DNA from: Thermococcus sp. JdFR-02
Lineage (GTDB): Archaea; Methanobacteriota_B; Thermococci; Thermococcales; Thermococcaceae
Direction: 5' to 3'
DNA: 64,000 nt
Assembly (NCBI GenBank): GCA_002009975.1
Contig: MTLP01000042.1
Span: 192,001-256,000, forward strand
Shown: in pieces, positions 1 through 64,000 of the stretch
How positions within the stretch are numbered: position 1 is the first letter of the stretch
How the letters are laid out: each line of letters opens with the position of its first letter
The notes under the pieces: generated by a model
The model's input: only the letters and a program-made list of their open reading frames with translations
What the model was told of the DNA's origin: nothing
Databases searched by the model: none
Translations under genes and position numbers: made by a program

Positions 1-1
1 G

Positions 2-592
2 CTTTCAGAAGAAGCTGAAGCTATTGGAAGTGTAAACACAGTTATTAACAGAAAGGGAAAGCTAATAGGATACAACACCGATGGAATTGGAGCTTTAAGA
101 GCTTTGGAAAGATTCACAAATGTTAAAGATAAAAGGGTTTTGATTTTAGGTGCTGGAGGCGCTGGAAAGGCAATAGCTTATACTCTTTCAAAATTAGCAG
201 AAGTTGTGGTTTTAAACAGAACAGAGAGGAAAGCAAAAGCTTTGGAGAGATTTGGAGTTAAAGGAGAGAAGCTTAACAAAGAAAATCTATCTCGTTATCT
301 GACTTGGGCAGAGATCGTTATAAACGCAACATCCGTTGGAATGAATGAAGATAAAAGTGTTGTCCCAGAGGAATTCCTGAGAAAAGGGCTTGTGGTTTTT
401 GATATTGTGTATTCGCCATTAGAAACCAAGCTTTTGAGAGAGGCTAAACAAAGAGAGTGCTTAACAATTGACGGTTTGTGGATGCTTGTCTATCAAGGAG
501 CTGAGAGCTTTAGGCTCTGGACTGGAATAAAAGCAAATATAGAGTTTATGAGAAAGAAAGCTTTGGAGGCTTTAGAAGGTGGAAGCATTTAG
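2..592 (+). CDS. aroE: Shikimate dehydrogenase (5' end outside the window)
   Basis: Frame is open from base 2 ([14 protein letters not shown]...GYNTDG). Contains GAGGAG, NATSVGM, DIVYSP and [10 protein letters not shown] motifs. Confidence 0.95.
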
Positions 593-1385
593 TGCAGTGA
601 CTGTAATTAATGCTTTTGCGACTGGAAAAGGAGGAGCTATAGGTATCGACCTAAAGGTCAAAGCTAAAGTCAAACTAAAAGAAGGTATTGGCGGTGAGAT
701 CTTTGTTAGAGGGGAGAAGTTCATGGATTTTTCTTTAGTAAAGGCTGTTAGAGATGTTATAGCCGAGAAGTTTAACATTGATTTTGGGATTAAAGTCAAA
801 ATAGACTCTGAAATTCCAATTGGAAAGGGGCTAAAAAGCAGTTCCGCTGTGACTAACGCTTTGATCAAAGCTGTTTTGAAGGAACTCAAAATTGAACTAC
901 CAGATATTGAGGCTATTAAGCTCGGTGTTGAAGCGTCAAAAAGAGCAGGAGTGACTTTAACTGGAGCTTTTGATGATGCATGTGCTTCCTACTTTGGAGG
1001 TTTGTGCTTAACAGATAACTTAAATCTTGAGATTTTAAAGAGGGAGAAAGTCGAAAAGTTGCCTGTTGTAATATTAATTCCCAAAAGAACGGTATTAACA
1101 GCAAGTTTGAAAGATAAGAACTTCAAAATTTTAGCCCCTTATATCGAGGAAGCTTTTAATTTAGCTATGAAAGGGGAGTGGGAAAAAGCCACTTTTTTTA
1201 ACGGATTGGTGTACTCTTCCTTCTTGGGCTATGACCTTAAGCCTTTCTTTAAAGCCTTAGAGCTTAACGCAATCGTAGGTTTATCAGGAAAGGGTCCAGC
1301 AATGTTTGCAATATCCGAAGAACCTGAAAAAGTAGCGGAAGTCTGGAGAGAGCATGGGGAGATTGTAATAACAACGTTGAGGTGA
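579..1385 (+). CDS. aroK: Archaeal shikimate kinase (GHMP family)
   Basis: [30 protein letters not shown] and LSGKGP motifs; aro operon context. Confidence 0.95.
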
Positions 1386-1389
1386 GCAA

Positions 1390-2607
1390 ATGATAGAAAT
1401 TTTACCAATAAAAGAACTCTCAGGAAAAGTTGAAGCTCCTCCATCAAAGAGCTACACCCACAGAGCTTTGTTCTTAGCTTTGCTCTCTGAAGGGAAAACT
1501 AAGATAGAAAATCCCTTAGTTTGTACTGACACTATAGCAACGCTAAATGCTGTAAAGGATTTTGGGGCAAAGGGGAACTGGGAATTTGTGGAAAGTGATG
1601 GAAAAATTAGGCCCGCTTTAATTGATGCCATTGAATCGGGAACAACTGCAAGGATTTCCATCGCAATCAGTGCTTTAGCCAATGGAGAAAGCATAATCGA
1701 CGGGAGAGGGTCATTAAGGAGGAGACCTATGAAACCTTTGCTAAGAGCATTGGGAGATTTAGGAATAAGAACAGAATCGAGAGGAACTTTGCCTGTTAAA
1801 GTATTTGGTGGAAAAATAAAAAAGAATTATGTTAAAATTAAAGGCAGCATTTCGTCACAATTTATAACGGCTTTGCTTTTATTGGGAGCAAAAGTTGGAT
1901 TAACCATAGAAGTTTTAGACGAAATAGTCTCAAAACCTTACCTAAACATGACTTTGAAAGCTTTAAAATGGGCTAATGTTAAAGTTGAAAGGGAGAGTAG
2001 TGTTTTTCATGTTTATGAAGGCATAAAAAGCAAATCCTTCTCAATTCCCGGAGATTATTCATCAGCATCTTTCTTTTTAGCAGCAGGTGCCATATTTGGG
2101 AAAGTTAGGGTTGAGAATCTTGATAGAGATGATGTCCAGGCAGATAAAGCTATAGTCGAGCTTTTGAGGGAATTTGGAGCTAATGTTAAAGTTAGGAAGA
2201 ATTATGTTGAAGTTGAAAAAAATGAGTTAGTTGGGCAAGAAATTGATTGTAAAGATTTTCCGGACCTTTTCCCAATTTTAACTGTTTTAGGTACTTACTC
2301 TAAGGGGAAGACAGTTTTAAAGGCAAAGCATTTACGCTATAAGGAGAGTGATAGAATAAGGAACATGGCATTAAATTTGGCAAAGATGGGAGCTAAAGTT
2401 AAAGAACTTAATAATGGACTTTTAATTGAAGGAGGAAAGCTTAAAGATGCTATTTTAGATCCCCAAGGAGATCACAGAGTAGCCATGGCATTGACAATTG
2501 CCGCACTTGGTGCTAAAGGTAAGAGCACAATTCTAAATGAAAGATGCGTTGAAAAATCATATCCCTCCTTTTTTGATGACTTAAAGAGTTTGGGGGCTTT
2601 AAAATGA
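1390..2607 (+). CDS. aroA: EPSP synthase
   Basis: PPSKSYTHR, ESGTTAR, SSQFITALL, KESDRI and DHRVAM motifs. Confidence 0.97.
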   Translation: MIEILPIKELSGKVEAPPSKSYTHRALFLALLSEGKTKIENPLVCTDTIATLNAVKDFGAKGNWEFVESDGKIRPALIDAIESGTTARISIAISALANGESIIDGRGSLRRRPMKPLLRALGDLGIRTESRGTLPVKVFGGKIKKNYVKIKGSISSQFITALLLLGAKVGLTIEVLDEIVSKPYLNMTLKALKWANVKVERESSVFHVYEGIKSKSFSIPGDYSSASFFLAAGAIFGKVRVENLDRDDVQADKAIVELLREFGANVKVRKNYVEVEKNELVGQEIDCKDFPDLFPILTVLGTYSKGKTVLKAKHLRYKESDRIRNMALNLAKMGAKVKELNNGLLIEGGKLKDAILDPQGDHRVAMALTIAALGAKGKSTILNERCVEKSYPSFFDDLKSLGALK

Positions 2608-3686
2608 TTGGAAGAATGCTCAGATTTTCAATCTTTGGAGAAAGTCATGGAAAATGTGTCGGTGTCATTATAGAGGGCTGTCCTCCAGGAATTAAAATCG
2701 ATGTGAAAAAGATAAAAGCCGAGCTTGAGAGGAGAAAAGGTATTGAGAGGCTCTCAACTCAAAGGAGAGAAAAAGATGAACCAATAATTCTCTCTGGAGT
2801 TTTCAATAGTTTTACAACAGGAGCGCCAATAGTTGTGACAGTGGAGAATAAAGATGTTGATTCAAGTTATTATGAGAAGATTAAAGACACTCCAAGACCA
2901 GGACATAGCGATTATACAGCCAAGATCAAGTATTTTGGGTTTAACGATTACCGAGGTGGTGGATTTTTCTCGGGAAGGCTAACTGCGGGAATAGTAATAG
3001 CCGGCTATTTTGCAAAGGAAATTTTAGCAAAAGCTGGAGTAGAAGTAAAAGCTTATATAAAATCAATTGGAAAAGTTAAAGCGAGAAATCTAAGTGTTGA
3101 GGAAATTTTCAACTCAAAAAACAGCTTTTGCCCGGATGAAGAGAATTTTCAAAAGATGATTAAAGAAATTGAAAAAGCAAAGAAAAATGGCGATAGTGTG
3201 GGGGGAATAATTGAAGTTATAGCTTCAAGCGTTCCCCCTGGTTTGGGTGGACCCTTTGATGAAGACTTAGAGGGAGATTTAGCTAAAGCCTTCTTTGCAA
3301 TTCCAGCTGTAAAAGGGGTAGAATTTGGTTTAGGATTTAAGATAGCTGAGCTTAGGGGAAGTGAAGCCAATGACAGCTTTATTATCGAAGATGGAGAGGT
3401 AAAAACAAAAACTAATAACGCTGGTGGGATCTTAGGTGGGATAAGCAATGGAATGCCCATCGTTGCAAGGATAGCTTTTAAGCCAACTCCCTCAATCTAC
3501 AAGCCACAAAAAACGGTTGATCTAGAGAAGATGGAAGAAAGGGAGATTAAGCTTGAAGGAAGATTTGATCCGTGTATAGTACCTAAAGCTTTACCTGTTG
3601 TCGAAGCCATGATGGCTTTGGTTTTGGCAGATCATCTATTGAGGTGGTTAAGTTGGAAAGGCTTTATGAACTTAGGGGAAGAATAG
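2604..3686 (+). CDS. aroC: Chorismate synthase
   Basis: FGESHG, PRPGHSD, RGGGFFSGR, GGILGGISNG and FKPTPSI motifs. Confidence 0.97.
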   Translation: MIGRMLRFSIFGESHGKCVGVIIEGCPPGIKIDVKKIKAELERRKGIERLSTQRREKDEPIILSGVFNSFTTGAPIVVTVENKDVDSSYYEKIKDTPRPGHSDYTAKIKYFGFNDYRGGGFFSGRLTAGIVIAGYFAKEILAKAGVEVKAYIKSIGKVKARNLSVEEIFNSKNSFCPDEENFQKMIKEIEKAKKNGDSVGGIIEVIASSVPPGLGGPFDEDLEGDLAKAFFAIPAVKGVEFGLGFKIAELRGSEANDSFIIEDGEVKTKTNNAGGILGGISNGMPIVARIAFKPTPSIYKPQKTVDLEKMEEREIKLEGRFDPCIVPKALPVVEAMMALVLADHLLRWLSWKGFMNLGEE

Positions 3687-3880
3687 ATGAAATTGACAAA
3701 CAAATCATTGAGCTTTTAGAGGAAAGGATTAGAGTTGCTAAGGAAATTGGAAAAATAAAGAAGGAATTAAACCTGCCAATAAAGGATGAAGAGAGGGAAA
3801 GGGAAGTGCTAAAGAGAGCTGAGAGATTTGGAGAAATCTTTGAGAAAATAGTGGAGGTTTGTAGAGATGAGCAACTTTAA
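3644..3880 (+). CDS. Chorismate mutase (AroQ type, stand-alone)
   Basis: LRGRIDEIDKQIIELLEER...IGKIK...PIKDEERE pattern; follows aroC. Confidence 0.9.
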   Translation: MVKLERLYELRGRIDEIDKQIIELLEERIRVAKEIGKIKKELNLPIKDEEREREVLKRAERFGEIFEKIVEVCRDEQL

Positions 3881-4913
3881 TGTCTATGAGTTCTTCAACA
3901 AAATTTTCTCTATGAATGTTAAAATAAGGTTAGATGCGGGACAGCCAGATATTAAAGTAGATAGAAGGATAATAGAAGAAACCATAAGATCTTTGGAAAA
4001 TGGAGAGACAGGTTATACAAAAACCCTTGGAATAGATGAGCTTAGAGAAAAGATAGCCGAAAGTGAGGGCGTTGAAAAGGATAACATAATCATAGGAAAC
4101 GGCTCAAAGATTTTGATCGCTTCACAAGTCCTTAGAGCTAAAAGAATTGGAGTTATTTCCCCTCATTGGCAGGCTTACGAATCAATGGCAAGAGAGTTTG
4201 GAAGAAAGATTAGAATTTTCAAAACTTCTCTTGAAAAAGGCTGGGAGCCGAGGATAGATAGTTTGGAAGTTGATCTCTTGATATTAAATTATCCAAACAA
4301 TCCCACAGGGAAAATTCCTCCAAAAGATAAACTCAGAGAAATTCTCGAAAGAGCTGAAGAGAAGAAAGTTAAAGTTCTTTCCGATGAAAGTTACTCGGAC
4401 ATAACTTTTAAGCCTTTCACTCCACCTAGAGAACTTTATGAGAATGTTATAACCGTTAAAGGTTTCTCAAAACTATTTTCAATGACTGGATTTAGGCTAG
4501 GATATGCAATAGCTCCAAAAGAAGATGTTAAAAGTATGCAAAAATTTTTGGAGATAACGACTACTTCTGTGCCAATTTTCGTCCAAAGAGCTGGAATTAA
4601 AGCAATTGAGCTTAAAGAAGAGATTAAAACGAAGGTTGTGAAAATTTATAGAGAAAGAGCTGATTTAGCTGTTAGGACTTTGGATAAAAGGCTCTTTGAA
4701 TTTGAAAAACCAGATGGTGCATTTTATTTATTTGTAAGAACTAACGTAGATGGCTTGGAATTTGCAGAAAAGCTCTTAGAAAAAGGAGTTTCTGTTTTTC
4801 CAGGGGTAGCTTTTGGTGATTATAGGAAATTCATAAGGATTTCCTTAGTTAGTTCAAAGCTCGAAGAAGGTTTAAAGAGAATAAATGAGCTTGGAGATGA
4901 GCTTAATGGATAG
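3867..4913 (+). CDS. PLP-dependent class I/II aminotransferase (probably aromatic)
   Basis: NYPNNPTG, SDESY and KGFSKLFSMTGFRLG motifs; lies between chorismate mutase and tyrA. Confidence 0.9.
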   Translation: MSNFNVYEFFNKIFSMNVKIRLDAGQPDIKVDRRIIEETIRSLENGETGYTKTLGIDELREKIAESEGVEKDNIIIGNGSKILIASQVLRAKRIGVISPHWQAYESMAREFGRKIRIFKTSLEKGWEPRIDSLEVDLLILNYPNNPTGKIPPKDKLREILERAEEKKVKVLSDESYSDITFKPFTPPRELYENVITVKGFSKLFSMTGFRLGYAIAPKEDVKSMQKFLEITTTSVPIFVQRAGIKAIELKEEIKTKVVKIYRERADLAVRTLDKRLFEFEKPDGAFYLFVRTNVDGLEFAEKLLEKGVSVFPGVAFGDYRKFIRISLVSSKLEEGLKRINELGDELNG

Positions 4914-5691
4914 GATTGCAATAATTGGATACGGAAAAATGGGGGAGTTCTTTGCTAATGAGTTTAGCAAAAGGTTCGAGGTTGGAATATACTCGAGGCA
5001 TTTAAAAGAGAGCGAATTTGAACTTTTCAATTCAATTGAAGAGCTTTTTGAGGGGAGCAAATATATAATGGTGGCAACTTCCCTTCAAGAAACTCCGAAA
5101 GTTTTAGAAAAGCTTGCAGAGCTTTCAAAAAACAATGAAGGAAAAGTTATTTTCGACATTTCAACCTTTAAAGGAAAGATAATTGAGATTTATAAGAAAT
5201 TTCCGAAGGAAGTTAAGGTTTGCAGCATTCATCCAATGTTTGGAAGTGGTGCAAAGAGCTTAAAGGGTAGGAAAATTATTGTAATCTCAATTGAAGGTAG
5301 AGAAAACGATGCTAAAGACGTCGTGGAGCTTTTTAAGAGCTTTGAAGCTGAGATCTTTATTAGTGACGCAGAGACTCATGACGAAATGATGAAAATCGTA
5401 ATTGGAATTCCCTATTTTATGGGATTATCCTTCTTGAGCTATATCTCAAAATTTAAAAACATTGAAAAATTTGGAGGAACTTCCTTTGAGTATCTGAGTA
5501 TCTATAGTAAGGCAATCTTGAATGACTCATCAGAGTTCATTAAAGAGGTTTTAAAATTCTCAGAAAATAGAATTGAGGAGTTCTTAGGATTTGCTAAAGG
5601 TGATGTCAACATTGAAGAGCTTAAAGAGAGATATAAAGATGAGATTAAAGAAAGCTATAGGACATTCTATAAAGTGTTAAATGAAGATTGA
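4906..5691 (+). CDS. tyrA: Prephenate dehydrogenase
   Basis: IIGYGKMG, DISTFK, HPMFG and HDEMM motifs. Confidence 0.9.
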   Translation: MDRIAIIGYGKMGEFFANEFSKRFEVGIYSRHLKESEFELFNSIEELFEGSKYIMVATSLQETPKVLEKLAELSKNNEGKVIFDISTFKGKIIEIYKKFPKEVKVCSIHPMFGSGAKSLKGRKIIVISIEGRENDAKDVVELFKSFEAEIFISDAETHDEMMKIVIGIPYFMGLSFLSYISKFKNIEKFGGTSFEYLSIYSKAILNDSSEFIKEVLKFSENRIEEFLGFAKGDVNIEELKERYKDEIKESYRTFYKVLNED

Positions 5692-5731
5692 TTGCAAAAC
5701 TCTTTTATTTGCATTTTTTAATGATAAGGTC

Positions 5732-6322
5732 ATGAGAAAAATTGCCTTTATAGACATCGAAGGAACATTAACACCTTTCGAGTGCTGGAAGGAGATAGCC
5801 ACGTTAGTTGGGAATGAGGAAATTGAAGAGCTTCTCAAAAAAGGAATAAAGGGTGAAGTTGACTGGCTTAAGAGCTTGTTAAGGAGGATTGAACTTATCA
5901 AAGGACTTGAAGAAAACGAGTTTCTTAAGCTTAGAGAAAAGCTCACAATAAGCGAAGAAGCTAAAAAAGTTATAAAAGCTCTCAAAGAGAAAGGCTTCTA
6001 CATTGTTCTGGTAAGTGGCTGTTTTGAGGAAGTTTTAAGGGAGTTTAAGCATTTTGGAGACCTGTTTATTACAAACAAAGCTATTTTTGAAAATGGAAAG
6101 TTCGTGGGCATCTCATTAAGATTTAGAGATAAAGGTGAGATTATAGAGAGAATAGCAAGGGATGGAGACTTTGTATTAGCTATAGGCGACGGAAATAACG
6201 ATGCTCCTATGTTTGAGAAAGCTAATCTAAGCATAGCAGTTGGTAGAAAAGTTCAAAGTGCTGATTACTATGCTAAAGACCTGAAAGAGCTTTTAGAAAT
6301 AATTAAAAAGCTGAGAGTTTAA
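5732..6322 (+). CDS. serB: HAD phosphatase, phosphoserine phosphatase-like
   Basis: DIEGT, VSG, K and GDGNND HAD motifs plus the SLLRR cap; start moved to ATG 5732. Confidence 0.75.
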   Translation: MRKIAFIDIEGTLTPFECWKEIATLVGNEEIEELLKKGIKGEVDWLKSLLRRIELIKGLEENEFLKLREKLTISEEAKKVIKALKEKGFYIVLVSGCFEEVLREFKHFGDLFITNKAIFENGKFVGISLRFRDKGEIIERIARDGDFVLAIGDGNNDAPMFEKANLSIAVGRKVQSADYYAKDLKELLEIIKKLRV

Positions 6323-6350
6323 GTATCAAATGGCACAAAAAGTTATATAT
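6322..6350 (+). promoter_or_regulatory. Promoter of the ACT regulator: 16-bp operator-like motif next to the TATA box
   Basis: AGTATCAAATGGCACA (6322-6337; reverse complement TGTGCCATTTGATACT), then TTATATAT (6343-6350). Confidence 0.55.
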
Positions 6351-6377
6351 TATAAGATAGTATTCTTTTTAGGTGAG

Positions 6378-7052
6378 ATGATGGCGGAAGAAAAAATTAG
6401 TGTTGCAAAGGCCGTAAAAGACATCGTTCTCTCCCGTCCAGCAATTAAGGAGTGCTTAATTTTAGATGTTATAAACTACAGCGCTTTAGCAAGGGTTATC
6501 TTAAAAGAATTAGAGAAGAAAAACATCAAAACCTCAACTGGAGCAGTAAAGATGGCTTTGATAAGAATTGGAGAAGAGCTAAAGAAAGAGAGAGCGTTCT
6601 TTGAAAGGAGAATTAAGAGTGTAGTTGCAAAAACAGTTATTGAGCTTCAATCTGATTTAACTGTAATAACAGCTGAAAAAAGAGCTGTTTTAAACAAAAT
6701 TGGACAGCTCTCTAAGGTAATGGAAAATGCAAGATTTTTCCAGCTCACTCAAGGCGTTGAAACATTCACACTCGTTCTCTCAAGTGAGGAAAAGGAAGAG
6801 GTTGTTAAGATATTGGGAAACAACATAGTCGATTTGATTGAAGAACAAACAGCTATAATTTTGATAAGTCCAGAAGAAATAATCGAAACTCCCGGATTCG
6901 TCGCATTTATTGCCTCAGCCCTTTCATCAAGTGGAATAAACATAACACAGGTAATCTCGTGTCATAAAGACACAATATTTGTTCTTGACCGTAGAGATGC
7001 TCCAAAGGCTTATCAAATACTTGAAGAGCTTATCTTGAAGATGAGGAGATAA
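6378..7052 (+). CDS. ACT-domain protein, putative amino-acid-responsive transcription regulator
   Basis: Helical N-terminus (INYSALAR...GAVKMALIR) and C-terminal ACT (TPGFVAFIASALSSSGINITQVISC). SD GGTGA at 6372 supports a start at 6378 or 6381. Confidence 0.75.
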   Translation: MMAEEKISVAKAVKDIVLSRPAIKECLILDVINYSALARVILKELEKKNIKTSTGAVKMALIRIGEELKKERAFFERRIKSVVAKTVIELQSDLTVITAEKRAVLNKIGQLSKVMENARFFQLTQGVETFTLVLSSEEKEEVVKILGNNIVDLIEEQTAIILISPEEIIETPGFVAFIASALSSSGINITQVISCHKDTIFVLDRRDAPKAYQILEELILKMRR

Positions 7053-7058
7053 TTTTTT

Positions 7059-7116
7059 TGTTACATTTGCAACATTTTTTATTAATTTTGACACATTAAT
7101 TACAAAAAATATAAAA
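7059..7116 (+). promoter_or_regulatory. argG promoter with tandem operator-like motifs
   Basis: TGTTACATTTGCAACA (7059-7074) and TATTAATTTTGACACA (7080-7095), 21 bp apart, upstream of TATA-like AATATAAA (~7108-7115). Confidence 0.6.
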
Positions 7117-7150
7117 GATGTTCTTTTTATTCCAGCTTAGGTGATTTTAC

Positions 7151-8383
7151 GTGAAGATAGTTTTAGCATATTCAGGTGGTTTGGACACATCCGTCATCTT
7201 AAAGATGATGCAGGAAAAGCTGAACGCTGAAGTAGTTACAGTTACTATAGATGTAGGGCAGAAGGACGATTTTGAAAAGATTGAAGAGAAAGCACTCAAA
7301 CTTGGTGCGGTGAAACACTACACAATAGATGCAAAGGAGGAATTTGTCGAGAAATACATATTCAAAGCAATAAAGGCAAATGCACTTTATGAAGGATCTT
7401 ATCCATTAGCTACAGCATTAGCTAGGCCTTTAATAGCTGAGAAACTTGTTGAGATAGCTAAAAAGGAGAATGCCGATGCAGTAGCTCATGGCTGCACTGG
7501 AAAAGGAAATGATCAAGTTAGGTTTGATTTAGCAGTTAAAGCTCTCTACCCAGAGATTAAGATAATTGCTCCAGTTAGGGAGCTTAACCTTACAAGGGAT
7601 TGGGAAATGGAATACGCAAAGAAAAAAGGAATACCAGTTAAGGATAAGATTTACAGCATTGATGAAAACCTTTGGGGACGCTCAATAGAAGGAGGAATCT
7701 TGGAAGATCCTTTTGAAGAACCTCCAGAGGAAATTTTTGAGTGGACTCTTTCTCCAGAAAAGACTCCAGAAAAGCCAGAATATGTTACGATAGACTTCGT
7801 AGATGGAATTCCCATAGCGTTAGATGGAAAGAAAATGAATCCCGTTGAGCTTATAGAAACTCTAAACTTCATAGCAGGGAAGCATGGGGTTGGTAGGATA
7901 GATCACATTGAAGATAGGACAGTTGGGATAAAGAGCAGAGAAGTTTATGAAGCTCCAGCGGCAATAACCTTAATAAAAGCACATAAAGACTTAGAAAAGC
8001 TAATTCTTACAAAATGGGTTCTCGAGTTTAAAGAAATCGTTGATTCAAAATGGGCATGGCTCACTTACAACGGTCTTTGGTTTGAGCCGCTTAGGGAAGC
8101 CTTAGATGCCTTCATAGATGAAGTTGAAGCAAATGTTAGTGGATCTGTTAAAGTAAAGCTCTACAAAGGAAATGTTACTGTAGTTGGAAGGTCGTCTGAG
8201 AATGCACTTTACGATACAAAGCTTGCAACCTATGAAAAGTTCAGCACTTTTGACCAAAAGCTAGCAGTTGGCTTTATTGAACTCTTTGGATTGCAGAGCG
8301 TTTTGGCTTATAGCACAAAAAACAAGCTAAAAGCTCTATATAATGCTCCAACACCCGTAAGGGCAAAGAAGGTCGTTAGTTAG
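7151..8383 (+). CDS. argG: Argininosuccinate synthase
   Basis: [33 protein letters not shown] and KSREVYEAP motifs. Confidence 0.98.
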
Positions 8384-8391
8384 GTGATGCT

Positions 8392-9753
8392 ATGTATAGG
8401 AAAAACCTGTTGGGTGATGCTGACCTTAATATCTTAACTTACACTTCCTCGATGGAAGAGGATAAAGAAATAGTTAGTGAGGTTATCGAAAGCTTAATTG
8501 CTCATGTGAAGGTTTTGACCACTCAAGGACTGATTCCAGCAGAAAAAGGACATAAAATACTAGAAGAGCTTAGAAAACTCCTTCAAAACCCATCACCATT
8601 ATTTTTCATTAATGCCGAAGATGTGCATGAAGCGATTGAGATTTATTTGAAGGAAAAGCTTGGAAAAGATGAAGGATATTTAGCCTTAGGAAAAAGCAGG
8701 AATGACCATGTTTCAGCGGCTTTGAGGCTAAAAGCAAAGAAGCTTCTAATTGAACAACTAAAAGAGTTGATAAACCTAAGGGAAATCCTTTTGGAAAAAG
8801 CAGAAGAGCATATATGCACAATAATGCCAGCTTTTACCCATTTACAGCCAGCACAACCTTCGACTTTTGCCCACTATCTTTGCTATATAGAAGAGGTCTT
8901 AGCTGATTATACAAAATCCTTGTTCTTTGCCCTCGAGATAGTTGATAACTCTCCTTTAGGAGGAGGCGCAGTTGGTGGAACGAGCGTTCCCTTAGATAGG
9001 GAAGCGCTGGCTAATGAGCTTTTTAGCAGAATAGTGCTCAATTCAATAAAGGCAACAAGTAGCAGGGATTTTCTGAGTATAGCATCATCAATGGACGTTA
9101 ATTTATCTGTATTTTTATCACGGATAGCTGAGGATATTGTCATTTTCTCAACACCTCAGTTTGACTATTTGGTTTTACCTAAAGAGCACTTGGCAACGAG
9201 TAGCATGATGCCCCAAAAGAAGAACCCAGTAACTATGGAGATAGCGAGAGCTTGGGGCTCTGAAAGCGTTGGGCATCTAACGGCTTTGTTAGGAATCCTG
9301 AAAGCTCTTCCAACTGGCTACAATTTAGATATGCAAGAAGCAAACAAGCATGCATTAGTAATCCTAAAGAAAACTCTAGAAACGCTAAAAATCTTTTCAG
9401 ACTTCTTCAAAAAGATTGAAGTCAATAAGAAAAAGTTATTGATGGATGCAAAGATTTTTCCAATTTTAGCAACTGATATAGCTGAAAAGGTCTCTCTAAA
9501 GAGCGGAAAGCCCTATAGAGAAGTTTATGGGGAGATTGCAAAGCTAATAAAAGATTCTAAGAGTGTCGAAGAACTCTATACCAAAGTTGAAGAATTTTAT
9601 GGAATCAAAGCAAACTTAGAAGAAGGAATTAAAAAGCCTGTTTTAGGTTCTCCAAATCCAGATAAGATTAAGGAATACATTAAGCTGGCAAAAAAGAGCC
9701 TCAAAGAAGATTCTTCTAAGCTAAATGGGGTGATCCCATGCAACCTTCTTTAA
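8392..9753 (+). CDS. argH: Argininosuccinate lyase
   Basis: EDVH, SRND, FTHLQPAQP and SSMMPQKKNP motifs. Confidence 0.97.
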   Translation: MYRKNLLGDADLNILTYTSSMEEDKEIVSEVIESLIAHVKVLTTQGLIPAEKGHKILEELRKLLQNPSPLFFINAEDVHEAIEIYLKEKLGKDEGYLALGKSRNDHVSAALRLKAKKLLIEQLKELINLREILLEKAEEHICTIMPAFTHLQPAQPSTFAHYLCYIEEVLADYTKSLFFALEIVDNSPLGGGAVGGTSVPLDREALANELFSRIVLNSIKATSSRDFLSIASSMDVNLSVFLSRIAEDIVIFSTPQFDYLVLPKEHLATSSMMPQKKNPVTMEIARAWGSESVGHLTALLGILKALPTGYNLDMQEANKHALVILKKTLETLKIFSDFFKKIEVNKKKLLMDAKIFPILATDIAEKVSLKSGKPYREVYGEIAKLIKDSKSVEELYTKVEEFYGIKANLEEGIKKPVLGSPNPDKIKEYIKLAKKSLKEDSSKLNGVIPCNLL

Positions 9754-10916
9754 TCGCAAAATTTAAAAATCCTGAGCGCTCCAATTGGCAAGGGCACTTG
9801 TCAAGTGAAGCATACTTAGTCTTGGAAGATGGGACTGTTTTTAAGGGCAAAGGCTTTGGAAGTGAAGGAATAAAATATGGAGAGGTTGTTTTCACAACTG
9901 GGATGGTAGGTTATCCAGAGTCGTTAACTGATCCTTCTTACAAGGGACAGATTTTAACCATGACGTATCCACTAATCGGAAACTACGGCGTTCCAAGCAA
10001 AGAAATAAAAGAAAACGGTGTTCCTATTCACTATGAATCAGATAAAATACAAGTCGAAGGATTCGTAATTTCAAAGCTCATGAAAAGCAATCATTGGGCA
10101 AGTAAAAAGAGTTTAGATGAATGGTTCAAAGAAGAGGGTATTTCTGGAATAGAAGGAATTGACACAAGGGCTTTAGTGAAAAAAATAAGGGAAAAAGGAG
10201 TCATGATGGGAGCTTTGGTTGTAGGAGATTATGAGCTCGATGAAATTATGGAGAAAGTGAAAAAGCTAAGCTACGATGAGATGAATTTCATAGATAAAGT
10301 TACTCCAAAGGAGATAATTGTTCATGAACCTGAAAACTCCAATAAGAGTATTGTTGTAGTTGATTGCGGTATCAAATATGGAATTCTAAGGGAACTCTTG
10401 AAAAGGGGATTTAAGGTAATAAGAATTCCATACCATTATGATCCAATTGATGTCTTAGAAGAGTTCAATGCAGATGGGATTTTATTTAGCAACGGTCCTG
10501 GAAATCCTGCATTGCTTAAAGAGCTGATAAAAAAAGCTCAAGAAGTTATTGAGTACAACATTCCAACGATGGGCATTTGCTTAGGAAGTCAAATACTCTC
10601 TTTAGCAGATGGGGGAGAAATTTACAAGCTTAAGTATGGACATAGGGGAATTAACAAACCAGTTAAAGACTTAAAAAGTGGAAAAGCCTTTGTGACAACT
10701 CAGAATCACGGATATGCTGTGAAAGCTCAAAGTTTAAACGAGTTTAAAGTTTGGATGATCAATATAGATGACAAAAGCGTTGAGGGAATTTACCATCCAA
10801 ACAAACCAATAATTGCTACTCAATTTCACCCTGAAGCGTCTCCTGGTCCCTTAGACTCAACATGGATTTTTGATGTTTTTTCAAAAATGGTTAAAGGTGA
10901 GGCTCATGGTTTCTAA
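9738..10916 (+). CDS. carA: Carbamoyl-phosphate synthase small subunit
   Basis: [29 protein letters not shown] and QFHPE motifs. Confidence 0.97.
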
Positions 10917-13900
10917 GGTCCTTGTTCTGGGCTCTGGAGCAATAAAAATTGGTGAAGCTGCTGAATTTGATTACAGTGGAAGTCAAGCTTTAAAGGCTTT
11001 AAAAGAAGAAGGCATAGAAACGATTTTAATTAATCCAAATGTCGCAACGATTCAAACGAGCCATGAGATGGCAGACAAAGTTTACCTCCTCCCTCTTGAT
11101 ATCAAATTTGTGGAGGAAGTTATAAAGAAAGAGAAACCTGATGGAATTTTGTTAGGCTTTGGAGGTCAAAGTGCTCTATCTTTGGGTGTAGCTTTACATG
11201 ACTCTGGAATTTTAGAAAAGTACAATATTAAAGTTCTTGGAACGCCTATAGAGGGAATAAAAAAAGCTCTGGATAGGGAGAAGTTTAGGGAAACAATGAT
11301 CAAAAATAATCTCCCAATACCTCCAAGTAAAGCCGCTAAAAGCGTTGAAGAAGCTCTAAAAGTGGCTCAGGAGATAAGGTTCCCAGTCATGGTTAGGGTT
11401 AGCTTTAACTTAGGTGGAAGGGGATCCTTTGTTGCTTGGAATGAAGAGGAGTTTAAGGGATATATAGTCAGGGCTTTTGCACAAAGTGAGATTGGTGAGG
11501 TTTTGGTAGAGAAGTACCTAAAAGGATGGAAAGAGATAGAGTTTGAGGTTGTTAGGGATAAAGATGGAAATGCTGTTGCTGTAGCGTGCTTAGAGAACTT
11601 TGATCCAATGGGAGTTCATACAGGAGATTCCATAGTTGTTGCTCCTTCTCAAACTTTAACAAATAGGGAATATCAACTCTTGAGGAGTGCAGCCATAGAA
11701 GTAGCAGAAGCTATAGATCTTATTGGAGAATGTAATGTTCAATTAGCCTTAGATCCCAAATCAGAGGAGTTCTACATAATTGAGACAAATCCAAGGATGA
11801 GCCGCTCATCTGCTTTAGCAAGCAAAGTTACAGGCTATCCCCTAGCATACATAGCGGCAAAGTTAGCATTAGGCTATACCCTGGATGAGCTCTTAAATGG
11901 GGTAACTGGAGTTACAACCGCTTTATTTGAGCCGAGCTTGGATTACGTTGTTGTTAAAATGCCAAGGTGGGATTTAGAAAAGTTTGAGAACGCGAAGAGG
12001 AAAATAAACACCGAGATGAAGAGCATTGGAGAGGTCATGGCAATAGGAAGGAACCTTCATGAGGCTTTTCAAAAAGCTATTAGGATGGTAGGAATTGGAG
12101 ATGAGCTTATAGGAAAGTACTATGAGAGCGAAGAGTCGTTGGAAAAAGTTATGGAGAGAATCAAAAATTACGAACCTTACATGCCTATGCATATTGCAAA
12201 AGCCCTGAAATTGGGAGCAAGTGTTGATGAGATTCACGAAATTACTGGGATAGACAAGTTTTACCTCTACATAATTGAAGATCTCGTTAAAATTGCAGAA
12301 GCCCTGAGAAATCCAGATGAAGAAACAATAAGAGAAGCCAAAAAGCTTGGATTTAGTGAGGAGCAGATAAAGGGTCTATCTAAAGATAGCATTAAAGAAT
12401 CAATCCCATTTGTCAAGCAAATAGATACATTGGCTGGGGAAGTTCCAGCAAGGACGAATTATCTATACATGACCTATGATGCACAAGAAAACGATATCCC
12501 CTATATAGAAAAGCCAAAGGTTCTGATTTTAGGAGCAGGTGTCTTTAGGATTGGGGTTAGTGTAGAGTTTGACTGGGCTGTCGTGAACTTTGCAAATGCT
12601 GCAAAAAAGAGGGGTTATGAAGTTATAGTTTTGAACTACAACCCTGAAACAGTCTCAACGGATTGGGATATTAACGATAAGCTTTATTTTGAGGAGATAA
12701 CTCTTGAGAGGGTTTTAGATGTTTACAATTTTGAAAATCCAGATGGTGTTATAGCCTTTGCGGGAGGACAGCTTGCAAATTCCTTAGCTAAAAAACTTGA
12801 GCAAAAGGGAGTTAAGCTTTTGGGAACGAGGGGAACGAGTGTAGATATAGCTGAAAACAGGGCTAAGTTCTCAAAGCTCTTAGAAAAGCTCAACATAAAG
12901 CAACCACCCTGGATCGAAGCTAAGAGCATTGGAGAAGTCTTAGCTTTTGCTGACGAAGTGGGTTATCCTTTAATGATAAGACCGAGCTATGTTTTGAGCG
13001 GAACTGCTATGAAAGTTGCATACAATGAGAAGGAATTAAAAGAGTATCTCTCCTTAGCAACAAAAGTCTCCCAAGAACACCCTGTTGTGGTTTCAAAGTT
13101 CTTAGATGCAATGGAAGCAGAGATAGATGCTGTCTCAGATGGAAAGAGGGTAGTTGGAGTTACATTGGAGCACATAGAAAAAGCGGGAGTTCATAGTGGA
13201 GATGCTACAATGGTTACTCCCTACCGCTATCTAAAAGAAAAGCATGTAAAAAAGATGCACAAAATAGCTTTAGAGCTTGCGTTGGCTTTAGGAATTAGGG
13301 GACCCTTTAACATACAATTCTTGGTTAATGATGATGTCTACGTTCTTGAGCTAAACTTGAGGACTAGTCGTTCTATGCCCTTCTCAAGCAAATCAAGGGG
13401 AGTTAACTTAATGGAGCTTTCAGCTCAAGCAGTCTTTGATGGAAAACTTTCCTTAGGAAGTGATTATAAATATTATGAGATTCCAGCAAAGGCTTTCGCT
13501 GTTAAGAGTCCTCAATTCTCTTGGTCTCAGCTTCAAAATGCTTATCCTTTCTTAGGACCAGAAATGCGCTCTACTGGGGAAGTTGCAAGCTTAGGATTTG
13601 AATTTGAGGATGCCCTATTAAAGAGCTGGCTCTCTGTAAAACCAAACAAAATGCCAAGGTCAAACATCTTAGTCTATGGCTATGACAAAGACGTACCAAC
13701 ATTATTGGAAACTGTAAAATTCCTTGAAAGCTTGGGATACAATGTCTTCACCTTAGAAGACAGCTTAAGCTATGGAAATGCTTTGAGCAAAGAAAAAGCT
13801 GTAGAACTGATGAAACTGGGCAAGATTGATCTAGTTATAACCTCTGGCTATGCAAAGGAGAAGGATTACTTTATTAGGAGGACAGCAGTTGATTTAAACG

Positions 13901-14052
13901 TTCCGATAGTCCTAGATGCAAATCTAGGTTACGAGCTTTCAAAAGCCTTTGCTTGGGCAAAAAAGAACTGTTTTGAGGTTAAAGAACTTTCTGAGTATTA
14001 CGGTCCAAAATTGCAAAGAGTCGTTAGCGAACCTTTAGAAGAGCTTGTTTGA
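10906..14052 (+). CDS. carB: Carbamoyl-phosphate synthase large subunit
   Basis: [17 protein letters not shown], duplicated ATP-grasp halves, NPRMSRSS, C-terminal MGS-like domain; SD GGTGAGG before ATG 10906. Confidence 0.97.
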
Positions 14053-14248
14053 ATGACTCTTTGCATTTATCAAATTTTTCTTGCATCGTGAAAGCCCAGA
14101 TTAGAATGTACAAAAATTTTTTCGAAATAATTGCATGAAAACCGAAATATTATTTGCATTTAATAAAATTCAAGAAAAGCTTTTCGAAAAATAGCCAAAT
14201 TTTCCGAAAGATTTATATACTATTCCATAAATCTTAGATTGTCAAATC

Positions 14249-15361
14249 ATGGGGGTGGTATTATTAAGAGCCATACAACTTCTAGATTCAACATTGAGAG
14301 AAGGAGAACAATCACCAGGGGTTAACTTTAGTCCAGAGCAGAGATTAGGGATAGCGGTAGCTTTGGATGATTTTGGCGTTGATTTTATAGAAGTAGGACA
14401 CCCAGCAGTAAGTGAAGATGTCTTAGAAGGAATAAGACTGATTTCAGAGCAAGGTTTAAGGGCAAACCTCTTAGCACACTCAAGAGCATTAAGAAGGGAC
14501 ATCGATTTAATTTTGGATTTAAATGTGGATTGGGTTGGCATCTTCTTCTGCTTCTCAAATGCATGTCTCCAAAGGAGGTTTAGCATAACCCTTGAAAGAG
14601 CTTTGGAAAGAGTTGAAAATGCCATACTATACGCCAAGGATCATGGATTGAAAGTGCGCTTTACTCCTGAAGACACCACAAGAACAGAATGGGAAAACCT
14701 TGAAAGAGCTTTAAACCTTGCAAGAGAGCTTAAAGTCGATAGAGTAAGCATAGCAGACACAACTGGATCAGCCCATCCATTATATTTCTACGAGCTAACT
14801 AAAAGAGTTGTAAGCTTTGGCATTCCAACCAATGTGCACTGTCACAATGATTTGGGCTTGGCTTTAGCAAACGCAATAATGGGAATTGAAGCTGGAGCAA
14901 CATTAGTGGATGCAACTATAAATGGCATAGGAGAAAGAGTTGGAATAGTTGATCTAGCCCAAATTTCAACTCTCTTAACTTATCATTATGGGATTAGAAA
15001 ATATAAATTAGAGAACCTCTATGGACTGAGCAAACTGATAGAACAGATAACGGGAATAAAAACCCAAAGACACTACCCAATAGTTGGAGAAAATGCATTT
15101 GTTCACAAAGCTGGCTTACACGTTTCAGCCGTGATAAAAGATCCAAGCTTTTACGAATTTTTACCAGCAGAAGTTTTTGGACGAGAGAGGACAATCTATT
15201 TAGACAAATATGCAGGAAGGGATTCAATACGCTTTTACTTAGAAAGAATGGGAATTAGGGATGACAGAATCGCTGAGAGATTACTTAGCATTGTAAAAAG
15301 CTCTCAAGAAGTTTTTACACCAGAGAGGCTTCTTGAAGAGGCAAGGAGGTTCTTAAGATGA
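14249..15361 (+). CDS. Homocitrate synthase (DRE-TIM family)
   Basis: [21 protein letters not shown] and HKAGLH motifs; heads the alpha-aminoadipate lysine cluster. Confidence 0.9.
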
Positions 15362-16512
15362 CGATTATTGAAGAAATTCTAAAGGCAAAAACAGGAGAGG
15401 CAGTAATCAGAAATGTTGATTTAATTTATGCCCACGATGGAACAATGCCCCTAATCATAGAAGCATTTAGAAGGGTTTTTACACGAGTGAAGGATCCAGA
15501 GAGGGTTTTTATATTCTTTGATCATGTTTATCCAGCACCAACAGTTAAAGTGGCAAATCTCCAAAGAGAGATTAGAGAATTTGCAAGAGAGCAGGGAATT
15601 AAAATCTTTGAGGGTTATGGAATATCACACCAAGTTGTTCCAGAAGAAGGACTTTTGGATGGAGCAAAAATAATAGTTGGAGCTGATTCTCATACACCAA
15701 CCTTAGGAGCATTTGGGGTCTTTGCTGTAGGAATGGGTGCAACCGATACCGCTATAGCGTTAGGCTTAGGTAAAACTTGGCTTAAAGTCCCAGAAAGCGT
15801 TAGAGTGAATCTTGAAGGAAAGCTAAGCAAAAATGTAATGGCAATGGATTTAATGCTCCACTTAATTAACTTACTGAAAGACTTTGACATGAATTATAAA
15901 GCCTTAGAGTTCTTTGGAAACCTTGATTTCCCAATTGATGAAAAAATGACGATAGCAAATTTCAGCGTTGAGACAAATGCAAAAACTGCTCTTTTAGACA
16001 ATGGAATCTTTGAAGGCGATGGAAATTATCTGAGAGAAATCACAATAGAGCTTGGTGAAGTTGAGCCCCTTGTTGCTTTACCTCATCATCCAAGCAACGT
16101 TGAAAGAGCTGAAGGAGTTACTCAAAAAATTGACCAAGTCTTCATAGGTTCATGCACAAATGGGAGAATTGAACACTTTAGACGAGTGGCGGAGATTCTT
16201 GAAGGCGAAAAAGTTAGCGTTAGAACGTTTATTGGACCTGCATCAAGGAGAATTTACTTCAAAATGATTGAGGAAGGCATAGTTCAAATACTAAGTGAAG
16301 CTGGTGCAGTTATTTTGCCTCCAGGATGTGGACCTTGCTTAGGCAGACATATGGGAGTAGCTGGGGATGGAGAAGTAATTCTAAGCACCACCAATAGAAA
16401 CTTCAAAGGAAGAATGGGTTCTCCAAACGCTGAAATTTACCTTGCCAGCCCTGTTACTGCAGCGGTGAGTGCAATTTATGGAGAGATAACAAATCCGGAG
16501 GATGTGCTATGA
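15358..16512 (+). CDS. lysT: Homoaconitase large subunit
   Basis: [19 protein letters not shown] and NRNFKGRMG motifs; lys context. Confidence 0.88.
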
Positions 16513-16988
16513 GGGTGTGGAAATTTGGGGATAGCATTTCAACTGATGCAATAACCCCTGGGAGATATAATTTAACAAAAGATCCGCAAGAGCTTGCAAA
16601 AATAGCATTCATAGAGGTTAGACCAGAGTTCTCAAGGGAAGTAAAGAGGAGAGACGTTATTGTAGGTGGAAAAAACTTTGGGATAGGCTCTTCAAGGGAA
16701 TCAGCTGCTTTAGCATTAAAAGCCGCTGGGATTAGTGGAATAATAGCGAAATCCTTTGGGAGAATATTCTACCGCAACTGTATCAACTTGGGTATTCCCC
16801 TCCTAACTGGCGACACGGATTGGCTGAATGATGGTGATGAGATAGAAGTAGACTGGCAAAGTGGAATAGTTAGAAGAGGAAAAGAGATAAGACAATTCGA
16901 GCCTTTGGAAGAATTTCTCTTTGAGATAGTCAAAAATGGCGGAATAATAGAGTATCTACAGAGGAGGGGCGATTTATGTATAGAGTAG
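16509..16988 (+). CDS. lysU: Homoaconitase small subunit
   Basis: [17 protein letters not shown] and SFGRIFYRN motifs. Confidence 0.88.
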
Positions 16989-18025
16989 CAGTGATTAAGG
17001 GAGATGGCATTGGAGTTGAAGTTACAAATGCTGCAATGGAAGTCATGAGAGCTGTAACGGACAAAATAGATTTCGTTGAGTTTGAGGGAGGAATTGAGAT
17101 ATTCAAGAAGTTTGGTGTTCCAATAAAAGAGGAGGATTTGGAAGAGATAAAGAAGATGGATGCAGTTTTATTTGGAGCAACGTCAACACCTTTTAATGTT
17201 CCAAACTACAAAAGCTTGATCCTAACTTTGAGAAAAGAGCTTAACCTTTACGCTAATTTAAGAATTATTCCAGACCTTTGGAGAGATAGGGAAATCTACA
17301 TAGTAAGGGAAAATAGTGAAGGGCTATACTCTGGGGAGTATGAGGTTGATAATAGCAGAGTTGTTGATTTCAGGGTAATAACGAGGGAAGGAGCAGAGAA
17401 AATAGCAAGATTTGCAATAGAATTAGCAAAAGACAGGAACTTTAAAGAAATTACTTTTGTTCACAAAGCAAACGTTTTGAGAGGTGATAGATTTTTCAGA
17501 AAAATCGTTTTGAGCTTGGCAGAAAGAGAGGGGATTAAAGTTAATGAGAAAATTGTTGATTCCTTTACTATAGAACTTGTCAGAAATCCTTGGCAGCACA
17601 AAATAATACTAAGCGAGAATCTTTTTGGTGATATCCTCTCAGATTTAGCTTCAATACATGCAAAGAGCATTGGGGTTATTCCATCAGGGAACTACGGAGA
17701 GGAAATAGCTTTATTTGAGCCTATACACGGGAGTGCGCCAGACATAGCTGGGAAAGGAATAGCAAATCCAATTGGAGCTATTTTGAGCGGTGCTATGCTC
17801 TTAGATTATTTGGGTTTAGATGGTTGGGTAATTTGGAATGCTGTCAAAAATTATGTGAAAAAAGGCAATTTAACACCTGATTTGGGGGGAAATGCAATGA
17901 CTGTGGATGTTGTAAATGGAATAATCTCAGAAATTGATGATCAAGAGATTGATCCCATAGAATGGGATGAGCTCTGGGTTGATGAGATAAGAATCAACAC
18001 CCTTCCAACTTTATTCATGAAATAA
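16976..18025 (+). CDS. Homoisocitrate dehydrogenase (beta-decarboxylating dehydrogenase family)
   Basis: [25 protein letters not shown] and [12 protein letters not shown] motifs; lys context. Confidence 0.9.
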
Positions 18026-18086
18026 TGTTATATTTGGCACAAAATTTAGAAATTTAAAATTAAATGTTACAAAAAAGATTTAAATC
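18026..18086 (+). promoter_or_regulatory. Internal lysW promoter with operator-like motif
   Basis: TGTTATATTTGGCACA (18026-18041), a half-site AAATGTTACA ending at 18071, and TATA-like TTTAAAT (~18079-18085). Confidence 0.55.
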
Positions 18087-18133
18087 TTCCAAATGTCATG
18101 CGGATTGGAAACATAAAGAATGGAGGTGGAAAG

Positions 18134-18295
18134 ATGGTTGAATGCCCAGTTTGTGGAGTTGAAATAGAAATCGATAGTGTAGAGATACATGAGATAATTG
18201 AGTGCCCTGTCTGCAGTTCAGAGCTCGAAGTGGTTAGCTTAAACCCAATAGTCCTTGAAGAGCTCCCTGAGGTGGAAGAAGACTGGGGAGAGTGA
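18134..18295 (+). CDS. lysW: Amino-group carrier protein LysW
   Basis: Two CPVC zinc knuckles and C-terminal EEDWGE; SD GGAGGTG before ATG 18134. Confidence 0.97.
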   Translation: MVECPVCGVEIEIDSVEIHEIIECPVCSSELEVVSLNPIVLEELPEVEEDWGE

Positions 18296-18296
18296 C

Positions 18297-18325
18297 GTTC
18301 TCAATATATTGAGAACTTTATTTTT
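18297..18325 (+). terminator. Perfect 20-bp palindrome plus T-rich tract after lysW
   Basis: GTTCTCAATATATTGAGAAC (18297-18316) followed by TTTATTTTT. Confidence 0.55.
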
Positions 18326-18342
18326 ACCTTGGAGGTCAAACA

Positions 18343-19164
18343 ATGAAAATAGGCATAACATACACAATAATGCGCAAAGAGGAGATAATGCTCAGAGATA
18401 GGGCAAAGGAGTTTGGGGAAGTGGTTATGCTCCATGATAGTGAAACAATCTTTCCAGAAAACTTTGACTTAGACATCGTGATAATAAGAAACGTTAGCCA
18501 CTTCAAAGCCCTATATATGGCAAAGCTCTTTGAAAGCTATGGAATTCCAACGGTTAATCCATTCAATATAATCCTTGAAGCAGGCGATAAGCTTTTCGCA
18601 ACGCTAAAACTTAGCAAGAAAGTTCCAGTGCCAAGATGGAGCGCTGCATTTGATAAGAAAAGTGCAATAAAAGCAATGGAAAGAATTGGCTATCCCGTGG
18701 TTATGAAGCCTGTCTTTGGAAGCTGGGGAAGAATGGTTAGCAAAATAAACGATTTGGATGCAGCTGAAGGAATTGTGGAGCATAGACAATGGATGGGAAA
18801 TCCTCTTTACAAGGTTTACTACATCCAAGAATACGTTGAAAAACCTGGCAGAGATATTAGAAGCCACGTTATTGGAGGAGAATTTGTAACTGCTATTTAT
18901 AGGTATTCCGACCATTGGGTAACCAATACTGCAAGGGGAGGAAGGGCAAAACCTTGCTATGATGAAGAAGTCAAAGAAATTTCAGTTAAGGCATGGGAAG
19001 CTTTTGGCGAGGGGGCTTTGGCAATAGACATATTTGAGAGCGATAGAGGATTGCTCGTTAATGAAGTTAACCCTGCTATGGAGTTCAAAAACGTAGTAAG
19101 GGTTACCGGTGTTGATGTGGCTAAAAAAATCGTTGAATATGCTATTGAGGTGGCTAAGAAATGA
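18343..19164 (+). CDS. lysX: LysW ligase (LysX/ArgX ATP-grasp)
   Basis: KPVFGSWGR, QEYVEKPGRDIR, WVTNTARG and NEVN..MEF motifs. Confidence 0.95.
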   Translation: MKIGITYTIMRKEEIMLRDRAKEFGEVVMLHDSETIFPENFDLDIVIIRNVSHFKALYMAKLFESYGIPTVNPFNIILEAGDKLFATLKLSKKVPVPRWSAAFDKKSAIKAMERIGYPVVMKPVFGSWGRMVSKINDLDAAEGIVEHRQWMGNPLYKVYYIQEYVEKPGRDIRSHVIGGEFVTAIYRYSDHWVTNTARGGRAKPCYDEEVKEISVKAWEAFGEGALAIDIFESDRGLLVNEVNPAMEFKNVVRVTGVDVAKKIVEYAIEVAKK

Positions 19165-20153
19165 TAAAAGCAGCTGTTGTTGGTGCAAGCGGCTACATTG
19201 GAGGAGAGTTAGTTAGACTCTTAGCAATGCATCCCGAAGTTGAGATAAGTGCGGTAACATCAAGGCGTTACAATGGGAAGAAAATCCACAAAGTTCATCC
19301 AAATTTAAGGGGACTAAACCTTAAGTTTACCAATAACTACAACTTTGATGCGGATGTAGTATTTTTAGCCGTTCCACACGGAACTTCGATGAAGATAATT
19401 GACGAATACATGGGAAGTGCTAAGATAATTGACCTAAGTGCAGACTTTAGAGTAAGCTTAAACCTCTATGAAGAGTACTATGGAGAACATTTAAAACCAG
19501 AGCTTATAGATGAGTTCGTTTACGGCTTGCCAGAGATTCATAGAGAAGAAATCAAAAAAGCCGAGCTTATAGCAAACCCTGGCTGCAATGCAACAGCCGT
19601 AATTTTAGCATTGTATCCATTTAAAGGGGAAATTAGTGAGGCGATAGTGGATTTAAAAGTTAGCTCAAGTGCTGGAGGAAGAAGGGAAAACGTAGCAAGC
19701 ATTCACCCCGAAAGGAGCAATGTTGTTAGAATTTACAAATCATTCCATCATAGGCACGAAGCAGAAGTAAAGCAAGAAACCAAAGTTAATGCCCAATTTA
19801 CTGTTCATTCCGTTGATTTAGTAAGGGGGCTTTTAGCAACGATCTACTTTAAGATGGAGACCAATGAAAAAGAGCTTTATAAAAAATATTTCCTCTATTT
19901 AAAAGAGCCATTTGTAAGGATAGTTAAGGAAAAAGGAGGAATGCAGAGGTTACCCGATCCAAAATATGTAATAGGAAGTAACTTCGTTGATATTGGTTTC
20001 ACTTATGATGAGAAAAATCAAAGAGTGATTCTCTTTTCAGCATTGGACAATTTGATTAAAGGCGGTGCTGGACAAGCGGTGCAAAACATGAACATAGCCT
20101 TTGGATTAGACGAAACTCTCGGCTTAAATTATTTACCAGTTTATCCAATTTAG
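19161..20153 (+). CDS. lysY: LysW-aminoadipate/glutamate phosphate reductase (ArgC-like)
   Basis: GASGYIG, DLSADFR, ANPGC and DNLIKGGAGQAVQ motifs. Confidence 0.95.
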   Translation: MIKAAVVGASGYIGGELVRLLAMHPEVEISAVTSRRYNGKKIHKVHPNLRGLNLKFTNNYNFDADVVFLAVPHGTSMKIIDEYMGSAKIIDLSADFRVSLNLYEEYYGEHLKPELIDEFVYGLPEIHREEIKKAELIANPGCNATAVILALYPFKGEISEAIVDLKVSSSAGGRRENVASIHPERSNVVRIYKSFHHRHEAEVKQETKVNAQFTVHSVDLVRGLLATIYFKMETNEKELYKKYFLYLKEPFVRIVKEKGGMQRLPDPKYVIGSNFVDIGFTYDEKNQRVILFSALDNLIKGGAGQAVQNMNIAFGLDETLGLNYLPVYPI

Positions 20154-20162
20154 GTGGGAAAG

Positions 20163-20885
20163 ATGAGAATCCTTAAAATCGGAGGAAGCGTTTTAGATAA
20201 ACTCGAGGAATTTGAACTTAGAGCAGATTTAATTGTTCACGGTGGCTCGGATTATGTTGATGCTCTATGTGAAAGGCTTGGAATTGGGGTTAAGAAACTA
20301 ACAAGCCCTTCTGGAGTAGAGTTTAGATACACTCCAAAGGAAGTGCTTGAAGTTTATTTAATGGCTGTAATGAAAGCCAACAAAGATATTGTTGCTTATC
20401 TTCAAAGTAAAGGGATCAATGCTATAGGCTTGAGCGGTCTCGACTTTGGAGTTGTAAAGGCTAAGAGGAAGAGGATAATTAAAGCTGTGATAAAAGGCAA
20501 AAGAGTTGTGATTAGGGACGATTACTCTGGAAAAATAGAGAGCGTTGATACTGATATTCTAATTAAGCTAATGGATCTTGGAGTTCCCGTTATAGCTCCA
20601 ATAGCTATGAGTGAAGCCTTTGAGCCCTTAAACGTTGATGGGGATAAGCTTGCAAAGGAGATAGCTCTAAACCTGAAAGCTGATGAGTTGACATTCCTAT
20701 CAGATACTGCTTTTTTGGTAAATGGAGGAGTTGTGGATAAAATAAAGGCTGATGAGCTTGAAGAGTTCCTTCCTTTTGCAAGAGGCGGAATGAAGAGGAA
20801 ACTGCTAATGGCAAGGACTGCACTTGAAGGTGGCGTCAAAAAGATTATCATCCAAGGCTTAAACGGCAGGACGGTGATTGAATGA
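20163..20885 (+). CDS. lysZ: LysW-aminoadipate/glutamate kinase (ArgB-like)
   Basis: KIGGS, VHGG, LNVDGD and GGMKRK motifs. Confidence 0.93.
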
Positions 20886-21973
20886 GGGAGATGAATCTTT
20901 ACAAGAAAAGACTAAAGCTCGTTAGAGGAAAAGGCGTTTATGTTTGGGATGAAAATGGGAACAAATACCTTGATGCCATAGCTGGAATTGGCGTGGCTAT
21001 ATTGGGGCACTCAAATGAAGAGTTAGCAAGTGCAATAAATGAGCAAATGGAAAAGCTTGTAGTTGCTGGTCCTATGTTCCATCATGAGGAGAAAGATGAA
21101 GCCTTAGAGGAACTTTCCAAATTCCTCAGCTTTGAATATGCTTATTTTGGAAATTCCGGGACTGAGGCTGTTGAAGCAGCTTTAAAATTTGCCCGCCTTT
21201 ATACCGGCAAAAAAGAGATAATAGCGATGACAAAAGCCTTTCATGGGAGAACCTTTGGTTCTCTAAGCGCAACTTGGAAGAAAAAATATAGGGAAGGTTT
21301 TGAGCCTTTAGTTCCTGGATTTAAGCATATTCCATTCAATAACATTGAGGTTGCAAAAGAGGCTATAACCAAAGAAACTGCCGCTGTAATAGTTGAGCCA
21401 ATTCAAGGAGAAGGTGGAATAATCCCTGCAAAAGAGGAGTTTATCAAAACTTTAAGGGATTTAACCCAAGATAACGGGGCTTTGCTAATAGTTGATGAGG
21501 TTCAAAGCGCCTTTAGAAGTGGAAAGTTTCTGGCAATAGAGCACTACAAAGTTCAGCCCGATATAGTTACAATGGGCAAAGGGTTAGCAAATGGAATTCC
21601 AATTGGACTAACGCTAACCAACTTCGACATCCCGAGAGGAAAGCACGGTTCAACTTTTGGAGGAAATCCCCTTGCTTGCAAAGCTATGGCAACGACATTG
21701 AAGATCTTAAGGAGAGAAAAGCTCATAGAAAAAGCTAAAGAAAAGGGCATAAGTATAGAAGGGGACAAAGTAATAATGACGAGAGGTAAAGGACTAATGC
21801 TTGGAGTTCTTTTGAAAGAGAATGCTGGGAAATATGTAGAAAAGCTTCAAGAGAGAGGATTATTGGTAAATACAGCTGGGAATAGAGTGATTAGGCTTTT
21901 ACCTCCACTGATAATTACAAAGGAGCAGATGCTTTGGGTCAAGGAAACTATTGAAGGTGTCCTTAATGGTTAG
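20882..21973 (+). CDS. lysJ: LysW-lysine/ornithine aminotransferase (class III)
   Basis: [26 protein letters not shown] and HGSTFGGNP motifs. Confidence 0.93.
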
Positions 21974-22961
21974 CGAAGAGGAAAAAATTGAGTTTTTGAA
22001 AGAGTTGGTTAACATTTACAGTCCAAGCGGTAAAGAAGAAAAAGTAGCCAAGTTTTTAGTTGAAAGTTTTGAAAGCTTTGGAGCTAAGGCATACATTGAT
22101 AAAGTGGGAAATGTTATAGCAGAAAAGAAAGGAAAAGGGAATAAAATCCTTTTAGCCGGGCATATGGACACTGTTGAAGGAATAATTCCCGTTAGGATCG
22201 AAAATAACTATTTATGGGGAAGAGGTAGCGTTGATGCTAAAGGTCCTTTAGCGGCTCTCTTTTTTGCATTCATTGAAAGTAAGGCAAATTTAATTTTTGC
22301 ATCACTTGTCGATGAAGAAGGATTTTCAAAAGGTGCTAAAAATTTGAATGTTCCAAAGCCAGATTTTATAATAATTGGAGAGCCAAGCGGCTTTGATGGA
22401 GTTACAATCGCTTATAAGGGAAGTTTAACGATGAAGTTTGTGGAAAAAGTTGAGAAGTTTCATGGGAGTTTAAACTCAAAAGGCGCTGCAGAAAAGCTAA
22501 TTGAAAAATGGCTCAAGATAAGCAGAAATTTTGGTGAAGGCTTTGATAAGCCAAGTGGCAGGATTTTGAGATTTGAAGCTTATGAGAGAGATTTTGACTT
22601 TTACGGGGAGATGATAGTTAATATTAGAACACCTATTGGCTATGAACCACCGATTGAAGGAGAAATTTTAGATTTTGTTCCCGCTTATGAAGTATCTATA
22701 AAAAGCCCATTGGTTAGGGCTTTTATTAGGGCTATAAGAAAAGGTGGTGCAAAGCCAAGGCTTAAAAAGAAGAGTGGAACAGCGGATATGAACATCTTGG
22801 CTCCTAAATTTGGGGTCGATGCAGTAGCTTATGGTCCAGGCGATTCCAAGTTAGACCATACTCCCTATGAACGCTTAAACTTGGAAGAATATTTGAAAGC
22901 AATAGAAGTGTTAAAAGCGGCTTTGGAGGAAATTAAAATCTTACAACCCCCTAAAGATTGA
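21966..22961 (+). CDS. lysK: LysW-lysine/ornithine carboxypeptidase (M20)
   Basis: [22 protein letters not shown] and [10 protein letters not shown] motifs. Confidence 0.93.
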
Positions 22962-23059
22962 TATAAAGCACTTAATTAGCTTTACAGAGGTCGTTAAGGA
23001 TATTTATTTTTTATGAATGAGAAAGCGCTGAGAATTTACTGATAAACTTGAAGAAAGAT

Positions 23060-23112
23060 ATGTGATTATAAACCACAAGATTTTTATAAAAGTTTGTGGA
23101 TAATAATCACAT
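23060..23112 (+). promoter_or_regulatory. 19-bp inverted repeat bracketing the TATA box of the ATPase gene
   Basis: ATGTGATTATAAACCACAA (23060-23078) and TTGTGGATAATAATCACAT (23094-23112), 2 mismatches, with TTTTTATAAAA between them. Confidence 0.65.
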
Positions 23113-24379
23113 GCTTAGTGTTGAAGAACTAAAAAGGATTATCATAACACAGCGGGAAGAGATGGATGAATTCTTAAACAGAGAAAGACTTATTGAAAGA
23201 GAAGTAGATAGGAGAAGATTGCTAAAGTTCCTTCAATATCCAAATATTTTAGCAATTCTTGGAGTTAGAAGATCCGGAAAATCCGTGTTAAGCTGGCTTT
23301 TAATGAGAGGCAAGAAATTTGGATACATAAACTTCTTTGATGAAAGGTTGCTTGGCTTTTCACCAGAAGATTTTGAAAAGCTTGTGCAGGCATTCCACGA
23401 GCTCTACGGTGACCTAGATTATTTTGTGTTTGATGAAATACAAAGTGTGCAAGGTTGGGAGAGATTCCTCTCAAGGGTGAGAACTTCAAAGAGAGTTATA
23501 ATCACTGGCAGCAGTTCAAATCTTCTCTCTGGCGAGCTTTCAACAGTCCTAACAGGTAGATATGTAAGCTTTGTGCTCTATCCCTTTAGCTTTAAAGAAT
23601 TTTTGGAATTTAAAGGAATAAAGTTGGAAAAAAACTGGATGTACTCCACAAAAGAGACTGCTAAGGTCAAGAAAGCGCTGGAAGAATACATCAAGCTCGG
23701 TGGTTTTCCGGAAGCATTGAAGTTTGGTAGGATATATCTTCAAACCATATACAGGGATATAGTGGAAAAGGATGTGCTGTTTAGATATAAAATAAGGGAT
23801 ATTCAAGCACTGAGGGAATTAGCCAAATATCTCATCTCAAACTTTTCTAAAGAGATAACTTACGGCAAACTGAAGAATTTAATCAACATCAAGGACGTGC
23901 ATACGGTGAAAAATTATGTTGAATACTTGGAGAGAGCATATTTAATTTTTCAAGTTAAAAGATTCTCGTTTAAACTAAAAAGTCAGATGCTATCTCCAAG
24001 AAAAGTCTATGCTGTTGATACTGGGTTGATAAATGCCGTTTCGTTTAAATTCAGCGAAAACATTGGTAGATTGATGGAAAACCTTGTTTTTTTGGAACTT
24101 TTGAGAAGGAGAAGCTACAAATTCTCAGACTATGAAATTTATTACTGGAAAGACGCTAAAGGAGAGGTAGATTTCGTCGTTAAGAGCGAAAACAAAGTTA
24201 CACAGTTAATACAAGTTACATATGAACTGAACAAGGAGAACTTTGAGAGAGAAGTTGCATCTCTGCTGAAGGCTTCAAAAGAGTTAAAGTGCAAGGAACT
24301 GCTACTCATAACATGGGGTCAGGAAGATACCATAAAAGAGGGAGTTAAAATAATCCCCCTATGGAAGTGGTTGCTTTAG
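23111..24379 (+). CDS. AAA+ ATPase with DUF4143-type C-terminus (AAA_14 family)
   Basis: Walker A GVRRSGKS, Walker B FDEIQ, TGSS, GGFP, KVYAVDTGL, ENLVF and EVDF...IQV motifs. Confidence 0.88.
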   Translation: MLSVEELKRIIITQREEMDEFLNRERLIEREVDRRRLLKFLQYPNILAILGVRRSGKSVLSWLLMRGKKFGYINFFDERLLGFSPEDFEKLVQAFHELYGDLDYFVFDEIQSVQGWERFLSRVRTSKRVIITGSSSNLLSGELSTVLTGRYVSFVLYPFSFKEFLEFKGIKLEKNWMYSTKETAKVKKALEEYIKLGGFPEALKFGRIYLQTIYRDIVEKDVLFRYKIRDIQALRELAKYLISNFSKEITYGKLKNLINIKDVHTVKNYVEYLERAYLIFQVKRFSFKLKSQMLSPRKVYAVDTGLINAVSFKFSENIGRLMENLVFLELLRRRSYKFSDYEIYYWKDAKGEVDFVVKSENKVTQLIQVTYELNKENFEREVASLLKASKELKCKELLLITWGQEDTIKEGVKIIPLWKWLL

Positions 24380-24391
24380 CCTGAAGGATCA

Positions 24392-25135
24392 CTATTTTTG
24401 GATCAGGTTTAACAATTTCTCTACAGCTTCATTCACATCTTTTGCATCTCTTCCTATCATCACAAAGCCAAACTCTTTTCCATAAGCTTTTTTGTAATTT
24501 TCCACTAAAAGACCATCGTTCACCGTGTCACCGATATAAACTCCTCTTTCTCCTTTAACCAGATGCCAAAGAGCTTTTGGATCTGGTTTAACATAAAGCT
24601 CTCTTGTAACTGCACTTTCAAAGTGGAAGCCAATGAGTTCTTCAGCTAATTTAAGCTCAAGTTTGTTCCTTCCAGTTATAACACCAAGCTTAAACTTTTC
24701 ATTTGCTCTTTCCAAGAGCTCACTCTTAACTATCGGCTTCTCTTTTTTCCAAAGTCCATCAAATTGAAAAGCACTCTCTTCATAGTATCCACCTAAATAA
24801 AAGGTATTAAAAACTCTCTCAATTTCTTCTGACTTAACAATAATCCCAAATTTTTCTCTAACCCACTTAATCCCCTCTCCCTCTGGAAAGCTCTCAACAA
24901 AATCACTTAACTTTCCATTTAAAGCACCAGATATTAACGCTTCACTAACTTTAAAATCGTCTCCAAAAGCGCCTTTTCTTCTCAATACCCTTATTAACTC
25001 TAAGTCAACTTCAATGTTTTTACCAAGCTTTTTTAGAAAATACTCCACCGTGAGCTTTGTTGCTAAGTCATAGCTCTCAGTAACGTCAATCAAAACGCCG
25101 TCAACATCAAAGATTATCCATTTTAGCTTTTTCAT
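24392..25135 (-). CDS. HAD phosphatase, probable histidinol-phosphate phosphatase
   Basis: FDVDGVLID, TGR, KPDP and GDTVND motifs; last gene of a his operon whose hisB is monofunctional. Confidence 0.8.
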   Translation of the reverse strand: MKKLKWIIFDVDGVLIDVTESYDLATKLTVEYFLKKLGKNIEVDLELIRVLRRKGAFGDDFKVSEALISGALNGKLSDFVESFPEGEGIKWVREKFGIIVKSEEIERVFNTFYLGGYYEESAFQFDGLWKKEKPIVKSELLERANEKFKLGVITGRNKLELKLAEELIGFHFESAVTRELYVKPDPKALWHLVKGERGVYIGDTVNDGLLVENYKKAYGKEFGFVMIGRDAKDVNEAVEKLLNLIQK

Positions 25136-26139
25136 TATTTGACCCCCAAAAACTCGTTCAATGCTTTAATCAACTCATTATTTTCCTCCCTTTTACCAAT
25201 GGTAACCCTTATGTGATTAGACAATCTACCGCTCAGATTTCTCACAACTATACCCTTCTCAAGCAGAAACTCGTAAGCGTTGAGCTTCATGAGTAAAAAG
25301 TTGGCTTCACTTGGATAAACATAATCTTTGAACTCCTTGTAAATCCTATCTCTTTCTTTAATTATGTAATTAATGTTTTGTTTAATTACATCATAATGGT
25401 CAAGCATAAGCTCTGCTATCTTCATTGAAAGGGCATTTAGGCTGAAAGGCGACTTAATGCGCAAAAGATAGTCTATTATTTCCTCACTTGCAACAGCATA
25501 GCCAACTCTAATTCCAGCTAATCCAAAAGCCTTTGAAAAAGTTCTCAAAATGACTAAGTTCTCATATTCATTAACTAAATCCACATTACTTCCTTTCGCA
25601 AACTCTATGTATGCTTCATCTAAAATCACTGGAGCGCCGGTTTCAAGGACACTTATTATCTTTTCTCTCTCTTGAGTGTTACCTGTGGGATTGTTTGGTG
25701 AGCAGATAAAGATAGCTTTCGCCTTTTCCGCATAATCTTCAACGTTCTGCAGTTTAAAATTTTCATCTAATGGGACATCAACGAGTTTAATTCCTTCAAG
25801 CTTTGCGTAGAAGTTGTACATTCCAAAGGTTGGAGAGCTTATAACTATGTGTTCTCCTTCAAAGAGCTTTAGGAGATAGGAGATAAGCTCATCGCTCCCA
25901 TTTCCAACGATTATATTCTCTTTTTCAAATCCCAAAAACTCTGCTATTCTTTCCCTTAGAGGATCTGCGGTTATGTGTGGATAGCGGTTTAGAGGTATTT
26001 TCTTCACTTCCTCGAAAATTTCATCTTTAATCTCTTCGGGTAAATCAAAAGGGCTTTCATTCTTATCAAGCCAAATTTTGTAGTTTCCTTCAACCACTTT
26101 ATAGGGCTTGAAGGCTTTAATTATCTCCTCAATCCTCAC
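25135..26139 (-). CDS. hisC: Histidinol-phosphate aminotransferase
   Basis: [25 protein letters not shown] and [15 protein letters not shown] motifs. Confidence 0.96.
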
Positions 26140-26768
26140 TTTCTACGCCCCCTAAGCTCTTTCATAACCTCGCTTAGGCTTATTTCATTATAAGCGAGCA
26201 AAACTAAGAGGTGATAGAGTAAATCAGCAGTTTCATAGATTATTCTTTCTCTTTCTTCAGCGACCAAAACTTCTACTGCTTCTTCCCCAAATTTCTTGTA
26301 TATCTTTTCTTTCCCCTCTTTGAAAAGCTTTGAAGTGTAGGAACCTTCTTTTGGATTTTCTTTGCGCTGCTTTATGACCTCCTCAAGCTCCCTCAAAACT
26401 GTCAATGAGTAGTCAATCCCCCCAACTTCCCTCTCTAGCTCTCCTAATTTCCTGTAAAAGCAGCTCCTATTGCCGGTGTGGCAAGCTACACCAACTTGCT
26501 CAACTATTAAAAGCAACGCATCACTGTCGCAGTCTATCTTTATCTCTTTAACTTTTTGAACGTTCCCGCTAACCTCGCCCTTCATCCTAATTCTCTTTTG
26601 ACTCCTTGAATAATAATGTGCATAACCTGTCTCTAAAGTTTTTCTCAGCGCTTCCTCATTCATATAAGCCAAAGTCAAAACTTCTCCATCAACGCTCTGC
26701 ACAATAACCGGAACTATTTCGCTTTTCTCCCAGTTGACCTGCTTTATAAGCTCATTCAAGTCTGACAT
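26136..26768 (-). CDS. hisIE: Bifunctional PR-AMP cyclohydrolase / PR-ATP pyrophosphatase
   Basis: SRS, KGEVSG, DCDSD, ACHTG..SCF, GSYTSKL, GEEAVE and ADLLYH motifs. Confidence 0.96.
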
Positions 26769-27510
26769 TCACACCCCTCCTCGCTAAATACTCCTTAAGC
26801 TCTCTAACGGTGTACTTTCCATAGTGAAAGATTGATGCAGCTAAAGCCGCGCTTGCACCAATTTCAAATGCATCATAGAAGTGTTCTGGACTTCCAGCAC
26901 CTCCAGAGGCAATAACGGGAATGTCAACAGCCTCGACTATTGCTTTAGTTAGGGGTATGTCAAAGCCCTCCTGCGTTCCATCCGTGTCCATAGAAGTGAG
27001 CAAAATCTCACCAGCTCCCAAACATTCGACCTCTTTAGCCCACTCTATTGCATCTATCCCTCTCGCTTTTCTTCCTCCGTGAGTATAAACCTCCCAAAAC
27101 TTCCCATTCCATTTAGCATCTATCGCTATTACTAAATTCGCACTCCCAACAACTTTTGCCGCTTCACTTACGAGTTTTGGATTGTCAACAGCCGCCGTGT
27201 TGAGGAAAACCTTATCGGCACCGCTCTTTATTATTTCTCTAATCTCCTCAACGCTCTTAATCCCCCCACCAACCGTGAAGGGAACGTAAATCTCCTCAGC
27301 TATCCTCTTTACCAAATCGAGGAGAATTTGCCTCTTTTCGTAAGATGCAGTAATGTCGAGGAAAACTATCTCGTCTATCCCTTCCTCCTCATAGCGCTTT
27401 GCCAGCTCTATTGGGTCTCCGGCATCTCTGATATTCTGAAACTTTATTCCCTTTACAACTCTCCCCTCTTTTATGTCCAAGGCAGCGATAATCCTCTTAG
27501 CGAGCATCAC
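26752..27510 (-). CDS. hisF: Imidazole glycerol phosphate synthase, cyclase subunit
   Basis: [29 protein letters not shown] and ASGGAG motifs. Confidence 0.97.
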
Positions 27511-28190
27511 AATACCTCCAAAATCTCTTCTAAGCTTATTTTCTCCTCATAGAGAGCTTTTCCAACTATTGCTCCAGAGAACCCAATTTCTTTGAGCTTT
27601 AGGATATCTTCAACGCTTGAGACCCCACCAGCATAGATGAACTCCTCTCTGCCCCAAAAGCGCTCTATCTTTTCAATTCCCGTCAATGTGCCGTCCTTTT
27701 CTATTGCCGTGTAAATGAACCTATTAACGTACTTTTTGAGCATCTCGTAAGCCTCTTCAACGGTTATAGAGCTCTCCTCCTCCCAGCCTTTTACAGCTAT
27801 CCTCCCGCCTTTAGCATCTAAACTTACAGTTATCCCTTCAAAATCCTGCGTTATTTTTTCTAAAAACTCCAAATCAAAGGCTTTTGTGCCTATTATGACG
27901 TTCTCAACTCCAATTGAGTAGGCTTTCGCTATGCTCCCATAGTCCCTAAAGCCTCCACCTACCTGAACCTTCAGCCCCGTCTCCTCTATTATTCTCCTCA
28001 CGACGTCGAGGTTCTTTGGCTTTCCTTCAAAGGCCCCATCTAAGTCAACAACGTGTATTTTATCGAGAAGCTTGGCAAAATCCTTAGCTATCTCTACTGG
28101 ATCTCCATAAACTTTTATGCTCTCTTTTTTACCCTTATAGAGCCTCACAGCTTTCCCACTCATTAAATCTATTGCAGGGTAAATCCTCAT
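27507..28190 (-). CDS. hisA: ProFAR isomerase
   Basis: [25 protein letters not shown] and DGTLTG motifs. Confidence 0.96.
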
Positions 28191-28191
28191 C

Positions 28192-28779
28192 TCACAGCCT
28201 CCTGAAGTTTTCTAAAAGCCTCAACCCATTTTTGCTCGACTTTTCTGGGTGAAACTGAACTCCAAAGACGTTATCTTTGCAAACTGCTGAAGGAAATACT
28301 ACTTTCTTCCCCTTTGACTCATAATCCGTTACAGCTGCAATCACTTCTTTGTCTTGAGGATTTACGTAGTAGGAGTGCACGAAGTAGAAGTAGCTCCCGT
28401 TCTTGATTCCATCAAAGAGTGGGCACTCTTTAGCAGGAAAAACTTGATTCCAGCCTATGTGAGGGACTCTAACACCTTTAAACTTCACTACATTGCCTTT
28501 AAAGACTTCTAAGCCTTTCCCTTCGCTTTCTTCACTACACTCAAACAAAAGCTGCATCCCCAAGCATATCCCGAGGAATGGTTTTCCTTCATTGATCGCA
28601 TCTAAGATCGTTCCTTTTAGAGGCTCAAGCCTTTTCATCACTGCTCCAAAGTTCCCTACCCCTGGGAGCACAATTTTATCAGCTCTCTCAATCTCATAGG
28701 GGTCACTCGTGATTATTCCACCCAAGGCTTTTCTAACATTTGCCAAGTTCCCAATCCCTAAATCAACTATTGCTATCAT
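28192..28779 (-). CDS. hisH: Imidazole glycerol phosphate synthase, glutaminase subunit
   Basis: PGVG, GICLGMQ, PHIGWN, YFVHSY and QFHPEKS motifs. Confidence 0.97.
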   Translation of the reverse strand: MIAIVDLGIGNLANVRKALGGIITSDPYEIERADKIVLPGVGNFGAVMKRLEPLKGTILDAINEGKPFLGICLGMQLLFECSEESEGKGLEVFKGNVVKFKGVRVPHIGWNQVFPAKECPLFDGIKNGSYFYFVHSYYVNPQDKEVIAAVTDYESKGKKVVFPSAVCKDNVFGVQFHPEKSSKNGLRLLENFRRL

Positions 28780-29310
28780 TCACAGCACCCCTTTTGTGCT
28801 TTCCAAACGCTCGCTCTCTTCCAAAGCCTTTCTTAAAGCGACGCCGAGTCCTTTAAATGCCGCCTCAATGACGTGGTGGGCATTAACTCCGCTCAGCTGC
28901 TTCACGTGAATTGTAGCATTTAGTGTCCTCGCTAAAGCCCAGAGAAACTCCCTAACTAAAGTGAGCTCAAATCCCTCTTCGCTCTCTTTGAAATCAAGCT
29001 CGAGGTTTAAGTAAGGTCTCGAGATATCTACGGCAACCAAGACTAATGCATCGTCCATTGGCATTATCGCATTCCCAAAGCGTGCTATTTTCTTGCCCTT
29101 AATTTTCCCCCTAAGCTCTTCTCCAAGTGTAATAGCTAAGTCTTCCCATAAGTGATGCCTCAAATCCCATTTCGCTTTGACATTAGCCTTCTCTTGCATG
29201 TAAAAGAACAAAGCAGTAAGGAGGTGGTCTAATACCCTATCTCCAGTATTTATCTCCCCTTCAACGCCAATTTCGACAATTATATCAACTTCCTTAGTTT
29301 TTCTTCTCAT
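28780..29310 (-). CDS. hisB: Imidazoleglycerol-phosphate dehydratase (monofunctional)
   Basis: DHLL, HHLWED, PMDDAL and [11 protein letters not shown] motifs. Confidence 0.96.
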
Positions 29311-30434
29311 CTTCTTACCTCCAGAGCTTTTTTGTGGAGTTCTAACCCCTCAATCTCCGCTAAGCGAATTCCCAAATATCTTTCACTCAAGAACTCCTCT
29401 CTGCTGACGTAGGCTAAGCTAATTCTTTTCATAAAGTCCATAACCGTTAAAACCGAGCTGAATTTAGCCGCTCCACCAGTTGGAAGGACGTGATTGACTC
29501 CCAAGAAGTAATCCGCTGCTGGGACTGGTGTATACTCTCCCAAATAAATCGCCCCAGCATTTTCGATTAAGTCCACAAGCTTTAGAGGCTCTTTTGTGAG
29601 TATCTCCAAGTGCTCTGGAGCAATCTCATTGACCTTTTCCACACACTCCTCTAAGCTTTTGCACAAGACAACCTTAATGCCTTCCTTGTTACAATATTCT
29701 GCTAACTCTTTTGAAGTCGTGAGGAGCCAAGCCTTTGAGTCTTTCCCGTGCTCTAATTGGGAGAGCAGATCAGCCAAGACATAATCTTTATTTGCACTTT
29801 CATCAGCTATTACTGCTATCTCCGAAGGACCAGCTAAGCTGTCAATCCCAACAACGCCAAAAACCTGTCTCTTCGCTTCATTCACGAACTTGTTCCCAGG
29901 ACCAAAGATTTTGTCCACTTTCTTCATCCCAATGCCATAAGCCATTGCCCCAATTGCTTGGATTCCACCGAGCTTGTGGATCTCTTTAATATCGAGGAGC
30001 TTTGCAACGTAGAGGATATAGGGATTAATTTTTCCTTCTTTTGGTGGCGTAGTAACGACTATCTCCTTAACGCCAGCTATCTTTGCTGGAACCCCAACCA
30101 TTATGAGCGTTGAGGGGAGAGGCTTTCCTCCCGGAACGTAGATACCAATTCTTCTAATCGGCTTATAGATTATCCCGTAAAGCGATGCGTTCTTTATGTA
30201 GAGCTTATCATTTTCAAGCTGTCTTTCGTGGTACTCCTTAACGCGCTCGATAATTATTTGAATTATCTTTTTGTCCTCTTTTGGAATCAGTTTCTCAGCC
30301 TTTTCGAATTCTTCTTCTTTAACTAAAAACTCCCCCTCATAGTTATCAAACTTCTTTGAGTACTCCCTAAGAGCTTTAACTCCCCTAAACTTTATATCAT
30401 CTAAGATTTCTCTAACATAACTCTCTAACTTCAT
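29307..30434 (-). CDS. hisD: Histidinol dehydrogenase
   Basis: [27 protein letters not shown] and NHVLPT motifs. Confidence 0.97.
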
Positions 30435-31051
30435 TACAACCCCTCCCTAATGACCTTCTTAATCCTCAAAACCAAGTCATTGATCTCTTCAAACTTCATC
30501 TTTTGGGAAATTCTATTAACCAAAAGCAGAGCAGAGACATCCATTATTTTTTCAGCTTCAACTAAGCCATTAGCCCTTAGAGTGTTTCCAGTTTCAACTA
30601 CATCAACTATCGCATCAGCTATTCCAACTTTTGGAGCCAATTCTATAGCCCCACTAAGCTTTATTATCTCAACTTCAACTCCTTTGCTTTCAAAGAACTT
30701 TTTTGTTAGGTTTGTGTATTTTGTGGCAATTCTAAAGCCCTCCATCTCCTCGACATCAGTTATGCTTTCTTTGGGCATCGCTAAACTTAGCCTGCACTTT
30801 CCAAAGGGCAATTCAAGAGGAACAAAGACATCGCTCTCTCGCTCTTCTACAACATCACTTCCTGAAATCCCGACATCTATACCATGCTCTACATAAACTG
30901 GAACATCAAACGCCCTTGCGAGTAAGAGCTCATATCTTCCGTTTTTCACAATCAACTCTCTATTCTCTGGTGACTTAAGTCCAATTCCAGCTTTGGTAAG
31001 AATTTCAAGCGAACCTTGGAAAAGCCTGCCTTTTGGTAAAACAATCCTCAT
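30434..31051 (-). CDS. hisG: ATP phosphoribosyltransferase, short form
   Basis: PKGRL, IATKY, GAIELAP and DVVETGNTL motifs; about 205 aa with no regulatory domain. Confidence 0.96.
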
Positions 31052-31938
31052 TCTTTCACCTCCACTGGAATTCCAAGATTTACGAGTTCTTTTGCAAGTT
31101 TATATACCTCTTTAAGCTCTCCTCTGATTGTTTTACGATTCTTTTCGATTTTTCCACTGTAGAGCTTAGATAGGACGTTTAAATCAAAGGCAAAGCCAAA
31201 GGCATCTATTCCATTGAATTTGTATTCTCCGCCACCTCCAAGTGGATAGCCAAGCTTTGGAGAATAGATTTCAAAGATAATGTCGCTGTAATAGGGCAAC
31301 GGTCTAATAGTCCCAAAATCTATGAAAATTCTATCATCACCCAGCGCTTCTACAATCAGGTTAAGCTTTTCATAATCGCTCTTCTTCCCTCTAAAGTTGA
31401 AGAGACGCCAAAGCTCTTCTTTTTTCTCTTCGCTAATTGGGAGTCTTTCAATTATCTCAAAGTTTCTTTTAGCCAAAGCTCTAAAGATTTCCTCTCTAAA
31501 CTCTTCAATCCCCTTAATTGCATTCTCCCAAACCTTCAAGCTTCCAATGTCGATGTAAAACTCTTTAATCCCAAGAGCTTCAAGTGAAGTTATAACGGTC
31601 ATTAAGACCTCAACTTGCATCCAAAGGTCTTTTCCTCCGATAAATTCAACTCCTGCCTGCCATTTCCCTTTAACTCCACCGTTTAGCACTTCACTTATGT
31701 AAAAGAGCTTTAGTCTTCTTGGCTCTTTTAGATTCACCAATATTTGCGATGTTAAATCAGGTTTTATTACGTAGAAGCTGTTGTTGTAAGCAAATTTTGT
31801 GCCCTTCCTAAGACTCTCCCTGTATTCTTCAACCGTCGGTAGGAAAATCTCTTTATATCCCCAAAGCTCAAATGTTCGCCTTAAATATTTTGTAATATCT
31901 GCTAAGCGTTCTGATTCGGAAAATACATCCTTTTTCAC
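31048..31938 (-). CDS. hisZ: ATP phosphoribosyltransferase regulatory subunit
   Basis: HisRS-like fold ([32 protein letters not shown]); next to short hisG; SD GGAGGG before the GTG start. Confidence 0.9.
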
Positions 31939-32016
31939 AATAGTCCCTCCAAAAAGTTTTTGATTAAAACTTCTCTAATTGAAATGCAATCTAACAAGTC
32001 AATGATGCCAGAATAG

Positions 32017-32121
32017 TCAATGATGATGATGGTAGTAACTCACCGCTAAGCTTGAAGAAGAAAAGTTTTCTCTAATTATGCTCTCGTTGTATCCTGTTTT
32101 TATTCTTCCCTCTTTCATCAT
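32017..32121 (-). CDS. Putative his leader peptide MMKEGRIKTGYNESIIRENFSSSSLAVSYYHHHH* (34 aa)
   Basis: Hand translation. SD GGTGAGG (32130-32124), ATG ATG, four CAT codons directly before TGA; lies between the TATA box and hisZ. Confidence 0.8.
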   Translation of the reverse strand: MMKEGRIKTGYNESIIRENFSSSSLAVSYYHHHH

Positions 32122-32153
32122 AACCTCACCTAAGGGCAAAGAATCGCAAGGGG

Positions 32154-32170
32154 TATATAAAGTTATCCCT
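32154..32170 (-). promoter_or_regulatory. his operon BRE/TATA promoter
   Basis: Minus strand reads AGGGATAAC-TTTATATA (TATA 32161-32154); the expected start site is near 32130-32133, at the leader SD. Confidence 0.7.
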
Positions 32171-32250
32171 AATTATTCTGGAATATTAACATCAACTCAA
32201 AAAAATTTTGGAGGAAATTTGGATAAATGTTAAATTGGAAGAGCTTAATT

Positions 32251-33222
32251 TCATCTTTTTGCAACGGTATTGATTAGCCTAAGCAAGTAGGCATTTTCCA
32301 TTGTCAATTCTGCACCTTTGTTCCTTGGAACTCCAAGTTCAATCTTCGCCCTTATTCCATGAGCTTTTAGGTACTCATGAACTTTAACACTTAAACCCTG
32401 ATACTCACTCTTCTTGATTAGACCATAAACTGTCGGTCCCCAAGAGCTTTGCCCATATCCATAGGTATTTTCCTTCAAAAAGTCGAGGATAAGCTTTACA
32501 TCTTCCCTAAATTCCCCACCTTGATAGCTTTCAAAGTATGCTCCAACCAAGGCTTGAATTTCACTTAAATACTTTCCAAAAGTTTCTATATCTCTCTCTT
32601 TTAGTGCTGGTAAAAGCCCAAGCAAAACTTTGTGGCTTATTTCCCTTGCAATCTCAACTTTTCCGCTTATGTTTTTCATTATTGGTTTTTCCTCTTCTTC
32701 ATCAAAACCCCTCTTAATCTCTGGAGTTACTATCAAAAATGCCCATTCTTCTGGGAACTCTTCTCTAACGATTAAAGGAGGAATGTCATTCCTAACACCG
32801 CCATCAATGACAAAGCCACCATATTTGAAGGCATAAATCCCAGCTCCAGAATTTTTACCTCTTTTTAAAATCCTTGCTAATTCTTCAATTTCAATGCTCA
32901 AATTGTTGATCTTTGCAAGTCCTAACGCAACCGCTAAGCTTAGCTGTGTTGTTGAGCCCAAACCAACATGCCTTGGAATTTCTCTTTCGACTTCTATTAA
33001 ATAGTTGAATCCAGTTCTAAACCTCTCATTTAGCTTTGAGACTGTAAATTTGATTGTTTTGACGTCTTCTCCCTTAGCTTTAATTTCAAGCCTATCATGA
33101 GGAACAAGCCTTATTTTGTATCCTCCTTCAAGTGCAACCCCTAAAGACCCGAATTTTCTCCCTAATGCACTACTTAAGTCAATTAGACCCAAGTGAAGAC
33201 GTTTTGGTGTTTCAATTATCAT
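32251..33222 (-). CDS. Beta-ribofuranosylaminobenzene 5'-phosphate synthase family (GHMP fold)
   Basis: PKRLHLGLID, HVGLGSTTQ, GGFVIDGG and GQSSWGPT motifs. Confidence 0.85.
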   Translation of the reverse strand: MIIETPKRLHLGLIDLSSALGRKFGSLGVALEGGYKIRLVPHDRLEIKAKGEDVKTIKFTVSKLNERFRTGFNYLIEVEREIPRHVGLGSTTQLSLAVALGLAKINNLSIEIEELARILKRGKNSGAGIYAFKYGGFVIDGGVRNDIPPLIVREEFPEEWAFLIVTPEIKRGFDEEEEKPIMKNISGKVEIAREISHKVLLGLLPALKERDIETFGKYLSEIQALVGAYFESYQGGEFREDVKLILDFLKENTYGYGQSSWGPTVYGLIKKSEYQGLSVKVHEYLKAHGIRAKIELGVPRNKGAELTMENAYLLRLINTVAKR

Positions 33223-33276
33223 TTTTTATTCACCTTCTTTTTGATTACTACACTCCTATGCTTAAACTTTTGTGTT

Positions 33277-34197
33277 TTATTGAGGTTTAAGATTATTGCT
33301 CAAATTACCCACTTTTCCTTCTCTAATGGCAGGGTATAATTGTACTAATAAAACACCACAAAAAACCATGGACATTCCCACAATCTTGTATAGAGTGAGT
33401 GTTTCTTTTAAGAAAACATATGCTAACAGCGTTATCTGTATTAGCATCGTATTTTGGAGTATTGATTGCTCATAAGCTTTGAGAGTCTTTAAAGGGTGGT
33501 TCCAGAGAACAAAAGCCAATGCAGTATTTACAACACTTAAGAATAGTATTATAATCCATCCTCTATGAGAGGGCATAGTAAGATTTCCACTAAAAATAGC
33601 CGCCCCAAAGAGCATTAGAGACCCTAATGTCATAGACCATGCAGTTAATCCAATTACATTTTCCTGATTCTTCCTAAGATAGTGCCTCATGAGAACCATA
33701 TATGTAGCCCATCCAATCCCCGAGATAAGGGTTACAACAATGCCTAATGCCTCATTAAAAATTAGTGTACTTCCAATAAAGAACACCCTAACTCCAAGCA
33801 ACACAAAAATTATCCCTAACAGCTGGATAAATGAAGGAACTTCCCTGAGAAAGATGGTACTTAAAACAACAACAAAAACAGGCGTTAAATTAAGGATAAA
33901 CGTCACAGTAATGGCGGGTAGGTAATATAAGCCCACAAACTGCAAGCCTTGAGCTATAAAGTACCCTGTAAATCCAAGAAAAATAAACCACAAAACTTGT
34001 TTTGAAGTAATTCTAACCTGCCGAATTCCATATAACCGAAATACAAAGAGTATTAAGGCAAGAGAACCTAAAAGATATCTATAAGCGGCAAAAGTTATTG
34101 GATTAAGCTCTTTGAGACCAAGCTTAATGAGGACGTAAGAAGTTGACCACAAAAATGTAACAAATAAAGCTTCAGCTAATGCATGTGTCCTTTTCAT
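33277..34197 (-). CDS. DMT/EamA family transporter
   Basis: About 10 hydrophobic segments in two EamA repeats (FLWSTSY...YRY; PVFVVVLSTIFLRE); start trimmed to avoid overlapping folP. Confidence 0.85.
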   Translation of the reverse strand: MKRTHALAEALFVTFLWSTSYVLIKLGLKELNPITFAAYRYLLGSLALILFVFRLYGIRQVRITSKQVLWFIFLGFTGYFIAQGLQFVGLYYLPAITVTFILNLTPVFVVVLSTIFLREVPSFIQLLGIIFVLLGVRVFFIGSTLIFNEALGIVVTLISGIGWATYMVLMRHYLRKNQENVIGLTAWSMTLGSLMLFGAAIFSGNLTMPSHRGWIIILFLSVVNTALAFVLWNHPLKTLKAYEQSILQNTMLIQITLLAYVFLKETLTLYKIVGMSMVFCGVLLVQLYPAIREGKVGNLSNNLKPQ

Positions 34198-34302
34198 GGT
34201 ATTCATTAGTGTAGGCAAATTTAAAAAACTTCTCTTTTGGAGAACAATATTTTCAAAAAACTTATCAATCTCAAGAAAAAGCAAAGTTTCAGGTGATGAA
34301 CT

Positions 34303-35130
34303 ATGAAATTTGCTGGCGTTGATATAAGCGAACCAAAAATTATGGGAGTAATTAATGTTTCTCCCGAGAGCTTTTTTAAGGGGAGTGTAAAGACTCAAGA
34401 GGAAGAGCTGATTAATACAGCTTTAAAAATGATCGAAGATGGGGCTTCTTTTATTGATATTGGGGCAAAGTCAACAGCACCCTATCTTGAAACTCAAATC
34501 CCCATTGAAGAAGAAATAAGGAGAGCGGTCCAGGCAATAAAAACTATCCGTGAGCATGTGGATGTTCCAATAAGCATTGATACAACGAGTGCAAAAGTTG
34601 CTGAAGAGGCTATAAAAGCTGGTGCAGATATAATAAACGACGTTAGCGGTTTAAAAGGCGATAAAAACATGGTAAAGGTTGCAAAAGAATACGAGGTTCC
34701 AATAATCATTTGTGCCCATAAAGAAAGGGTTGAGGATTTTAGGGACCCAGTTCATGAAGTTATTGACGATTTAAAGGAGAGCCTTCAAATAGCATACAAA
34801 AATGGAATTGAGAAGGAAAAAATCGTGATTGATCCAGCAATTGGCTTTTTGAGACCAAAATATCCACCTTGGTATGAATGGGATTCAAAAATCTTGGCTA
34901 ATTTGAACATGCTCAAAATCTTTGGCTTGCCAATTTTAGTGGGTGTTTCAAGAAAGTCATTCATAGGTGCAATAACGGGAAGAAAAGACCCAATGGAAAG
35001 GCTGGCTGGTTCCTTAAGTGCTACTGCAGTTGCTGTTTTCAATGGAGCGAACATAGTTAGGACACATGATGTCAAAGAGACGTTAGATGCTGTTAAGGTC
35101 GCTTGGTTTATGAGGAAGTTTAGAATGTAA
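34303..35130 (+). CDS. folP: Dihydropteroate synthase
   Basis: MGVINVSPESF, DIGAKST, SIDT, INDVSG, DPAIGF, GVSRKSF and RTHDV motifs. Confidence 0.93.
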   Translation: MKFAGVDISEPKIMGVINVSPESFFKGSVKTQEEELINTALKMIEDGASFIDIGAKSTAPYLETQIPIEEEIRRAVQAIKTIREHVDVPISIDTTSAKVAEEAIKAGADIINDVSGLKGDKNMVKVAKEYEVPIIICAHKERVEDFRDPVHEVIDDLKESLQIAYKNGIEKEKIVIDPAIGFLRPKYPPWYEWDSKILANLNMLKIFGLPILVGVSRKSFIGAITGRKDPMERLAGSLSATAVAVFNGANIVRTHDVKETLDAVKVAWFMRKFRM

Positions 35131-35133
35131 AAG

Positions 35134-35442
35134 TTATTTTTCCAACTCTTCTGCAATTTCTCTTAGTATTTTTGAGAGACAAAGCTCAACATCCTTAGTT
35201 TTGTAATATTTTCTCACAATCATTCTCTTTTCATCAAATTCAACTCGATATTCCAAAAGGCCAGCGCTCATCAATTTTCTAAGATGAGAAATTAAGAGTG
35301 GTTTTGAAATTCCTAAAAATTCTCTAAGTTCTCTGCTTGTTCGTTCTCTATTCAAGCATAACGCTAGTATCTTTAGCCTAATTGGACTGGAAAGTGCTCT
35401 GAAAACTTCCGCTCCTCTCTCTGCAATCTTTTCCTCGTTAAT
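35134..35442 (-). CDS. ArsR/SmtB-family winged-HTH regulator; apparent ATT start
   Basis: Frame extends 5' of the TTG at 35355 through FRALSSPIRLKIL (ArsR helix 1-2 signature) to ATT ATT ATT after GGGGG. In-frame TAA just upstream; no ATG/GTG/TTG in that interval. Confidence 0.75.
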   Translation of the reverse strand: MNEEKIAERGAEVFRALSSPIRLKILALCLNRERTSRELREFLGISKPLLISHLRKLMSAGLLEYRVEFDEKRMIVRKYYKTKDVELCLSKILREIAEELEK

Positions 35443-35456
35443 AATAATCCCCCGCT

Positions 35457-35696
35457 TTATTCTTTAAGTTCTTCCCTAAGCTCTCTTATCTCTTTTCTAA
35501 GTAGTTTTATCTCTTCAAGCAAGCTTTCCATAACTTGCTCCATCTTAGGAACAGATTCTTTATCTCTGCTACCTTGTTGGAAGCTCACTCCAGCGTATTT
35601 TAAAAGTATACCTATCACTAATGCTCCAATTATGATAAAAATTATCCACAATATAAATTCCATCCCTGGAGGTAAAGGTGGTAATGGCATCTTCAT
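35457..35696 (-). CDS. Small single-pass membrane protein with Pro-rich N-terminus and coiled-coil tail
   Basis: PLPPLPP, a hydrophobic helix and LLEEIKLLRKEIRELREEL; coupled to its neighbours. Confidence 0.7.
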   Translation of the reverse strand: MKMPLPPLPPGMEFILWIIFIIIGALVIGILLKYAGVSFQQGSRDKESVPKMEQVMESLLEEIKLLRKEIRELREELKE

Positions 35697-36244
35697 CCCT
35701 CCTTTGTTAGAATTTCCCTTATTCCATGCAAGACTTCAATTGTCAAATGAGCATAAACCTTACTTTCTGTATATTGACCCTTTTCATATAAACTTCTCGA
35801 TTTTTCATAAAATCTTTCTGCTAGGTTCTCAAGTTCATCAATTTCGGTGTTTTTAGTTTGTGAAGAAATTATAAGCCTCTTAACTTCTTGAAATTCCCTA
35901 TAAGCATGCCAAAGCTCATTTTGGCTTATTTCTTGTTCTGAAGGGGGCTTTGGAGGCCGAGGGGGAGTTAGGGTATTCGACTCTGGCTGAAGCGGCATAG
36001 GTGGGTTTTGTTCTTTTATCTTTGATTCTTCTGGTAAGATTTGGGAAATTTCATTAGGAGCTGGTGGCTCTGGAGGCTGTGTTTGCAATGATTCATTTAT
36101 ATCTGGGCTTGGTGGAATTGGAGGTTGGGGAGGCAAAGATGATAACTGTGGAGGTAATTCATCTCCATTTACTGTCATGACAACTACTCCTCCAATGCCT
36201 AATACTACTAATGCTATTCCCAACTTTTTAACAGTGGTCGACAT
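35693..36244 (-). CDS. Membrane-anchored or secreted Pro-rich protein
   Basis: N-terminal signal/TM helix, Pro/Gln-rich linker, helical C-terminal domain; SD GGTGA before ATG 36244. Confidence 0.7.
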   Translation of the reverse strand: MSTTVKKLGIALVVLGIGGVVVMTVNGDELPPQLSSLPPQPPIPPSPDINESLQTQPPEPPAPNEISQILPEESKIKEQNPPMPLQPESNTLTPPRPPKPPSEQEISQNELWHAYREFQEVKRLIISSQTKNTEIDELENLAERFYEKSRSLYEKGQYTESKVYAHLTIEVLHGIREILTKEG

Positions 36245-36255
36245 AAGTTTCACCA

Positions 36256-36284
36256 GGTAAACGTTTGTTTACCCACTATATAAA
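36256..36284 (-). promoter_or_regulatory. Promoter with operator GGTAAAC-N4-GTTTACC
   Basis: Perfect 7-bp inverted repeat (36256-36273) between TATA TTTATATA (36284-36277) and the SD. Confidence 0.65.
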
Positions 36285-36314
36285 GCTTTCGCTTAAATCT
36301 GTATCTGGGTTATT

Positions 36315-37379
36315 TCATTTAATAGTATTCCACAAAAAGTAACACAAAATTCCAACTAGGAAAGCTAAGCTGTTATATAAATGAAACTCTATGAGATAGC
36401 TGCCTGAATTAGCACAATTCTCTTTATAAAGGCGATATGAGATTACACTCGCAAGAGATCCTATCAAAGTTCCAAAACCTCCAATACTAACGCCCCAAAG
36501 CAAAGCCTTCCAATCGCTTGTAAAGTCTGCAAATAACAGGGCACTTGGAACATTGCTTATTATTTGACTTGAAAATGCAGAATAAAGAAAAACTTGAGCT
36601 GAACTTTCTAAACTAAAGCTTAAGATATGTACAAGATTGTCTGTAAAGCCGAAGAAGGCTAGGAATGTCGCCAAAAGGAAATAGTCAATAAACAAAGCCT
36701 CTACATTAAACAAGAGAGAGTAAATTATTGGTAAAATGCCAGTCTCAAGAGGCAAAACTCTTAAAACAGCTAAAACAAAGAAAATAAAGAAAACTAAATA
36801 AACGTAAGCTCTTTTATCAAATTTTTCGATTTTTCTGCCCTCTCCTTTGATATTTGCCTTCTTATATGTTATCAACAAAACGAAAGAGAGTGAGACAAAA
36901 GTAAAAGGAGCAATGGTCTTAACAAAATCCCATGGATGAATATGATAATAGTAGTAGATGAAAATGTTTTGAGGATTTCCAAATGGTGTAAGTGATGAAG
37001 CGCCATTAGCTGTTATTGTTTCTAAAATTACTAAAATAGCCTTGTTCTCAACATTAAGTACTAATGTTAAAGGAACAATTGTTAATAATGCCACATCATT
37101 TGTCACAAACATTGAGAGGAAAGCAGTTAGCAGGATTAGTTTTAATGATAGGTAGTTACCTTCTTCAAACTTAGAAGCAACACTATGGAGAAATCCACTC
37201 TTTTCTAAGCCTTTAACGATAACCAAAAAGACAAAAAGGGTATAGATTACTTTAAAATCATTTTTGGAATAAGAAGGTAGTCGTCTTGAATAAAGAGAAG
37301 ATAAGATTAACCCAATAGAAACCAAAATCAAAAGCCATTCTTCTATGAATCTCCTAATGAACATATTTTCTCTTTTCAT
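36315..37379 (-). CDS. IT-superfamily (ArsB/NhaD/CitMHS-like) anion permease
   Basis: SMFVTND, ANGASSLTPFGNPQN, ISNVP and GGFGTLIGSLA motifs; many TM helices. Confidence 0.85.
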   Translation of the reverse strand: MKRENMFIRRFIEEWLLILVSIGLILSSLYSRRLPSYSKNDFKVIYTLFVFLVIVKGLEKSGFLHSVASKFEEGNYLSLKLILLTAFLSMFVTNDVALLTIVPLTLVLNVENKAILVILETITANGASSLTPFGNPQNIFIYYYYHIHPWDFVKTIAPFTFVSLSFVLLITYKKANIKGEGRKIEKFDKRAYVYLVFFIFFVLAVLRVLPLETGILPIIYSLLFNVEALFIDYFLLATFLAFFGFTDNLVHILSFSLESSAQVFLYSAFSSQIISNVPSALLFADFTSDWKALLWGVSIGGFGTLIGSLASVISYRLYKENCANSGSYLIEFHLYNSLAFLVGILCYFLWNTIK

Positions 37380-37614
37380 TAAAAACAAAATTCGACGGAT
37401 AATATTTAAATCATTCTCTCTGAAAAAGAAATTCTTCTAAATAAATAGTAATTGCTCCAAATTTTCAAACTCCAACTTTGTTTAAAATGCTAACGATTGA
37501 ATTAATTTTTTAGAAAATTTTCCTGTTCTAGGATTTATGATACATCTCTCTTAAATAGCTCCCAATAATAATATCTTTAAACATCAACTTCAAATAAATC
37601 ATCAGGTGCAGAAA

Positions 37615-38490
37615 ATGGAAAACATTGAGAGGGCGGTCAGAAATGTCCTCAGAAAGGTAAGCGAACATAGAGCACTTTATGAGAAGAACGAAGAAGCTGT
37701 AAAACAGCACTTACTTAGTGAAATATTTCAAGCGCTCAAATGGGACTGGGGAAATCCTAAGGAAGTGAGACCTGAAGAGAGGACAGAAGAAGGAAGGGCT
37801 GATTATGCTTTAATCCTAAATAATAGGGTTGTTGCCTTTGTTGAGGCAAAAAACTTGAGCGTTAATGTTCTTAAGAACGATAAACCCCTTAGACAGCTTG
37901 GAAGATACTGCTTTTTTCAAGGAGTTAAATATGGAATTCTGACGAATGGGATCGAATGGAGAGTAATCAAATCGTTTGAAGAAGGTTCAAGGCTTGAAGA
38001 TAGGGTTATTCTGAGTATAGACCTTGAGAATGAAGCAGTTGAAAGAAGTGCTTTTAAGCTTAGCTTACTTTCTAAAGACAGAATAGAAAAACTTGAAAAA
38101 CTTTCTGCTTTGTTAAAAGCTCTTGAAGTCAGTTTTGAAGAATTAAGGAGAGCTGGGTTTAAGGAAGAAGTGATAATCAACTATCTCCAAAGGGCTTCAA
38201 CTAAAGTGACCGTTGTAACCCTTGATAAACTTAAGGAAGATGAAACTCCAAAAGCCCTTTATGTATATGATAAGGGCTGGAAAGTTTTACCACTAACCGA
38301 AAAGAGCCTAAAAGGGGTTTTGCTATCTCTTCTTCTCTATCTAGCAGAAAAAAGTGAAGGAAACGAAAAAGAGGAAATTAAAAGAGCTTATGAGTATCTC
38401 AAAAAGCTCCCTCTCGAAACAGAGAAAGTTCTAAAGCTTCTGCGAGAAATTGAGAACGAGAAGGGAATTAAGATAGCTGTTGAGATCTAA
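37615..38490 (+). CDS. Protein with type I restriction HsdR N-terminal (PD-D/ExK) domain
   Basis: EEAVKQ...L.W...EVRPE...GRADYAL...VEAK...QLGRY...GILTNGIEW; no helicase domain. Confidence 0.8.
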   Translation: MENIERAVRNVLRKVSEHRALYEKNEEAVKQHLLSEIFQALKWDWGNPKEVRPEERTEEGRADYALILNNRVVAFVEAKNLSVNVLKNDKPLRQLGRYCFFQGVKYGILTNGIEWRVIKSFEEGSRLEDRVILSIDLENEAVERSAFKLSLLSKDRIEKLEKLSALLKALEVSFEELRRAGFKEEVIINYLQRASTKVTVVTLDKLKEDETPKALYVYDKGWKVLPLTEKSLKGVLLSLLLYLAEKSEGNEKEEIKRAYEYLKKLPLETEKVLKLLREIENEKGIKIAVEI

Positions 38491-38491
38491 A

Positions 38492-38716
38492 TCACTTTGC
38501 ATGGATATCTACAACTTCCGCTTTTTCTAAAATCTTTTTTACAACATCGGCTTTGTCTGTGAAAACGCTAACTCTTCCATCTGGATGCTTTTTAACAATA
38601 ATATCAACCCTCTTCTCTATTGGATTTGCAAATAGAATACCAACCGGAACTTCAATTTTCTCATATCCTTCAAGCTCTAAATTCGGCAACTCCCTCAACA
38701 CAAGCTCCACTATCAT
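38492..38716 (-). CDS. Small hypothetical protein
   Basis: SD GGTGA and host-like codon usage. Confidence 0.6.
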   Translation of the reverse strand: MIVELVLRELPNLELEGYEKIEVPVGILFANPIEKRVDIIVKKHPDGRVSVFTDKADVVKKILEKAEVVDIHAK

Positions 38717-38868
38717 AAAAATCACCACTAATTGCTTATCTAGTCAAGTATAAACAAGTTTTGGTTCATTTGTCTAATTTCAGAGAGAAAGCTTTAAGCA
38801 GCATTGTTGAAAATGGATTACAAAGAAAAGTTTAAATAGTAAAAGCCGATTTAACCATGAGGGATAAT

Positions 38869-38955
38869 ATGAGACATGTTTTAATCTCAATAATTGTCAT
38901 TTTAACAATTACAGTTCCTCTCAATAACTCAATTAGCAAGGAGGTAGATGGATGA
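38869..38955 (+). CDS. Unannotated 28-aa hydrophobic ORF (MRHVLISIIVILTITVPLNNSISKEVDG)
   Basis: Downstream of TATA TTTAAATA (38831-38838) and GAGGGA; its stop overlaps the next ATG (ATGA 38952-38955). Confidence 0.45.
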   Translation: MRHVLISIIVILTITVPLNNSISKEVDG

Positions 38956-39848
38956 AAAAATTTGCCCTTTTGCTTGTTGGAATGCTTTTAATTGGCTTGG
39001 CTGCTGGATGTATTGAAAAAGAGGAATCAAAGACCTCAACAACTTCAACGACTCGAATCTCCTCAACTACATCAACAATAACTCAAACAGAAACTACACC
39101 TACCATTGAACAAGAACAGCCTGAACAAACTGTCAAGAAAGTCTACACAAGAGAGGAACTCATAAAAAAGCTAGAGGAAATCAAGAGATTCACGTTCCTT
39201 GAAAATACCAGCGTAACTTTTGATGTAAAAGTAAAGCAGGGAAATTTAACATTTAATGCTGGTGAAGTGAACATAATCACAAAGAAAGTTGGATATGTTG
39301 ATTTAGAAAATCTTGAGGCAGATATAAACACCACAACAACGATCTTTCCTGGTGGAGCATCAAGCCTTACAAGAGAGATCATAAAAGACAACAGCGTCTA
39401 TTTATATGCAAATGGGATGTGGCAGAAATTAAGCAATGAAACTTTTGGATTCTCTCCTGAACTTCTGATAAACCTAACCTGGAAGTATAATCTTGTCAGC
39501 TTTGTTAAGCTCTATCTTCAAGAAGAGCCTCAGAATGTGACCATGGCAAATGAGACTCAAGTCTATTATTACACCGTGAAAGATGAAGATTTGGAAGAAA
39601 TTGTAACTCTCTTTATGGGAATTGGAAACAACGCTAATATAACTTTCAACGTCAGCAATGGAATATTGGAGATAACCTTCAAAGATGGTATCCTTTACGG
39701 CGGCAGAGTTATGTATGAATTGGAAATCAGGATAAAAGATGTCAATGCAGAGGTCATAGAAAAAGGACAAGAATACGATGAGTTTGTAATAAAAGACATC
39801 AACGTGAAGAAGAAAGTAGAAGAGCCAAAAGAGAGTGTTAAAGCGTAA
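38952..39848 (+). CDS. Putative lipoprotein
   Basis: MKK-hydrophobic-AAGC lipobox, Thr/Ser-rich linker, many N-x-S/T sites. Confidence 0.8.
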   Translation: MKKFALLLVGMLLIGLAAGCIEKEESKTSTTSTTRISSTTSTITQTETTPTIEQEQPEQTVKKVYTREELIKKLEEIKRFTFLENTSVTFDVKVKQGNLTFNAGEVNIITKKVGYVDLENLEADINTTTTIFPGGASSLTREIIKDNSVYLYANGMWQKLSNETFGFSPELLINLTWKYNLVSFVKLYLQEEPQNVTMANETQVYYYTVKDEDLEEIVTLFMGIGNNANITFNVSNGILEITFKDGILYGGRVMYELEIRIKDVNAEVIEKGQEYDEFVIKDINVKKKVEEPKESVKA

Positions 39849-39914
39849 AGGTGTATTTGGGTCGTTTAGAAAATCTTTTATCTTTCCCTTATCTTATTTT
39901 TCTGATGTGGGACT

Positions 39915-41474
39915 ATGTGTGAGTATGTATTTAAAAATGGTAAAAAATGCCGTGATGCACCTTTAGAGGGCTCAAAGTACTGTGCCTTGCACATAAGTTT
40001 TGAGAAAGGAGAGAGATTATTCGGACGTGAAGAATTAAAAAAGCTTAAAGAAGAGGCTTTTAAAAAGAAAATTGAGAAGGGATGGCTGTATTTTGAAGGT
40101 GTTTACCTTTATGAAGCTAAGATTTCAAATGCAAAATTCAAAAAGAACATAATTTTTAACAAATCGAAGATACTCACGCTGAACATAGAGAAATCCGAGA
40201 TAGATGGTAATATCATCTGTATAAACATAAACTCCGAAAGGGTTGTAATAATTGATACAAAAGTCAAAAATATTGTTATAAGGAATTCCGAAATTTTTGG
40301 GCTTAACATTGTAAAATTGTCATTTTATGAGAACGTACTCTTGTATAACAACCAAATCCGTTATATTATGCTCAATGACTTCCATTTTGAGGGCAGAATA
40401 CCGAAAACAGAAGAAAGAGAAAGTTATTCTGAGAGGGAGTATCAACTTGGGAAAGTTGAAATTAAAAACCTCTCAAATTTAAGGCGGATTGCAGTAAACT
40501 CAAAATATCCTTACTTAGACACCCTCCTACAGCAGGAAAACATTAAATATTCTGAAATAACGAGGAAAAAATCTAAAGCGAATCTCTTCGCGCTGAGTGG
40601 AATAAAATTTGATGAAAGTCCGAAACTGAGAAGGCAGGTTAGGGTGTCTATTAGAAACGTTAGCGCTCAGCTTGTTATGGAGGATCTCTCCATTCCGGGA
40701 CACGTTTATATTGCAACAAGCAGAATTACTAGGCCTGAATTTATAAATGTGAAAATTCACAACAACCTCATCTTCAACAGGGTTTACTTTGTAAGCGATG
40801 AAATGTGGAATTTAACGGCTCTTCCAAATATTGCAACTGAAGTAACAATTAATGGATACATGCTTGTTGAGGATTGTAGGTTTAGCAACCCAGAGATTGA
40901 AGAAGCGGTTTATAAAAAAGCCAGAAAAATCTGGGAGGAGCATGGAGACAAAGAAAAGGCTGATGAGTATTTCTATCATGAAATGGTGGCGAGAAGAAAG
41001 AGGAAACTTAGAAGAGCTGGACAAAGTTTGAGAAGATTCTTAGAAAAGATTAAGCTTGGGATTATAGGCAAAATTTTTGGACGCATTTTAAAGAAACTCT
41101 CCTTTCTTCAAATCCCAAGAAAACTTCGAAAGTTGATTCTTCTCTTAGAGACATTTGCAGAATGGCTCCTGGCAGATTTAACATGCAAATATGGGACAGA
41201 TTGGAAGAGACCAATCATACTCTGGGTTTTTATGGTCAACATAGTCTTTCCAATCTTATATTACTCCACCCAAAGCGTCTATGGTAATGGAGTTCCTTTA
41301 ACATCTTTCCTCGCCTATGAATACTTTAGCATAGTAACGGCAACCACCCTCGGCTACGGTGACCTTCATCCTCTTGGCATTGGGAGGGTAATAGCCTCAA
41401 TAGAAGCAATCTTTGGAATGTTTATGTGGGCTGTATTCCTAACAGTTTTTGCTAGAAAATATATGAGACACTGA
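39915..41474 (+). CDS. Two-TM K+ channel (Ion_trans_2-like) with large N-terminal soluble region
   Basis: YFSIVTATTLGYGD filter; N-terminal C..C..CALH motif; I/N-rich, beta-solenoid-like middle region. Confidence 0.85.
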   Translation: MCEYVFKNGKKCRDAPLEGSKYCALHISFEKGERLFGREELKKLKEEAFKKKIEKGWLYFEGVYLYEAKISNAKFKKNIIFNKSKILTLNIEKSEIDGNIICININSERVVIIDTKVKNIVIRNSEIFGLNIVKLSFYENVLLYNNQIRYIMLNDFHFEGRIPKTEERESYSEREYQLGKVEIKNLSNLRRIAVNSKYPYLDTLLQQENIKYSEITRKKSKANLFALSGIKFDESPKLRRQVRVSIRNVSAQLVMEDLSIPGHVYIATSRITRPEFINVKIHNNLIFNRVYFVSDEMWNLTALPNIATEVTINGYMLVEDCRFSNPEIEEAVYKKARKIWEEHGDKEKADEYFYHEMVARRKRKLRRAGQSLRRFLEKIKLGIIGKIFGRILKKLSFLQIPRKLRKLILLLETFAEWLLADLTCKYGTDWKRPIILWVFMVNIVFPILYYSTQSVYGNGVPLTSFLAYEYFSIVTATTLGYGDLHPLGIGRVIASIEAIFGMFMWAVFLTVFARKYMRH

Positions 41475-41504
41475 ATTTCTTAAAATTTTAAGGGAAATGG
41501 TTCA

Positions 41505-42146
41505 TCATTCAATCCAGATTTCCAATCTCTGCTTTCCTCTTCCAATGCTTGAGCGTTTAAGCTTTTTAATATGTCCAATCTCCTTTATGTCTTTCACATG
41601 AGTTCCTCCACAAGGTAAAATCTCAAAGTCCCTTATCTGTGTTAATCTTGTCTCTCCTTCCCACCAGATCTTCATTTCACCGCCTTCATCAACATACTTG
41701 TTGAAAAGCTCAATCATCTTTTCCTTGTATTTGTTCAAGTTTTCTGGATATTCAACATCATAACGACCCTTCTCATAGCTTAACCCGCTTCCAGCTATTC
41801 TCCAATTTCCTTTACCTAAGACTTCATTTAAAACATGATCTAAGAGATGCATGGCGGAATGAATTCTCATAAGCTTATAGCGATAATCCCAATCAATTTT
41901 TAACTCAACCTCATCGCCAACTTTAAATTTACTTGCATCTTCAACCACATGCCAAACATTGCCCTCTTCATCCTTGTATACGTCCAAAACAGTTATCCCA
42001 CTTATCGTTCCTTTATCGTGAGGCTGTCCTCCTCCCGTTGGATAGAAGATTGTTTGGTTTAGAAGTAAAGCATTCTCTTTTATTTCAAGCACCTTTGCCT
42101 TTGCTTCCTTTAGATAAGCATCTTCATAATAAAGCTTCTTTGTCAT
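41505..42146 (-). CDS. alaXM: Alanyl-tRNA editing protein AlaX-M
   Basis: LYYEDAY, FYPTGGGQPHD, HSAMH and CGGTH motifs. Confidence 0.92.
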   Translation of the reverse strand: MTKKLYYEDAYLKEAKAKVLEIKENALLLNQTIFYPTGGGQPHDKGTISGITVLDVYKDEEGNVWHVVEDASKFKVGDEVELKIDWDYRYKLMRIHSAMHLLDHVLNEVLGKGNWRIAGSGLSYEKGRYDVEYPENLNKYKEKMIELFNKYVDEGGEMKIWWEGETRLTQIRDFEILPCGGTHVKDIKEIGHIKKLKRSSIGRGKQRLEIWIE

Positions 42147-42218
42147 TTAAACCACCAAGAATAATACAAGCAAACATCTATAAAATTCTTTTTACAAAAG
42201 AAAAAATAAATTAAAGGA

Positions 42219-43658
42219 TCACCTTCTCTTTATTAAGAATAGTGCGAGCCCTATTAGTATTAAAGCACCAGCCACTGCAGCCATCTGTTTATAGTCCAAT
42301 TGCGTTGCTTTTTGTTCTGGAAGGGTGTATTTAATGTATGCTTTCTCAATTCCCTCAAAGAGAGCTTTAACATCTTCCTGATGTGCTCCATATCTTATAA
42401 AGATGTTCGCTGTAACTGAAATTGTGTTTCCATTAACCTTTGTAACTACGGTAAATTTATTCCCTTTTATTTCTCTGCTTATGTTCTTTGGAACTTCAAC
42501 TATAGTAGCGCTCTTCGGAAGTACAAACTCCATTTTTAATGTTTGATTGATCTCATTTTGAGACCTGTAGCCCAAATTATAGAAGGAATATCCCAATGTT
42601 GGATCAAAGGAGTATTCATAGGTCCCGTTGATGAATTTCGTGAAGTTCTGCAGGAGATATCTTGATTCAATCACGAGAGGTCCTTCCTCGTCTATTCCTT
42701 TGATCTCCACATTTGCACTTTGAACTGTGACAAATTTTGAAGCTAAGCCCCTAACATTGTTTTGCAGTATTAGGTTTGTTACATTTTCAACACCAAGTGA
42801 CTTTATTTGCGTCTTTATAAGTTCTACTCTCTCCTTTGGTTCAATGTATTTATCTTGAACAAAAAGTCTTGTAGTGCCATTTTCGAAGACTTCAGCTTTC
42901 AGATATTGCTCATTTTTAACTTTTTGATAGGTTTCTTCTCCAACTGAGGATGATGTATATCGGATGTAAAATCCTTCATACTCTCCAAAAAGTGCTTTAA
43001 ATCCTTCTGGAGATAAGTATGGTTCCAATATGATATCAGATGTAATTATAATCTTGTTACCCTTTACCTCAGACCTCACATAGAATTTGCTTTGATTAAA
43101 TTCTCTGCTAATTGGCTTTGGATACTCTATAAGCTCGGCATCACTTGGGAGTTCAATTACGAAATAATTATGGAGCTCAGTCTTATAGGGTAAACCTGTA
43201 TCTGGTATCTTAGCACTTGCATACCCTCTCGTTGGATCAACGATTATTTCCCAGTACCCATCGTAGGAATAATATTTAGCAAAACCCTCCGCATATGCTG
43301 AAAAGACTATAGTTAAGTTACCCTCTTTATCAACACCAAGTAGCTTTAAGGTTTGGTTTGATGTCTTTATGCCAAAATTGACTAAGCTGGCAATGTATCT
43401 ATCTAGTTGGGTCTCCTCATACTTTTTAATAGCCTCTTCCTTTGTCAAATTAGTTTGGTTTAGTATACGTGAGATTTCCTTTTTGATCTCATCCTTAGGT
43501 TCAAGCCAAGAAGTTTTCATGGTTATTTGAGCATCCCCATTTTCTAAAACCTTAATCTCAAATCTAAACTCCTCCTTATAGAAGGGAACTTCCGAATTTT
43601 GGGCATATACAACACCCAAAAGCAGCCCTATAAGCATCAAACTGAACAATCTTTTCAT
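42219..43658 (-). CDS. Cell-surface protein with two internal ~220-aa repeats and a C-terminal TM anchor
   Basis: Signal peptide; duplicated ENG...EPK, DPT.GY and LP..A..E.PK.ISRE motifs; TM plus KRR tail. Confidence 0.8.
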   Translation of the reverse strand: MKRLFSLMLIGLLLGVVYAQNSEVPFYKEEFRFEIKVLENGDAQITMKTSWLEPKDEIKKEISRILNQTNLTKEEAIKKYEETQLDRYIASLVNFGIKTSNQTLKLLGVDKEGNLTIVFSAYAEGFAKYYSYDGYWEIIVDPTRGYASAKIPDTGLPYKTELHNYFVIELPSDAELIEYPKPISREFNQSKFYVRSEVKGNKIIITSDIILEPYLSPEGFKALFGEYEGFYIRYTSSSVGEETYQKVKNEQYLKAEVFENGTTRLFVQDKYIEPKERVELIKTQIKSLGVENVTNLILQNNVRGLASKFVTVQSANVEIKGIDEEGPLVIESRYLLQNFTKFINGTYEYSFDPTLGYSFYNLGYRSQNEINQTLKMEFVLPKSATIVEVPKNISREIKGNKFTVVTKVNGNTISVTANIFIRYGAHQEDVKALFEGIEKAYIKYTLPEQKATQLDYKQMAAVAGALILIGLALFLIKRR

Positions 43659-43756
43659 TAAACTACACCTCCATTAAGGGACGTCTCGTCCTAAACATTA
43701 GCCGTATTTTGACTATTTAACCTTATCTCTAAGAAAAGCAGGAATGTTTAAGAACT

Positions 43757-44308
43757 TCAGATTTCCTTCTTTAAAAGCTCAAGCTCATCTATGAGCTCTT
43801 TAAAATAATCATAGAATTCACTCTGCTTTAAATACTCCAAAGCTTTCCAAAATTCCTCTAAATTTTGAATCCCGGACTTTTCATACTCATAGGCTTGAAT
43901 GAGCATTTCCAATTTATCAGCAAATCTGACTAATCTTCCTTCCAAGCTCGTTTCTTCTTCATATTCCTCAAATAGTTTAAAATATTCCAGTGATCTGCTG
44001 TTTAAGCTAATTAAAAGCTCCATTATGGCTTTTTTCTCAGCTTTCTTCTTGTCTATATATCTTTGAGCTTCAAGAGGCAGATCCGTTATCTTCGCTTCGC
44101 CTAGATCATGGAGAATTGATATTTTTAGAGCTTTTTCAACATCAATTTCAACTCCCCTCTCTTTCAACATATCGGCTAAAACAAGTGTAATTAGAGCAAC
44201 TCTATAAGTGTGATCAGCAACACTTTCAGGATTTTTAATTCCTCTCAACAGCCACCCCATTCGTGGAAGCCTCTTTAACTTTCCAGCTTCCAAAAAAAGA
44301 GTAAGCAT
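43757..44308 (-). CDS. HD-domain hydrolase (YfbR/5'-deoxynucleotidase-like)
   Basis: LKRLPRMGW, ESVADH, HDLGE..ITD and ADKLE motifs. Confidence 0.88.
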   Translation of the reverse strand: MLTLFLEAGKLKRLPRMGWLLRGIKNPESVADHTYRVALITLVLADMLKERGVEIDVEKALKISILHDLGEAKITDLPLEAQRYIDKKKAEKKAIMELLISLNSRSLEYFKLFEEYEEETSLEGRLVRFADKLEMLIQAYEYEKSGIQNLEEFWKALEYLKQSEFYDYFKELIDELELLKKEI

Positions 44309-44310
44309 CT

Positions 44311-44625
44311 CTACTCCTCCGTAACATAAAGAATTTTTTCTGTCTCAATTGCCTTCGCAACTATCCCATGTCCAATAAACCTGCCATAAACCCTAACTAT
44401 GTCTCCTCTTCCAAGATAAGGCGTTCCAGAAAACTCTATTTTCAACCCGTTTATGTGAAATATGGTCCTATAACTTGGTAATTCCATGGGTAAAAACTCA
44501 ACAATCGGCTTATCTTCAATTTTTCCCTCTAAGACAACATTCTTCCCCCTCATCTTGGGATTAGTTAAATCCTCCGATGTAACAATATAATAATAGTGAT
44601 GATCAAACTTTATACGCTTTGGCAT
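44311..44625 (-). CDS. Hypothetical protein, OB-fold-like
   Basis: GKNVVLEG...GDIVRVYG beta pattern; SD GGTGA. Confidence 0.6.
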   Translation of the reverse strand: MPKRIKFDHHYYYIVTSEDLTNPKMRGKNVVLEGKIEDKPIVEFLPMELPSYRTIFHINGLKIEFSGTPYLGRGDIVRVYGRFIGHGIVAKAIETEKILYVTEE

Positions 44626-44681
44626 CACTATCACCTACAAGTTTTAATTCCCTTATAGTGATATATTTAACGGTGGGAGAA

Positions 44682-45257
44682 GTGATAAAGGTTGCGATTA
44701 TTGGAGCAGAAAATGTTGGTAAAAGTACCCTCATGAACGCACTATTGGGCAGGAACATCTCGGAGATAGCACCGATTCCAGGAACGACTAAAGGGATTAT
44801 AAGAAGAGCTTTCGGAAAAGTAAAGATTCCAAAAAGCATTAAAAATCCCTTTGGAAGAGCTGACGAATTTGTGTTAATAGACACTGCAGGACTTTTTGAT
44901 CCTCAAATGGAGCTTAGGGGAAAAGTTCTAAGCGAAGAAAAGTTCAAGGAGATAATTAGAGAAATAACATCTTCAGATGTTATAATCCACATGATAGATG
45001 CACAGTTTGGATTACATAGGGGAATGGAAAAGCTTCATCATCTCCTAAAGTTCCGGTATGAAAAGCCAATTATAGTCGTAATAAACAAGATAGACTTAGT
45101 TCCCAGAGAAAAAGTTGAGGAGCTAAGGAGAATTGTTAAAAAGAGACTTGAGCAGGAACCAATTTTGTTGTCTCTGGTGACTTATGAGGGATTTAACGAG
45201 CTTTTAAATGCTTTGGTTTATTATGCTCAGTACGCAAAGAAAAATAGTTCCCTTTAA
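44682..45257 (+). CDS. Era-like small GTPase
   Basis: G1 GAENVGKST, G2 PGTT, G3 DTAG and G4 NKID. Confidence 0.9.
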   Translation: MIKVAIIGAENVGKSTLMNALLGRNISEIAPIPGTTKGIIRRAFGKVKIPKSIKNPFGRADEFVLIDTAGLFDPQMELRGKVLSEEKFKEIIREITSSDVIIHMIDAQFGLHRGMEKLHHLLKFRYEKPIIVVINKIDLVPREKVEELRRIVKKRLEQEPILLSLVTYEGFNELLNALVYYAQYAKKNSSL

Positions 45258-45471
45258 AATTTGCAAACTTTGATATGCCTTTCAATGTAATTAGACTATC
45301 TAACACAGCATATTCATTGGCAAGCTCTTCAGCGAGCTCTTTGGGTATGCCATTTTTAATTAGGGCTTTTCTGAATTTCCGCTTACTTCTTCTAACGGCT
45401 CTCTTCATTCCTGCAATATCCCATAGAATCTTTGGAACTAAGAATAAAACTCTAAAAAGGGAAATAATCAT
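45193..45471 (-). CDS. Hypothetical protein
   Basis: Coupled to the upstream gene; its F..ALIKNGIPKELAEEL motif resembles FYKELVGAGMDPDKAFEL in that gene. Confidence 0.6.
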   Translation of the reverse strand: MIISLFRVLFLVPKILWDIAGMKRAVRRSKRKFRKALIKNGIPKELAEELANEYAVLDSLITLKGISKFANFKGNYFSLRTEHNKPKHLKAR

Positions 45472-46055
45472 CAGAGCTCCTCCTCAAAATCCTCCCCTAT
45501 CTTTTTCTTCCCCAACTTTTTTAACTCCTCAAGTTTCTCAAGTTTGCCCATTTTCTCCTTCATGAAAGCCGCTACGAGAGTTTTAACTATATTAACACTC
45601 TCCATATACTCCTTTGTAAGTTCAAAGGCTTTATCTGGATCCATCCCTGCTCCAACAAGTTCTTTATAAAAGCTGGCAACATTCTTTCCAAACCTTTCTG
45701 CTTTTTCTGGGTCATAGGTTTCATTAATTAAATCTTTTATTGGACCAAATATTGAATCCATTATCTTGGGCAAGCTTTCAGATAAAACTCCCATGACCTC
45801 TCTAAGCTCTTCAACATCTTCCTTATCACTCTTTTTTCCAGCAACTTTAAATTCACTGAGCATGTCTTCAAGGATTTCAATTTTTCTTTCAAGCAGTTCT
45901 AAATCCTCCTCACTCTTTGCTTCTTTAAGTTGCTGAGTGAGATCTCTTATAGTTTCCTCAATTATCCCCTTAGCCCCTACTTCGCTTTCTATAGCGGCTA
46001 AAACTTTCTTTTTAATCTCTTCTTTAAACTCCTCTTCATCAAACATTTCCATCAC
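45471..46055 (-). CDS. Acidic coiled-coil hypothetical protein
   Basis: 194-aa ORF with SD GAGGTGA. Confidence 0.7.
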   Translation of the reverse strand: MMEMFDEEEFKEEIKKKVLAAIESEVGAKGIIEETIRDLTQQLKEAKSEEDLELLERKIEILEDMLSEFKVAGKKSDKEDVEELREVMGVLSESLPKIMDSIFGPIKDLINETYDPEKAERFGKNVASFYKELVGAGMDPDKAFELTKEYMESVNIVKTLVAAFMKEKMGKLEKLEELKKLGKKKIGEDFEEEL

Positions 46056-46066
46056 CTCGTTATCAT

Positions 46067-46510
46067 CTATATGTGCTCAAACTTAATTGGAATGCCGATT
46101 AATTCAAGCCACTTATTGAGCACTTCTTTTTTTAAAGTGTAGCACTTTCCTTTCTCGCCATCAACTTCACTAACAACCCCTAACTTCAAGAGGATCTCAA
46201 GTTTTTCCCTAACGGTATTTCGTGAACCTTTTCCTCTCCTTGCCTTCAACTCTCGAGCTATCTGGCTTATATTGGCTTTTTTAAGATCAAAAATTATCTT
46301 CACAATCTCCCTCGCTATTGGGTCATGTTTTATTTCTGGCACAACTATGTCTATGCTTAAATCTCCATGCTGGGCATAGAGGTTTATAAGCCTCAAATAG
46401 TTCTGTGCAAGCTGTGAAACAAGTTCAAAGCTTCTCATTAGCTCAGCCATTGCTTTTCTTAGACTCTCAACTTCCTTTGAGAGTTTCTCGACATCATTGT
46501 CTTCTGCCAT
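46067..46510 (-). CDS. Winged-HTH transcription regulator
   Basis: N-terminal coiled coil; NISQIARELK...SRNTVREKLEIL...GVV. Confidence 0.75.
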   Translation of the reverse strand: MAEDNDVEKLSKEVESLRKAMAELMRSFELVSQLAQNYLRLINLYAQHGDLSIDIVVPEIKHDPIAREIVKIIFDLKKANISQIARELKARRGKGSRNTVREKLEILLKLGVVSEVDGEKGKCYTLKKEVLNKWLELIGIPIKFEHI

Positions 46511-46640
46511 TCTGAGCACCATAACTAAGTTGTTTGGTCAAAAAATATAGAGGTTCTGATTAAAAATGACCACCAAAGACCGTGACTTATATTGATTAAT
46601 ATATTTGAAAGTAAATAAACCTTACTTAAAGTCAAAAGCA

Positions 46641-47603
46641 CTAATAATCTTCACTCTCGAGTTTCTCTTTAACGTACTCCGCTATAGCTTTTGCAACTGT
46701 TGGGGGAACAGCCTCACCAACGCTATCATACTGGACATCTCTTCCTCCCAAGAAGATGTGATAATCTGGATACCCCATTAAGCGAGCTTGTTCTCTTACC
46801 GTTAGAAGTCTATCATCGAAAGGATGAATAAACCTGCTTCCGCCTTTTACAGTTGGAGCAACCTTGTAAGGATGAAGTCTTGTCCAATTGGTAAATCTTC
46901 TTGTAGAATCTCCGAAATAATGCAAAGACTCTCCCCATCCCAGCGTCATTATTTTTCTACGCTTTTTGTAGGTTAGCGGAACATATTGGTGGTTTGGAAT
47001 TTCCAATGCCTCCGGAAGTCTTGGGTCTGGCAAATCTCCAATAGCTTCCCAAACTGTAATTCTCCTCCCAAACTTCTTTGGCTTAAGCTTTATGTTTGAA
47101 ATAAACACTCTTTTCCTCCTTTGTGGTGTTCCATAGTCTTGAGCATCTAAAATATTAAAATACACTTCATAACCGGCTTGCTCAAATTCGTATTTTAAAG
47201 CATCTTCAAGCTCTCCCTCTAAAACCTGAGGAACTTCCTCCATGACAAATACCTTTGGTTGCAAATCCTTAACAAATCTAATGAAATGCAGTACTAATTG
47301 CCCAATGGGGTCATTATAAAGCCTATCCAATGGGTTCTCTTTTCTCTTAAGACTTGCTGCTGTAAAAGGCTCACATGGAGGTCCTCCAATTAAAACGTCT
47401 GGAATTCCTACATCTCTAATAAGTTCAATAGCGTGAATCTTTTTGATATCTTCAATGTAGACTTTGACTTCAGGGAAATTATATTGATAAGTCTCTGCTT
47501 TAGGTTTAAAGTTCTCAACAGCTGCAAGAATTTTAAATCTCGCCTCTTTAAACCCCCTACTAAATCCTCCCGCACCAGCGAATAAATCAATAACCGTGTA
47601 CAT
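46641..47603 (-). CDS. DNA (cytosine-5) methyltransferase, orphan
   Basis: Motif I DLFAGAGG, motif IV GPPC, EEV, PQRRKRVF, RLLTVREQARL and GEAVPP. Confidence 0.9.
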   Translation of the reverse strand: MYTVIDLFAGAGGFSRGFKEARFKILAAVENFKPKAETYQYNFPEVKVYIEDIKKIHAIELIRDVGIPDVLIGGPPCEPFTAASLKRKENPLDRLYNDPIGQLVLHFIRFVKDLQPKVFVMEEVPQVLEGELEDALKYEFEQAGYEVYFNILDAQDYGTPQRRKRVFISNIKLKPKKFGRRITVWEAIGDLPDPRLPEALEIPNHQYVPLTYKKRRKIMTLGWGESLHYFGDSTRRFTNWTRLHPYKVAPTVKGGSRFIHPFDDRLLTVREQARLMGYPDYHIFLGGRDVQYDSVGEAVPPTVAKAIAEYVKEKLESEDY

Positions 47604-47676
47604 AAGTCTCACCAGAAGTACTAAGAGAGGCAAGATTTATAAGCATTTCAAGATACCAATAAGCGAGGCGAGACCG

Positions 47677-47964
47677 GTGGAGCGAGAGATAAGCGAAGAA
47701 AAAATTCAAAAATACTTTGAAATAACGAGAAAAGCCCTGGAAAAGCTTGAAATTGCAGTACATGAAAAAAGCCTCCTCTATTCTGTTGCAAAAGACTTTT
47801 TAACCATGGCGAAAAGCTATTATGAGGATGCCAAATACTATTACGAAAAAGGAGACTATGTCACAGCATTCGCTGCTTTAAACTACGCCCATGGTTTCAT
47901 TGATGCTGGAGTAAGACTTGGAGTGTTTAAGGGTGAAGACGACAGATTATTTGCTTTTGGGTGA
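47677..47964 (+). CDS. DUF357-like protein
   Basis: SYYEDAKYY...GDYVTAFAALNYAHGFIDAG. Confidence 0.8.
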   Translation: MEREISEEKIQKYFEITRKALEKLEIAVHEKSLLYSVAKDFLTMAKSYYEDAKYYYEKGDYVTAFAALNYAHGFIDAGVRLGVFKGEDDRLFAFG

Positions 47965-47973
47965 GGTGAGAAG

Positions 47974-48363
47974 ATGGGGGATTATATAGTGGTGTTGGAA
48001 GCACCAATAATCGTGAGAGATGTCGAAACGGCAGAAGATGCAATAAACGTTGCTGTCTCAAAAGTCGCCAAGGCTTTGAATAAAGAAAAGCTTGATTTTG
48101 TGAAAGTTGAAATAGGCTACTCCCAATGTCCCGTGTGTGGAAGCCCCTTTGAAAGTGCCTTTGTGATCGGGAATGTTGGGCTGGTAGGGATTTATTTGAC
48201 GCTTAAAGTTTTTAATGCACAGAGTTTAGAGCATGCAGAGAGAATTGCAAAAGCTGTTGTTGGAAAAGCCTTAAGAAAAGTTCCGTTAAAGGTTTTTGAA
48301 ATCAAGGAAATGCACAATGGAAGAGAAGGGGAAGGAGTCCGTTTTGAAGGATCTCAAAACTAG
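47974..48363 (+). CDS. UPF0212/DUF555-like protein
   Basis: VVLEAP, DAINVAVS, CPVCG and HAERIAK motifs. Confidence 0.8.
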   Translation: MGDYIVVLEAPIIVRDVETAEDAINVAVSKVAKALNKEKLDFVKVEIGYSQCPVCGSPFESAFVIGNVGLVGIYLTLKVFNAQSLEHAERIAKAVVGKALRKVPLKVFEIKEMHNGREGEGVRFEGSQN

Positions 48364-48389
48364 CTCCCTTTAATTTAAAAAAGAAAAAG

Positions 48390-48590
48390 CTAAGCTTCAA
48401 TAACTGCTATCACTTGTCCCTGAGAAACCTCTTCATTTTCTTTTATCAAAATTTTCACCCTTCCACTCGCTGGAGCGTTTATATGCATGGTAACCTCTTC
48501 TATCATGACTTCAGCTATCTCCTCTCCTAATTTGTATTTTAGAAAAGCTAGATTTTCATCGAGAATTATTAAAAAACAGAAAAACATCAC
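48390..48590 (-). pseudogene. Degenerate lipoyl/biotinyl domain lacking the attachment Lys
   Basis: GEEIAEVMIEEVTMHINAPASGRV...V.QGQVIAVIE aligns with 52725-52970 (ESEKITGEIEAPASG) but has E (GAG) at the Lys position; the N-terminal strands are missing. Confidence 0.6.
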
Positions 48591-48895
48591 TTGAAGATCT
48601 CATCGCCGCTCTTGTTTTCTAATCCTGGATGGATGTCAAACCTTACAACCCCAACTGGAACTTTTCCTTTTATTGCTTCTACTACTTTTGCCACCCCAAC
48701 ATGTCCAAATCCGCCGCAAAGTTCAATAGCAACGATCCCATCTTCAACAAGTTCTTTTGCCACCTCACAAGCTTCGTTATAATTTTTAACTCCAACTACG
48801 TGGAGTTCTACAATCGGTGTTGCAACTACAGCTCTGTGCTTTTTAGGGTCTGCCTCAGGGGCTACAAATATAAAGGCCGCTTTAAGCTCCCCCAT
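48587..48895 (-). CDS. Small conserved protein (DUF6506-like)
   Basis: AFIFVAP...IELCGGFG...VGVVRFD.HPGL motif. Confidence 0.65.
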   Translation of the reverse strand: MGELKAAFIFVAPEADPKKHRAVVATPIVELHVVGVKNYNEACEVAKELVEDGIVAIELCGGFGHVGVAKVVEAIKGKVPVGVVRFDIHPGLENKSGDEIFK

Positions 48896-48930
48896 AGCCT
48901 TAATTCCTCCTTACGTTTTTACAATTTCAT

Positions 48931-49962
48931 TTACTCTTCCCACGACCAGGAAGGTGGAAATCCCGTTCTCTTTGATGGGAAGCATAGAGGTATCACAAAT
49001 CCCCAATGCACTCCAGCATACGCTAATACAAATGCTTGAAGCAAGTAGTAAGTATCTTCAGGAGAAGTTGGAGGCCATATGGATTTGGTTATTGCGATGC
49101 TCACCAAAACTGCTATGATTTGTATTATGATCACGCCTATGAGTCCTACAATAGCACCCAACGTTGGTGGCTTAATTTTTCTCCAGGGCCAGCCTTCAAA
49201 TATTACAAATACGCTCCAGTTAAAGCTACATCCCGCTCCAAACCATATTAAGAAGTATAGTGAGTACCCGCCTATTAGTGAAGCATATGGATTCTCTAAA
49301 GAGAAGTTAAAATATCCAAGTAATGATGCAAATGCTATTATTAGGAACACTACAGCCAGATTTATTGCCCAATATGTGATACCTGCTTCACCCTCTTTCA
49401 TATCTTTAGTCCAGTATGCTATAATACCTGAACCCAAAAGCCATTGGGTAGGAATAAACCACCATGCGGGCATAAGTCCTGGTTTGGGTAATACTATTAT
49501 TGTCACTATGACTAGTGAATACCAAAGTAAAAGATCCAATACTGTTTTTTTAGGCGGTGCAACTTTACCCCATAAATGGAATGAAAAGTCTGTTACTACT
49601 ATCCAAAAAAACAATCCTGCTAGTATTGGGAATCCATATGTTCCTAGATCAATTATCTTATCAGCCAGCCACCAACACAGCACTCCCAAGAACCAAGCCA
49701 CACTGAGCATCGTAATGCCACGAGCCCACCAATTCTCAATTTTGTTAAATGGCCAGTAGCCCCATACTACGAATGCAAAAACCCACCATAGAGCCCATAG
49801 ATACGTTCCAACTATATCAAGCCACTCTATATCGCAAATGGAAACTCTAGTAAACACCAAATGACCGATCCACCAGTTTAGTACAGAAGCTATAATTACA
49901 GCGAGCATTACTGGCCAATGATATCCCCATTTTAGTTTTTCACCTTTTTCTATCTCAACCAA
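48931..49962 (-). CDS. Trp-rich multi-pass membrane protein, putative transporter
   Basis: About 10 TM helices; repeated WGYWPF / FEGWPW motif; SD GGAGG. Confidence 0.7.
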   Translation of the reverse strand: MVEIEKGEKLKWGYHWPVMLAVIIASVLNWWIGHLVFTRVSICDIEWLDIVGTYLWALWWVFAFVVWGYWPFNKIENWWARGITMLSVAWFLGVLCWWLADKIIDLGTYGFPILAGLFFWIVVTDFSFHLWGKVAPPKKTVLDLLLWYSLVIVTIIVLPKPGLMPAWWFIPTQWLLGSGIIAYWTKDMKEGEAGITYWAINLAVVFLIIAFASLLGYFNFSLENPYASLIGGYSLYFLIWFGAGCSFNWSVFVIFEGWPWRKIKPPTLGAIVGLIGVIIIQIIAVLVSIAITKSIWPPTSPEDTYYLLQAFVLAYAGVHWGFVIPLCFPSKRTGFPPSWSWEE

Positions 49963-50022
49963 GTTTTTCGCCTCCTATGTTTTAAACAAAGAATTAAGAA
50001 GAGAGTAGATACCCTTGCATAC

Positions 50023-50535
50023 CTACTCCTTTGATTCTTTTTCAGATTCAGGCGGGTATACCGCATCAGGTTCTGGCCACTCAAAGTCTGGTGGCATGTT
50101 GTAAATTTCTGCAATAAACTTTAGATTTTCCTCAGTGGTTAGATAAGTGTAAGTAAGGCCATACCATGTACCGCCTTGTAAGATCTTGTGACCTTTAGCG
50201 CGGAAGAATTTCATGGCTTCCTCATAATTATCAACTGCAAATGCCACATGATGCAATCCTTCTCCACAAGTGCGTAGAAACTCTGCATAAATGCTTTTTT
50301 CATCTTTAGGCTCGATTAGCTCCCATTGAACATTGCCGATATTACAAAGAGCAATACGCATAGCATAATCTTCCCTTTTTTCCCTGATAATCATGTTTTC
50401 CACAGTTTTTGGGTCAAATTCATATATTTTCCATGGTCCTATACCATACTCATCAGCATATTTTTTAACTGCTTCATCTAAATCTCTCACTACTACAGCT
50501 ACTTGGAGCACATTTTTAAATATGGGCTTCTCCAC
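50023..50535 (-). CDS. VOC-family protein (methylmalonyl-CoA epimerase/glyoxalase-like)
   Basis: QVAVVVRDLDEA, GIGPW, WELIEP and GEGLHHVAF motifs; SD GGTGA before GTG 50535. Confidence 0.85.
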   Translation of the reverse strand: MEKPIFKNVLQVAVVVRDLDEAVKKYADEYGIGPWKIYEFDPKTVENMIIREKREDYAMRIALCNIGNVQWELIEPKDEKSIYAEFLRTCGEGLHHVAFAVDNYEEAMKFFRAKGHKILQGGTWYGLTYTYLTTEENLKFIAEIYNMPPDFEWPEPDAVYPPESEKESKE

Positions 50536-50576
50536 TATTTTCACCTTCTTCTCACGTCTAAAAATAAAAAACAAAA

Positions 50577-51560
50577 TTAAAGAACATCTCTAACAGCTTT
50601 TTCAATCTTTTCAGAACTTGGTATCCACTCTTTCTCTAGAGCCGGGCTAAATGGAACTGGCGTTGCTGGAGGTGTGATTATCTTAACCGGAGCTTTTAGA
50701 GCATCAAATGCTTTACTTACAGCCAATGCCGCGATGTCTGTTGCAAAGCCACATCTTGGATACCCTTCATCTACAACAACTAATCTCCCAGTCTTCTTTA
50801 TGGAATTGAGTATTGTATCAACATCTAAAGGCACCAAAGTCCTTGGATCAACTACTTCAACACTTATACCCTCTTCTTCGAGCTTCTTTGCAACCTCTAA
50901 TGATTTATGAACCATCGCCGCTGTTGCAACTATTGTAACATCCTTTCCTTCTTTCTTAATATCTGCCTCTCCTAATGGAATTGAATAAGGTTCTTCTGGG
51001 ACTGGACCTTTAATGCCATAAAGCCCTTTATGTTCTATGAAAACTACTGGATCATCATCCTCAATTGAGGAAATTAGCAATCCTTTTGCATCATAAGGAG
51101 TAGATGGCATTACCACCTTAAGTCCAGGTACATGGATAAAAAGTGCATGGAGTGATTGTGAGTGCTGTGCAGCTGCTGCAAATCCTGCTCCACAGGTTGT
51201 TCTTAAAACCATAGGAATTTTAGCTTTTCCACCGAACATATATCTTATCTTTGCAGCTTGGTTGTAGATTTGGTCATAGGCAACTCCTAAGAAATCTATG
51301 AACATGAGCTCCACTACCGGTCTCAAAAGACCTGCAGCAGCTGCTCCTACAGCGGTTCCAATAAAGCCACTCTCTGCGATTGGGGTATCCTTAACTCTCT
51401 CTGATCCATATTTTTCATAAAGCCCTTTTGTCACTCCAAATATTCCTCCATAAACTCCCACGTCTTCACCCATGACAATAACTTTTTCATCTTTTGACAT
51501 CTCGTAATCTAGAGCTTCATTGAGAGCTTCTGCAAAAGTGATCTCTCTCACCACTGCCAT
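50577..51560 (-). CDS. acoB: Acetoin/2-oxoacid dehydrogenase E1 beta subunit
   Basis: GEDV..YGG, DTPIAE, ELMFIDF, AAQHSQ and DPRTLVPLD motifs. Confidence 0.85.
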   Translation of the reverse strand: MAVVREITFAEALNEALDYEMSKDEKVIVMGEDVGVYGGIFGVTKGLYEKYGSERVKDTPIAESGFIGTAVGAAAAGLLRPVVELMFIDFLGVAYDQIYNQAAKIRYMFGGKAKIPMVLRTTCGAGFAAAAQHSQSLHALFIHVPGLKVVMPSTPYDAKGLLISSIEDDDPVVFIEHKGLYGIKGPVPEEPYSIPLGEADIKKEGKDVTIVATAAMVHKSLEVAKKLEEEGISVEVVDPRTLVPLDVDTILNSIKKTGRLVVVDEGYPRCGFATDIAALAVSKAFDALKAPVKIITPPATPVPFSPALEKEWIPSSEKIEKAVRDVL

Positions 51561-52567
51561 ACTAACACCCCCTTGGTTGGTGTTGAGAAAACATCTTCAA
51601 CAACATCCTCCTTAGTTGGCCATGGACTTTCTTCTGCAAACTTCACAGCCTCTTCAATCTCCTTTCTTGCCTTTTCCCACATCTTTTCAAGTTCTTCTTT
51701 TGTAGCAATGCCCTTCTTTAGAAGAACGTCTTCAAAAATCTTAATTGGATCTTTGTTATTCTTCCACCACTCTATCTCTTCTTTTGATCTGTAAACCTCA
51801 GGATCACCCTCAAAGTGTCCTCTGAACCTGTAGGTCTTCACTTCTATTAAAGTTGGTCCTTCTCCTCTTCTCGCCCTTTCAATGGCTTCCTTAGCAACTT
51901 CATACACAGCCAAAACATCTTGCCCATCCACTGCGACACCAGGGATCCCATATGCTTTTCCTCTTTCTGCAACGCTCTTAATTGTCTGTTGCTTTGAGTA
52001 TGGGAGGGATATTTGATATAAATTATTCTCACAAACAAATACTACTGGAAGCTTCCATATTGATGCTATGTTTATTCCTTCATGGAAATTTTGCTGGTTT
52101 GAAGCACCTTCACCAAAGAAGGCAACTGCAACGCTGTCAAGACCGTTTAGCTTTATCCCTAACGCCGCACCTACTGCATGTGGAATTCCGCCACCAACGA
52201 TACCATTTGCTCCCAATTCACCAATCTCAACATCAGCGATGTGCATTGAGCCACCTTTACCTTTACATATTCCCGTCTTCTTTCCAAAGAGCTCAGCCAT
52301 TGAAGCCTTTATACAACCTCCTTTTGCAATGTAATGACCATGACCTCTGTGTGTGCTTGTTATAAAGTCATCTTTTCTTAAATGCGCCATGATACCTACT
52401 GCAACTGCTTCCTCACCAACGTATAAGTGAACAAATCCCGGAACTTTTCCCTGTGCAAAAAGTTCTGCGACTCTTTCTTCATGTACTCTAATCCTTACCA
52501 TGGTCTCATACATCCACAATAGGGTTTCTTTCGGAATTTCCTCCACAACCATTTTATTTTCCTCCAT
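51548..52567 (-). CDS. acoA: Acetoin/2-oxoacid dehydrogenase E1 alpha subunit (TPP)
   Basis: PGFVHLYVGEEA, STHRGHGH, GKGGSMH, GEGA...NN TPP motif and YRFRGHFEGD. Confidence 0.85.
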   Translation of the reverse strand: MEENKMVVEEIPKETLLWMYETMVRIRVHEERVAELFAQGKVPGFVHLYVGEEAVAVGIMAHLRKDDFITSTHRGHGHYIAKGGCIKASMAELFGKKTGICKGKGGSMHIADVEIGELGANGIVGGGIPHAVGAALGIKLNGLDSVAVAFFGEGASNQQNFHEGINIASIWKLPVVFVCENNLYQISLPYSKQQTIKSVAERGKAYGIPGVAVDGQDVLAVYEVAKEAIERARRGEGPTLIEVKTYRFRGHFEGDPEVYRSKEEIEWWKNNKDPIKIFEDVLLKKGIATKEELEKMWEKARKEIEEAVKFAEESPWPTKEDVVEDVFSTPTKGVLVWQW

Positions 52568-52580
52568 AGGTTTTAGATTG

Positions 52581-52672
52581 TATCAAGACTGTTCTAGAGT
52601 TTATCAAGAACAGACTTTAGTCGATATAGTAGTTTGTAAAACTACTATATACGTTTTTCGCAAACGTTATAT
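52581..52672. promoter_or_regulatory. Divergent promoter with three inverted repeats
   Basis: ATATAGTAGTTT-GTA-AAACTACTATAT (52624-52650), CTGTTCT-N11-AGAACAG (52589-52613) and ACGTTT-N5-AAACGT (52651-52667). Confidence 0.6.
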
Positions 52673-52724
52673 ATTTATGACAACTATTAATGCATAAAAA
52701 CATTGTCACGTGGGGGCAAAAATT

Positions 52725-52970
52725 ATGACAAAAATAAATATAATTATGCCAAAATTTGGAATGACAATGCAAAAAGGGACAATAATAGAGTGGAAGAAAA
52801 CAGTGGGTGAAAAAGTGGAGAAAGGAGAAGTTATAGCAGTTGTAGAATCCGAAAAAATAACGGGGGAAATAGAAGCTCCAGCATCTGGAATATTAGCGGA
52901 GATTTTATATGAAGTAGGTGCTGAAGTCCCTGTGGGCGAGAGAATAGCCATAATTGAAACGGAAGAGTGA
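52725..52970 (+). CDS. Stand-alone lipoyl domain
   Basis: MPKFGMTM..GTI.EW.K..GE.VEKGE...ESEKIT.EIEAPASG, with the lipoyl Lys intact. Confidence 0.9.
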   Translation: MTKINIIMPKFGMTMQKGTIIEWKKTVGEKVEKGEVIAVVESEKITGEIEAPASGILAEILYEVGAEVPVGERIAIIETEE

Positions 52971-52974
52971 TCAT

Positions 52975-53793
52975 ATGGTGAGTGAAGAAGTTAGAATGAT
53001 AGCTGAGCAATACGATATTGATTTGTCCAAAATAAAAGGTTCTGGTCCTAATGGAGAAGTCACTCTCCATGACCTCGAAGCCTATATAAAGGAGCATTTT
53101 TATCCAAAAGTAAAGCAAGAAGTTAAGATCTTCGGGATTAGGAAGGTCATAGCAGACAGGCTCTCAAAAAGTTACAGAGAAGCAGTTCATGTAACACTTA
53201 ACATGGAGATTGAGATGGACAAACTCATTGAGATTAGAGGGAAACTGGCAGAAAAACTTGAAAAAAAGCCTTCCTATACGGTTTTAATGCTTAAATGCAT
53301 TGCAAAAGCAATTAGAGACTTCATAGAAATAAATGCAACAATGGAAGGAGACAAGATAATTATTTATGATGACATTAATATAAACGTGGCTGTAGACAGT
53401 CCAATAGGCTTAATAACACCAGTTATTAGAAATGTAGATAGAAAAAGCTTAGAAGAACTTTTGAATGACTATCAGGGCTTAGTTGAGAGGGTTAAAAAGG
53501 GTATCCTTAAGGAGAAGGATTTTGTTGGAGGGACTTTTACAATAACAAATCTCGGCATGTTTGGGATTGATTCTTTTACCCCAATTATCAATCCACCACA
53601 AATAGCAATTTTGGGGCTTAACAGAATTGTAAAAAAGCCTGTAATAAAAGATGGAAAAGTTGAGAGCTGCAATGTCATGAATGTATCCTTAAGCTTTGAC
53701 CATAGGGCAATAGATGGAGCTCCAGCTGCTAAGTTTTTGCAAAAAGTAAAATATTACATAGAGAACCCAGAGGAAGTGTTTAGAGTTGAGTGA
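52975..53793 (+). CDS. Dihydrolipoamide acyltransferase E2 (subunit-binding and catalytic domains, no lipoyl domain)
   Basis: IDLSKIKGSGPNGEVT (subunit-binding domain), GGTFTITNLG, PIINPPQ and catalytic DHRAIDG. Confidence 0.9.
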   Translation: MVSEEVRMIAEQYDIDLSKIKGSGPNGEVTLHDLEAYIKEHFYPKVKQEVKIFGIRKVIADRLSKSYREAVHVTLNMEIEMDKLIEIRGKLAEKLEKKPSYTVLMLKCIAKAIRDFIEINATMEGDKIIIYDDININVAVDSPIGLITPVIRNVDRKSLEELLNDYQGLVERVKKGILKEKDFVGGTFTITNLGMFGIDSFTPIINPPQIAILGLNRIVKKPVIKDGKVESCNVMNVSLSFDHRAIDGAPAAKFLQKVKYYIENPEEVFRVE

Positions 53794-54163
53794 ATGGAAA
53801 AGGTATGTCATAGAAATCGGCATGGGAATTGATCAACACGGTCAAGATTCAACAAAGGCTAGCATAAAAGCAGTTAAAGATGCTATAAGTAGAGTTTGTG
53901 CCGTTGGACTACTCGAGTTGTTTGGGCTTGATTTTGAAAAAGATGTAAAGGTTGAAGCCCTCATAGGTGTCCCTTACCCAGAAAAAGTCGACATTGAGAA
54001 AGTTTGTGAAGCTATTCCCTTAAAGTGTGAGAAAGCTATTACAGTTGTTAGCGGAGGATTAAGCGGTCCAGGTATTATCCTTGAAGAGTTTGGAGATAAA
54101 ACGAATGAAATACTTATTGCACTCGCATTCATCACAGTATACGTAAGGAGAGAAAGCATATGA
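53786..54163 (+). CDS. Lin0512-like conserved protein
   Basis: IEIGMGIDQHGQDSTKA...AV.DAI motif. Confidence 0.7.
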   Translation: MSEWKRYVIEIGMGIDQHGQDSTKASIKAVKDAISRVCAVGLLELFGLDFEKDVKVEALIGVPYPEKVDIEKVCEAIPLKCEKAITVVSGGLSGPGIILEEFGDKTNEILIALAFITVYVRRESI

Positions 54164-55140
54164 AAAAAACTACGGTTGGCATCATCGCAAATCCCGAATC
54201 TGGAAGGGACATAAGGCGATTAGTGGCACATGCTAGTGTTTTTGATAATATGGAGAAGGTCAACATAGTCGAAAGACTTTTACTCACACTTCAAGATTTA
54301 GGTGTTGAGAAAGTTTTAGCTATGCCAGAAACCTTTGGAATCATTCCTGCAGCCACACATGCCATAGAAGACCATTTGAAGATTGAAGTTGAAGTTATCC
54401 CAATGAGAGTTTTTGGAAATTGGGAGGACACATTTGAGGCTGCAAAGTTAATGAAAGATAAAGTAAGCGTAATAATTGTCATTGGGGGAGACGGGACTAA
54501 CAGAATTGTTGCAAAAGTCTGTGAGGATATACCAATAATGCCAATCTCAACAGGAACCAACAATGTATTTCCCTATATGATAGAGGCTACAATAGCAGGT
54601 GAAGCAGTTGCAGCTATAGCTATGGGTATCGTAAAACCTGAAGAAGGTACTTACAAAGCTAAAAGGGTTGAGATTTTTGAAGATGGGAATTTGAAGGATA
54701 TAGCTCTAATTGATGTTGTTGCAACAATGCATTCATTTATAGGTTCAAGAGCTGTGTGGAAGCCAGAATACTTAAAAGAAATTGTTGTTAGCAGGTGTTC
54801 ACCTTCAAACATCGGGTTAAGCTCAATCCCAGGGATACTGAAAGAGATAACAGAGAGAGATGATTTAGGAATGTATATTGAAGTTGGGGAAGGTAGGAAA
54901 GTAAAAGCTCCGATAGCTCCAGGAGTTCTAAGAGAAGTGAGCATTAAAAGCTATAAAACTTTAAAACTTGGTGAAGAAGTTGAGATAAAGACAACTCCAG
55001 CTTTATTTGCTTTAGATGGGGAAAGGGAAGTTGAGATTGAAGGTGAGGTTATAGTGAAAGTTACAAGAAATGGACCGAGAGTTATAGATTATCAAAAAAC
55101 CCTAAAAATTGCAGCTGAACGGGGATTCTTTGAAGACTAA
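54160..55140 (+). CDS. acoX: AcoX-like protein (ATP-NAD kinase family)
   Basis: GIIANPESGRDIRRLVA, GGDGTNR, STGTNNVFP and ALDGERE motifs. Confidence 0.75.
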   Translation: MKKTTVGIIANPESGRDIRRLVAHASVFDNMEKVNIVERLLLTLQDLGVEKVLAMPETFGIIPAATHAIEDHLKIEVEVIPMRVFGNWEDTFEAAKLMKDKVSVIIVIGGDGTNRIVAKVCEDIPIMPISTGTNNVFPYMIEATIAGEAVAAIAMGIVKPEEGTYKAKRVEIFEDGNLKDIALIDVVATMHSFIGSRAVWKPEYLKEIVVSRCSPSNIGLSSIPGILKEITERDDLGMYIEVGEGRKVKAPIAPGVLREVSIKSYKTLKLGEEVEIKTTPALFALDGEREVEIEGEVIVKVTRNGPRVIDYQKTLKIAAERGFFED

Positions 55141-55934
55141 CCCAGAACTTCTTCAATTTTTCTTTCAATTTTCTTTGTATCTATATTTGGAGATCGCTTT
55201 AAATTCCATTCTTCCTTTGAGTATTTTTGCTTATAGAGTATTTGAGCAACTTTGAGCTCTTTTTTTGTTGGATTATCAAAATAGGGCTTAGCTGAAAGAA
55301 CTTTTGAATAACCGAAAATAAGAGCATCCCTCATTTTTTCATAGTTCAAATCTTCCACAAACCGTGAAAGGTTGGCAACTCTATATTTTACTGGGTCTAT
55401 TGAGTCCTTAACACTTTTGGGGACCTTTAAAAGGAAATAAAGCATGTTTAGGTCTGAATTGATCAAAATCGAACCATGTAAAAATAGAACGTTCCATTTT
55501 ATACTTCCTGCAGTGCCGGATATCTTTTTTCCATTCACAACAATATCGTTTGTGTTTTTTATGTGAGGTTTAATCCCTAATTTTTTCAAAGCTATTAACG
55601 TGCCTTTTAAAAGTTCATTATAGAGGTAAGAAACTGGGAATCTTACGCTTCTCTTTATTACTATGGAATAGTTTACACATCCCAAATCATGATAAACCGT
55701 TCCTCCACCACTAAAGCGTCTAACAATTGAGAAGTTCATTTCTTTTGCTCTTAAAAGATTTATGTCATCTTCAGCATTTCTAAAATAGCCCAAAACCAAC
55801 GCCTTTTCATTTCTCCATATCCTTAAGGTGTCCTCAACTAAATCTTTTGCTCTAACCCTAGCCAAAGCTTCTTCAAAAGCCAAATTTAAGTGAGGATTTC
55901 TTGGAGTTTCGTAAGTTAAAACTCTAATAGGCAT
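55137..55934 (-). CDS. lplA: Lipoate-protein ligase (catalytic domain)
   Basis: NLAFEEAL, RRFSGGGTVYHD, NDI..NGKKISG and HGSIL motifs. Confidence 0.9.
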   Translation of the reverse strand: MPIRVLTYETPRNPHLNLAFEEALARVRAKDLVEDTLRIWRNEKALVLGYFRNAEDDINLLRAKEMNFSIVRRFSGGGTVYHDLGCVNYSIVIKRSVRFPVSYLYNELLKGTLIALKKLGIKPHIKNTNDIVVNGKKISGTAGSIKWNVLFLHGSILINSDLNMLYFLLKVPKSVKDSIDPVKYRVANLSRFVEDLNYEKMRDALIFGYSKVLSAKPYFDNPTKKELKVAQILYKQKYSKEEWNLKRSPNIDTKKIERKIEEVLG

Positions 55935-55974
55935 GATTAAAGAAACGTAAAAGAAATAATTAAGCCTTTTGAAA

Positions 55975-57240
55975 TTAAAGAGCGAGAGATTCAAAAAGCT
56001 TACTCCAGAGTTTTAAAGGTGTTAATTCAGTTAACATTAAAAAACCAATTAAAACAAGCAAAATCCCAAGAGCTTTTTCCCATTTTCTGCCTTTGCTAAC
56101 ACTTAAGGAAAGCTTGTTGGATAGGAATTTTCTATTTATCCATTCAGCTAGCTCCTTTGAACTTAAGATCAGATAGAGCGTCAATCCCAAGCCTAAGGAA
56201 TAGACAAACATAACTACAAAACCCCTAATAAAATCTCCACTCAGCGCTGCTGTCAATATTGCAAAGCCCACGTAAGGTGCTATACATCCAATCCATGTTA
56301 CTCCTAATGCCGTCCCAAACAAAAAGTCAGCCAATTTTCCTTGCCTTTTTGTAATTCTATTAGCAGAGCTTTGAAATAGAGATAAATGCTCAATTAAAAG
56401 TGTCTCTGCCCTGTTGCTTATCATAAGAGTACCGAGAATTATGAATCCCACACCACCAATTAAATAAAAAAGCGATGCAATTTGTGCTACAAATGAACCC
56501 AAGCTTCCAGCCAATGCTCCAAGTAGTGAAAAGCTCACAATAATTCCAGAAATTATAAGTTCAAGGTTTCTTTTTGCTAAAATTAAGGTAAAACCGCTAA
56601 TTATCAAAGGTAGGACACAAGGGGAGAATATACTCAAAATTCCAGCTGAAAAGATTGTTAATAGAACTGCAAATGAAATTTTGGATTTTTCTTGCTTTTC
56701 ACTTTGGAAAGTTTGCTTATCTTTTGTGGCCTCTTTTATAAACGATTCAAAGCTCTTTGGGCTTAAAGCACCAATCGCGACTCCTTTAAGAATTTTCTCG
56801 CCCTTTTCAACCTTAAAAACAACCATAGTTGGTGTTCCAGGAACAGAAACAGTTATTTCTTCCTTTTCACTCTTTGGGACATAATAGCCAGCATTATCTG
56901 GCTGAATGACAAGAACCTTGTCTTTTATTATATACCTTAATGATTTAATTTCTCGTCCTTTATATACATCAACAGCGACTGGAATGATATTTTGATCCAT
57001 TAACTCAGCAATGTTTGGATCAGCAAACACACTCTCCTTCATATAATTACAGGCAGGGCAAGTTTGAGAATGGTAAAAGAGGAAAAAATATTCCCCTTCA
57101 TGGGAGCTTATAATCTTGGTGAGTTCATCCATTGTGGTAACATCGATAAACTGTACTTTTCCAAAGGTAATCGTTTGATTGGCAAACACAAACCCAGTCA
57201 ACATCAGTGTCAAAAAGAGGAAACTTATCTTTTTCATCAT
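55975..57240 (-). CDS. Thioredoxin-fold (CPAC) and CcdA/DsbD membrane-domain fusion
   Basis: Signal peptide, CPAC, GTPT, AGILSIFSPCVLP and WIGCIAP. Confidence 0.85.
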   Translation of the reverse strand: MMKKISFLFLTLMLTGFVFANQTITFGKVQFIDVTTMDELTKIISSHEGEYFFLFYHSQTCPACNYMKESVFADPNIAELMDQNIIPVAVDVYKGREIKSLRYIIKDKVLVIQPDNAGYYVPKSEKEEITVSVPGTPTMVVFKVEKGEKILKGVAIGALSPKSFESFIKEATKDKQTFQSEKQEKSKISFAVLLTIFSAGILSIFSPCVLPLIISGFTLILAKRNLELIISGIIVSFSLLGALAGSLGSFVAQIASLFYLIGGVGFIILGTLMISNRAETLLIEHLSLFQSSANRITKRQGKLADFLFGTALGVTWIGCIAPYVGFAILTAALSGDFIRGFVVMFVYSLGLGLTLYLILSSKELAEWINRKFLSNKLSLSVSKGRKWEKALGILLVLIGFLMLTELTPLKLWSKLFESLAL

Positions 57241-57273
57241 TAACACCAAATCCTGAGTGAAACTAAAAAATAA

Positions 57274-59013
<1,740 letters not shown>

Positions 59014-59017
59014 AGCT

Positions 59018-59944
59018 TCATTCCTTCTCTTGTTCATATTCCTTCTGTACTTTCTCCAAGATCTCTTCTTCTAAGCTCTTTTTTAGCTTTGTTAGCTCCC
59101 AATAGAACATCAGTCCACCAATTGCCATTACAGTTTGAATCAAAGCTTGGAAAGGTGTTTCAAGAAGTTGCATTATGAGCTGGGCTGTAAAGCCAGAGCT
59201 ACCTAAGAACGCTAGCCCCATGAATGAGCCTGGAATAACTGTTATTAATATCGCGGAAACAAGCAAAAGTGCCCCAAAGCCAAGCGTTGAAAGTTTGTTT
59301 CTCCATCCCAAACCGAAGCAACCAAATGCTGATGAGATTGAACCCTTAGTCGCATAAATGGGCACTGCCATTGAAGCCGCTCCTACCAAAAAAGTTGCTA
59401 AAGGAATTTCCAAGAGAAAAATTAACAGAAACACTAATACAAACAAAGTTTCAAATGAACCGGCGAATGCTCCAGCTGCTGCTATTAACATCGCTGGAAT
59501 AAGAGCAACAAACAATACAACGACGATAATAATGCCAACTACCAAATTAATGGCAAACACCTGAAACATGTTTTTGATTCCCTCTTTCAAGAGATTTAAT
59601 AGGGAATATCCCTTGCCCTGTTCTATTAAAATTGCACCCCTAATTACGGCATATTCTCCAATTGCTGTTAAAAGTGCTGAAAGTAAAGCAACAATCACGA
59701 AAATTCTTAAGTATTCCATTAACTCTTTAAGCTCATCTTCTGTAAAAACCCTTCCATATTCCTCCACTATAACATTTCCTTGTTTTTCAGCTTTGAATTG
59801 TCCTTCAAATGGCATGGGATAGTTTTTAAATAAGAACGCATTGATTGGGGCGATAATTAGGGCTATCAAGAGCGGAATAAGAACAAGCTTTGGATTTTTA
59901 GTTATAAACTCAATAGTCTTAGCAAAAGCTGTCACTGCACCCAT
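59018..59944 (-). CDS. Multi-pass membrane protein
   Basis: About 6 hydrophobic helices; SD AGGTGG. Confidence 0.75.
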   Translation of the reverse strand: MGAVTAFAKTIEFITKNPKLVLIPLLIALIIAPINAFLFKNYPMPFEGQFKAEKQGNVIVEEYGRVFTEDELKELMEYLRIFVIVALLSALLTAIGEYAVIRGAILIEQGKGYSLLNLLKEGIKNMFQVFAINLVVGIIIVVVLFVALIPAMLIAAAGAFAGSFETLFVLVFLLIFLLEIPLATFLVGAASMAVPIYATKGSISSAFGCFGLGWRNKLSTLGFGALLLVSAILITVIPGSFMGLAFLGSSGFTAQLIMQLLETPFQALIQTVMAIGGLMFYWELTKLKKSLEEEILEKVQKEYEQEKE

Positions 59945-60089
59945 CCTACCACCTAAATCAGTAAATGCACTAACTTTTTAAATATTTATTGTTCATTTTC
60001 TGCACGTGCACCAACAAAAGTTAGAAAAGCTTATAAGCTAACCCCTTAAACATGCTAAAGGATTAAGCTCATCAAGAGAGGTGAGAGTA

Positions 60090-60482
60090 ATGGCTATCTG
60101 GCAAGGAAGATCATTAAAAAAGCCTTCAGGTGGAAGGATAATTTTAGCTAGAAAGAAGAGAAAAAGGGAATTAGGTAGGGAGCCAGCATTTACAAGAGTG
60201 GGTGAAGAAGAGAAAAGAAAAATAATCAGAACATATGGCGGCAACAGAAAAGTTAGATTGATTGAAGCAGTCTACGCAAATGTATTTGACAATGGAAAGG
60301 GCAAAAAAGTTAGAATCTTAAGCGTCATCTCAAACCCAGCAAACAGGCAATACGTTAGAAGAAACATCATTACAAAAGGCGCAATAATCGAGACAGAGAT
60401 TGGAAAGGCAATAGTCACGTCAAGACCTGGACAAGATGGTGTAGTTAACGCTGTTTTGATTAAAGAAGAGGAAAACGCTTGA
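60090..60482 (+). CDS. rps8e: 30S ribosomal protein S8e
   Basis: KPSGGR, RKRELGR, GGNRKVR and TSRPGQDG motifs. Confidence 0.98.
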
Positions 60483-60573
60483 TTTTGACCTTTCTTAATA
60501 ATTTTACTTTTGCTGACCATTTTGCATGACTAATCGTAGGTAGCTTAATATACAATAGCATTCTTATAGCTAA

Positions 60574-61491
60574 TTGGTGAGATTTGTGGAGTATAGCAGA
60601 ATTGAAAAGATTTTAGCGAGCGCTTTTGTTTTGTTCCTTCTTTTAGCGAGTATAAACTTTCTAAGTGAGCTAAATAATGTTCCCCAAAGACCGGATTTCA
60701 AAGATTATGAATTAAAGTATGTACCGCAAGAGCTTTCGGAGAATCAGACTAGATTACTAATCATGTTCAAGCACTTTAAAAATCTCTATGAAGAGGCGAA
60801 AACTAACTTAACAAAGGCAAATGAGGTCTATATCTTTAAGCGTGAGGAATACAGAGTTGCTTTGGAAAGTGGGAATGCTACGAAAGAGCTTAAAAATGAA
60901 TATTTAAAAGCAAAAGAAAATTATGAGAAGGCTTACTTAACTTTCCAAGCTATCGAGAGAGCTTATAGAGATATAGAAAAACAGCTGAATAACATCAATC
61001 AAAAGATGAGCCAGCTGAGAGAAAAGGCGTATCAAGAGTATAAAAAGGCTTACTCCACTTATCGAACAAAAGTTTTAGCTCTAAAGCTTATCTTTGTACT
61101 CCCTATATTTTTAGCTTCTTTTCTCCTCTTTAAGCGCTATAGGAACATCTATGCTGTATCTTTAGTCGCTTATTCATCCCTTCTGTTTGCTTACTTAATA
61201 GTTCAAGCAGTTTGGAATACTTTTCAAGTAATTGGGTTGAGTCTTTTTGGTGCTGCAGCAACAGCTTTAGCTTTATACTACATTAGAAAAGAATACTTCA
61301 AGCTCGAAAAAGTTTATAAGCGTAGAATTGGGCAAAACAAGTGTTATAATTGTGGATTCCCAATAAAGGGAGATTATTTATACTGTCCAAATTGTGGGAG
61401 TAAATTAAAAGAGAAGTGTAAAAATTGTGGAGAAATGAAGCCAATTTATCTTAACTTCTGTCCCTATTGTGGAGAACTTTCAGAAGAGTAA
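60574..61491 (+). CDS. Membrane protein with coiled coil and C-terminal double zinc ribbon
   Basis: TM, helical hairpin, three TMs, then CYNC/CPNC/CKNC/CPYC. Confidence 0.8.
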   Translation: MVRFVEYSRIEKILASAFVLFLLLASINFLSELNNVPQRPDFKDYELKYVPQELSENQTRLLIMFKHFKNLYEEAKTNLTKANEVYIFKREEYRVALESGNATKELKNEYLKAKENYEKAYLTFQAIERAYRDIEKQLNNINQKMSQLREKAYQEYKKAYSTYRTKVLALKLIFVLPIFLASFLLFKRYRNIYAVSLVAYSSLLFAYLIVQAVWNTFQVIGLSLFGAAATALALYYIRKEYFKLEKVYKRRIGQNKCYNCGFPIKGDYLYCPNCGSKLKEKCKNCGEMKPIYLNFCPYCGELSEE

Positions 61492-62516
61492 ATTGCTCTC
61501 TCCATCTCAGGCTTTAAAATCTCCAATATCTTCTTTTTAACTTCTTCAACTCCAATACCATCTTTTGCAACTATCCTAATTGGATCTACTCCCATTGATT
61601 TTAGGAACTCCTCAACTGCTTTTATTCTCTCTTCATCAGCAACATCAACCTTATTTAACACAACAATGAAAGGAAACTCATTAAATTCCTCATAGATTTC
61701 CCTGAAAAGATGCATTTGAGCTTCTATTGGAAATCCACAGTATTCCGAAGGGTCAAAAATGTAAACTATAATCTTCCCTAAATGCTTTAAAGCAAGAATC
61801 GCTTGCCTCTCTATTTCGTTCCTTTCACTCAATGGTCTATCTAAAAGTCCGGGAGTGTCAATTACTTGGTACCTAAGCCAATGCTCTTCAAACTGCCCAA
61901 CGTTAATTCCCTTAGTTGTGAAAGGATAGCTCGCTATCTCTGGCTTTGCATTTGTGAGCCGTCTCAAAAGGGTTGATTTCCCAACATTTGGATGTCCAGC
62001 AATAACAATAGTAGGTGAATTTAAGTCCACAACTGGTAAATCCTTTAAAACATCCCTTGCTTTGTTTAGATACTCCAAATTGTCTTTTATGTCTTTTATA
62101 ATGCTTGCAACTCTTCCATAGAACTGTCTTCTAAGCTGGGCAATCTCCCTTGGATCCTTACTATAGCGAATTTTCTCTACATATCTATCTTCAAGCATTT
62201 TTATCGTTTTTATTGCCCAGTTTATTGAAGCTAAAGCCTTGTGAAACATTTTTCTATCAACTAAGATATCCAAAAGTTCCTGATAAAAAGGAGGTAATGT
62301 GCTAACTCCAGGTGTCCTATCCAAGACTTTTCTTAAATTATCTCGCAAAGTTTGAGAAACTGTTCTTATTCTAACCTCCTCTCTTTGTCTCGCTTTTCTT
62401 ATTTTACTTCCATATGGGGTGACAGCATCAGCAGCTTTCTCTGCTCTTCTAAAAGCTTTATCTATTAACTCATCAGCTAAAAGGATTGTAGGCATTTTTT
62501 CAAAGGGATTCTTCAT
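61464..62516 (-). CDS. NOG1-family GTPase
   Basis: GHPNVGKST, YPFTTK, DTPGLLDRP...RN.IE and NKVD motifs. Confidence 0.92.
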   Translation of the reverse strand: MKNPFEKMPTILLADELIDKAFRRAEKAADAVTPYGSKIRKARQREEVRIRTVSQTLRDNLRKVLDRTPGVSTLPPFYQELLDILVDRKMFHKALASINWAIKTIKMLEDRYVEKIRYSKDPREIAQLRRQFYGRVASIIKDIKDNLEYLNKARDVLKDLPVVDLNSPTIVIAGHPNVGKSTLLRRLTNAKPEIASYPFTTKGINVGQFEEHWLRYQVIDTPGLLDRPLSERNEIERQAILALKHLGKIIVYIFDPSEYCGFPIEAQMHLFREIYEEFNEFPFIVVLNKVDVADEERIKAVEEFLKSMGVDPIRIVAKDGIGVEEVKKKILEILKPEMERAIYSSESSPQ

Positions 62517-62590
62517 CTCACTCACCTCTTACTCGTCTCGCTTTTCTTAGGTTTTGCATGTGGGTTTTTAAAACTTTGGAATTATCAGTC

Positions 62591-62854
62591 CTATAATTTA
62601 AGCTCCTCTCCCAGACCTCTTTTTTTCCAGATTATTTTCCCATCCTTTCTTACAACAGCTAAAATTCTGTGATAAGGTATTTGTGCATCTTCGATAAAGA
62701 AGTAGCCATGTCCAAGCTCAATGAATTTAACTGGAATCTTCTTAACATCTCCATAAGCCCCTCTATGCTCAATCACAACGTAATAATCTTCCTCCTTTTC
62801 TCTCGGATCGTATTTTAATTTTGCCAGAACTTCTTTAACAAAGCCTTTTCTCAT
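62591..62854 (-). CDS. UPF0248/DUF504-like protein
   Basis: L.KLKYDP...HRG...IPYHRI motif. Confidence 0.8.
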   Translation of the reverse strand: MRKGFVKEVLAKLKYDPREKEEDYYVVIEHRGAYGDVKKIPVKFIELGHGYFFIEDAQIPYHRILAVVRKDGKIIWKKRGLGEELKL

Positions 62855-62863
62855 GAAAGCACC

Positions 62864-63556
62864 TCATATGTATCTCTCTATAAGTCTTTTGATTATCTCC
62901 ATATTTTCCTTCCAGTTCTGTATCATTTTGCCGTGTCCAGGTAAGCCTATATAAACCTGAAATTCTCTTAAACGCTCTATGGATTTTATCAAATCTTCAA
63001 AGTTCCCAGTGGGCATGTCAGTTCTGCCAACCGTGTGATAAAAAACAGTATCTCCCGTAAATAAGAGCATTTCGTTTGGCTCATAAAGGCATATACTCCC
63101 ACTTGTATGTCCTGGAGTATGGATAACCTCAAGCTCAAGAGAGCCTATCCTTAAGTAATCACCATCTTTAAGCTTTATATCAACCTTATGAGGTTTGTAG
63201 TGCCTTCCGTAGTAGTATGATAAGATTGTATGGTCATCCCCTTTTTCCAGGCTTTTTGAGGTTTTTTCATGAGAGGCAAAGAAGACTTTAATTCCCAAAC
63301 CTTCAAGATACTCCTTCCAGAGCCAGTTTCCACCAATGTGATCAAAATGTTCATGGGTATTTAAGATAATGGCCCTGCTAACCTCAGAAAGATACATTTC
63401 TCTCTCTACAACAGCTTTATAGGAATTAAAAAAGCTTCCAGTTCCAGTGTCTACTAATAATACTTCATTCTCATCCCTAACCAGATATATGTTTGAATCT
63501 AAACTTATCCCCTTAAACATGACAGTGTTTGGTGGAATTTCTATTGGTATTATCAT
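62864..63556 (-). CDS. Metallo-beta-lactamase-fold hydrolase
   Basis: THEHFDHIGG, HTPGHT, FTGD and PGHG motifs; SD GGAGG before ATG 63556. Confidence 0.9.
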   Translation of the reverse strand: MIIPIEIPPNTVMFKGISLDSNIYLVRDENEVLLVDTGTGSFFNSYKAVVEREMYLSEVSRAIILNTHEHFDHIGGNWLWKEYLEGLGIKVFFASHEKTSKSLEKGDDHTILSYYYGRHYKPHKVDIKLKDGDYLRIGSLELEVIHTPGHTSGSICLYEPNEMLLFTGDTVFYHTVGRTDMPTGNFEDLIKSIERLREFQVYIGLPGHGKMIQNWKENMEIIKRLIERYI

Positions 63557-63577
63557 ATAAATCCTCCTCACTCTTGA

Positions 63578-63637
63578 TGGGCTCCCTTGGGGACCGCCTC
63601 ATCATAAATCAGGAGGGATGAATAACGTCATCGCCCA
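63578..63637 (-). ncRNA. Candidate box C/D guide sRNA (60 nt)
   Basis: Minus strand: TGGGC-GATGA(C)-15 nt-CTGA(D')-TTT-ATGATGA(C')-12 nt-GGGA(variant D)-GCCCA, with a 5-bp terminal stem and TATA-like CTTTTTAA about 25 nt upstream. Confidence 0.65.
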
Positions 63638-63727
63638 ATAAATGTTTAAAGTTTGAAGTTAAAAAGGTTATAGGCATCCTTAGGGAAGTTTATAAGCTGA
63701 AAATTCAAACTGATTATAGGTGAGATT

Positions 63728-64000
63728 ATGAAGGCTGAACGCGCTAAAGAGCTTTTGGTTAATCTCTTAAAAATTCCCTCTCCTTCAGGAAAAGAAGATA
63801 GGTTAGCCTTGTATATCATGGAGTTTCTCCACAAACTTGATTATGACATAGCCATTGAAAGCGATGGCGAGATAATAGATTTAGTCGTCAATCCAGATGC
63901 TGATTTTTTCATTGAAGTTCATATGGACACGATACCCATTAGAATGAAGCCCGAAGTAAGAGGAAACATAGTCTACGGTACTGGAGCAAGTGATGTGAAA
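63728..64000 (+). CDS. M20-family metallopeptidase/deacylase (runs off the window end)
   Basis: Hand translation MKAERAKELLVNLLKIPSPSGKE...VHMDTIP...VYGTGASDVK; SD GGTGAG. Confidence 0.85.
   Translation, partial: MKAERAKELLVNLLKIPSPSGKEDRLALYIMEFLHKLDYDIAIESDGEIIDLVVNPDADFFIEVHMDTIPIRMKPEVRGNIVYGTGASDVK

Follow-up and report, generated by a model that had tools for sequence, protein, structure and literature searches.

The closest described counterparts of the system considered here are Lrp/AsnC-type regulators of archaea and the bacterial arginine repressors ArgR/AhrC. LysM of Sulfolobus solfataricus, a member of the Lrp/AsnC family, is, like the protein we propose, an amino-acid-responsive archaeal regulator of the lysW operon; its type also has an ACT-like alpha/beta sensor domain, and its effector was proposed to turn activation off (PMC2995911, in excerpt). 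According to the same excerpts, archaeal activators bind as a dimer a few base pairs upstream of the BRE, with auxiliary sites lying another two or three helical turns upstream, and LysM, Ptr2, and Ss-LrpB share with our proposal the binding just upstream of the BRE with more sites two or three helical turns off. FL11, a Lrp-type feast/famine regulator of Pyrococcus, from the family to which Thermococcus also belongs, is listed with effectors that include lysine and arginine and with targets that include lysJKYZ (PMC2995911, in excerpt). ArgR/AhrC are like the proposed role in their arginine-sensing control of arg and car genes, their paired palindromic operators (ARG boxes), and their autoregulation. 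Most archaea lack ArgR, and the searchable literature describes no regulator of argG, argH, or carAB in Thermococcales or in archaea generally.

We analyzed a 64,000-nucleotide stretch of DNA from Thermococcus sp. JdFR-02 (GCA_002009975.1 MTLP01000042.1:192001-256000), hereafter the window. An earlier note on it had proposed that an ACT-domain protein is an autoregulated arginine/ornithine regulator co-controlling argGH–carAB and lysWXYZJK. We find that, wherever archaea carry this ACT protein, a conserved pair of palindromes precedes arginine and lysine/ornithine genes; since the pair accompanies the protein, the latter is probably an arginine regulator, something not previously known from archaea. 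Judging from sequence, we are fairly confident that it is an amino-acid-responsive one-component transcription factor of an undescribed family, controlling argGH–carAB, lysWXYZJK, and itself.

The candidate differs from LysM in having neither HTH_AsnC nor RAM but a tandem aspartokinase-type ACT sensor, in its putative operator, a 16-bp TGTT..AACA palindrome, and in its core archaeal target, argG and not lysW. FL11 belongs to a different protein family, and its binding consensus, of the 13-bp TGAAA..TTTCA type, is unlike the TGTTnnAwwTnnAACA described below. The candidate is not homologous to ArgR/AhrC and differs from them in domain composition; its putative sites lie upstream of an archaeal BRE/TATA instead of overlapping bacterial −35/−10 elements. 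The C-terminal 150 residues have their fold and Pfam family in common with the aspartokinase regulatory (beta) domain and CASTOR-type ACT_7, but the protein has no kinase domain, carries a fused basic four-helix domain, and is encoded beside promoters and not beside a kinase. CASTOR1 senses arginine.

Results

Putative Operator Pairs at the argG and lysW Promoters

The pattern given in the earlier note, TGTNNNATTTGNNACA, is matched exactly by 7059–7074 upstream of argG (TGTTACATTTGCAACA) and by 18026–18041 upstream of lysW (TGTTATATTTGGCACA), and with one mismatch by the minus strand of 6322–6337 at the ACT gene. At one mismatch or fewer, the window holds five matches against 1.54 expected, a number reached by 2 of 100 shuffles; the remaining two (40244 and 42777) lie inside ORFs. 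The true form of the motif is the 16-bp palindrome TGTTnnAwwTnnAACA, with a degenerate second copy 30 bp downstream whose GTTACA end adjoins the BRE/TATA box in the argG and lysW promoters. The features of the locus are

6322–6337, minus strand: operator-like single copy of the ACT gene (PWM 6.7), directly adjoining BRE/TATA; proposed autoregulatory site
6338–6352, plus strand: A-rich BRE and TATA of the ACT gene, by consensus only; kept in close relatives
6378–7052, plus strand: gene for the 224-aa DUF7523 and double-ACT protein, the candidate regulator; RBS AGGTGAG before the ATG
7059–7074, no strand assigned: operator site 1 of the argG promoter, palindrome; PWM 22.9, the genome-wide best (matrix from relatives only)
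7089–7104, no strand assigned: operator site 2 of the argG promoter, degenerate, +30 bp from site 1; 3′ end TTACA adjoins the BRE
7105–7117, plus strand: BRE/TATA of the argG operon, by consensus only
7151–14052, plus strand: proposed target operon argG, argH, carA, carB (Pfam; tight or overlapping gene spacing)
18026–18041, no strand assigned: operator site 1 of the lysW promoter (PWM 14.4), immediately 3′ of the homoisocitrate dehydrogenase stop codon
18056–18071, no strand assigned: operator site 2 of the lysW promoter, +30 bp from site 1; GTTACA end adjoins the BRE
18072–18085, plus strand: BRE/TATA of the lysW operon, by consensus only
18134–22961, plus strand: proposed target operon lysW, lysX, lysY, lysZ, lysJ, lysK, the carrier-protein pathway to lysine and ornithine

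The start of lysW at 18134 was set by alignment with relatives, and an ATG at 6330, inside the operator copy, was rejected as the start of the ACT gene. Metatranscriptome contigs X1–X4, from one study and about 95% identical, span 5600–23000 including the spacers; since contigs reveal neither transcript starts nor strand nor expression level, they say nothing about promoters.

The sites reported in the earlier note are present at all four places, and it is the second copies that need correction. The weak copy at argG exists, but its register is 7089–7104 (+30) and not 7080–7095 (+21), which overlaps the left half of the true copy; the spacing, taken to be two helical turns, measures 30 bp or about three. 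Similarly, the half-site that had been read up to 18071 belongs to a full second copy at 18056–18071 (+30), of which it is the 3′ end. The strong copy of the target promoters is found at about −75 and the degenerate copy three helical turns downstream; at the argG and lysW loci and in relatives, site 2 adjoins the BRE and site 1 lies 30–31 bp further up, which is the layout of archaeal activator-type promoters by the rule in the PMC2995911 excerpts. With the site 1 matrix, site 2 scores only about −4 to −5, and its status as a second site thus comes from its register and conservation and not from its score.

Specificity within the Genome

The genome (2.36 Mb, 38% G+C, 99.99% complete) contains five exact matches to the pattern, of which all but those in the argG and lysW promoters fall within crude ORF calls, and the site pair occurs solely before argG (7059/7089) and lysW (18026/18056). 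With a matrix built from relatives only, the own genome being excluded, the argG site ranks first genome-wide (22.9). The single-site matrix is unspecific alone, 4 of its 27 top scores falling outside crude ORF calls; a composite of site 1 followed at +29 to 31 by TACA plus an A-rich tract gave 22.9 for argG, 14.4 for lysW, and 9.8 for the next best place. The genome scan suggested in the earlier note has in this way singled out the argG and lysW pair, and it found no promoter-like place with PWM of at least 10 and convincing context beyond the known sites. It gave no site upstream of argF, which the note had named as an example of a place to scan (C8:89242-90150; best PWM −6.5). As the note had observed, the homocitrate synthase promoter has no site (14041–14262; best PWM −2.8 vs. 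22.9 at argG and 14.4 at lysW), and the lack of the motif there supports a control separate from the upper lysine pathway. The region upstream of the NhaC-type transporter of this genome (G000, C2:29937-31337) has no site either, the best PWM being −1.3.

A perfect palindrome of the same type upstream of cdc6/orc1 (G000:C2:46362) was set aside as probably unrelated: it has no second copy and is absent from 93 of 97 family genomes, including the closest relative, being matched at one mismatch in three others. A search with the ArgR profile TIGR01529 is negative for the genome at E up to 0.1 and positive in 9 of 14 control genomes, which extends the note's statement that the window encodes no ArgR to the whole genome.

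The Promoter of the ACT Gene

As to the autoregulation that had been proposed, an operator copy adjoins the ACT gene's BRE/TATA at 10 of the 15 closest loci in relatives, in the same position before AAAAGTTATATAT in eight of them (L001–L005, L007, L008, and L015) and as variants in two (L006 and L009), and the sequence further upstream differs among L001–L009 and L015. However, the copy is weak, 461 of 2.36 million genome positions scoring at least PWM 6.7, and it is absent from more distant orthologues of the gene.

Conservation in 97 Family Genomes

The spacer that follows the ACT gene is made up of site 1, 14 bp, site 2, and BRE/TATA in 24 of 30 family loci, which also keep the register and the GTTACA end of site 2. 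The arrangement persists at protein identities as low as 50% and whichever of three genes lies downstream (argG, carA, or the NhaC-type transporter). At the lysW promoter, the site pair is found again in 20 of the 30 LysX loci of relatives. The motif is hence conserved in orthologous argG, carA, and lysW promoters, for which the earlier note had asked.

A strict composite pattern, composed after loci with the ACT gene (ACT+) had been seen, gave 40 matches in 29 of the 97 genomes, and its reversed control gave 0 in 97. It matches 27 of the 32 ACT+ genomes and 2 of the 65 ACT− genomes (G044, on a 475-bp contig, and G067, 88% complete), counts that overstate independence, the 97 genomes being kin. 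The motif thus tracks the presence of the ACT gene, bearing out the proposed link between the two. All 31 matches checked (the 30 loci retrieved and one second match within one of them) precede argG, lysW, or an NhaC-type transporter gene. Many sites are physically next to the ACT gene and part of the co-occurrence is trivial, but at least 20 strict matches lie more than 1 kb away from it, and in G005 and G010 the distance exceeds 300 kb. Eleven genomes lack both argG and LysX but still have the ACT gene, with the operator preceding the transporter; this indicates that the motif follows the protein and not the enzymes. The ACT gene is found in 20 of 21 genomes with argG and, even by profile search, in none of the four with LysX and no argG. 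The complete ACT− genomes G024 and G082 have an operator-like variant before lysW (PWM 9.8 and 3.2), nearly identical to that of the ACT+ genome G069, which is either a relic or usable by another factor.

Conservation across Archaeal Phyla

Outside the family we found 313 loci and examined the best 80. These 80 span Thermococci, DHVE2, Thermoplasmata, Desulfurococcales, Sulfolobales, Acidilobaceae, Methanomethylicia, Korarchaeia-like archaea, Culexarchaeia, and Odinarchaeota, and among them the order ACT gene, operator, argG recurs in many phyla. An arginine or lysine gene lies directly 3′ of the ACT gene in 52 of the best 80 loci (argG in 44). A site with PWM of at least 14 is present in 24 of these 52 spacers and the other 28 score below 14; the 26 sites in 11.2 kb of spacers, compared with 22 in 459 kb elsewhere, represent an about 50-fold excess, and 18 of the 26 are followed after 15–30 nt by a GTWACR element. 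The earlier note would have been refuted by a motif not conserved in relatives or no more frequent than AT-rich background; the palindrome is conserved and above background.

Domains and Predicted Structure of the ACT Protein

The protein matches PF13840 (ACT_7) with 39.6 bits and PF24367 (DUF7523) with 34.0 bits, both against a cut-off of 27, the latter match aligning residues 8–73 with profile positions 1–59 of 158. A DNA-level search for DUF7523 gave 22.1 bits, below the cut-off, and all 16 N-terminal domains tested match the family. The structure model (pLDDT 93.7) predicts two beta-alpha-beta-beta-alpha-beta units over residues 87–223, and the C-terminal 150 residues resemble aspartokinase regulatory domains (Foldseek E 9e-9; 3tvi and 3c1m; TM 0.64–0.74 on target); a PDB sequence search gave only a marginal aspartokinase match (E 0.028). 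The homodimer prediction scored 0.33 against a mark of 0.42, which counts neither for nor against a dimer.

The N-terminal 85 aa have a pI of 9.9, the rest of the protein 4.8. Modeled alone, this domain is predicted to form four helices (pLDDT 91), and family alignments show it to be the most conserved part of the protein, NYSALAR and KMALIR being invariant where helices 3 and 4 start. A Pfam search with E values as high as 10 yields only DUF7523 for it and no known DNA-binding family, and one of the 16 domains has a stray PF22482 match (E 0.031); nor does Pfam find Lrp/AsnC (HTH_AsnC, RAM) or ArgR families on the protein. Foldseek against the PDB returned no match for the domain at E 0.001 or better, and the ESM Atlas none. 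The best VIA-align Z, 7.0, is in the noise range for helical domains, as are the values of 4.3–6.2 for DNA-bound helical domains (BEN, homeodomain, ArgR, and Fur).

UniRef names some family members "CASTOR ACT domain-containing protein", and the orthologue in P. furiosus is AAL81836.1. The literature open to search, outside which lie subscription journals and supplements, holds nothing on the protein or the motif, nor on DUF7523 or the P. furiosus locus, and the available portions of PMC8305020, PMC6335949, and the GapMind 2026 preprint contain nothing on the protein or the motif.

Discussion

An alternative is that the palindrome would be bound by a different transcription factor, perhaps one of the Lrp/FFRP type (FL11 or LysM, for instance), and that the ACT protein senses without binding DNA or serves ArgG, carbamoyl-phosphate synthetase, or the LysZ kinase as an allosteric subunit. 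Tables in the PMC2995911 excerpts give lysJKYZ as a target of FL11 and lysWXJK as a target of LysM, which would fit this. So would the homology of the C-terminal part to the aspartokinase regulatory subunit, the N-terminal domain without a recognized DNA-binding fold, and the operator-like sequence kept by G024 and G082 without the ACT gene. Lrp-type proteins are generally common in the family of these 97 genomes; the composite site is nevertheless absent from 63 of the 65 ACT− genomes, and in the 11 genomes that keep gene and operator at the transporter there is no arginine-enzyme partner for a subunit to serve. Together with an N-terminal domain that is basic and conserved across phyla in step with the operator, and with the operator copy at the protein's own promoter, this makes a different binding factor improbable in our view.

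Far less probable is that site 1 is a transcript-end signal of the upstream gene, a small hairpin between T-runs. It does start 7 nt after the ACT stop codon and directly after the stop at 18025, with T-runs on both sides, but in the relatives L003–L010 it lies 46–178 nt after the stop, and in G005 and G010 it precedes argG genes that have no ACT gene upstream. The stem would consist of four outer pairs closing a loop of 2 nt, there is no covariation between positions 5 and 12 (A/C, T/T, and C/A occur), the outer TGTT/AACA letters are conserved across phyla in sequence, and a fixed register to site 2 and BRE/TATA is maintained. Chance similarity in AT-rich intergenic DNA has practically no probability left: the G+C content of 38% and the many places within genes that score with the single-site matrix would favor it, but it is refuted by the reversed-pattern control (0 of 97 genomes vs. 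29 of 97 with the real pattern), by the about 50-fold excess in cross-phylum spacers, and by the top rank that a matrix excluding this genome gives to the argG site.

The reading of the ACT protein as the regulator, as put forward in the earlier note, is supported by comparison. The motif with its architecture and conservation, its joint occurrence with the gene, and the domain composition of the protein are directly established. From these we infer DNA binding by the protein, a dimer and its cooperativity, the ligand, and the sign of regulation. The basic four-helix N-terminal domain (DUF7523) would read the DNA, recognizing TGTTnnAwwTnnAACA presumably as a dimer, and the C-terminal ACT pair, aspartokinase-regulatory in type, would be the amino-acid-binding part. 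The two operator copies are probably occupied cooperatively, and the targets would be argGH–carAB, lysWXYZJK, and, through a single weak copy, the gene itself, with argF and the homocitrate synthase genes of the upper lysine pathway as nontargets. The signal is most likely arginine, because the distribution of the ACT gene follows that of argG rather than that of the LysW cluster. The protein may activate, dissociating from the DNA once the amino acid is abundant, or, as with ArgR, be a corepressed repressor that would block TFB; we lean slightly toward an activator, as both sites lie upstream of the BRE like those of Ptr2, LysM, and Ss-LrpB.

The LysW genes are reported to serve both lysine and ornithine synthesis in Thermococcus (available portion of PMC8305020, citing primary work), and our finding would account for their control apart from the lysine-only upper pathway. 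It names a candidate protein, an operator, and a regulon together, and, with orthologues present in genetically tractable hyperthermophiles, arginine sensing in archaea becomes directly testable. DUF7523 gains a likely function, and a new DNA-binding fold is indicated.

In a wider reading, which we regard as moderately likely, the protein represents an archaeal counterpart of ArgR, an ancient family of transcription factors that combines a previously unrecognized DNA-binding fold with an aspartokinase/CASTOR-type ACT sensor. Its operator, TGTT-N8-AACA pairs by the BRE, and its position at argG would predate the major phyla, including Asgard, and paralogues would have been recruited to lysine genes and amino-acid transport. 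In DHVE2 and Thermoplasmata, one copy of the ACT gene lies before argG and another before the homocitrate synthase–lysW genes.

A candidate operator pair before argG and lysW

The window comes from a genome of 2.36 Mb and 38% G+C in the family Thermococcaceae. Its gene order, assigned with Pfam and NCBIfam, includes the gene of the ACT protein, our candidate regulator with a DUF7523 part and a double ACT unit; two candidate operator pairs are placed by the register seen in relatives.

Genes and candidate operator sites (window positions)
5681-6322, HAD phosphatase gene
6378-7052, ACT protein gene, 224 residues
7059 and 7089, argG pair, site 1 and site 2
7151-14052, argG, argH, carA, carB
14249-18025, homocitrate synthase, homoaconitase large and small subunits, homoisocitrate dehydrogenase
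18026 and 18056, lysW pair, site 1 and site 2
18134-22961, lysW, X, Y, Z, J, K

An ATPase gene with AAA_14 and DUF4143 domains and without an NCBIfam name follows lysK on the same strand (23096-24379). RNA-library contigs from one marine-sediment study (X1-X4) cover the whole arginine/lysine cluster (5600-23000) with identities of about 90-99%, which shows the presence in that sample of a close relative, possibly expressing these genes.

The earlier note had placed a shared motif at the argG, lysW and ACT gene promoters, and this was borne out: its pattern, TGTNNNATTTGNNACA, had exact matches at 7059 and 18026, and the minus strand at 6322 differed from it in a single position. With up to one mismatch allowed, the window contained 5 matches in comparison with 1.54 expected, a number reached by 2 of 100 shuffles; the remaining two lie inside ORFs. 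Among the 5 exact matches in the whole genome, those in the argG and lysW promoters were the only two outside crude ORF calls. The spacing needed correction, as the second argG copy had been set two helical turns away at 7080-7095, 9 bp off the register of 7059 and 7089, which are three turns apart. The half-site proposed to end at 18071 before lysW does exist, but as the end of the site 2 copy at 18056.

To build a symmetric matrix, we took 17 distinct sequences of site 1 from relatives, leaving out the genome itself. The argG site ranked first among 2.36 million genome positions (22.9) and the lysW site scored 14.4. The matrix alone is unspecific, the majority of high scores falling inside genes, but the composite of site 1 and, at +29 to 31, TACA followed by an A-rich tract selected argG and lysW only, the next candidate scoring 9.8. 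No other promoter-like place in the genome scored at least 10 in a convincing context. The promoter of the NhaC-type transporter in this genome held no site, nor did that of argF, which the earlier note had named as a place to scan. Its observation that the motif is missing before homocitrate synthase was correct for the whole spacer (14053-14248). Near 14059, 14127 and 14152 this spacer carries a TTTGCAT-like word, three copies in all, possibly part of a separate, lysine-specific control. Outside the window, a perfect operator-type palindrome with the genome's second-best score (G000:C2:46362-46377; 22.3) lies about 100 bp upstream of cdc6/orc1, beside ORB-like origin repeats. No second copy accompanies it, and 93 of 97 family genomes lack it, including that of the closest relative.

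Conservation and co-occurrence with the ACT gene

The motif is conserved in orthologous promoters, a comparison that the earlier note had suggested. We read the DNA after the ACT stop codon in the best 30 ACT gene loci from the 97 family genomes. In 24 of them (one of the loci L016 and L020 counted as a variant), the site 1 palindrome TGTTnnAwwTnnAACA is followed by 14 bp, a degenerate site 2 ending in GTTACA and then directly an A-rich BRE and TATA box; the sites are 30 bp apart from start to start, or 31 in two loci. The arrangement persists at protein identities as low as 50% and with three different downstream genes: argG, carA (L017-L019) and an NhaC-type transporter (L021-L030; PF03553). 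The six exceptions are the other of the two degenerate loci L016 and L020 and five loci with an aminotransferase-like gene after the ACT gene. That gene (L009 and L012-L015, from G092, G093, G096, G090 and G047; product starting MFSQRILD...) has no operator in its own upstream spacer; in the two loci that extend far enough, L013 and L015, argG is the next gene after it, and the operator stays directly before argG. The same pair is found within 200 nt upstream of lysW in 20 of 30 LysX loci of relatives, the rest being mostly second LysX copies within longer operons or contig ends.

A strict pattern combining site 1 with the spaced second element, TGTTNNANNTNNAACA-N25-27-TACRRAA, gave 40 matches in 29 of the 97 genomes, and the same pattern read backwards gave none. 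It precedes argG in 16 of the 21 genomes with that gene, and the other five (G006, G054, G069, G085 and G076) have a one-step variant there. We fetched the loci of 30 matches, one of which held a second match; all 31 of the 40 matches thus examined precede argG, lysW or the transporter gene. An ACT search assigned the gene to 32 genomes, including one with a 33-residue remnant and one with a stop codon. The strict pattern was present in 27 of these 32 and in 2 of the 65 others (G044, where it lies on a 475-bp contig, and G067, 88% complete), counts that come from related genomes, include many sites physically adjoining the gene and use a pattern written after the loci with the gene had been seen. 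They are informative through the genomes that lack both the gene and the pattern, through the absence of any match in the reversed control, and through the remote sites: at least 20 matches are separated from the ACT gene by more than 1 kb, a distance that exceeds 300 kb for the argG operator of G005 and G010.

Eleven genomes with the ACT gene lack both argG and LysX, and each keeps one strict match, between the ACT gene and the transporter; the motif thus tracks the protein rather than the biosynthetic enzymes. The gene itself occurs in 20 of the 21 argG genomes and is absent, also by profile search, from all four genomes with LysX and without argG, a distribution that speaks for arginine, and not lysine, as the signal. 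Two complete genomes that lack both the ACT gene and argG, G024 (L051/L098) and G082 (L053/L099), count against the ACT protein as the binding factor: an operator-like pair precedes their lysW, scoring 9.8 and 3.2 and almost identical to that of G069, which has the gene. This pair may be a relic left when the cluster was lost or transferred; alternatively, another factor may use it. No such variant was found before lysW in G004 and G007. One locus (L068, G029:C1:1502948-1503603) looks like a decaying one, with an in-frame stop in the ACT gene, a transporter ORF ending after 162 residues and an intact operator pair.

The ACT protein

The AlphaFold2 model of the ACT protein (pLDDT 93.7; alignment of 35 sequences) contains two ACT units at residues 87-223, for which Foldseek gives aspartokinase regulatory domains as matches (E 9e-9), and residues 36-218 align with the aspartokinase models of NCBIfam. 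In the N-terminal part, residues 1-85, the model shows four helices (9-19, 21-28, 34-47 and 54-84). This part is basic, with a pI of 9.9 in comparison with 4.8 for the rest, carries family-invariant stretches where helices 3 and 4 begin, and reaches a pLDDT of 91 when folded alone. As this part has no significant relative in the PDB, no Atlas match and no Pfam family besides DUF7523, we infer DNA binding from charge, conservation and genomic context. The protein is most likely a one-component, amino-acid-sensing regulator with an unclassified predicted DNA-binding domain. Its nearest matches (95-96% identity) are from Thermococcus sp. MV5 and T. atlanticus, as the sources name them, and the sources label it "ACT domain-containing", "DUF7523 family" or "hypothetical". 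The earlier note saw no ArgR in the window, and the search of the genome found none either. Literature searches and passages of papers held nothing on the protein, DUF7523 or the motif; new here would be the operator and a regulon filling a known gap.

Activation or repression

A palindromic operator would imply binding by a dimer, and copies on one face of the helix, separated by three turns, would probably be occupied cooperatively, the strong distal copy aiding the weak one touching the BRE. The layout, a BRE-proximal site plus an upstream site, is that of the activators Ptr2, LysM and Ss-LrpB, whose dimer site lies a few base pairs before the BRE, with auxiliary sites two or three turns further up, according to a review of archaeal Lrp-type regulators (PMC2995911); for LysM, lysine is proposed there to inactivate activation. 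Because of this likeness, we lean mildly towards an activator that its amino acid would release. Site 2, however, may overlap the first BRE positions with its ACA end, which gives an ArgR-like repressor whose proximal copy would hinder TFB close to an even chance. For the ACT gene itself, the autoregulation proposed in the earlier note is suggested less firmly: a copy does sit at its own BRE/TATA, and 10 of the 15 closest loci have one in the same position despite differing DNA further upstream, but it is single and weak.

Relatives beyond the family

A scan with one genome per species found 313 loci encoding a relative of the ACT protein, of which we kept the best 80. By record title, these represent Thermococci, DHVE2, Thermoplasmata, Desulfurococcales, Acidilobaceae, Sulfolobales, Methanomethylicia, Methanodesulfokora, Culexarchaeia, Bathyarchaeia, Odinarchaeota and others. 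Within the 80, an arginine, lysine or transport gene lies at most 400 bp downstream on the same strand in 52 (44 argG, 5 carA, 2 homocitrate synthase-lysW and 1 NhaC). Scores of at least 14 with the Thermococcaceae matrix came from 24 of the 52 spacers and from 2 of the 28 others, giving 26 sites in 11.2 kb in comparison with 22 across the other 459 kb; the remaining 28 of the 52 scored below 14, some with visible half-sites. A GTWACR element follows 18 of the 26 sites after 15-30 nt, beside a TATA-like tract. Two paralogues of the ACT protein occur on one DHVE2 contig (L109 and L122) and in one Thermoplasmata MAG (L111 and L124), one before argG-argH-carA and one before homocitrate synthase-lysW-lysX-lysY, which suggests separate arginine and lysine regulators in these genomes.

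Follow-up and report, generated by a model that had tools for sequence, protein, structure and literature searches.

Leader-peptide attenuation is a textbook bacterial mechanism. In enterobacterial hisL, a short open reading frame (ORF) with its own Shine-Dalgarno (SD) sequence carries tandem His codons near its C-terminus, seven in all, and its translation is the signal while its product is dispensable. In the tnaC/Rho system of the E. coli tryptophanase operon, the critical residues adjoin the leader stop codon; the nascent tnaC peptide is the sensor of free tryptophan, and the operon that it induces is catabolic. Stalling in the short ermC leader frees the downstream ribosome binding site (RBS) in response to an antibiotic-bound ribosome, and in B. 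subtilis the same stalling protects the mRNA from 5'-to-3' decay as well. Archaea have transcription-translation coupling and polarity, they terminate transcription by U-tracts and the CPSF73-like FttA, and they have RNase J-like enzymes. To our knowledge, archaeal RNA polymerase does not use hairpin terminators. According to the accessible part of one report, the polycysteine short ORFs of mycobacteria are cysteine-responsive translational attenuators, in which stalled ribosomes block structures that otherwise sequester the RBS of the next gene (10.1101/834739). The literature that we searched, including a 2026 review of termination and a 2023 review of his operons, with subscription journals and supplements poorly covered, holds no case of archaeal leader-peptide attenuation. 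This agrees with the view of the earlier note on this DNA, that ribosome-sensed attenuation is not established for archaeal his operons. Apparently, ribosome-sensed his control is known in bacteria and has not been described in archaea.

The his operon considered here is found on the minus strand of the window (the whole 64-kb stretch of DNA that was analysed) and has the gene order hisZGDBHAF(IE)C, with hisZ first. A short ORF that is absent from gene calls is located in front of hisZ; its frame appears in the ORF list as 32017..32139 (minus strand), 40 amino acids long when read from an upstream TTG. On sequence comparison, this ORF is probably a translated, His-sensing leader peptide that heads the his mRNA, and an archaeal functional counterpart of bacterial hisL. 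The features of the locus are as follows.

32251-33222, beta-RFAP synthase gene, the upstream neighbour of the leader
32161-32154, minus strand, TATA box TTTATATA of the leader/his promoter, 40 nt 5' of the leader ATG
32130-32124, minus strand, leader SD GGTGAGG
32121-32119, minus strand, leader start codon ATG, followed by another ATG at 32118-32116
32017..32121, minus strand, leader ORF MMKEGRIKTGYNESIIRENFSSSSLAVSYYHHHH, 34 codons and TGA
32039-32044, minus strand, conserved purine block GGTGAG, an SD-like motif 8 nt 5' of the first His codon; an SD-like motif is present at positions -16 to -5 in 39 of 49 leaders
32027..32045, minus strand, possible small hairpin P1, with the GGTGAG block as its 5' arm and the first His codons as its 3' arm
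32031-32020, minus strand, four tandem CAT (His) codons, the proposed sensor
32019-32017, minus strand, leader stop codon TGA
32010..32016, minus strand, pyrimidine tract CTATTCT, conserved in the family as CTNTTCT, adjoining the stop codon on its 3' side
31998..32007, minus strand, second copy of CATCATTGAC, 18 nt 3' of the first copy and in frame (LFWHH-stop past the first stop codon)
31939..32016, minus strand, spacer of 78 nt from the leader stop codon to hisZ, with U4 at 31966-31969 and U5 at 31951-31955
31945..31950, minus strand, hisZ SD GGAGGG, conserved in the alignment
31048..31938, minus strand, hisZ (ATP phosphoribosyltransferase regulatory subunit), the first gene of the operon, with a GTG start codon at 31938
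24392..31051, minus strand, hisG, D, B, H, A, F, IE and C, and a HAD-type hydrolase gene (candidate histidinol-phosphatase)

The minus-strand TATA box, the GGTGAGG SD, the 34-codon ORF with its four CAT codons and stop, and the 78-nt gap to hisZ had all been read correctly in the earlier note. The repeated CATCATTGAC is peculiar to the focal leader.

There are 49 genomes with hisZ among the 97 family genomes searched, and leaders were gathered through this gene and not through the leader sequence. All 49 family loci carry a short ORF with a run of two to four His codons upstream of hisZ, so that the conserved ORF with a terminal His run that the earlier note suggested looking for in relatives is present in every orthologous family leader. 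The run ends at most three codons from the stop codon in 48 of these leaders; in the exception the TGA has become TGC, and the reading frame continues as HHHCRLFYN-stop. The leaders are between about 12 and about 43 residues long. The run consists of two His codons in 23 leaders, three in 25 and four in one. Nearly half of the leaders (23/49) thus have just two His codons, far below the seven of enterobacterial hisL. The hisG gene is always found immediately 3' of hisZ in this family, and the genomes with hisG are the same as those with hisZ, barring two in which the operon is cut by a contig edge.

Similar ORFs are found in two other families of the same class. In family f4, all seven loci of one hisG paralog group carry an ORF ending in ...SCTAHHH-stop about 43 nt before hisG, and the second paralog group has no His-run leader at any of its 11 loci. 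In family f3, both loci carry an ORF ending in ...GLHHHR-stop about 53 nt before hisG. Overall, His-terminal ORFs are located at 9 of the 20 hisG loci of these two families. The short ORFs are unrelated in sequence, share only the terminal His run, and likewise favour CAT over CAC (21 to 4). No His-run leader was found at 30 hisZ loci from outside the class, or at 30 hisG loci of another archaeal phylum when 1.5 kb upstream of each was scanned.

Within the focal genome (2,362,347 bases, GC 38.1%), four tandem CAT codons occur once on the two strands combined, at the leader, and this is also the only place where four CAY codons are followed by a stop codon. An unbiased genome scan was made for short ORFs that have an SD and ATG, end in a run of a single residue and are located 5' of long ORFs. 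The leader is the sole His case among its 20 strict and 62 relaxed candidates, and an amino-acid biosynthesis gene is found downstream of none of the other run-terminated short ORFs (0/20). The core motif of the leader has no second copy in the genome, which speaks against a regulon motif. A trp operon was not found in this genome, where no IGPS match exceeded the cut-off, and the aromatic and lysine/arginine operons in the window are without a comparable leader. The absence of such leaders at the latter operons indicates that this is not a general strategy in the organism.

Several observations argue for translation of the ORF. No stop codon is found in frame from the ATG to the His run, compared with 135 and 57 in the other two frames (1349 codons). 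Among 39 close pairs of at least 80% identity, alignment gaps are multiples of three in 8 of 10 cases within the ORF, compared with none of the 4 gaps in the spacer and none of the 18 in the 5' flank. Moreover, a strain that is about 97% identical, found in four RNA-library runs, has exactly one CAT fewer. An in-frame ATG preceded by a 5-mer SD is present in 45 of 49 leaders, compared with 8.1% of all ATG triplets at the same loci, and a TATA-like hexamer is located 26-56 nt 5' of the leader ATG in 35 of 49. These frame-keeping indels, the open frame and the conserved geometry of SD, ATG and TATA box, all features of sequence, argue that the ORF is translated. In the same close pairs, the ORF has 0.106 substitutions per site, compared with 0.110 for the spacer and 0.077 for the 5' flank, and those in the ORF are distributed over the three codon positions as 116/136/120. 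As judged from these counts, the peptide body is drifting neutrally, which is expected if the translation of the leader matters and not its product.

In contrast with the body, the end of the ORF is tightly constrained, and this leads to an alternative in which the core (GGTGAGCTACTGC-CATCAT-TGA-CTNTTCT) is recognised, as RNA or as DNA, by a trans-acting factor (for instance a repressor, an RNA-binding protein or even tRNA-His), with the reading frame tolerated or incidental. The His codons of the family leaders are CAT in 121 cases and CAC in 4, versus 284 CAT and 416 CAC in the long ORFs of the same loci, all of which served as the control, HisZ itself being nearly free of His. The stop codon is TGA in 48 of 49 leaders. 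The CTNTTCT tract begins 0-6 nt 3' of the His run and is conserved also where it is not translated; in relatives without the TGA it is read as Leu-Phe-stop (HHLF-stop, HHPF-stop and HHRLF-stop). In addition, GTG and TAC, both minor codons in this AT-rich genome, are preferred just before the run. Thus, CAT, TGA and the tract are constrained beyond coding need, as a factor-bound element could explain. However, such an element leaves unexplained the frame-preserving indels (8/10 in the ORF versus 0/22 in the flanks), the lack of in-frame stop codons, the SD, ATG and TATA geometry ahead of a variable body, and the unrelated sequences of the other two families that have just a His-terminal ORF in common. 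The motif is also single-copy in the genome, and an Rfam search of 31000-33000 at E values up to 10 gave no match to a T-box, to His_leader or to another family that would represent such an element. We consider this alternative unlikely.

Perhaps the ORF is a translated regulator that is independent of tRNA-His charging, acting either as a constitutively damping uORF or through a nascent ...VSYCHHH peptide that senses free histidine at the stop codon, much as TnaC senses tryptophan. The position of the His run next to the stop codon resembles that of the critical tnaC residues, and the last seven residues are fairly well conserved, with Val at -4 in 39 of 49 leaders and Tyr at -2 in 36. By contrast, residues -1 (C/Y/R/L) and -3 (S/T/I/R/N/D) vary widely, the leaders of the other two families share the His run only, and the LF, PF and RLF variants shift His away from the stop codon. 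The genome has one tRNA-His gene, with anticodon GUG, so that CAU is decoded solely by G:U wobble and should be especially sensitive to a shortage of this tRNA. A near-exclusive use of wobble-read CAU suits a sensor of decoding rate and would be irrelevant to a peptide sensor, and we judge regulation independent of tRNA-His charging to be improbable.

The SD, ATG and promoter, together with the conserved C-terminal cluster of His, might also indicate that the ORF encodes a functional small protein, perhaps a His-tailed peptide that binds metal. This is very improbable, given a neutral body that changes at the rate of the non-coding spacer and a length that ranges between about 12 and about 43 residues. 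In addition, no family was matched when three leader peptides were searched against Pfam at E values up to 10, and the exact focal peptide is absent from a collection of 15 billion proteins. An antisense C/D-box sRNA whose C box (RUGAUGA) is the CAT run is rejected as hardly credible. A C box is perfect on the antisense strand of 35 of 49 leaders, but this is an automatic consequence of the CAT repeat. In Rfam, sR44 is matched weakly on the plus strand (31998-32051, E 0.39), with 16.8 bits where the gathering score is 45, and just 3 of 49 leaders have a D box (CUGA) 30-65 nt 3' of the C box, the background being 0.11 per 39-nt window. Similarly, a chance ORF with a chance trinucleotide repeat, for which only the short length speaks, is refuted by the comparative counts (49/49 in the family and 9 further loci versus 0/71 control loci) and by the uniqueness of the run in the genome.

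A His-sensing leader peptide therefore stands as our preferred reading, and it places the leader and the operon on one mRNA. Contigs from RNA libraries, which come from one sample of one study and are uninformative on level, strand and ends, run unbroken from hisZ across the spacer and the His codons and end at 32109-32110 in three of four runs. Separate contigs begin at 32123, 32185 and 32216. In run X1 a single contig extends across the whole stretch, for which DNA or read-through may account. These contigs hint at co-transcription of the leader and the his operon, and their breaks at 32109-32123 are likewise no more than a hint. Only 6 of 49 spacers, the focal one included, contain a TATA-like hexamer that could be used; spacer length is 24-80 nt, and 9 spacers have 44 nt or less. 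On these counts, an internal hisZ promoter is unlikely and is discounted as a general explanation.

We infer the stalling, the direction of its effect and the read-out from this architecture as follows. The promoter with its TATA box at 32161-32154 would give a transcript that begins a few bases 5' of the SD, with the 34-codon ORF as the first cistron. When charged tRNA-His is ample, the terminal CAU codons would be read, and ribosomes would stop at the UGA and depart. When it is scarce, a ribosome would stall at the CAU codons and remain on the mRNA, where it would cover about 12-15 nt downstream, including the UGA and CUNUUCU, and melt whatever pairs with the His codons. Stalling would lead to higher expression of the his operon. 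The proposal of the earlier note that the leader senses His has thus gained comparative support from the 49 family leaders, from those of the other two families and from the clean controls, together with the signs of translation; this support does not extend to the regulatory effect and the read-out that the note envisaged.

With regard to the read-out, the earlier note had expected no GC-rich hairpin terminator, and indeed no hairpin followed by U residues was found on the minus strand in 31700-32500, where terminator-like sites are located on the plus strand only. RNAalifold gives 0 consensus pairs on the core, and predicted leader structures at 75 C are near 0 kcal/mol. The small P1 hairpin at the 5' side of the core has 81% of its cells paired and at least six of seven pairs in 35 of 49 leaders. 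Its two arms exhibit hardly any covariation (one pair with a two-sided change), and a version shifted by plus or minus 3 still scores 77-78% because of the repeat. For want of covariation and given the RNAalifold null result, P1 is not claimed.

There is some predicted structure that could respond to a stalled ribosome. When only the RNA 3' of the ORF was folded, and pairing was scored between the zone covered by a stalled ribosome and the SD zone, at least three expected base pairs were predicted in 32 of 58 leaders, and in 18 of 58 this pairing was better than in shuffled sequences (at most 3 of 60 reaching the observed value). In the focal leader, 0.12 expected base pairs link these zones, versus 5.22 between the SD and other parts of the spacer. 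An anti-RBS duplex with z < -2 is predicted in 13 of 49 leaders (focal z = +1.63), and one clade has a predicted 13-bp helix from the last His codon to the hisZ start codon. With a mask that mimics a ribosome stalled at the His codons, the predicted accessibility of the SD rises by over 0.2 in 8 of 49 leaders versus 4 of 49 with a control mask; in the focal leader accessibility goes from 0.33 to 0.31. The predicted partner of the tract, scored in 48 leaders, is the hisZ RBS in 16, the ORF body in 9, the spacer in 6 and the 5'UTR in 4, and the tract is unpaired in 13. Anti-SD pairing is rejected as a universal read-out on the number of duplexes, the mask counts and the inconsistent partner, and RBS occlusion is retained as a modelled mechanism that may serve a subset of leaders. 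In family f3, for a ribosome stalled at the last His codon, the anti-SD arm begins about 14 nt beyond the A site. This position suggests that a terminating ribosome, and not a stalled one, might open the hairpin there, in which case the logic would reverse.

The spacers were also inspected for sites at which transcription might end. Tracts of at least four T residues are present in 28 of 49 spacers, and tracts of at least five in 12. The accessible part of the report consulted documents only U-rich recognition for FttA/aCPSF1 (PMC13675443). No known FttA motif is located 0-6 nt 3' of the His run, where the pyrimidine tract begins. A relay of coupled ORFs, with TTGA overlap from the leader stop codon to the hisZ start codon, was set aside as it is found at only 3 of 49 loci. 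The earlier note had left the choice between read-through into hisZ and its translation open: the focal spacer has U4 and U5 tracts, but T4+ tracts are found in just 28 of 49 spacers, and RBS occlusion is predicted in a subset of leaders and not in the focal one.

Three read-outs might be envisaged for this genome. Perhaps, as in ermC or the mycobacterial polycysteine ORFs, a stalled ribosome keeps the hisZ RBS free, which would constitute translation-level attenuation. By analogy with tnaC/Rho, it is possible, if doubtful, that the stalled ribosome averts premature FttA/aCPSF1-Spt5 termination at the U4 or U5 of the spacer. It is quite unlikely that the stalled ribosome shields the mRNA from 5'-to-3' decay, a protection of the ermC type that would work in archaea given their RNase J-like enzymes. 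More broadly, the class that holds Thermococcales might use ribosome-sensed attenuation in which the pioneer ribosome, held at the wobble-read CAU codons of the nascent his mRNA for lack of charged tRNA-His, occludes the tract, perhaps keeps Spt5 engaged and shields the transcript from FttA/aCPSF1 termination; we regard this wider version as rather unlikely.

If true, the proposed mechanism would amount to an archaeal equivalent of tnaC/Rho control that needs no hairpin, and transcription-translation coupling in archaea would for the first time be seen to serve physiological regulation. The leader would provide a natural handle on the influence of the ribosome over archaeal RNA polymerase, FttA and Spt5, and its ORF merits annotation. 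Because a leader is present in every assessable his operon of a family that presumably includes genetically tractable species, the hypothesis is directly testable.

Among the described systems, enterobacterial hisL resembles this leader in having an SD-led short ORF with tandem His codons directly 5' of the first his gene, and in the proposed logic by which a ribosome senses charged tRNA-His. Unlike hisL, the archaeal leaders have two to four His codons in a run at the very end of the ORF, are without a GC-rich terminator and U run and without conserved alternative hairpins, have no match in Rfam or Pfam, and precede hisZ and not hisG. The ermC leader differs in its signal, which is an antibiotic-bound ribosome and not, as proposed here, tRNA charging. 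As far as the accessible part of the report on the mycobacterial polycysteine ORFs goes (10.1101/834739), these are likewise unannotated first cistrons of biosynthetic operons with a run of cognate codons, and pairing that would sequester the RBS, as described for them, is predicted in 18-32 of 58 archaeal leaders, the focal one not among them. By the same account, they are leaderless and form a multi-locus regulon, whereas the archaeal ORF is SD-led and located at a single locus. As in tnaC/Rho, the sensor residues adjoin the stop codon (within three codons in 48 of 49 leaders) and are followed by an untranslated spacer (24-80 nt) that might give a termination factor room to act, and a ribosome held at the stop codon would cover the sequence 3' of it, which here is the conserved pyrimidine tract. 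However, stalling with an empty A site would in this case induce a biosynthetic operon, and the factor opposed by the ribosome would be FttA/aCPSF1 with Spt4/5, acting at a putative site, in place of Rho.

The leader is encoded on the minus strand, and because the gene upstream occupies positions 32251-33222, it sits within a 312-nucleotide intergenic region. The TATA box, SD, 34-codon ORF, four terminal CAT codons and 78-nucleotide distance to hisZ, which led the earlier note to propose a His-rich leader peptide, were all re-read on this strand.

Features of the leader and the his operon (leader, spacer and SD entries read from the window sequence)
32251-33222: beta-RFAP synthase, the gene upstream of the leader (profile match)
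32161-32154, minus strand: TATA box TTTATATA
32130-32124, minus strand: SD of the leader, GGTGAGG
32121-32119, minus strand: leader ATG, with a second ATG directly after it
From 32121, minus strand: leader ORF of 34 codons, MMKEGRIKTGYNESIIRENFSSSSLAVSYYHHHH
32031-32020, minus strand: four CAT codons
32019-32017, minus strand: leader stop, TGA
78 nt, minus strand: spacer from leader stop to hisZ
31950-31945, minus strand: SD before hisZ, GGAGGG
Start at 31938, minus strand: hisZ, GTG start, 296 aa (NCBIfam: HisZ)
After hisZ: ORFs for HisG, D, B, H, A, F, IE, C and a HAD hydrolase (profile matches)

There is only one occurrence of (CAT)x4 in the whole 2.36 Mb assembly (38.1% GC, both strands pooled), and likewise a single occurrence of four His codons followed by a stop. 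An unbiased genome scan for short ORFs with an SD and ATG, a same-residue run at the end and a long ORF downstream returned 20 strict and 62 relaxed candidates, wherein only the focal leader carries a His run. None of 20 other run-terminated short ORFs in the genome is found in front of an amino-acid biosynthesis gene, and there is no comparable leader for the aromatic, arginine or lysine operons of the window. No IGPS match above the cut-off is present in the genome, and therefore a trp operon is apparently lacking. Thus, the His leader stands alone in this organism.

A second exact copy of CATCATTGAC is located at 31998-32007 (minus strand), 18 nucleotides downstream of the other. Continuing in frame beyond the leader stop, translation would add LFWHH before another stop, an arrangement found in the focal leader only; this 10-mer has four genome copies, two of them here. 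Window positions 1-35130 form an amino-acid and cofactor biosynthesis island with argG, argH, carA, carB, a homocitrate synthase/LysW-type lysine cluster, the his operon, beta-RFAP synthase and dihydropteroate synthase; its aromatic genes are EPSP synthase (1390-2607), a chorismate synthase-like ORF and a small chorismate-mutase-like ORF (3587-3880). The final gene of the his operon (24392-25135, minus strand) encodes a HAD-superfamily hydrolase of the TIGR01548 family, matched below cut-off, a candidate to fill the missing histidinol-phosphate phosphatase step. HisZ is nearly His-free, with 8 His codons (1 CAT, 7 CAC) across 49 pooled hisZ coding regions (focal 31048-31938, minus strand, plus 48 others from L002-L062, the relatives' loci) compared with 1.6% of codons genome-wide. 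This scarcity fits a biosynthetic enzyme that avoids its own end product.

Relatives were picked by the presence of hisZ, not of a leader. There are 49 hisZ-bearing genomes among 97 from Thermococcaceae, and upstream DNA was examined for all 49. A short upstream ORF with a His run, which the earlier note proposed to look for in other Thermococcales, is found on translation in every case (49/49), with the run no more than three codons from the stop in 48. The exception, L047, has TGC in place of TGA and reads ...HHHCRLFYN before its stop. The run comprises two codons in 23 leaders, three in 25 and four in the focal leader, and hisG lies directly downstream of hisZ in the same genomes, bar two cut by contig ends. 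The leader is also present at 13 loci titled Thermococcus or Thermococcaceae in a named collection, which are not independent because most are apparently from species already counted.

The his operon is patchily distributed, being found in only about half the species genomes of the family (hisZ 49/97, hisG 49/97) across all six genera, a pattern suggesting that operon and leader have repeatedly been lost or transferred as a whole. The spacer from leader stop to hisZ is divisible by three in 37/49, which puts most leaders in the reading frame of hisZ; much of this may come from shared descent within the clades with 75-nt and 78-nt spacers, and a fusion protein is ruled out in the family leaders (L001-L062) by in-frame stops in the spacer.

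The 1349 codons that separate the chosen ATG from the His run are free of in-frame stops, compared with 135 and 57 stops in the other frames, a count for which the frame was partly chosen as open, so that the weight rests on a length (9-38 codons) kept across diverged lineages. Among 39 leader pairs of at least 80% identity, ORF gaps measure 3, 3, 3, 3, 3, 18, 18, 18, 2 and 4 nt (8/10 multiples of three), and gaps divisible by three number 0/4 in the spacer and 0/18 in the 5' flank. A roughly 97%-identical strain, seen in four RNA-library runs, has exactly one CAT fewer. A 5-mer SD precedes the in-frame ATG in 45/49 leaders versus 8.1% of all ATGs in the loci, although the nominal P-value overstates this enrichment, the genomes being related, and in 35/49 a TATA-like hexamer is found 26-56 nt ahead of the leader ATG. 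Substitutions per site are 0.106 in the ORF, 0.110 in the spacer and 0.077 in the 5' flank, rates judged equal, and are evenly spread over codon positions (116/136/120). Searches found no Pfam family for the peptide and no identical sequence in a collection of 15 billion proteins. Judged from sequence, a frame held open around a drifting peptide body is what a regulatory leader, not a functional small protein, would be expected to show.

Expression was assessed in four metatranscriptomic runs from one sample containing the 97%-identical strain. Contigs run unbroken from hisZ across the spacer and His codons and end at 32109-32110 in three of the four; further contigs start at 32123, 32185 and 32216, and the fourth run yields a single contig across the whole stretch. 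These contigs, which are uninformative on ends, strand and level and possibly include DNA, hint weakly that transcription of the his operon begins close to the 5' end of the leader.

The core, GGTGAG-CTACTGC-CATCAT(CAT)-TGA-CTNTTCT, is conserved in the family alignment beyond coding needs. Leader His codons are CAT over CAC by 121:4, compared with 284:416 in long ORFs of the same loci and 121:229 in those of the GC-rich half. The genome's one tRNA-His has anticodon GUG, and therefore every CAU is decoded by G:U wobble; selection for a slow-decoding, starvation-sensitive codon would be a natural explanation of the preference. TGA is the stop in 48/49, and the CTNTTCT tract follows the His run by 0-6 nt. 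In relatives without TGA the tract is translated (HHLF, HHPF or HHRLF, then a stop), and elsewhere it is post-stop yet conserved. Thus, it must matter as RNA or DNA. A stalled ribosome covers some 12-15 nt downstream, and one halted at the His codons would have the tract within its footprint. The purine block GGTGAG is located 8 nt ahead of the first His codon. It could act as an internal SD-like pause site (39/49) or pair with the first His codons as the 5' strand of a small hairpin (35/49 leaders form 6 or 7 of the 7 pairs); the arms hardly vary, and RNAalifold predicts no consensus structure for the family leaders.

A 15-nt palindrome, TTGTCATATTGACAA, lies about 20-40 nt upstream of the TATA box in L002-L006, with GACA-containing variants in other genera and a degenerate version only in the focal genome. 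It may be the operator of a DNA-binding regulator, additional to the leader.

Long-form hisG, without hisZ, occurs in two other families of the same class, f3 and f4, for which 20 upstream regions were examined. In f4, several genomes (G129, G040, G033, G037, G125, G036) have two hisG paralogs, and the leader is confined to the one nearer the query: 7/7 of its loci have a 23-33-codon ORF ending ...SCTAHHH (variants HHQ and YHHN) some 43 nt before hisG, compared with 0/11 for the second paralog group. Both f3 loci (2/2) have an ORF ending ...GLHHHR, about 53 nt ahead of hisG. The f3 and f4 His codons are CAT over CAC by 21:4. Their peptide bodies are unrelated to the Thermococcaceae ...LLVSY[C/Y]HHH; common to all three groups are a short ORF, a terminal His run and a site just ahead of the first his gene. 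Such recurrence with different sequences seems hard to explain except by function. Such a leader was found at none of 30 hisZ loci from outside the class (DHVE2, Bathyarchaeia, Methanomethylicota, Nitrososphaerota and several bacteria) and at none of 30 hisG loci drawn from a different archaeal phylum; for the latter the scan covered 1.5 kb upstream of each. Among the genomes searched, the His-terminal leader is specific to this class.

The main rival to a His-sensing leader is a factor-bound RNA or DNA element, which would account for the nucleotide-level constraint of the core. However, it leaves unexplained both the frame-preserving indels and the unrelated f3 and f4 leaders. An internal hisZ promoter is unlikely, since 6/49 spacers contain a usable TATA-like hexamer and nine do not exceed 44 nt in length. 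A relay of coupled ORFs from a TTGA overlap (3/49 only), an antisense C/D-box sRNA (D box correctly placed in 3/49 only, the Rfam match that prompted it being weak at 16.8 bits versus a gathering score of 45) and an operator of a multi-gene regulator (the core has no second copy elsewhere in this genome) were rejected.

The read-out of stalling by the proposed His-sensing leader is the weakest part of the evidence. One possibility is that the hisZ RBS is occluded, as folding predicts in a subset of leaders, and would be freed by the stalled ribosome. In one clade a 13-bp helix is predicted, in which the last His codon, UGA and CUCUUCU pair with the hisZ SD and on through its start codon, and compact anti-SD:SD hairpins are predicted in several short-spacer leaders and in f3. 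When post-ORF RNA is folded alone, 32/58 leaders show pairing between the SD zone and the stretch under a stalled ribosome, and 18/58 exceed shuffles. However, stricter tests are negative for most leaders, the focal one included: the anti-RBS duplex z is below -2 in 13/49 (focal +1.63), a footprint mask raises SD accessibility in 8/49 versus 4/49 with a control mask, and the focal hisZ SD is predicted to pair with other spacer sequence. The f3 anti-SD arm starts about 14 nt past the A site of a ribosome stalled on the His codons, which places it at the limit of what that ribosome could cover.

Between leader stop and hisG, the f4 loci L156-L162 have a conserved hairpin, CGCCA-UUUU-UGGCG, adjoining the hisG SD; a variant, CGUCA...UGGCG, retains the pair as G-U. 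A second small hairpin runs from the 3' half of the SD to the AUG. Together these constitute a candidate compact expression platform.

Another possibility follows tnaC, wherein the stalled ribosome masks a Rho site: the held ribosome might mask the tract beside the stop and so block termination. This is plausible because, in passages of a 2026 review (PMC13675443), U tracts are bound by the KH domains of aCPSF1/FttA, with Spt5 linking FttA to the elongation complex, and passages of a 2025 review attribute archaeal polarity to FttA. The focal spacer has U4 at 31966-31969 and U5 at 31951-31955, and T4+ tracts occur in 28/49 spacers, often about 31 nt before hisZ. A scan of the focal region found no hairpin-plus-U terminator on the minus strand, as the earlier note expected in doubting a GC-rich hairpin. 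Finally, the stalled ribosome of ermC protects its mRNA from 5'-to-3' decay. Similar protection here would require no RNA structure, but it leaves the conserved tract unexplained. It is concluded that the sensor is conserved and that its expression platform may differ among lineages.

A full-text literature search and passages of two reviews, with most subscription journals and supplements outside this coverage, yielded no archaeal leader-peptide attenuation. By analogy, the focal leader would be functionally like bacterial hisL, yet it lies outside that family: it lacks terminator and antiterminator hairpins, gives no model match, has fewer His codons, at the extreme end of the ORF, and resides in an archaeon, which terminates transcription by other machinery. 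In mechanism, its nearest analogue in the literature covered is the poly-Cys short ORFs of mycobacteria (10.1101/834739). With this leader, whether archaea control genes through sensing by the ribosome becomes a directly testable question.
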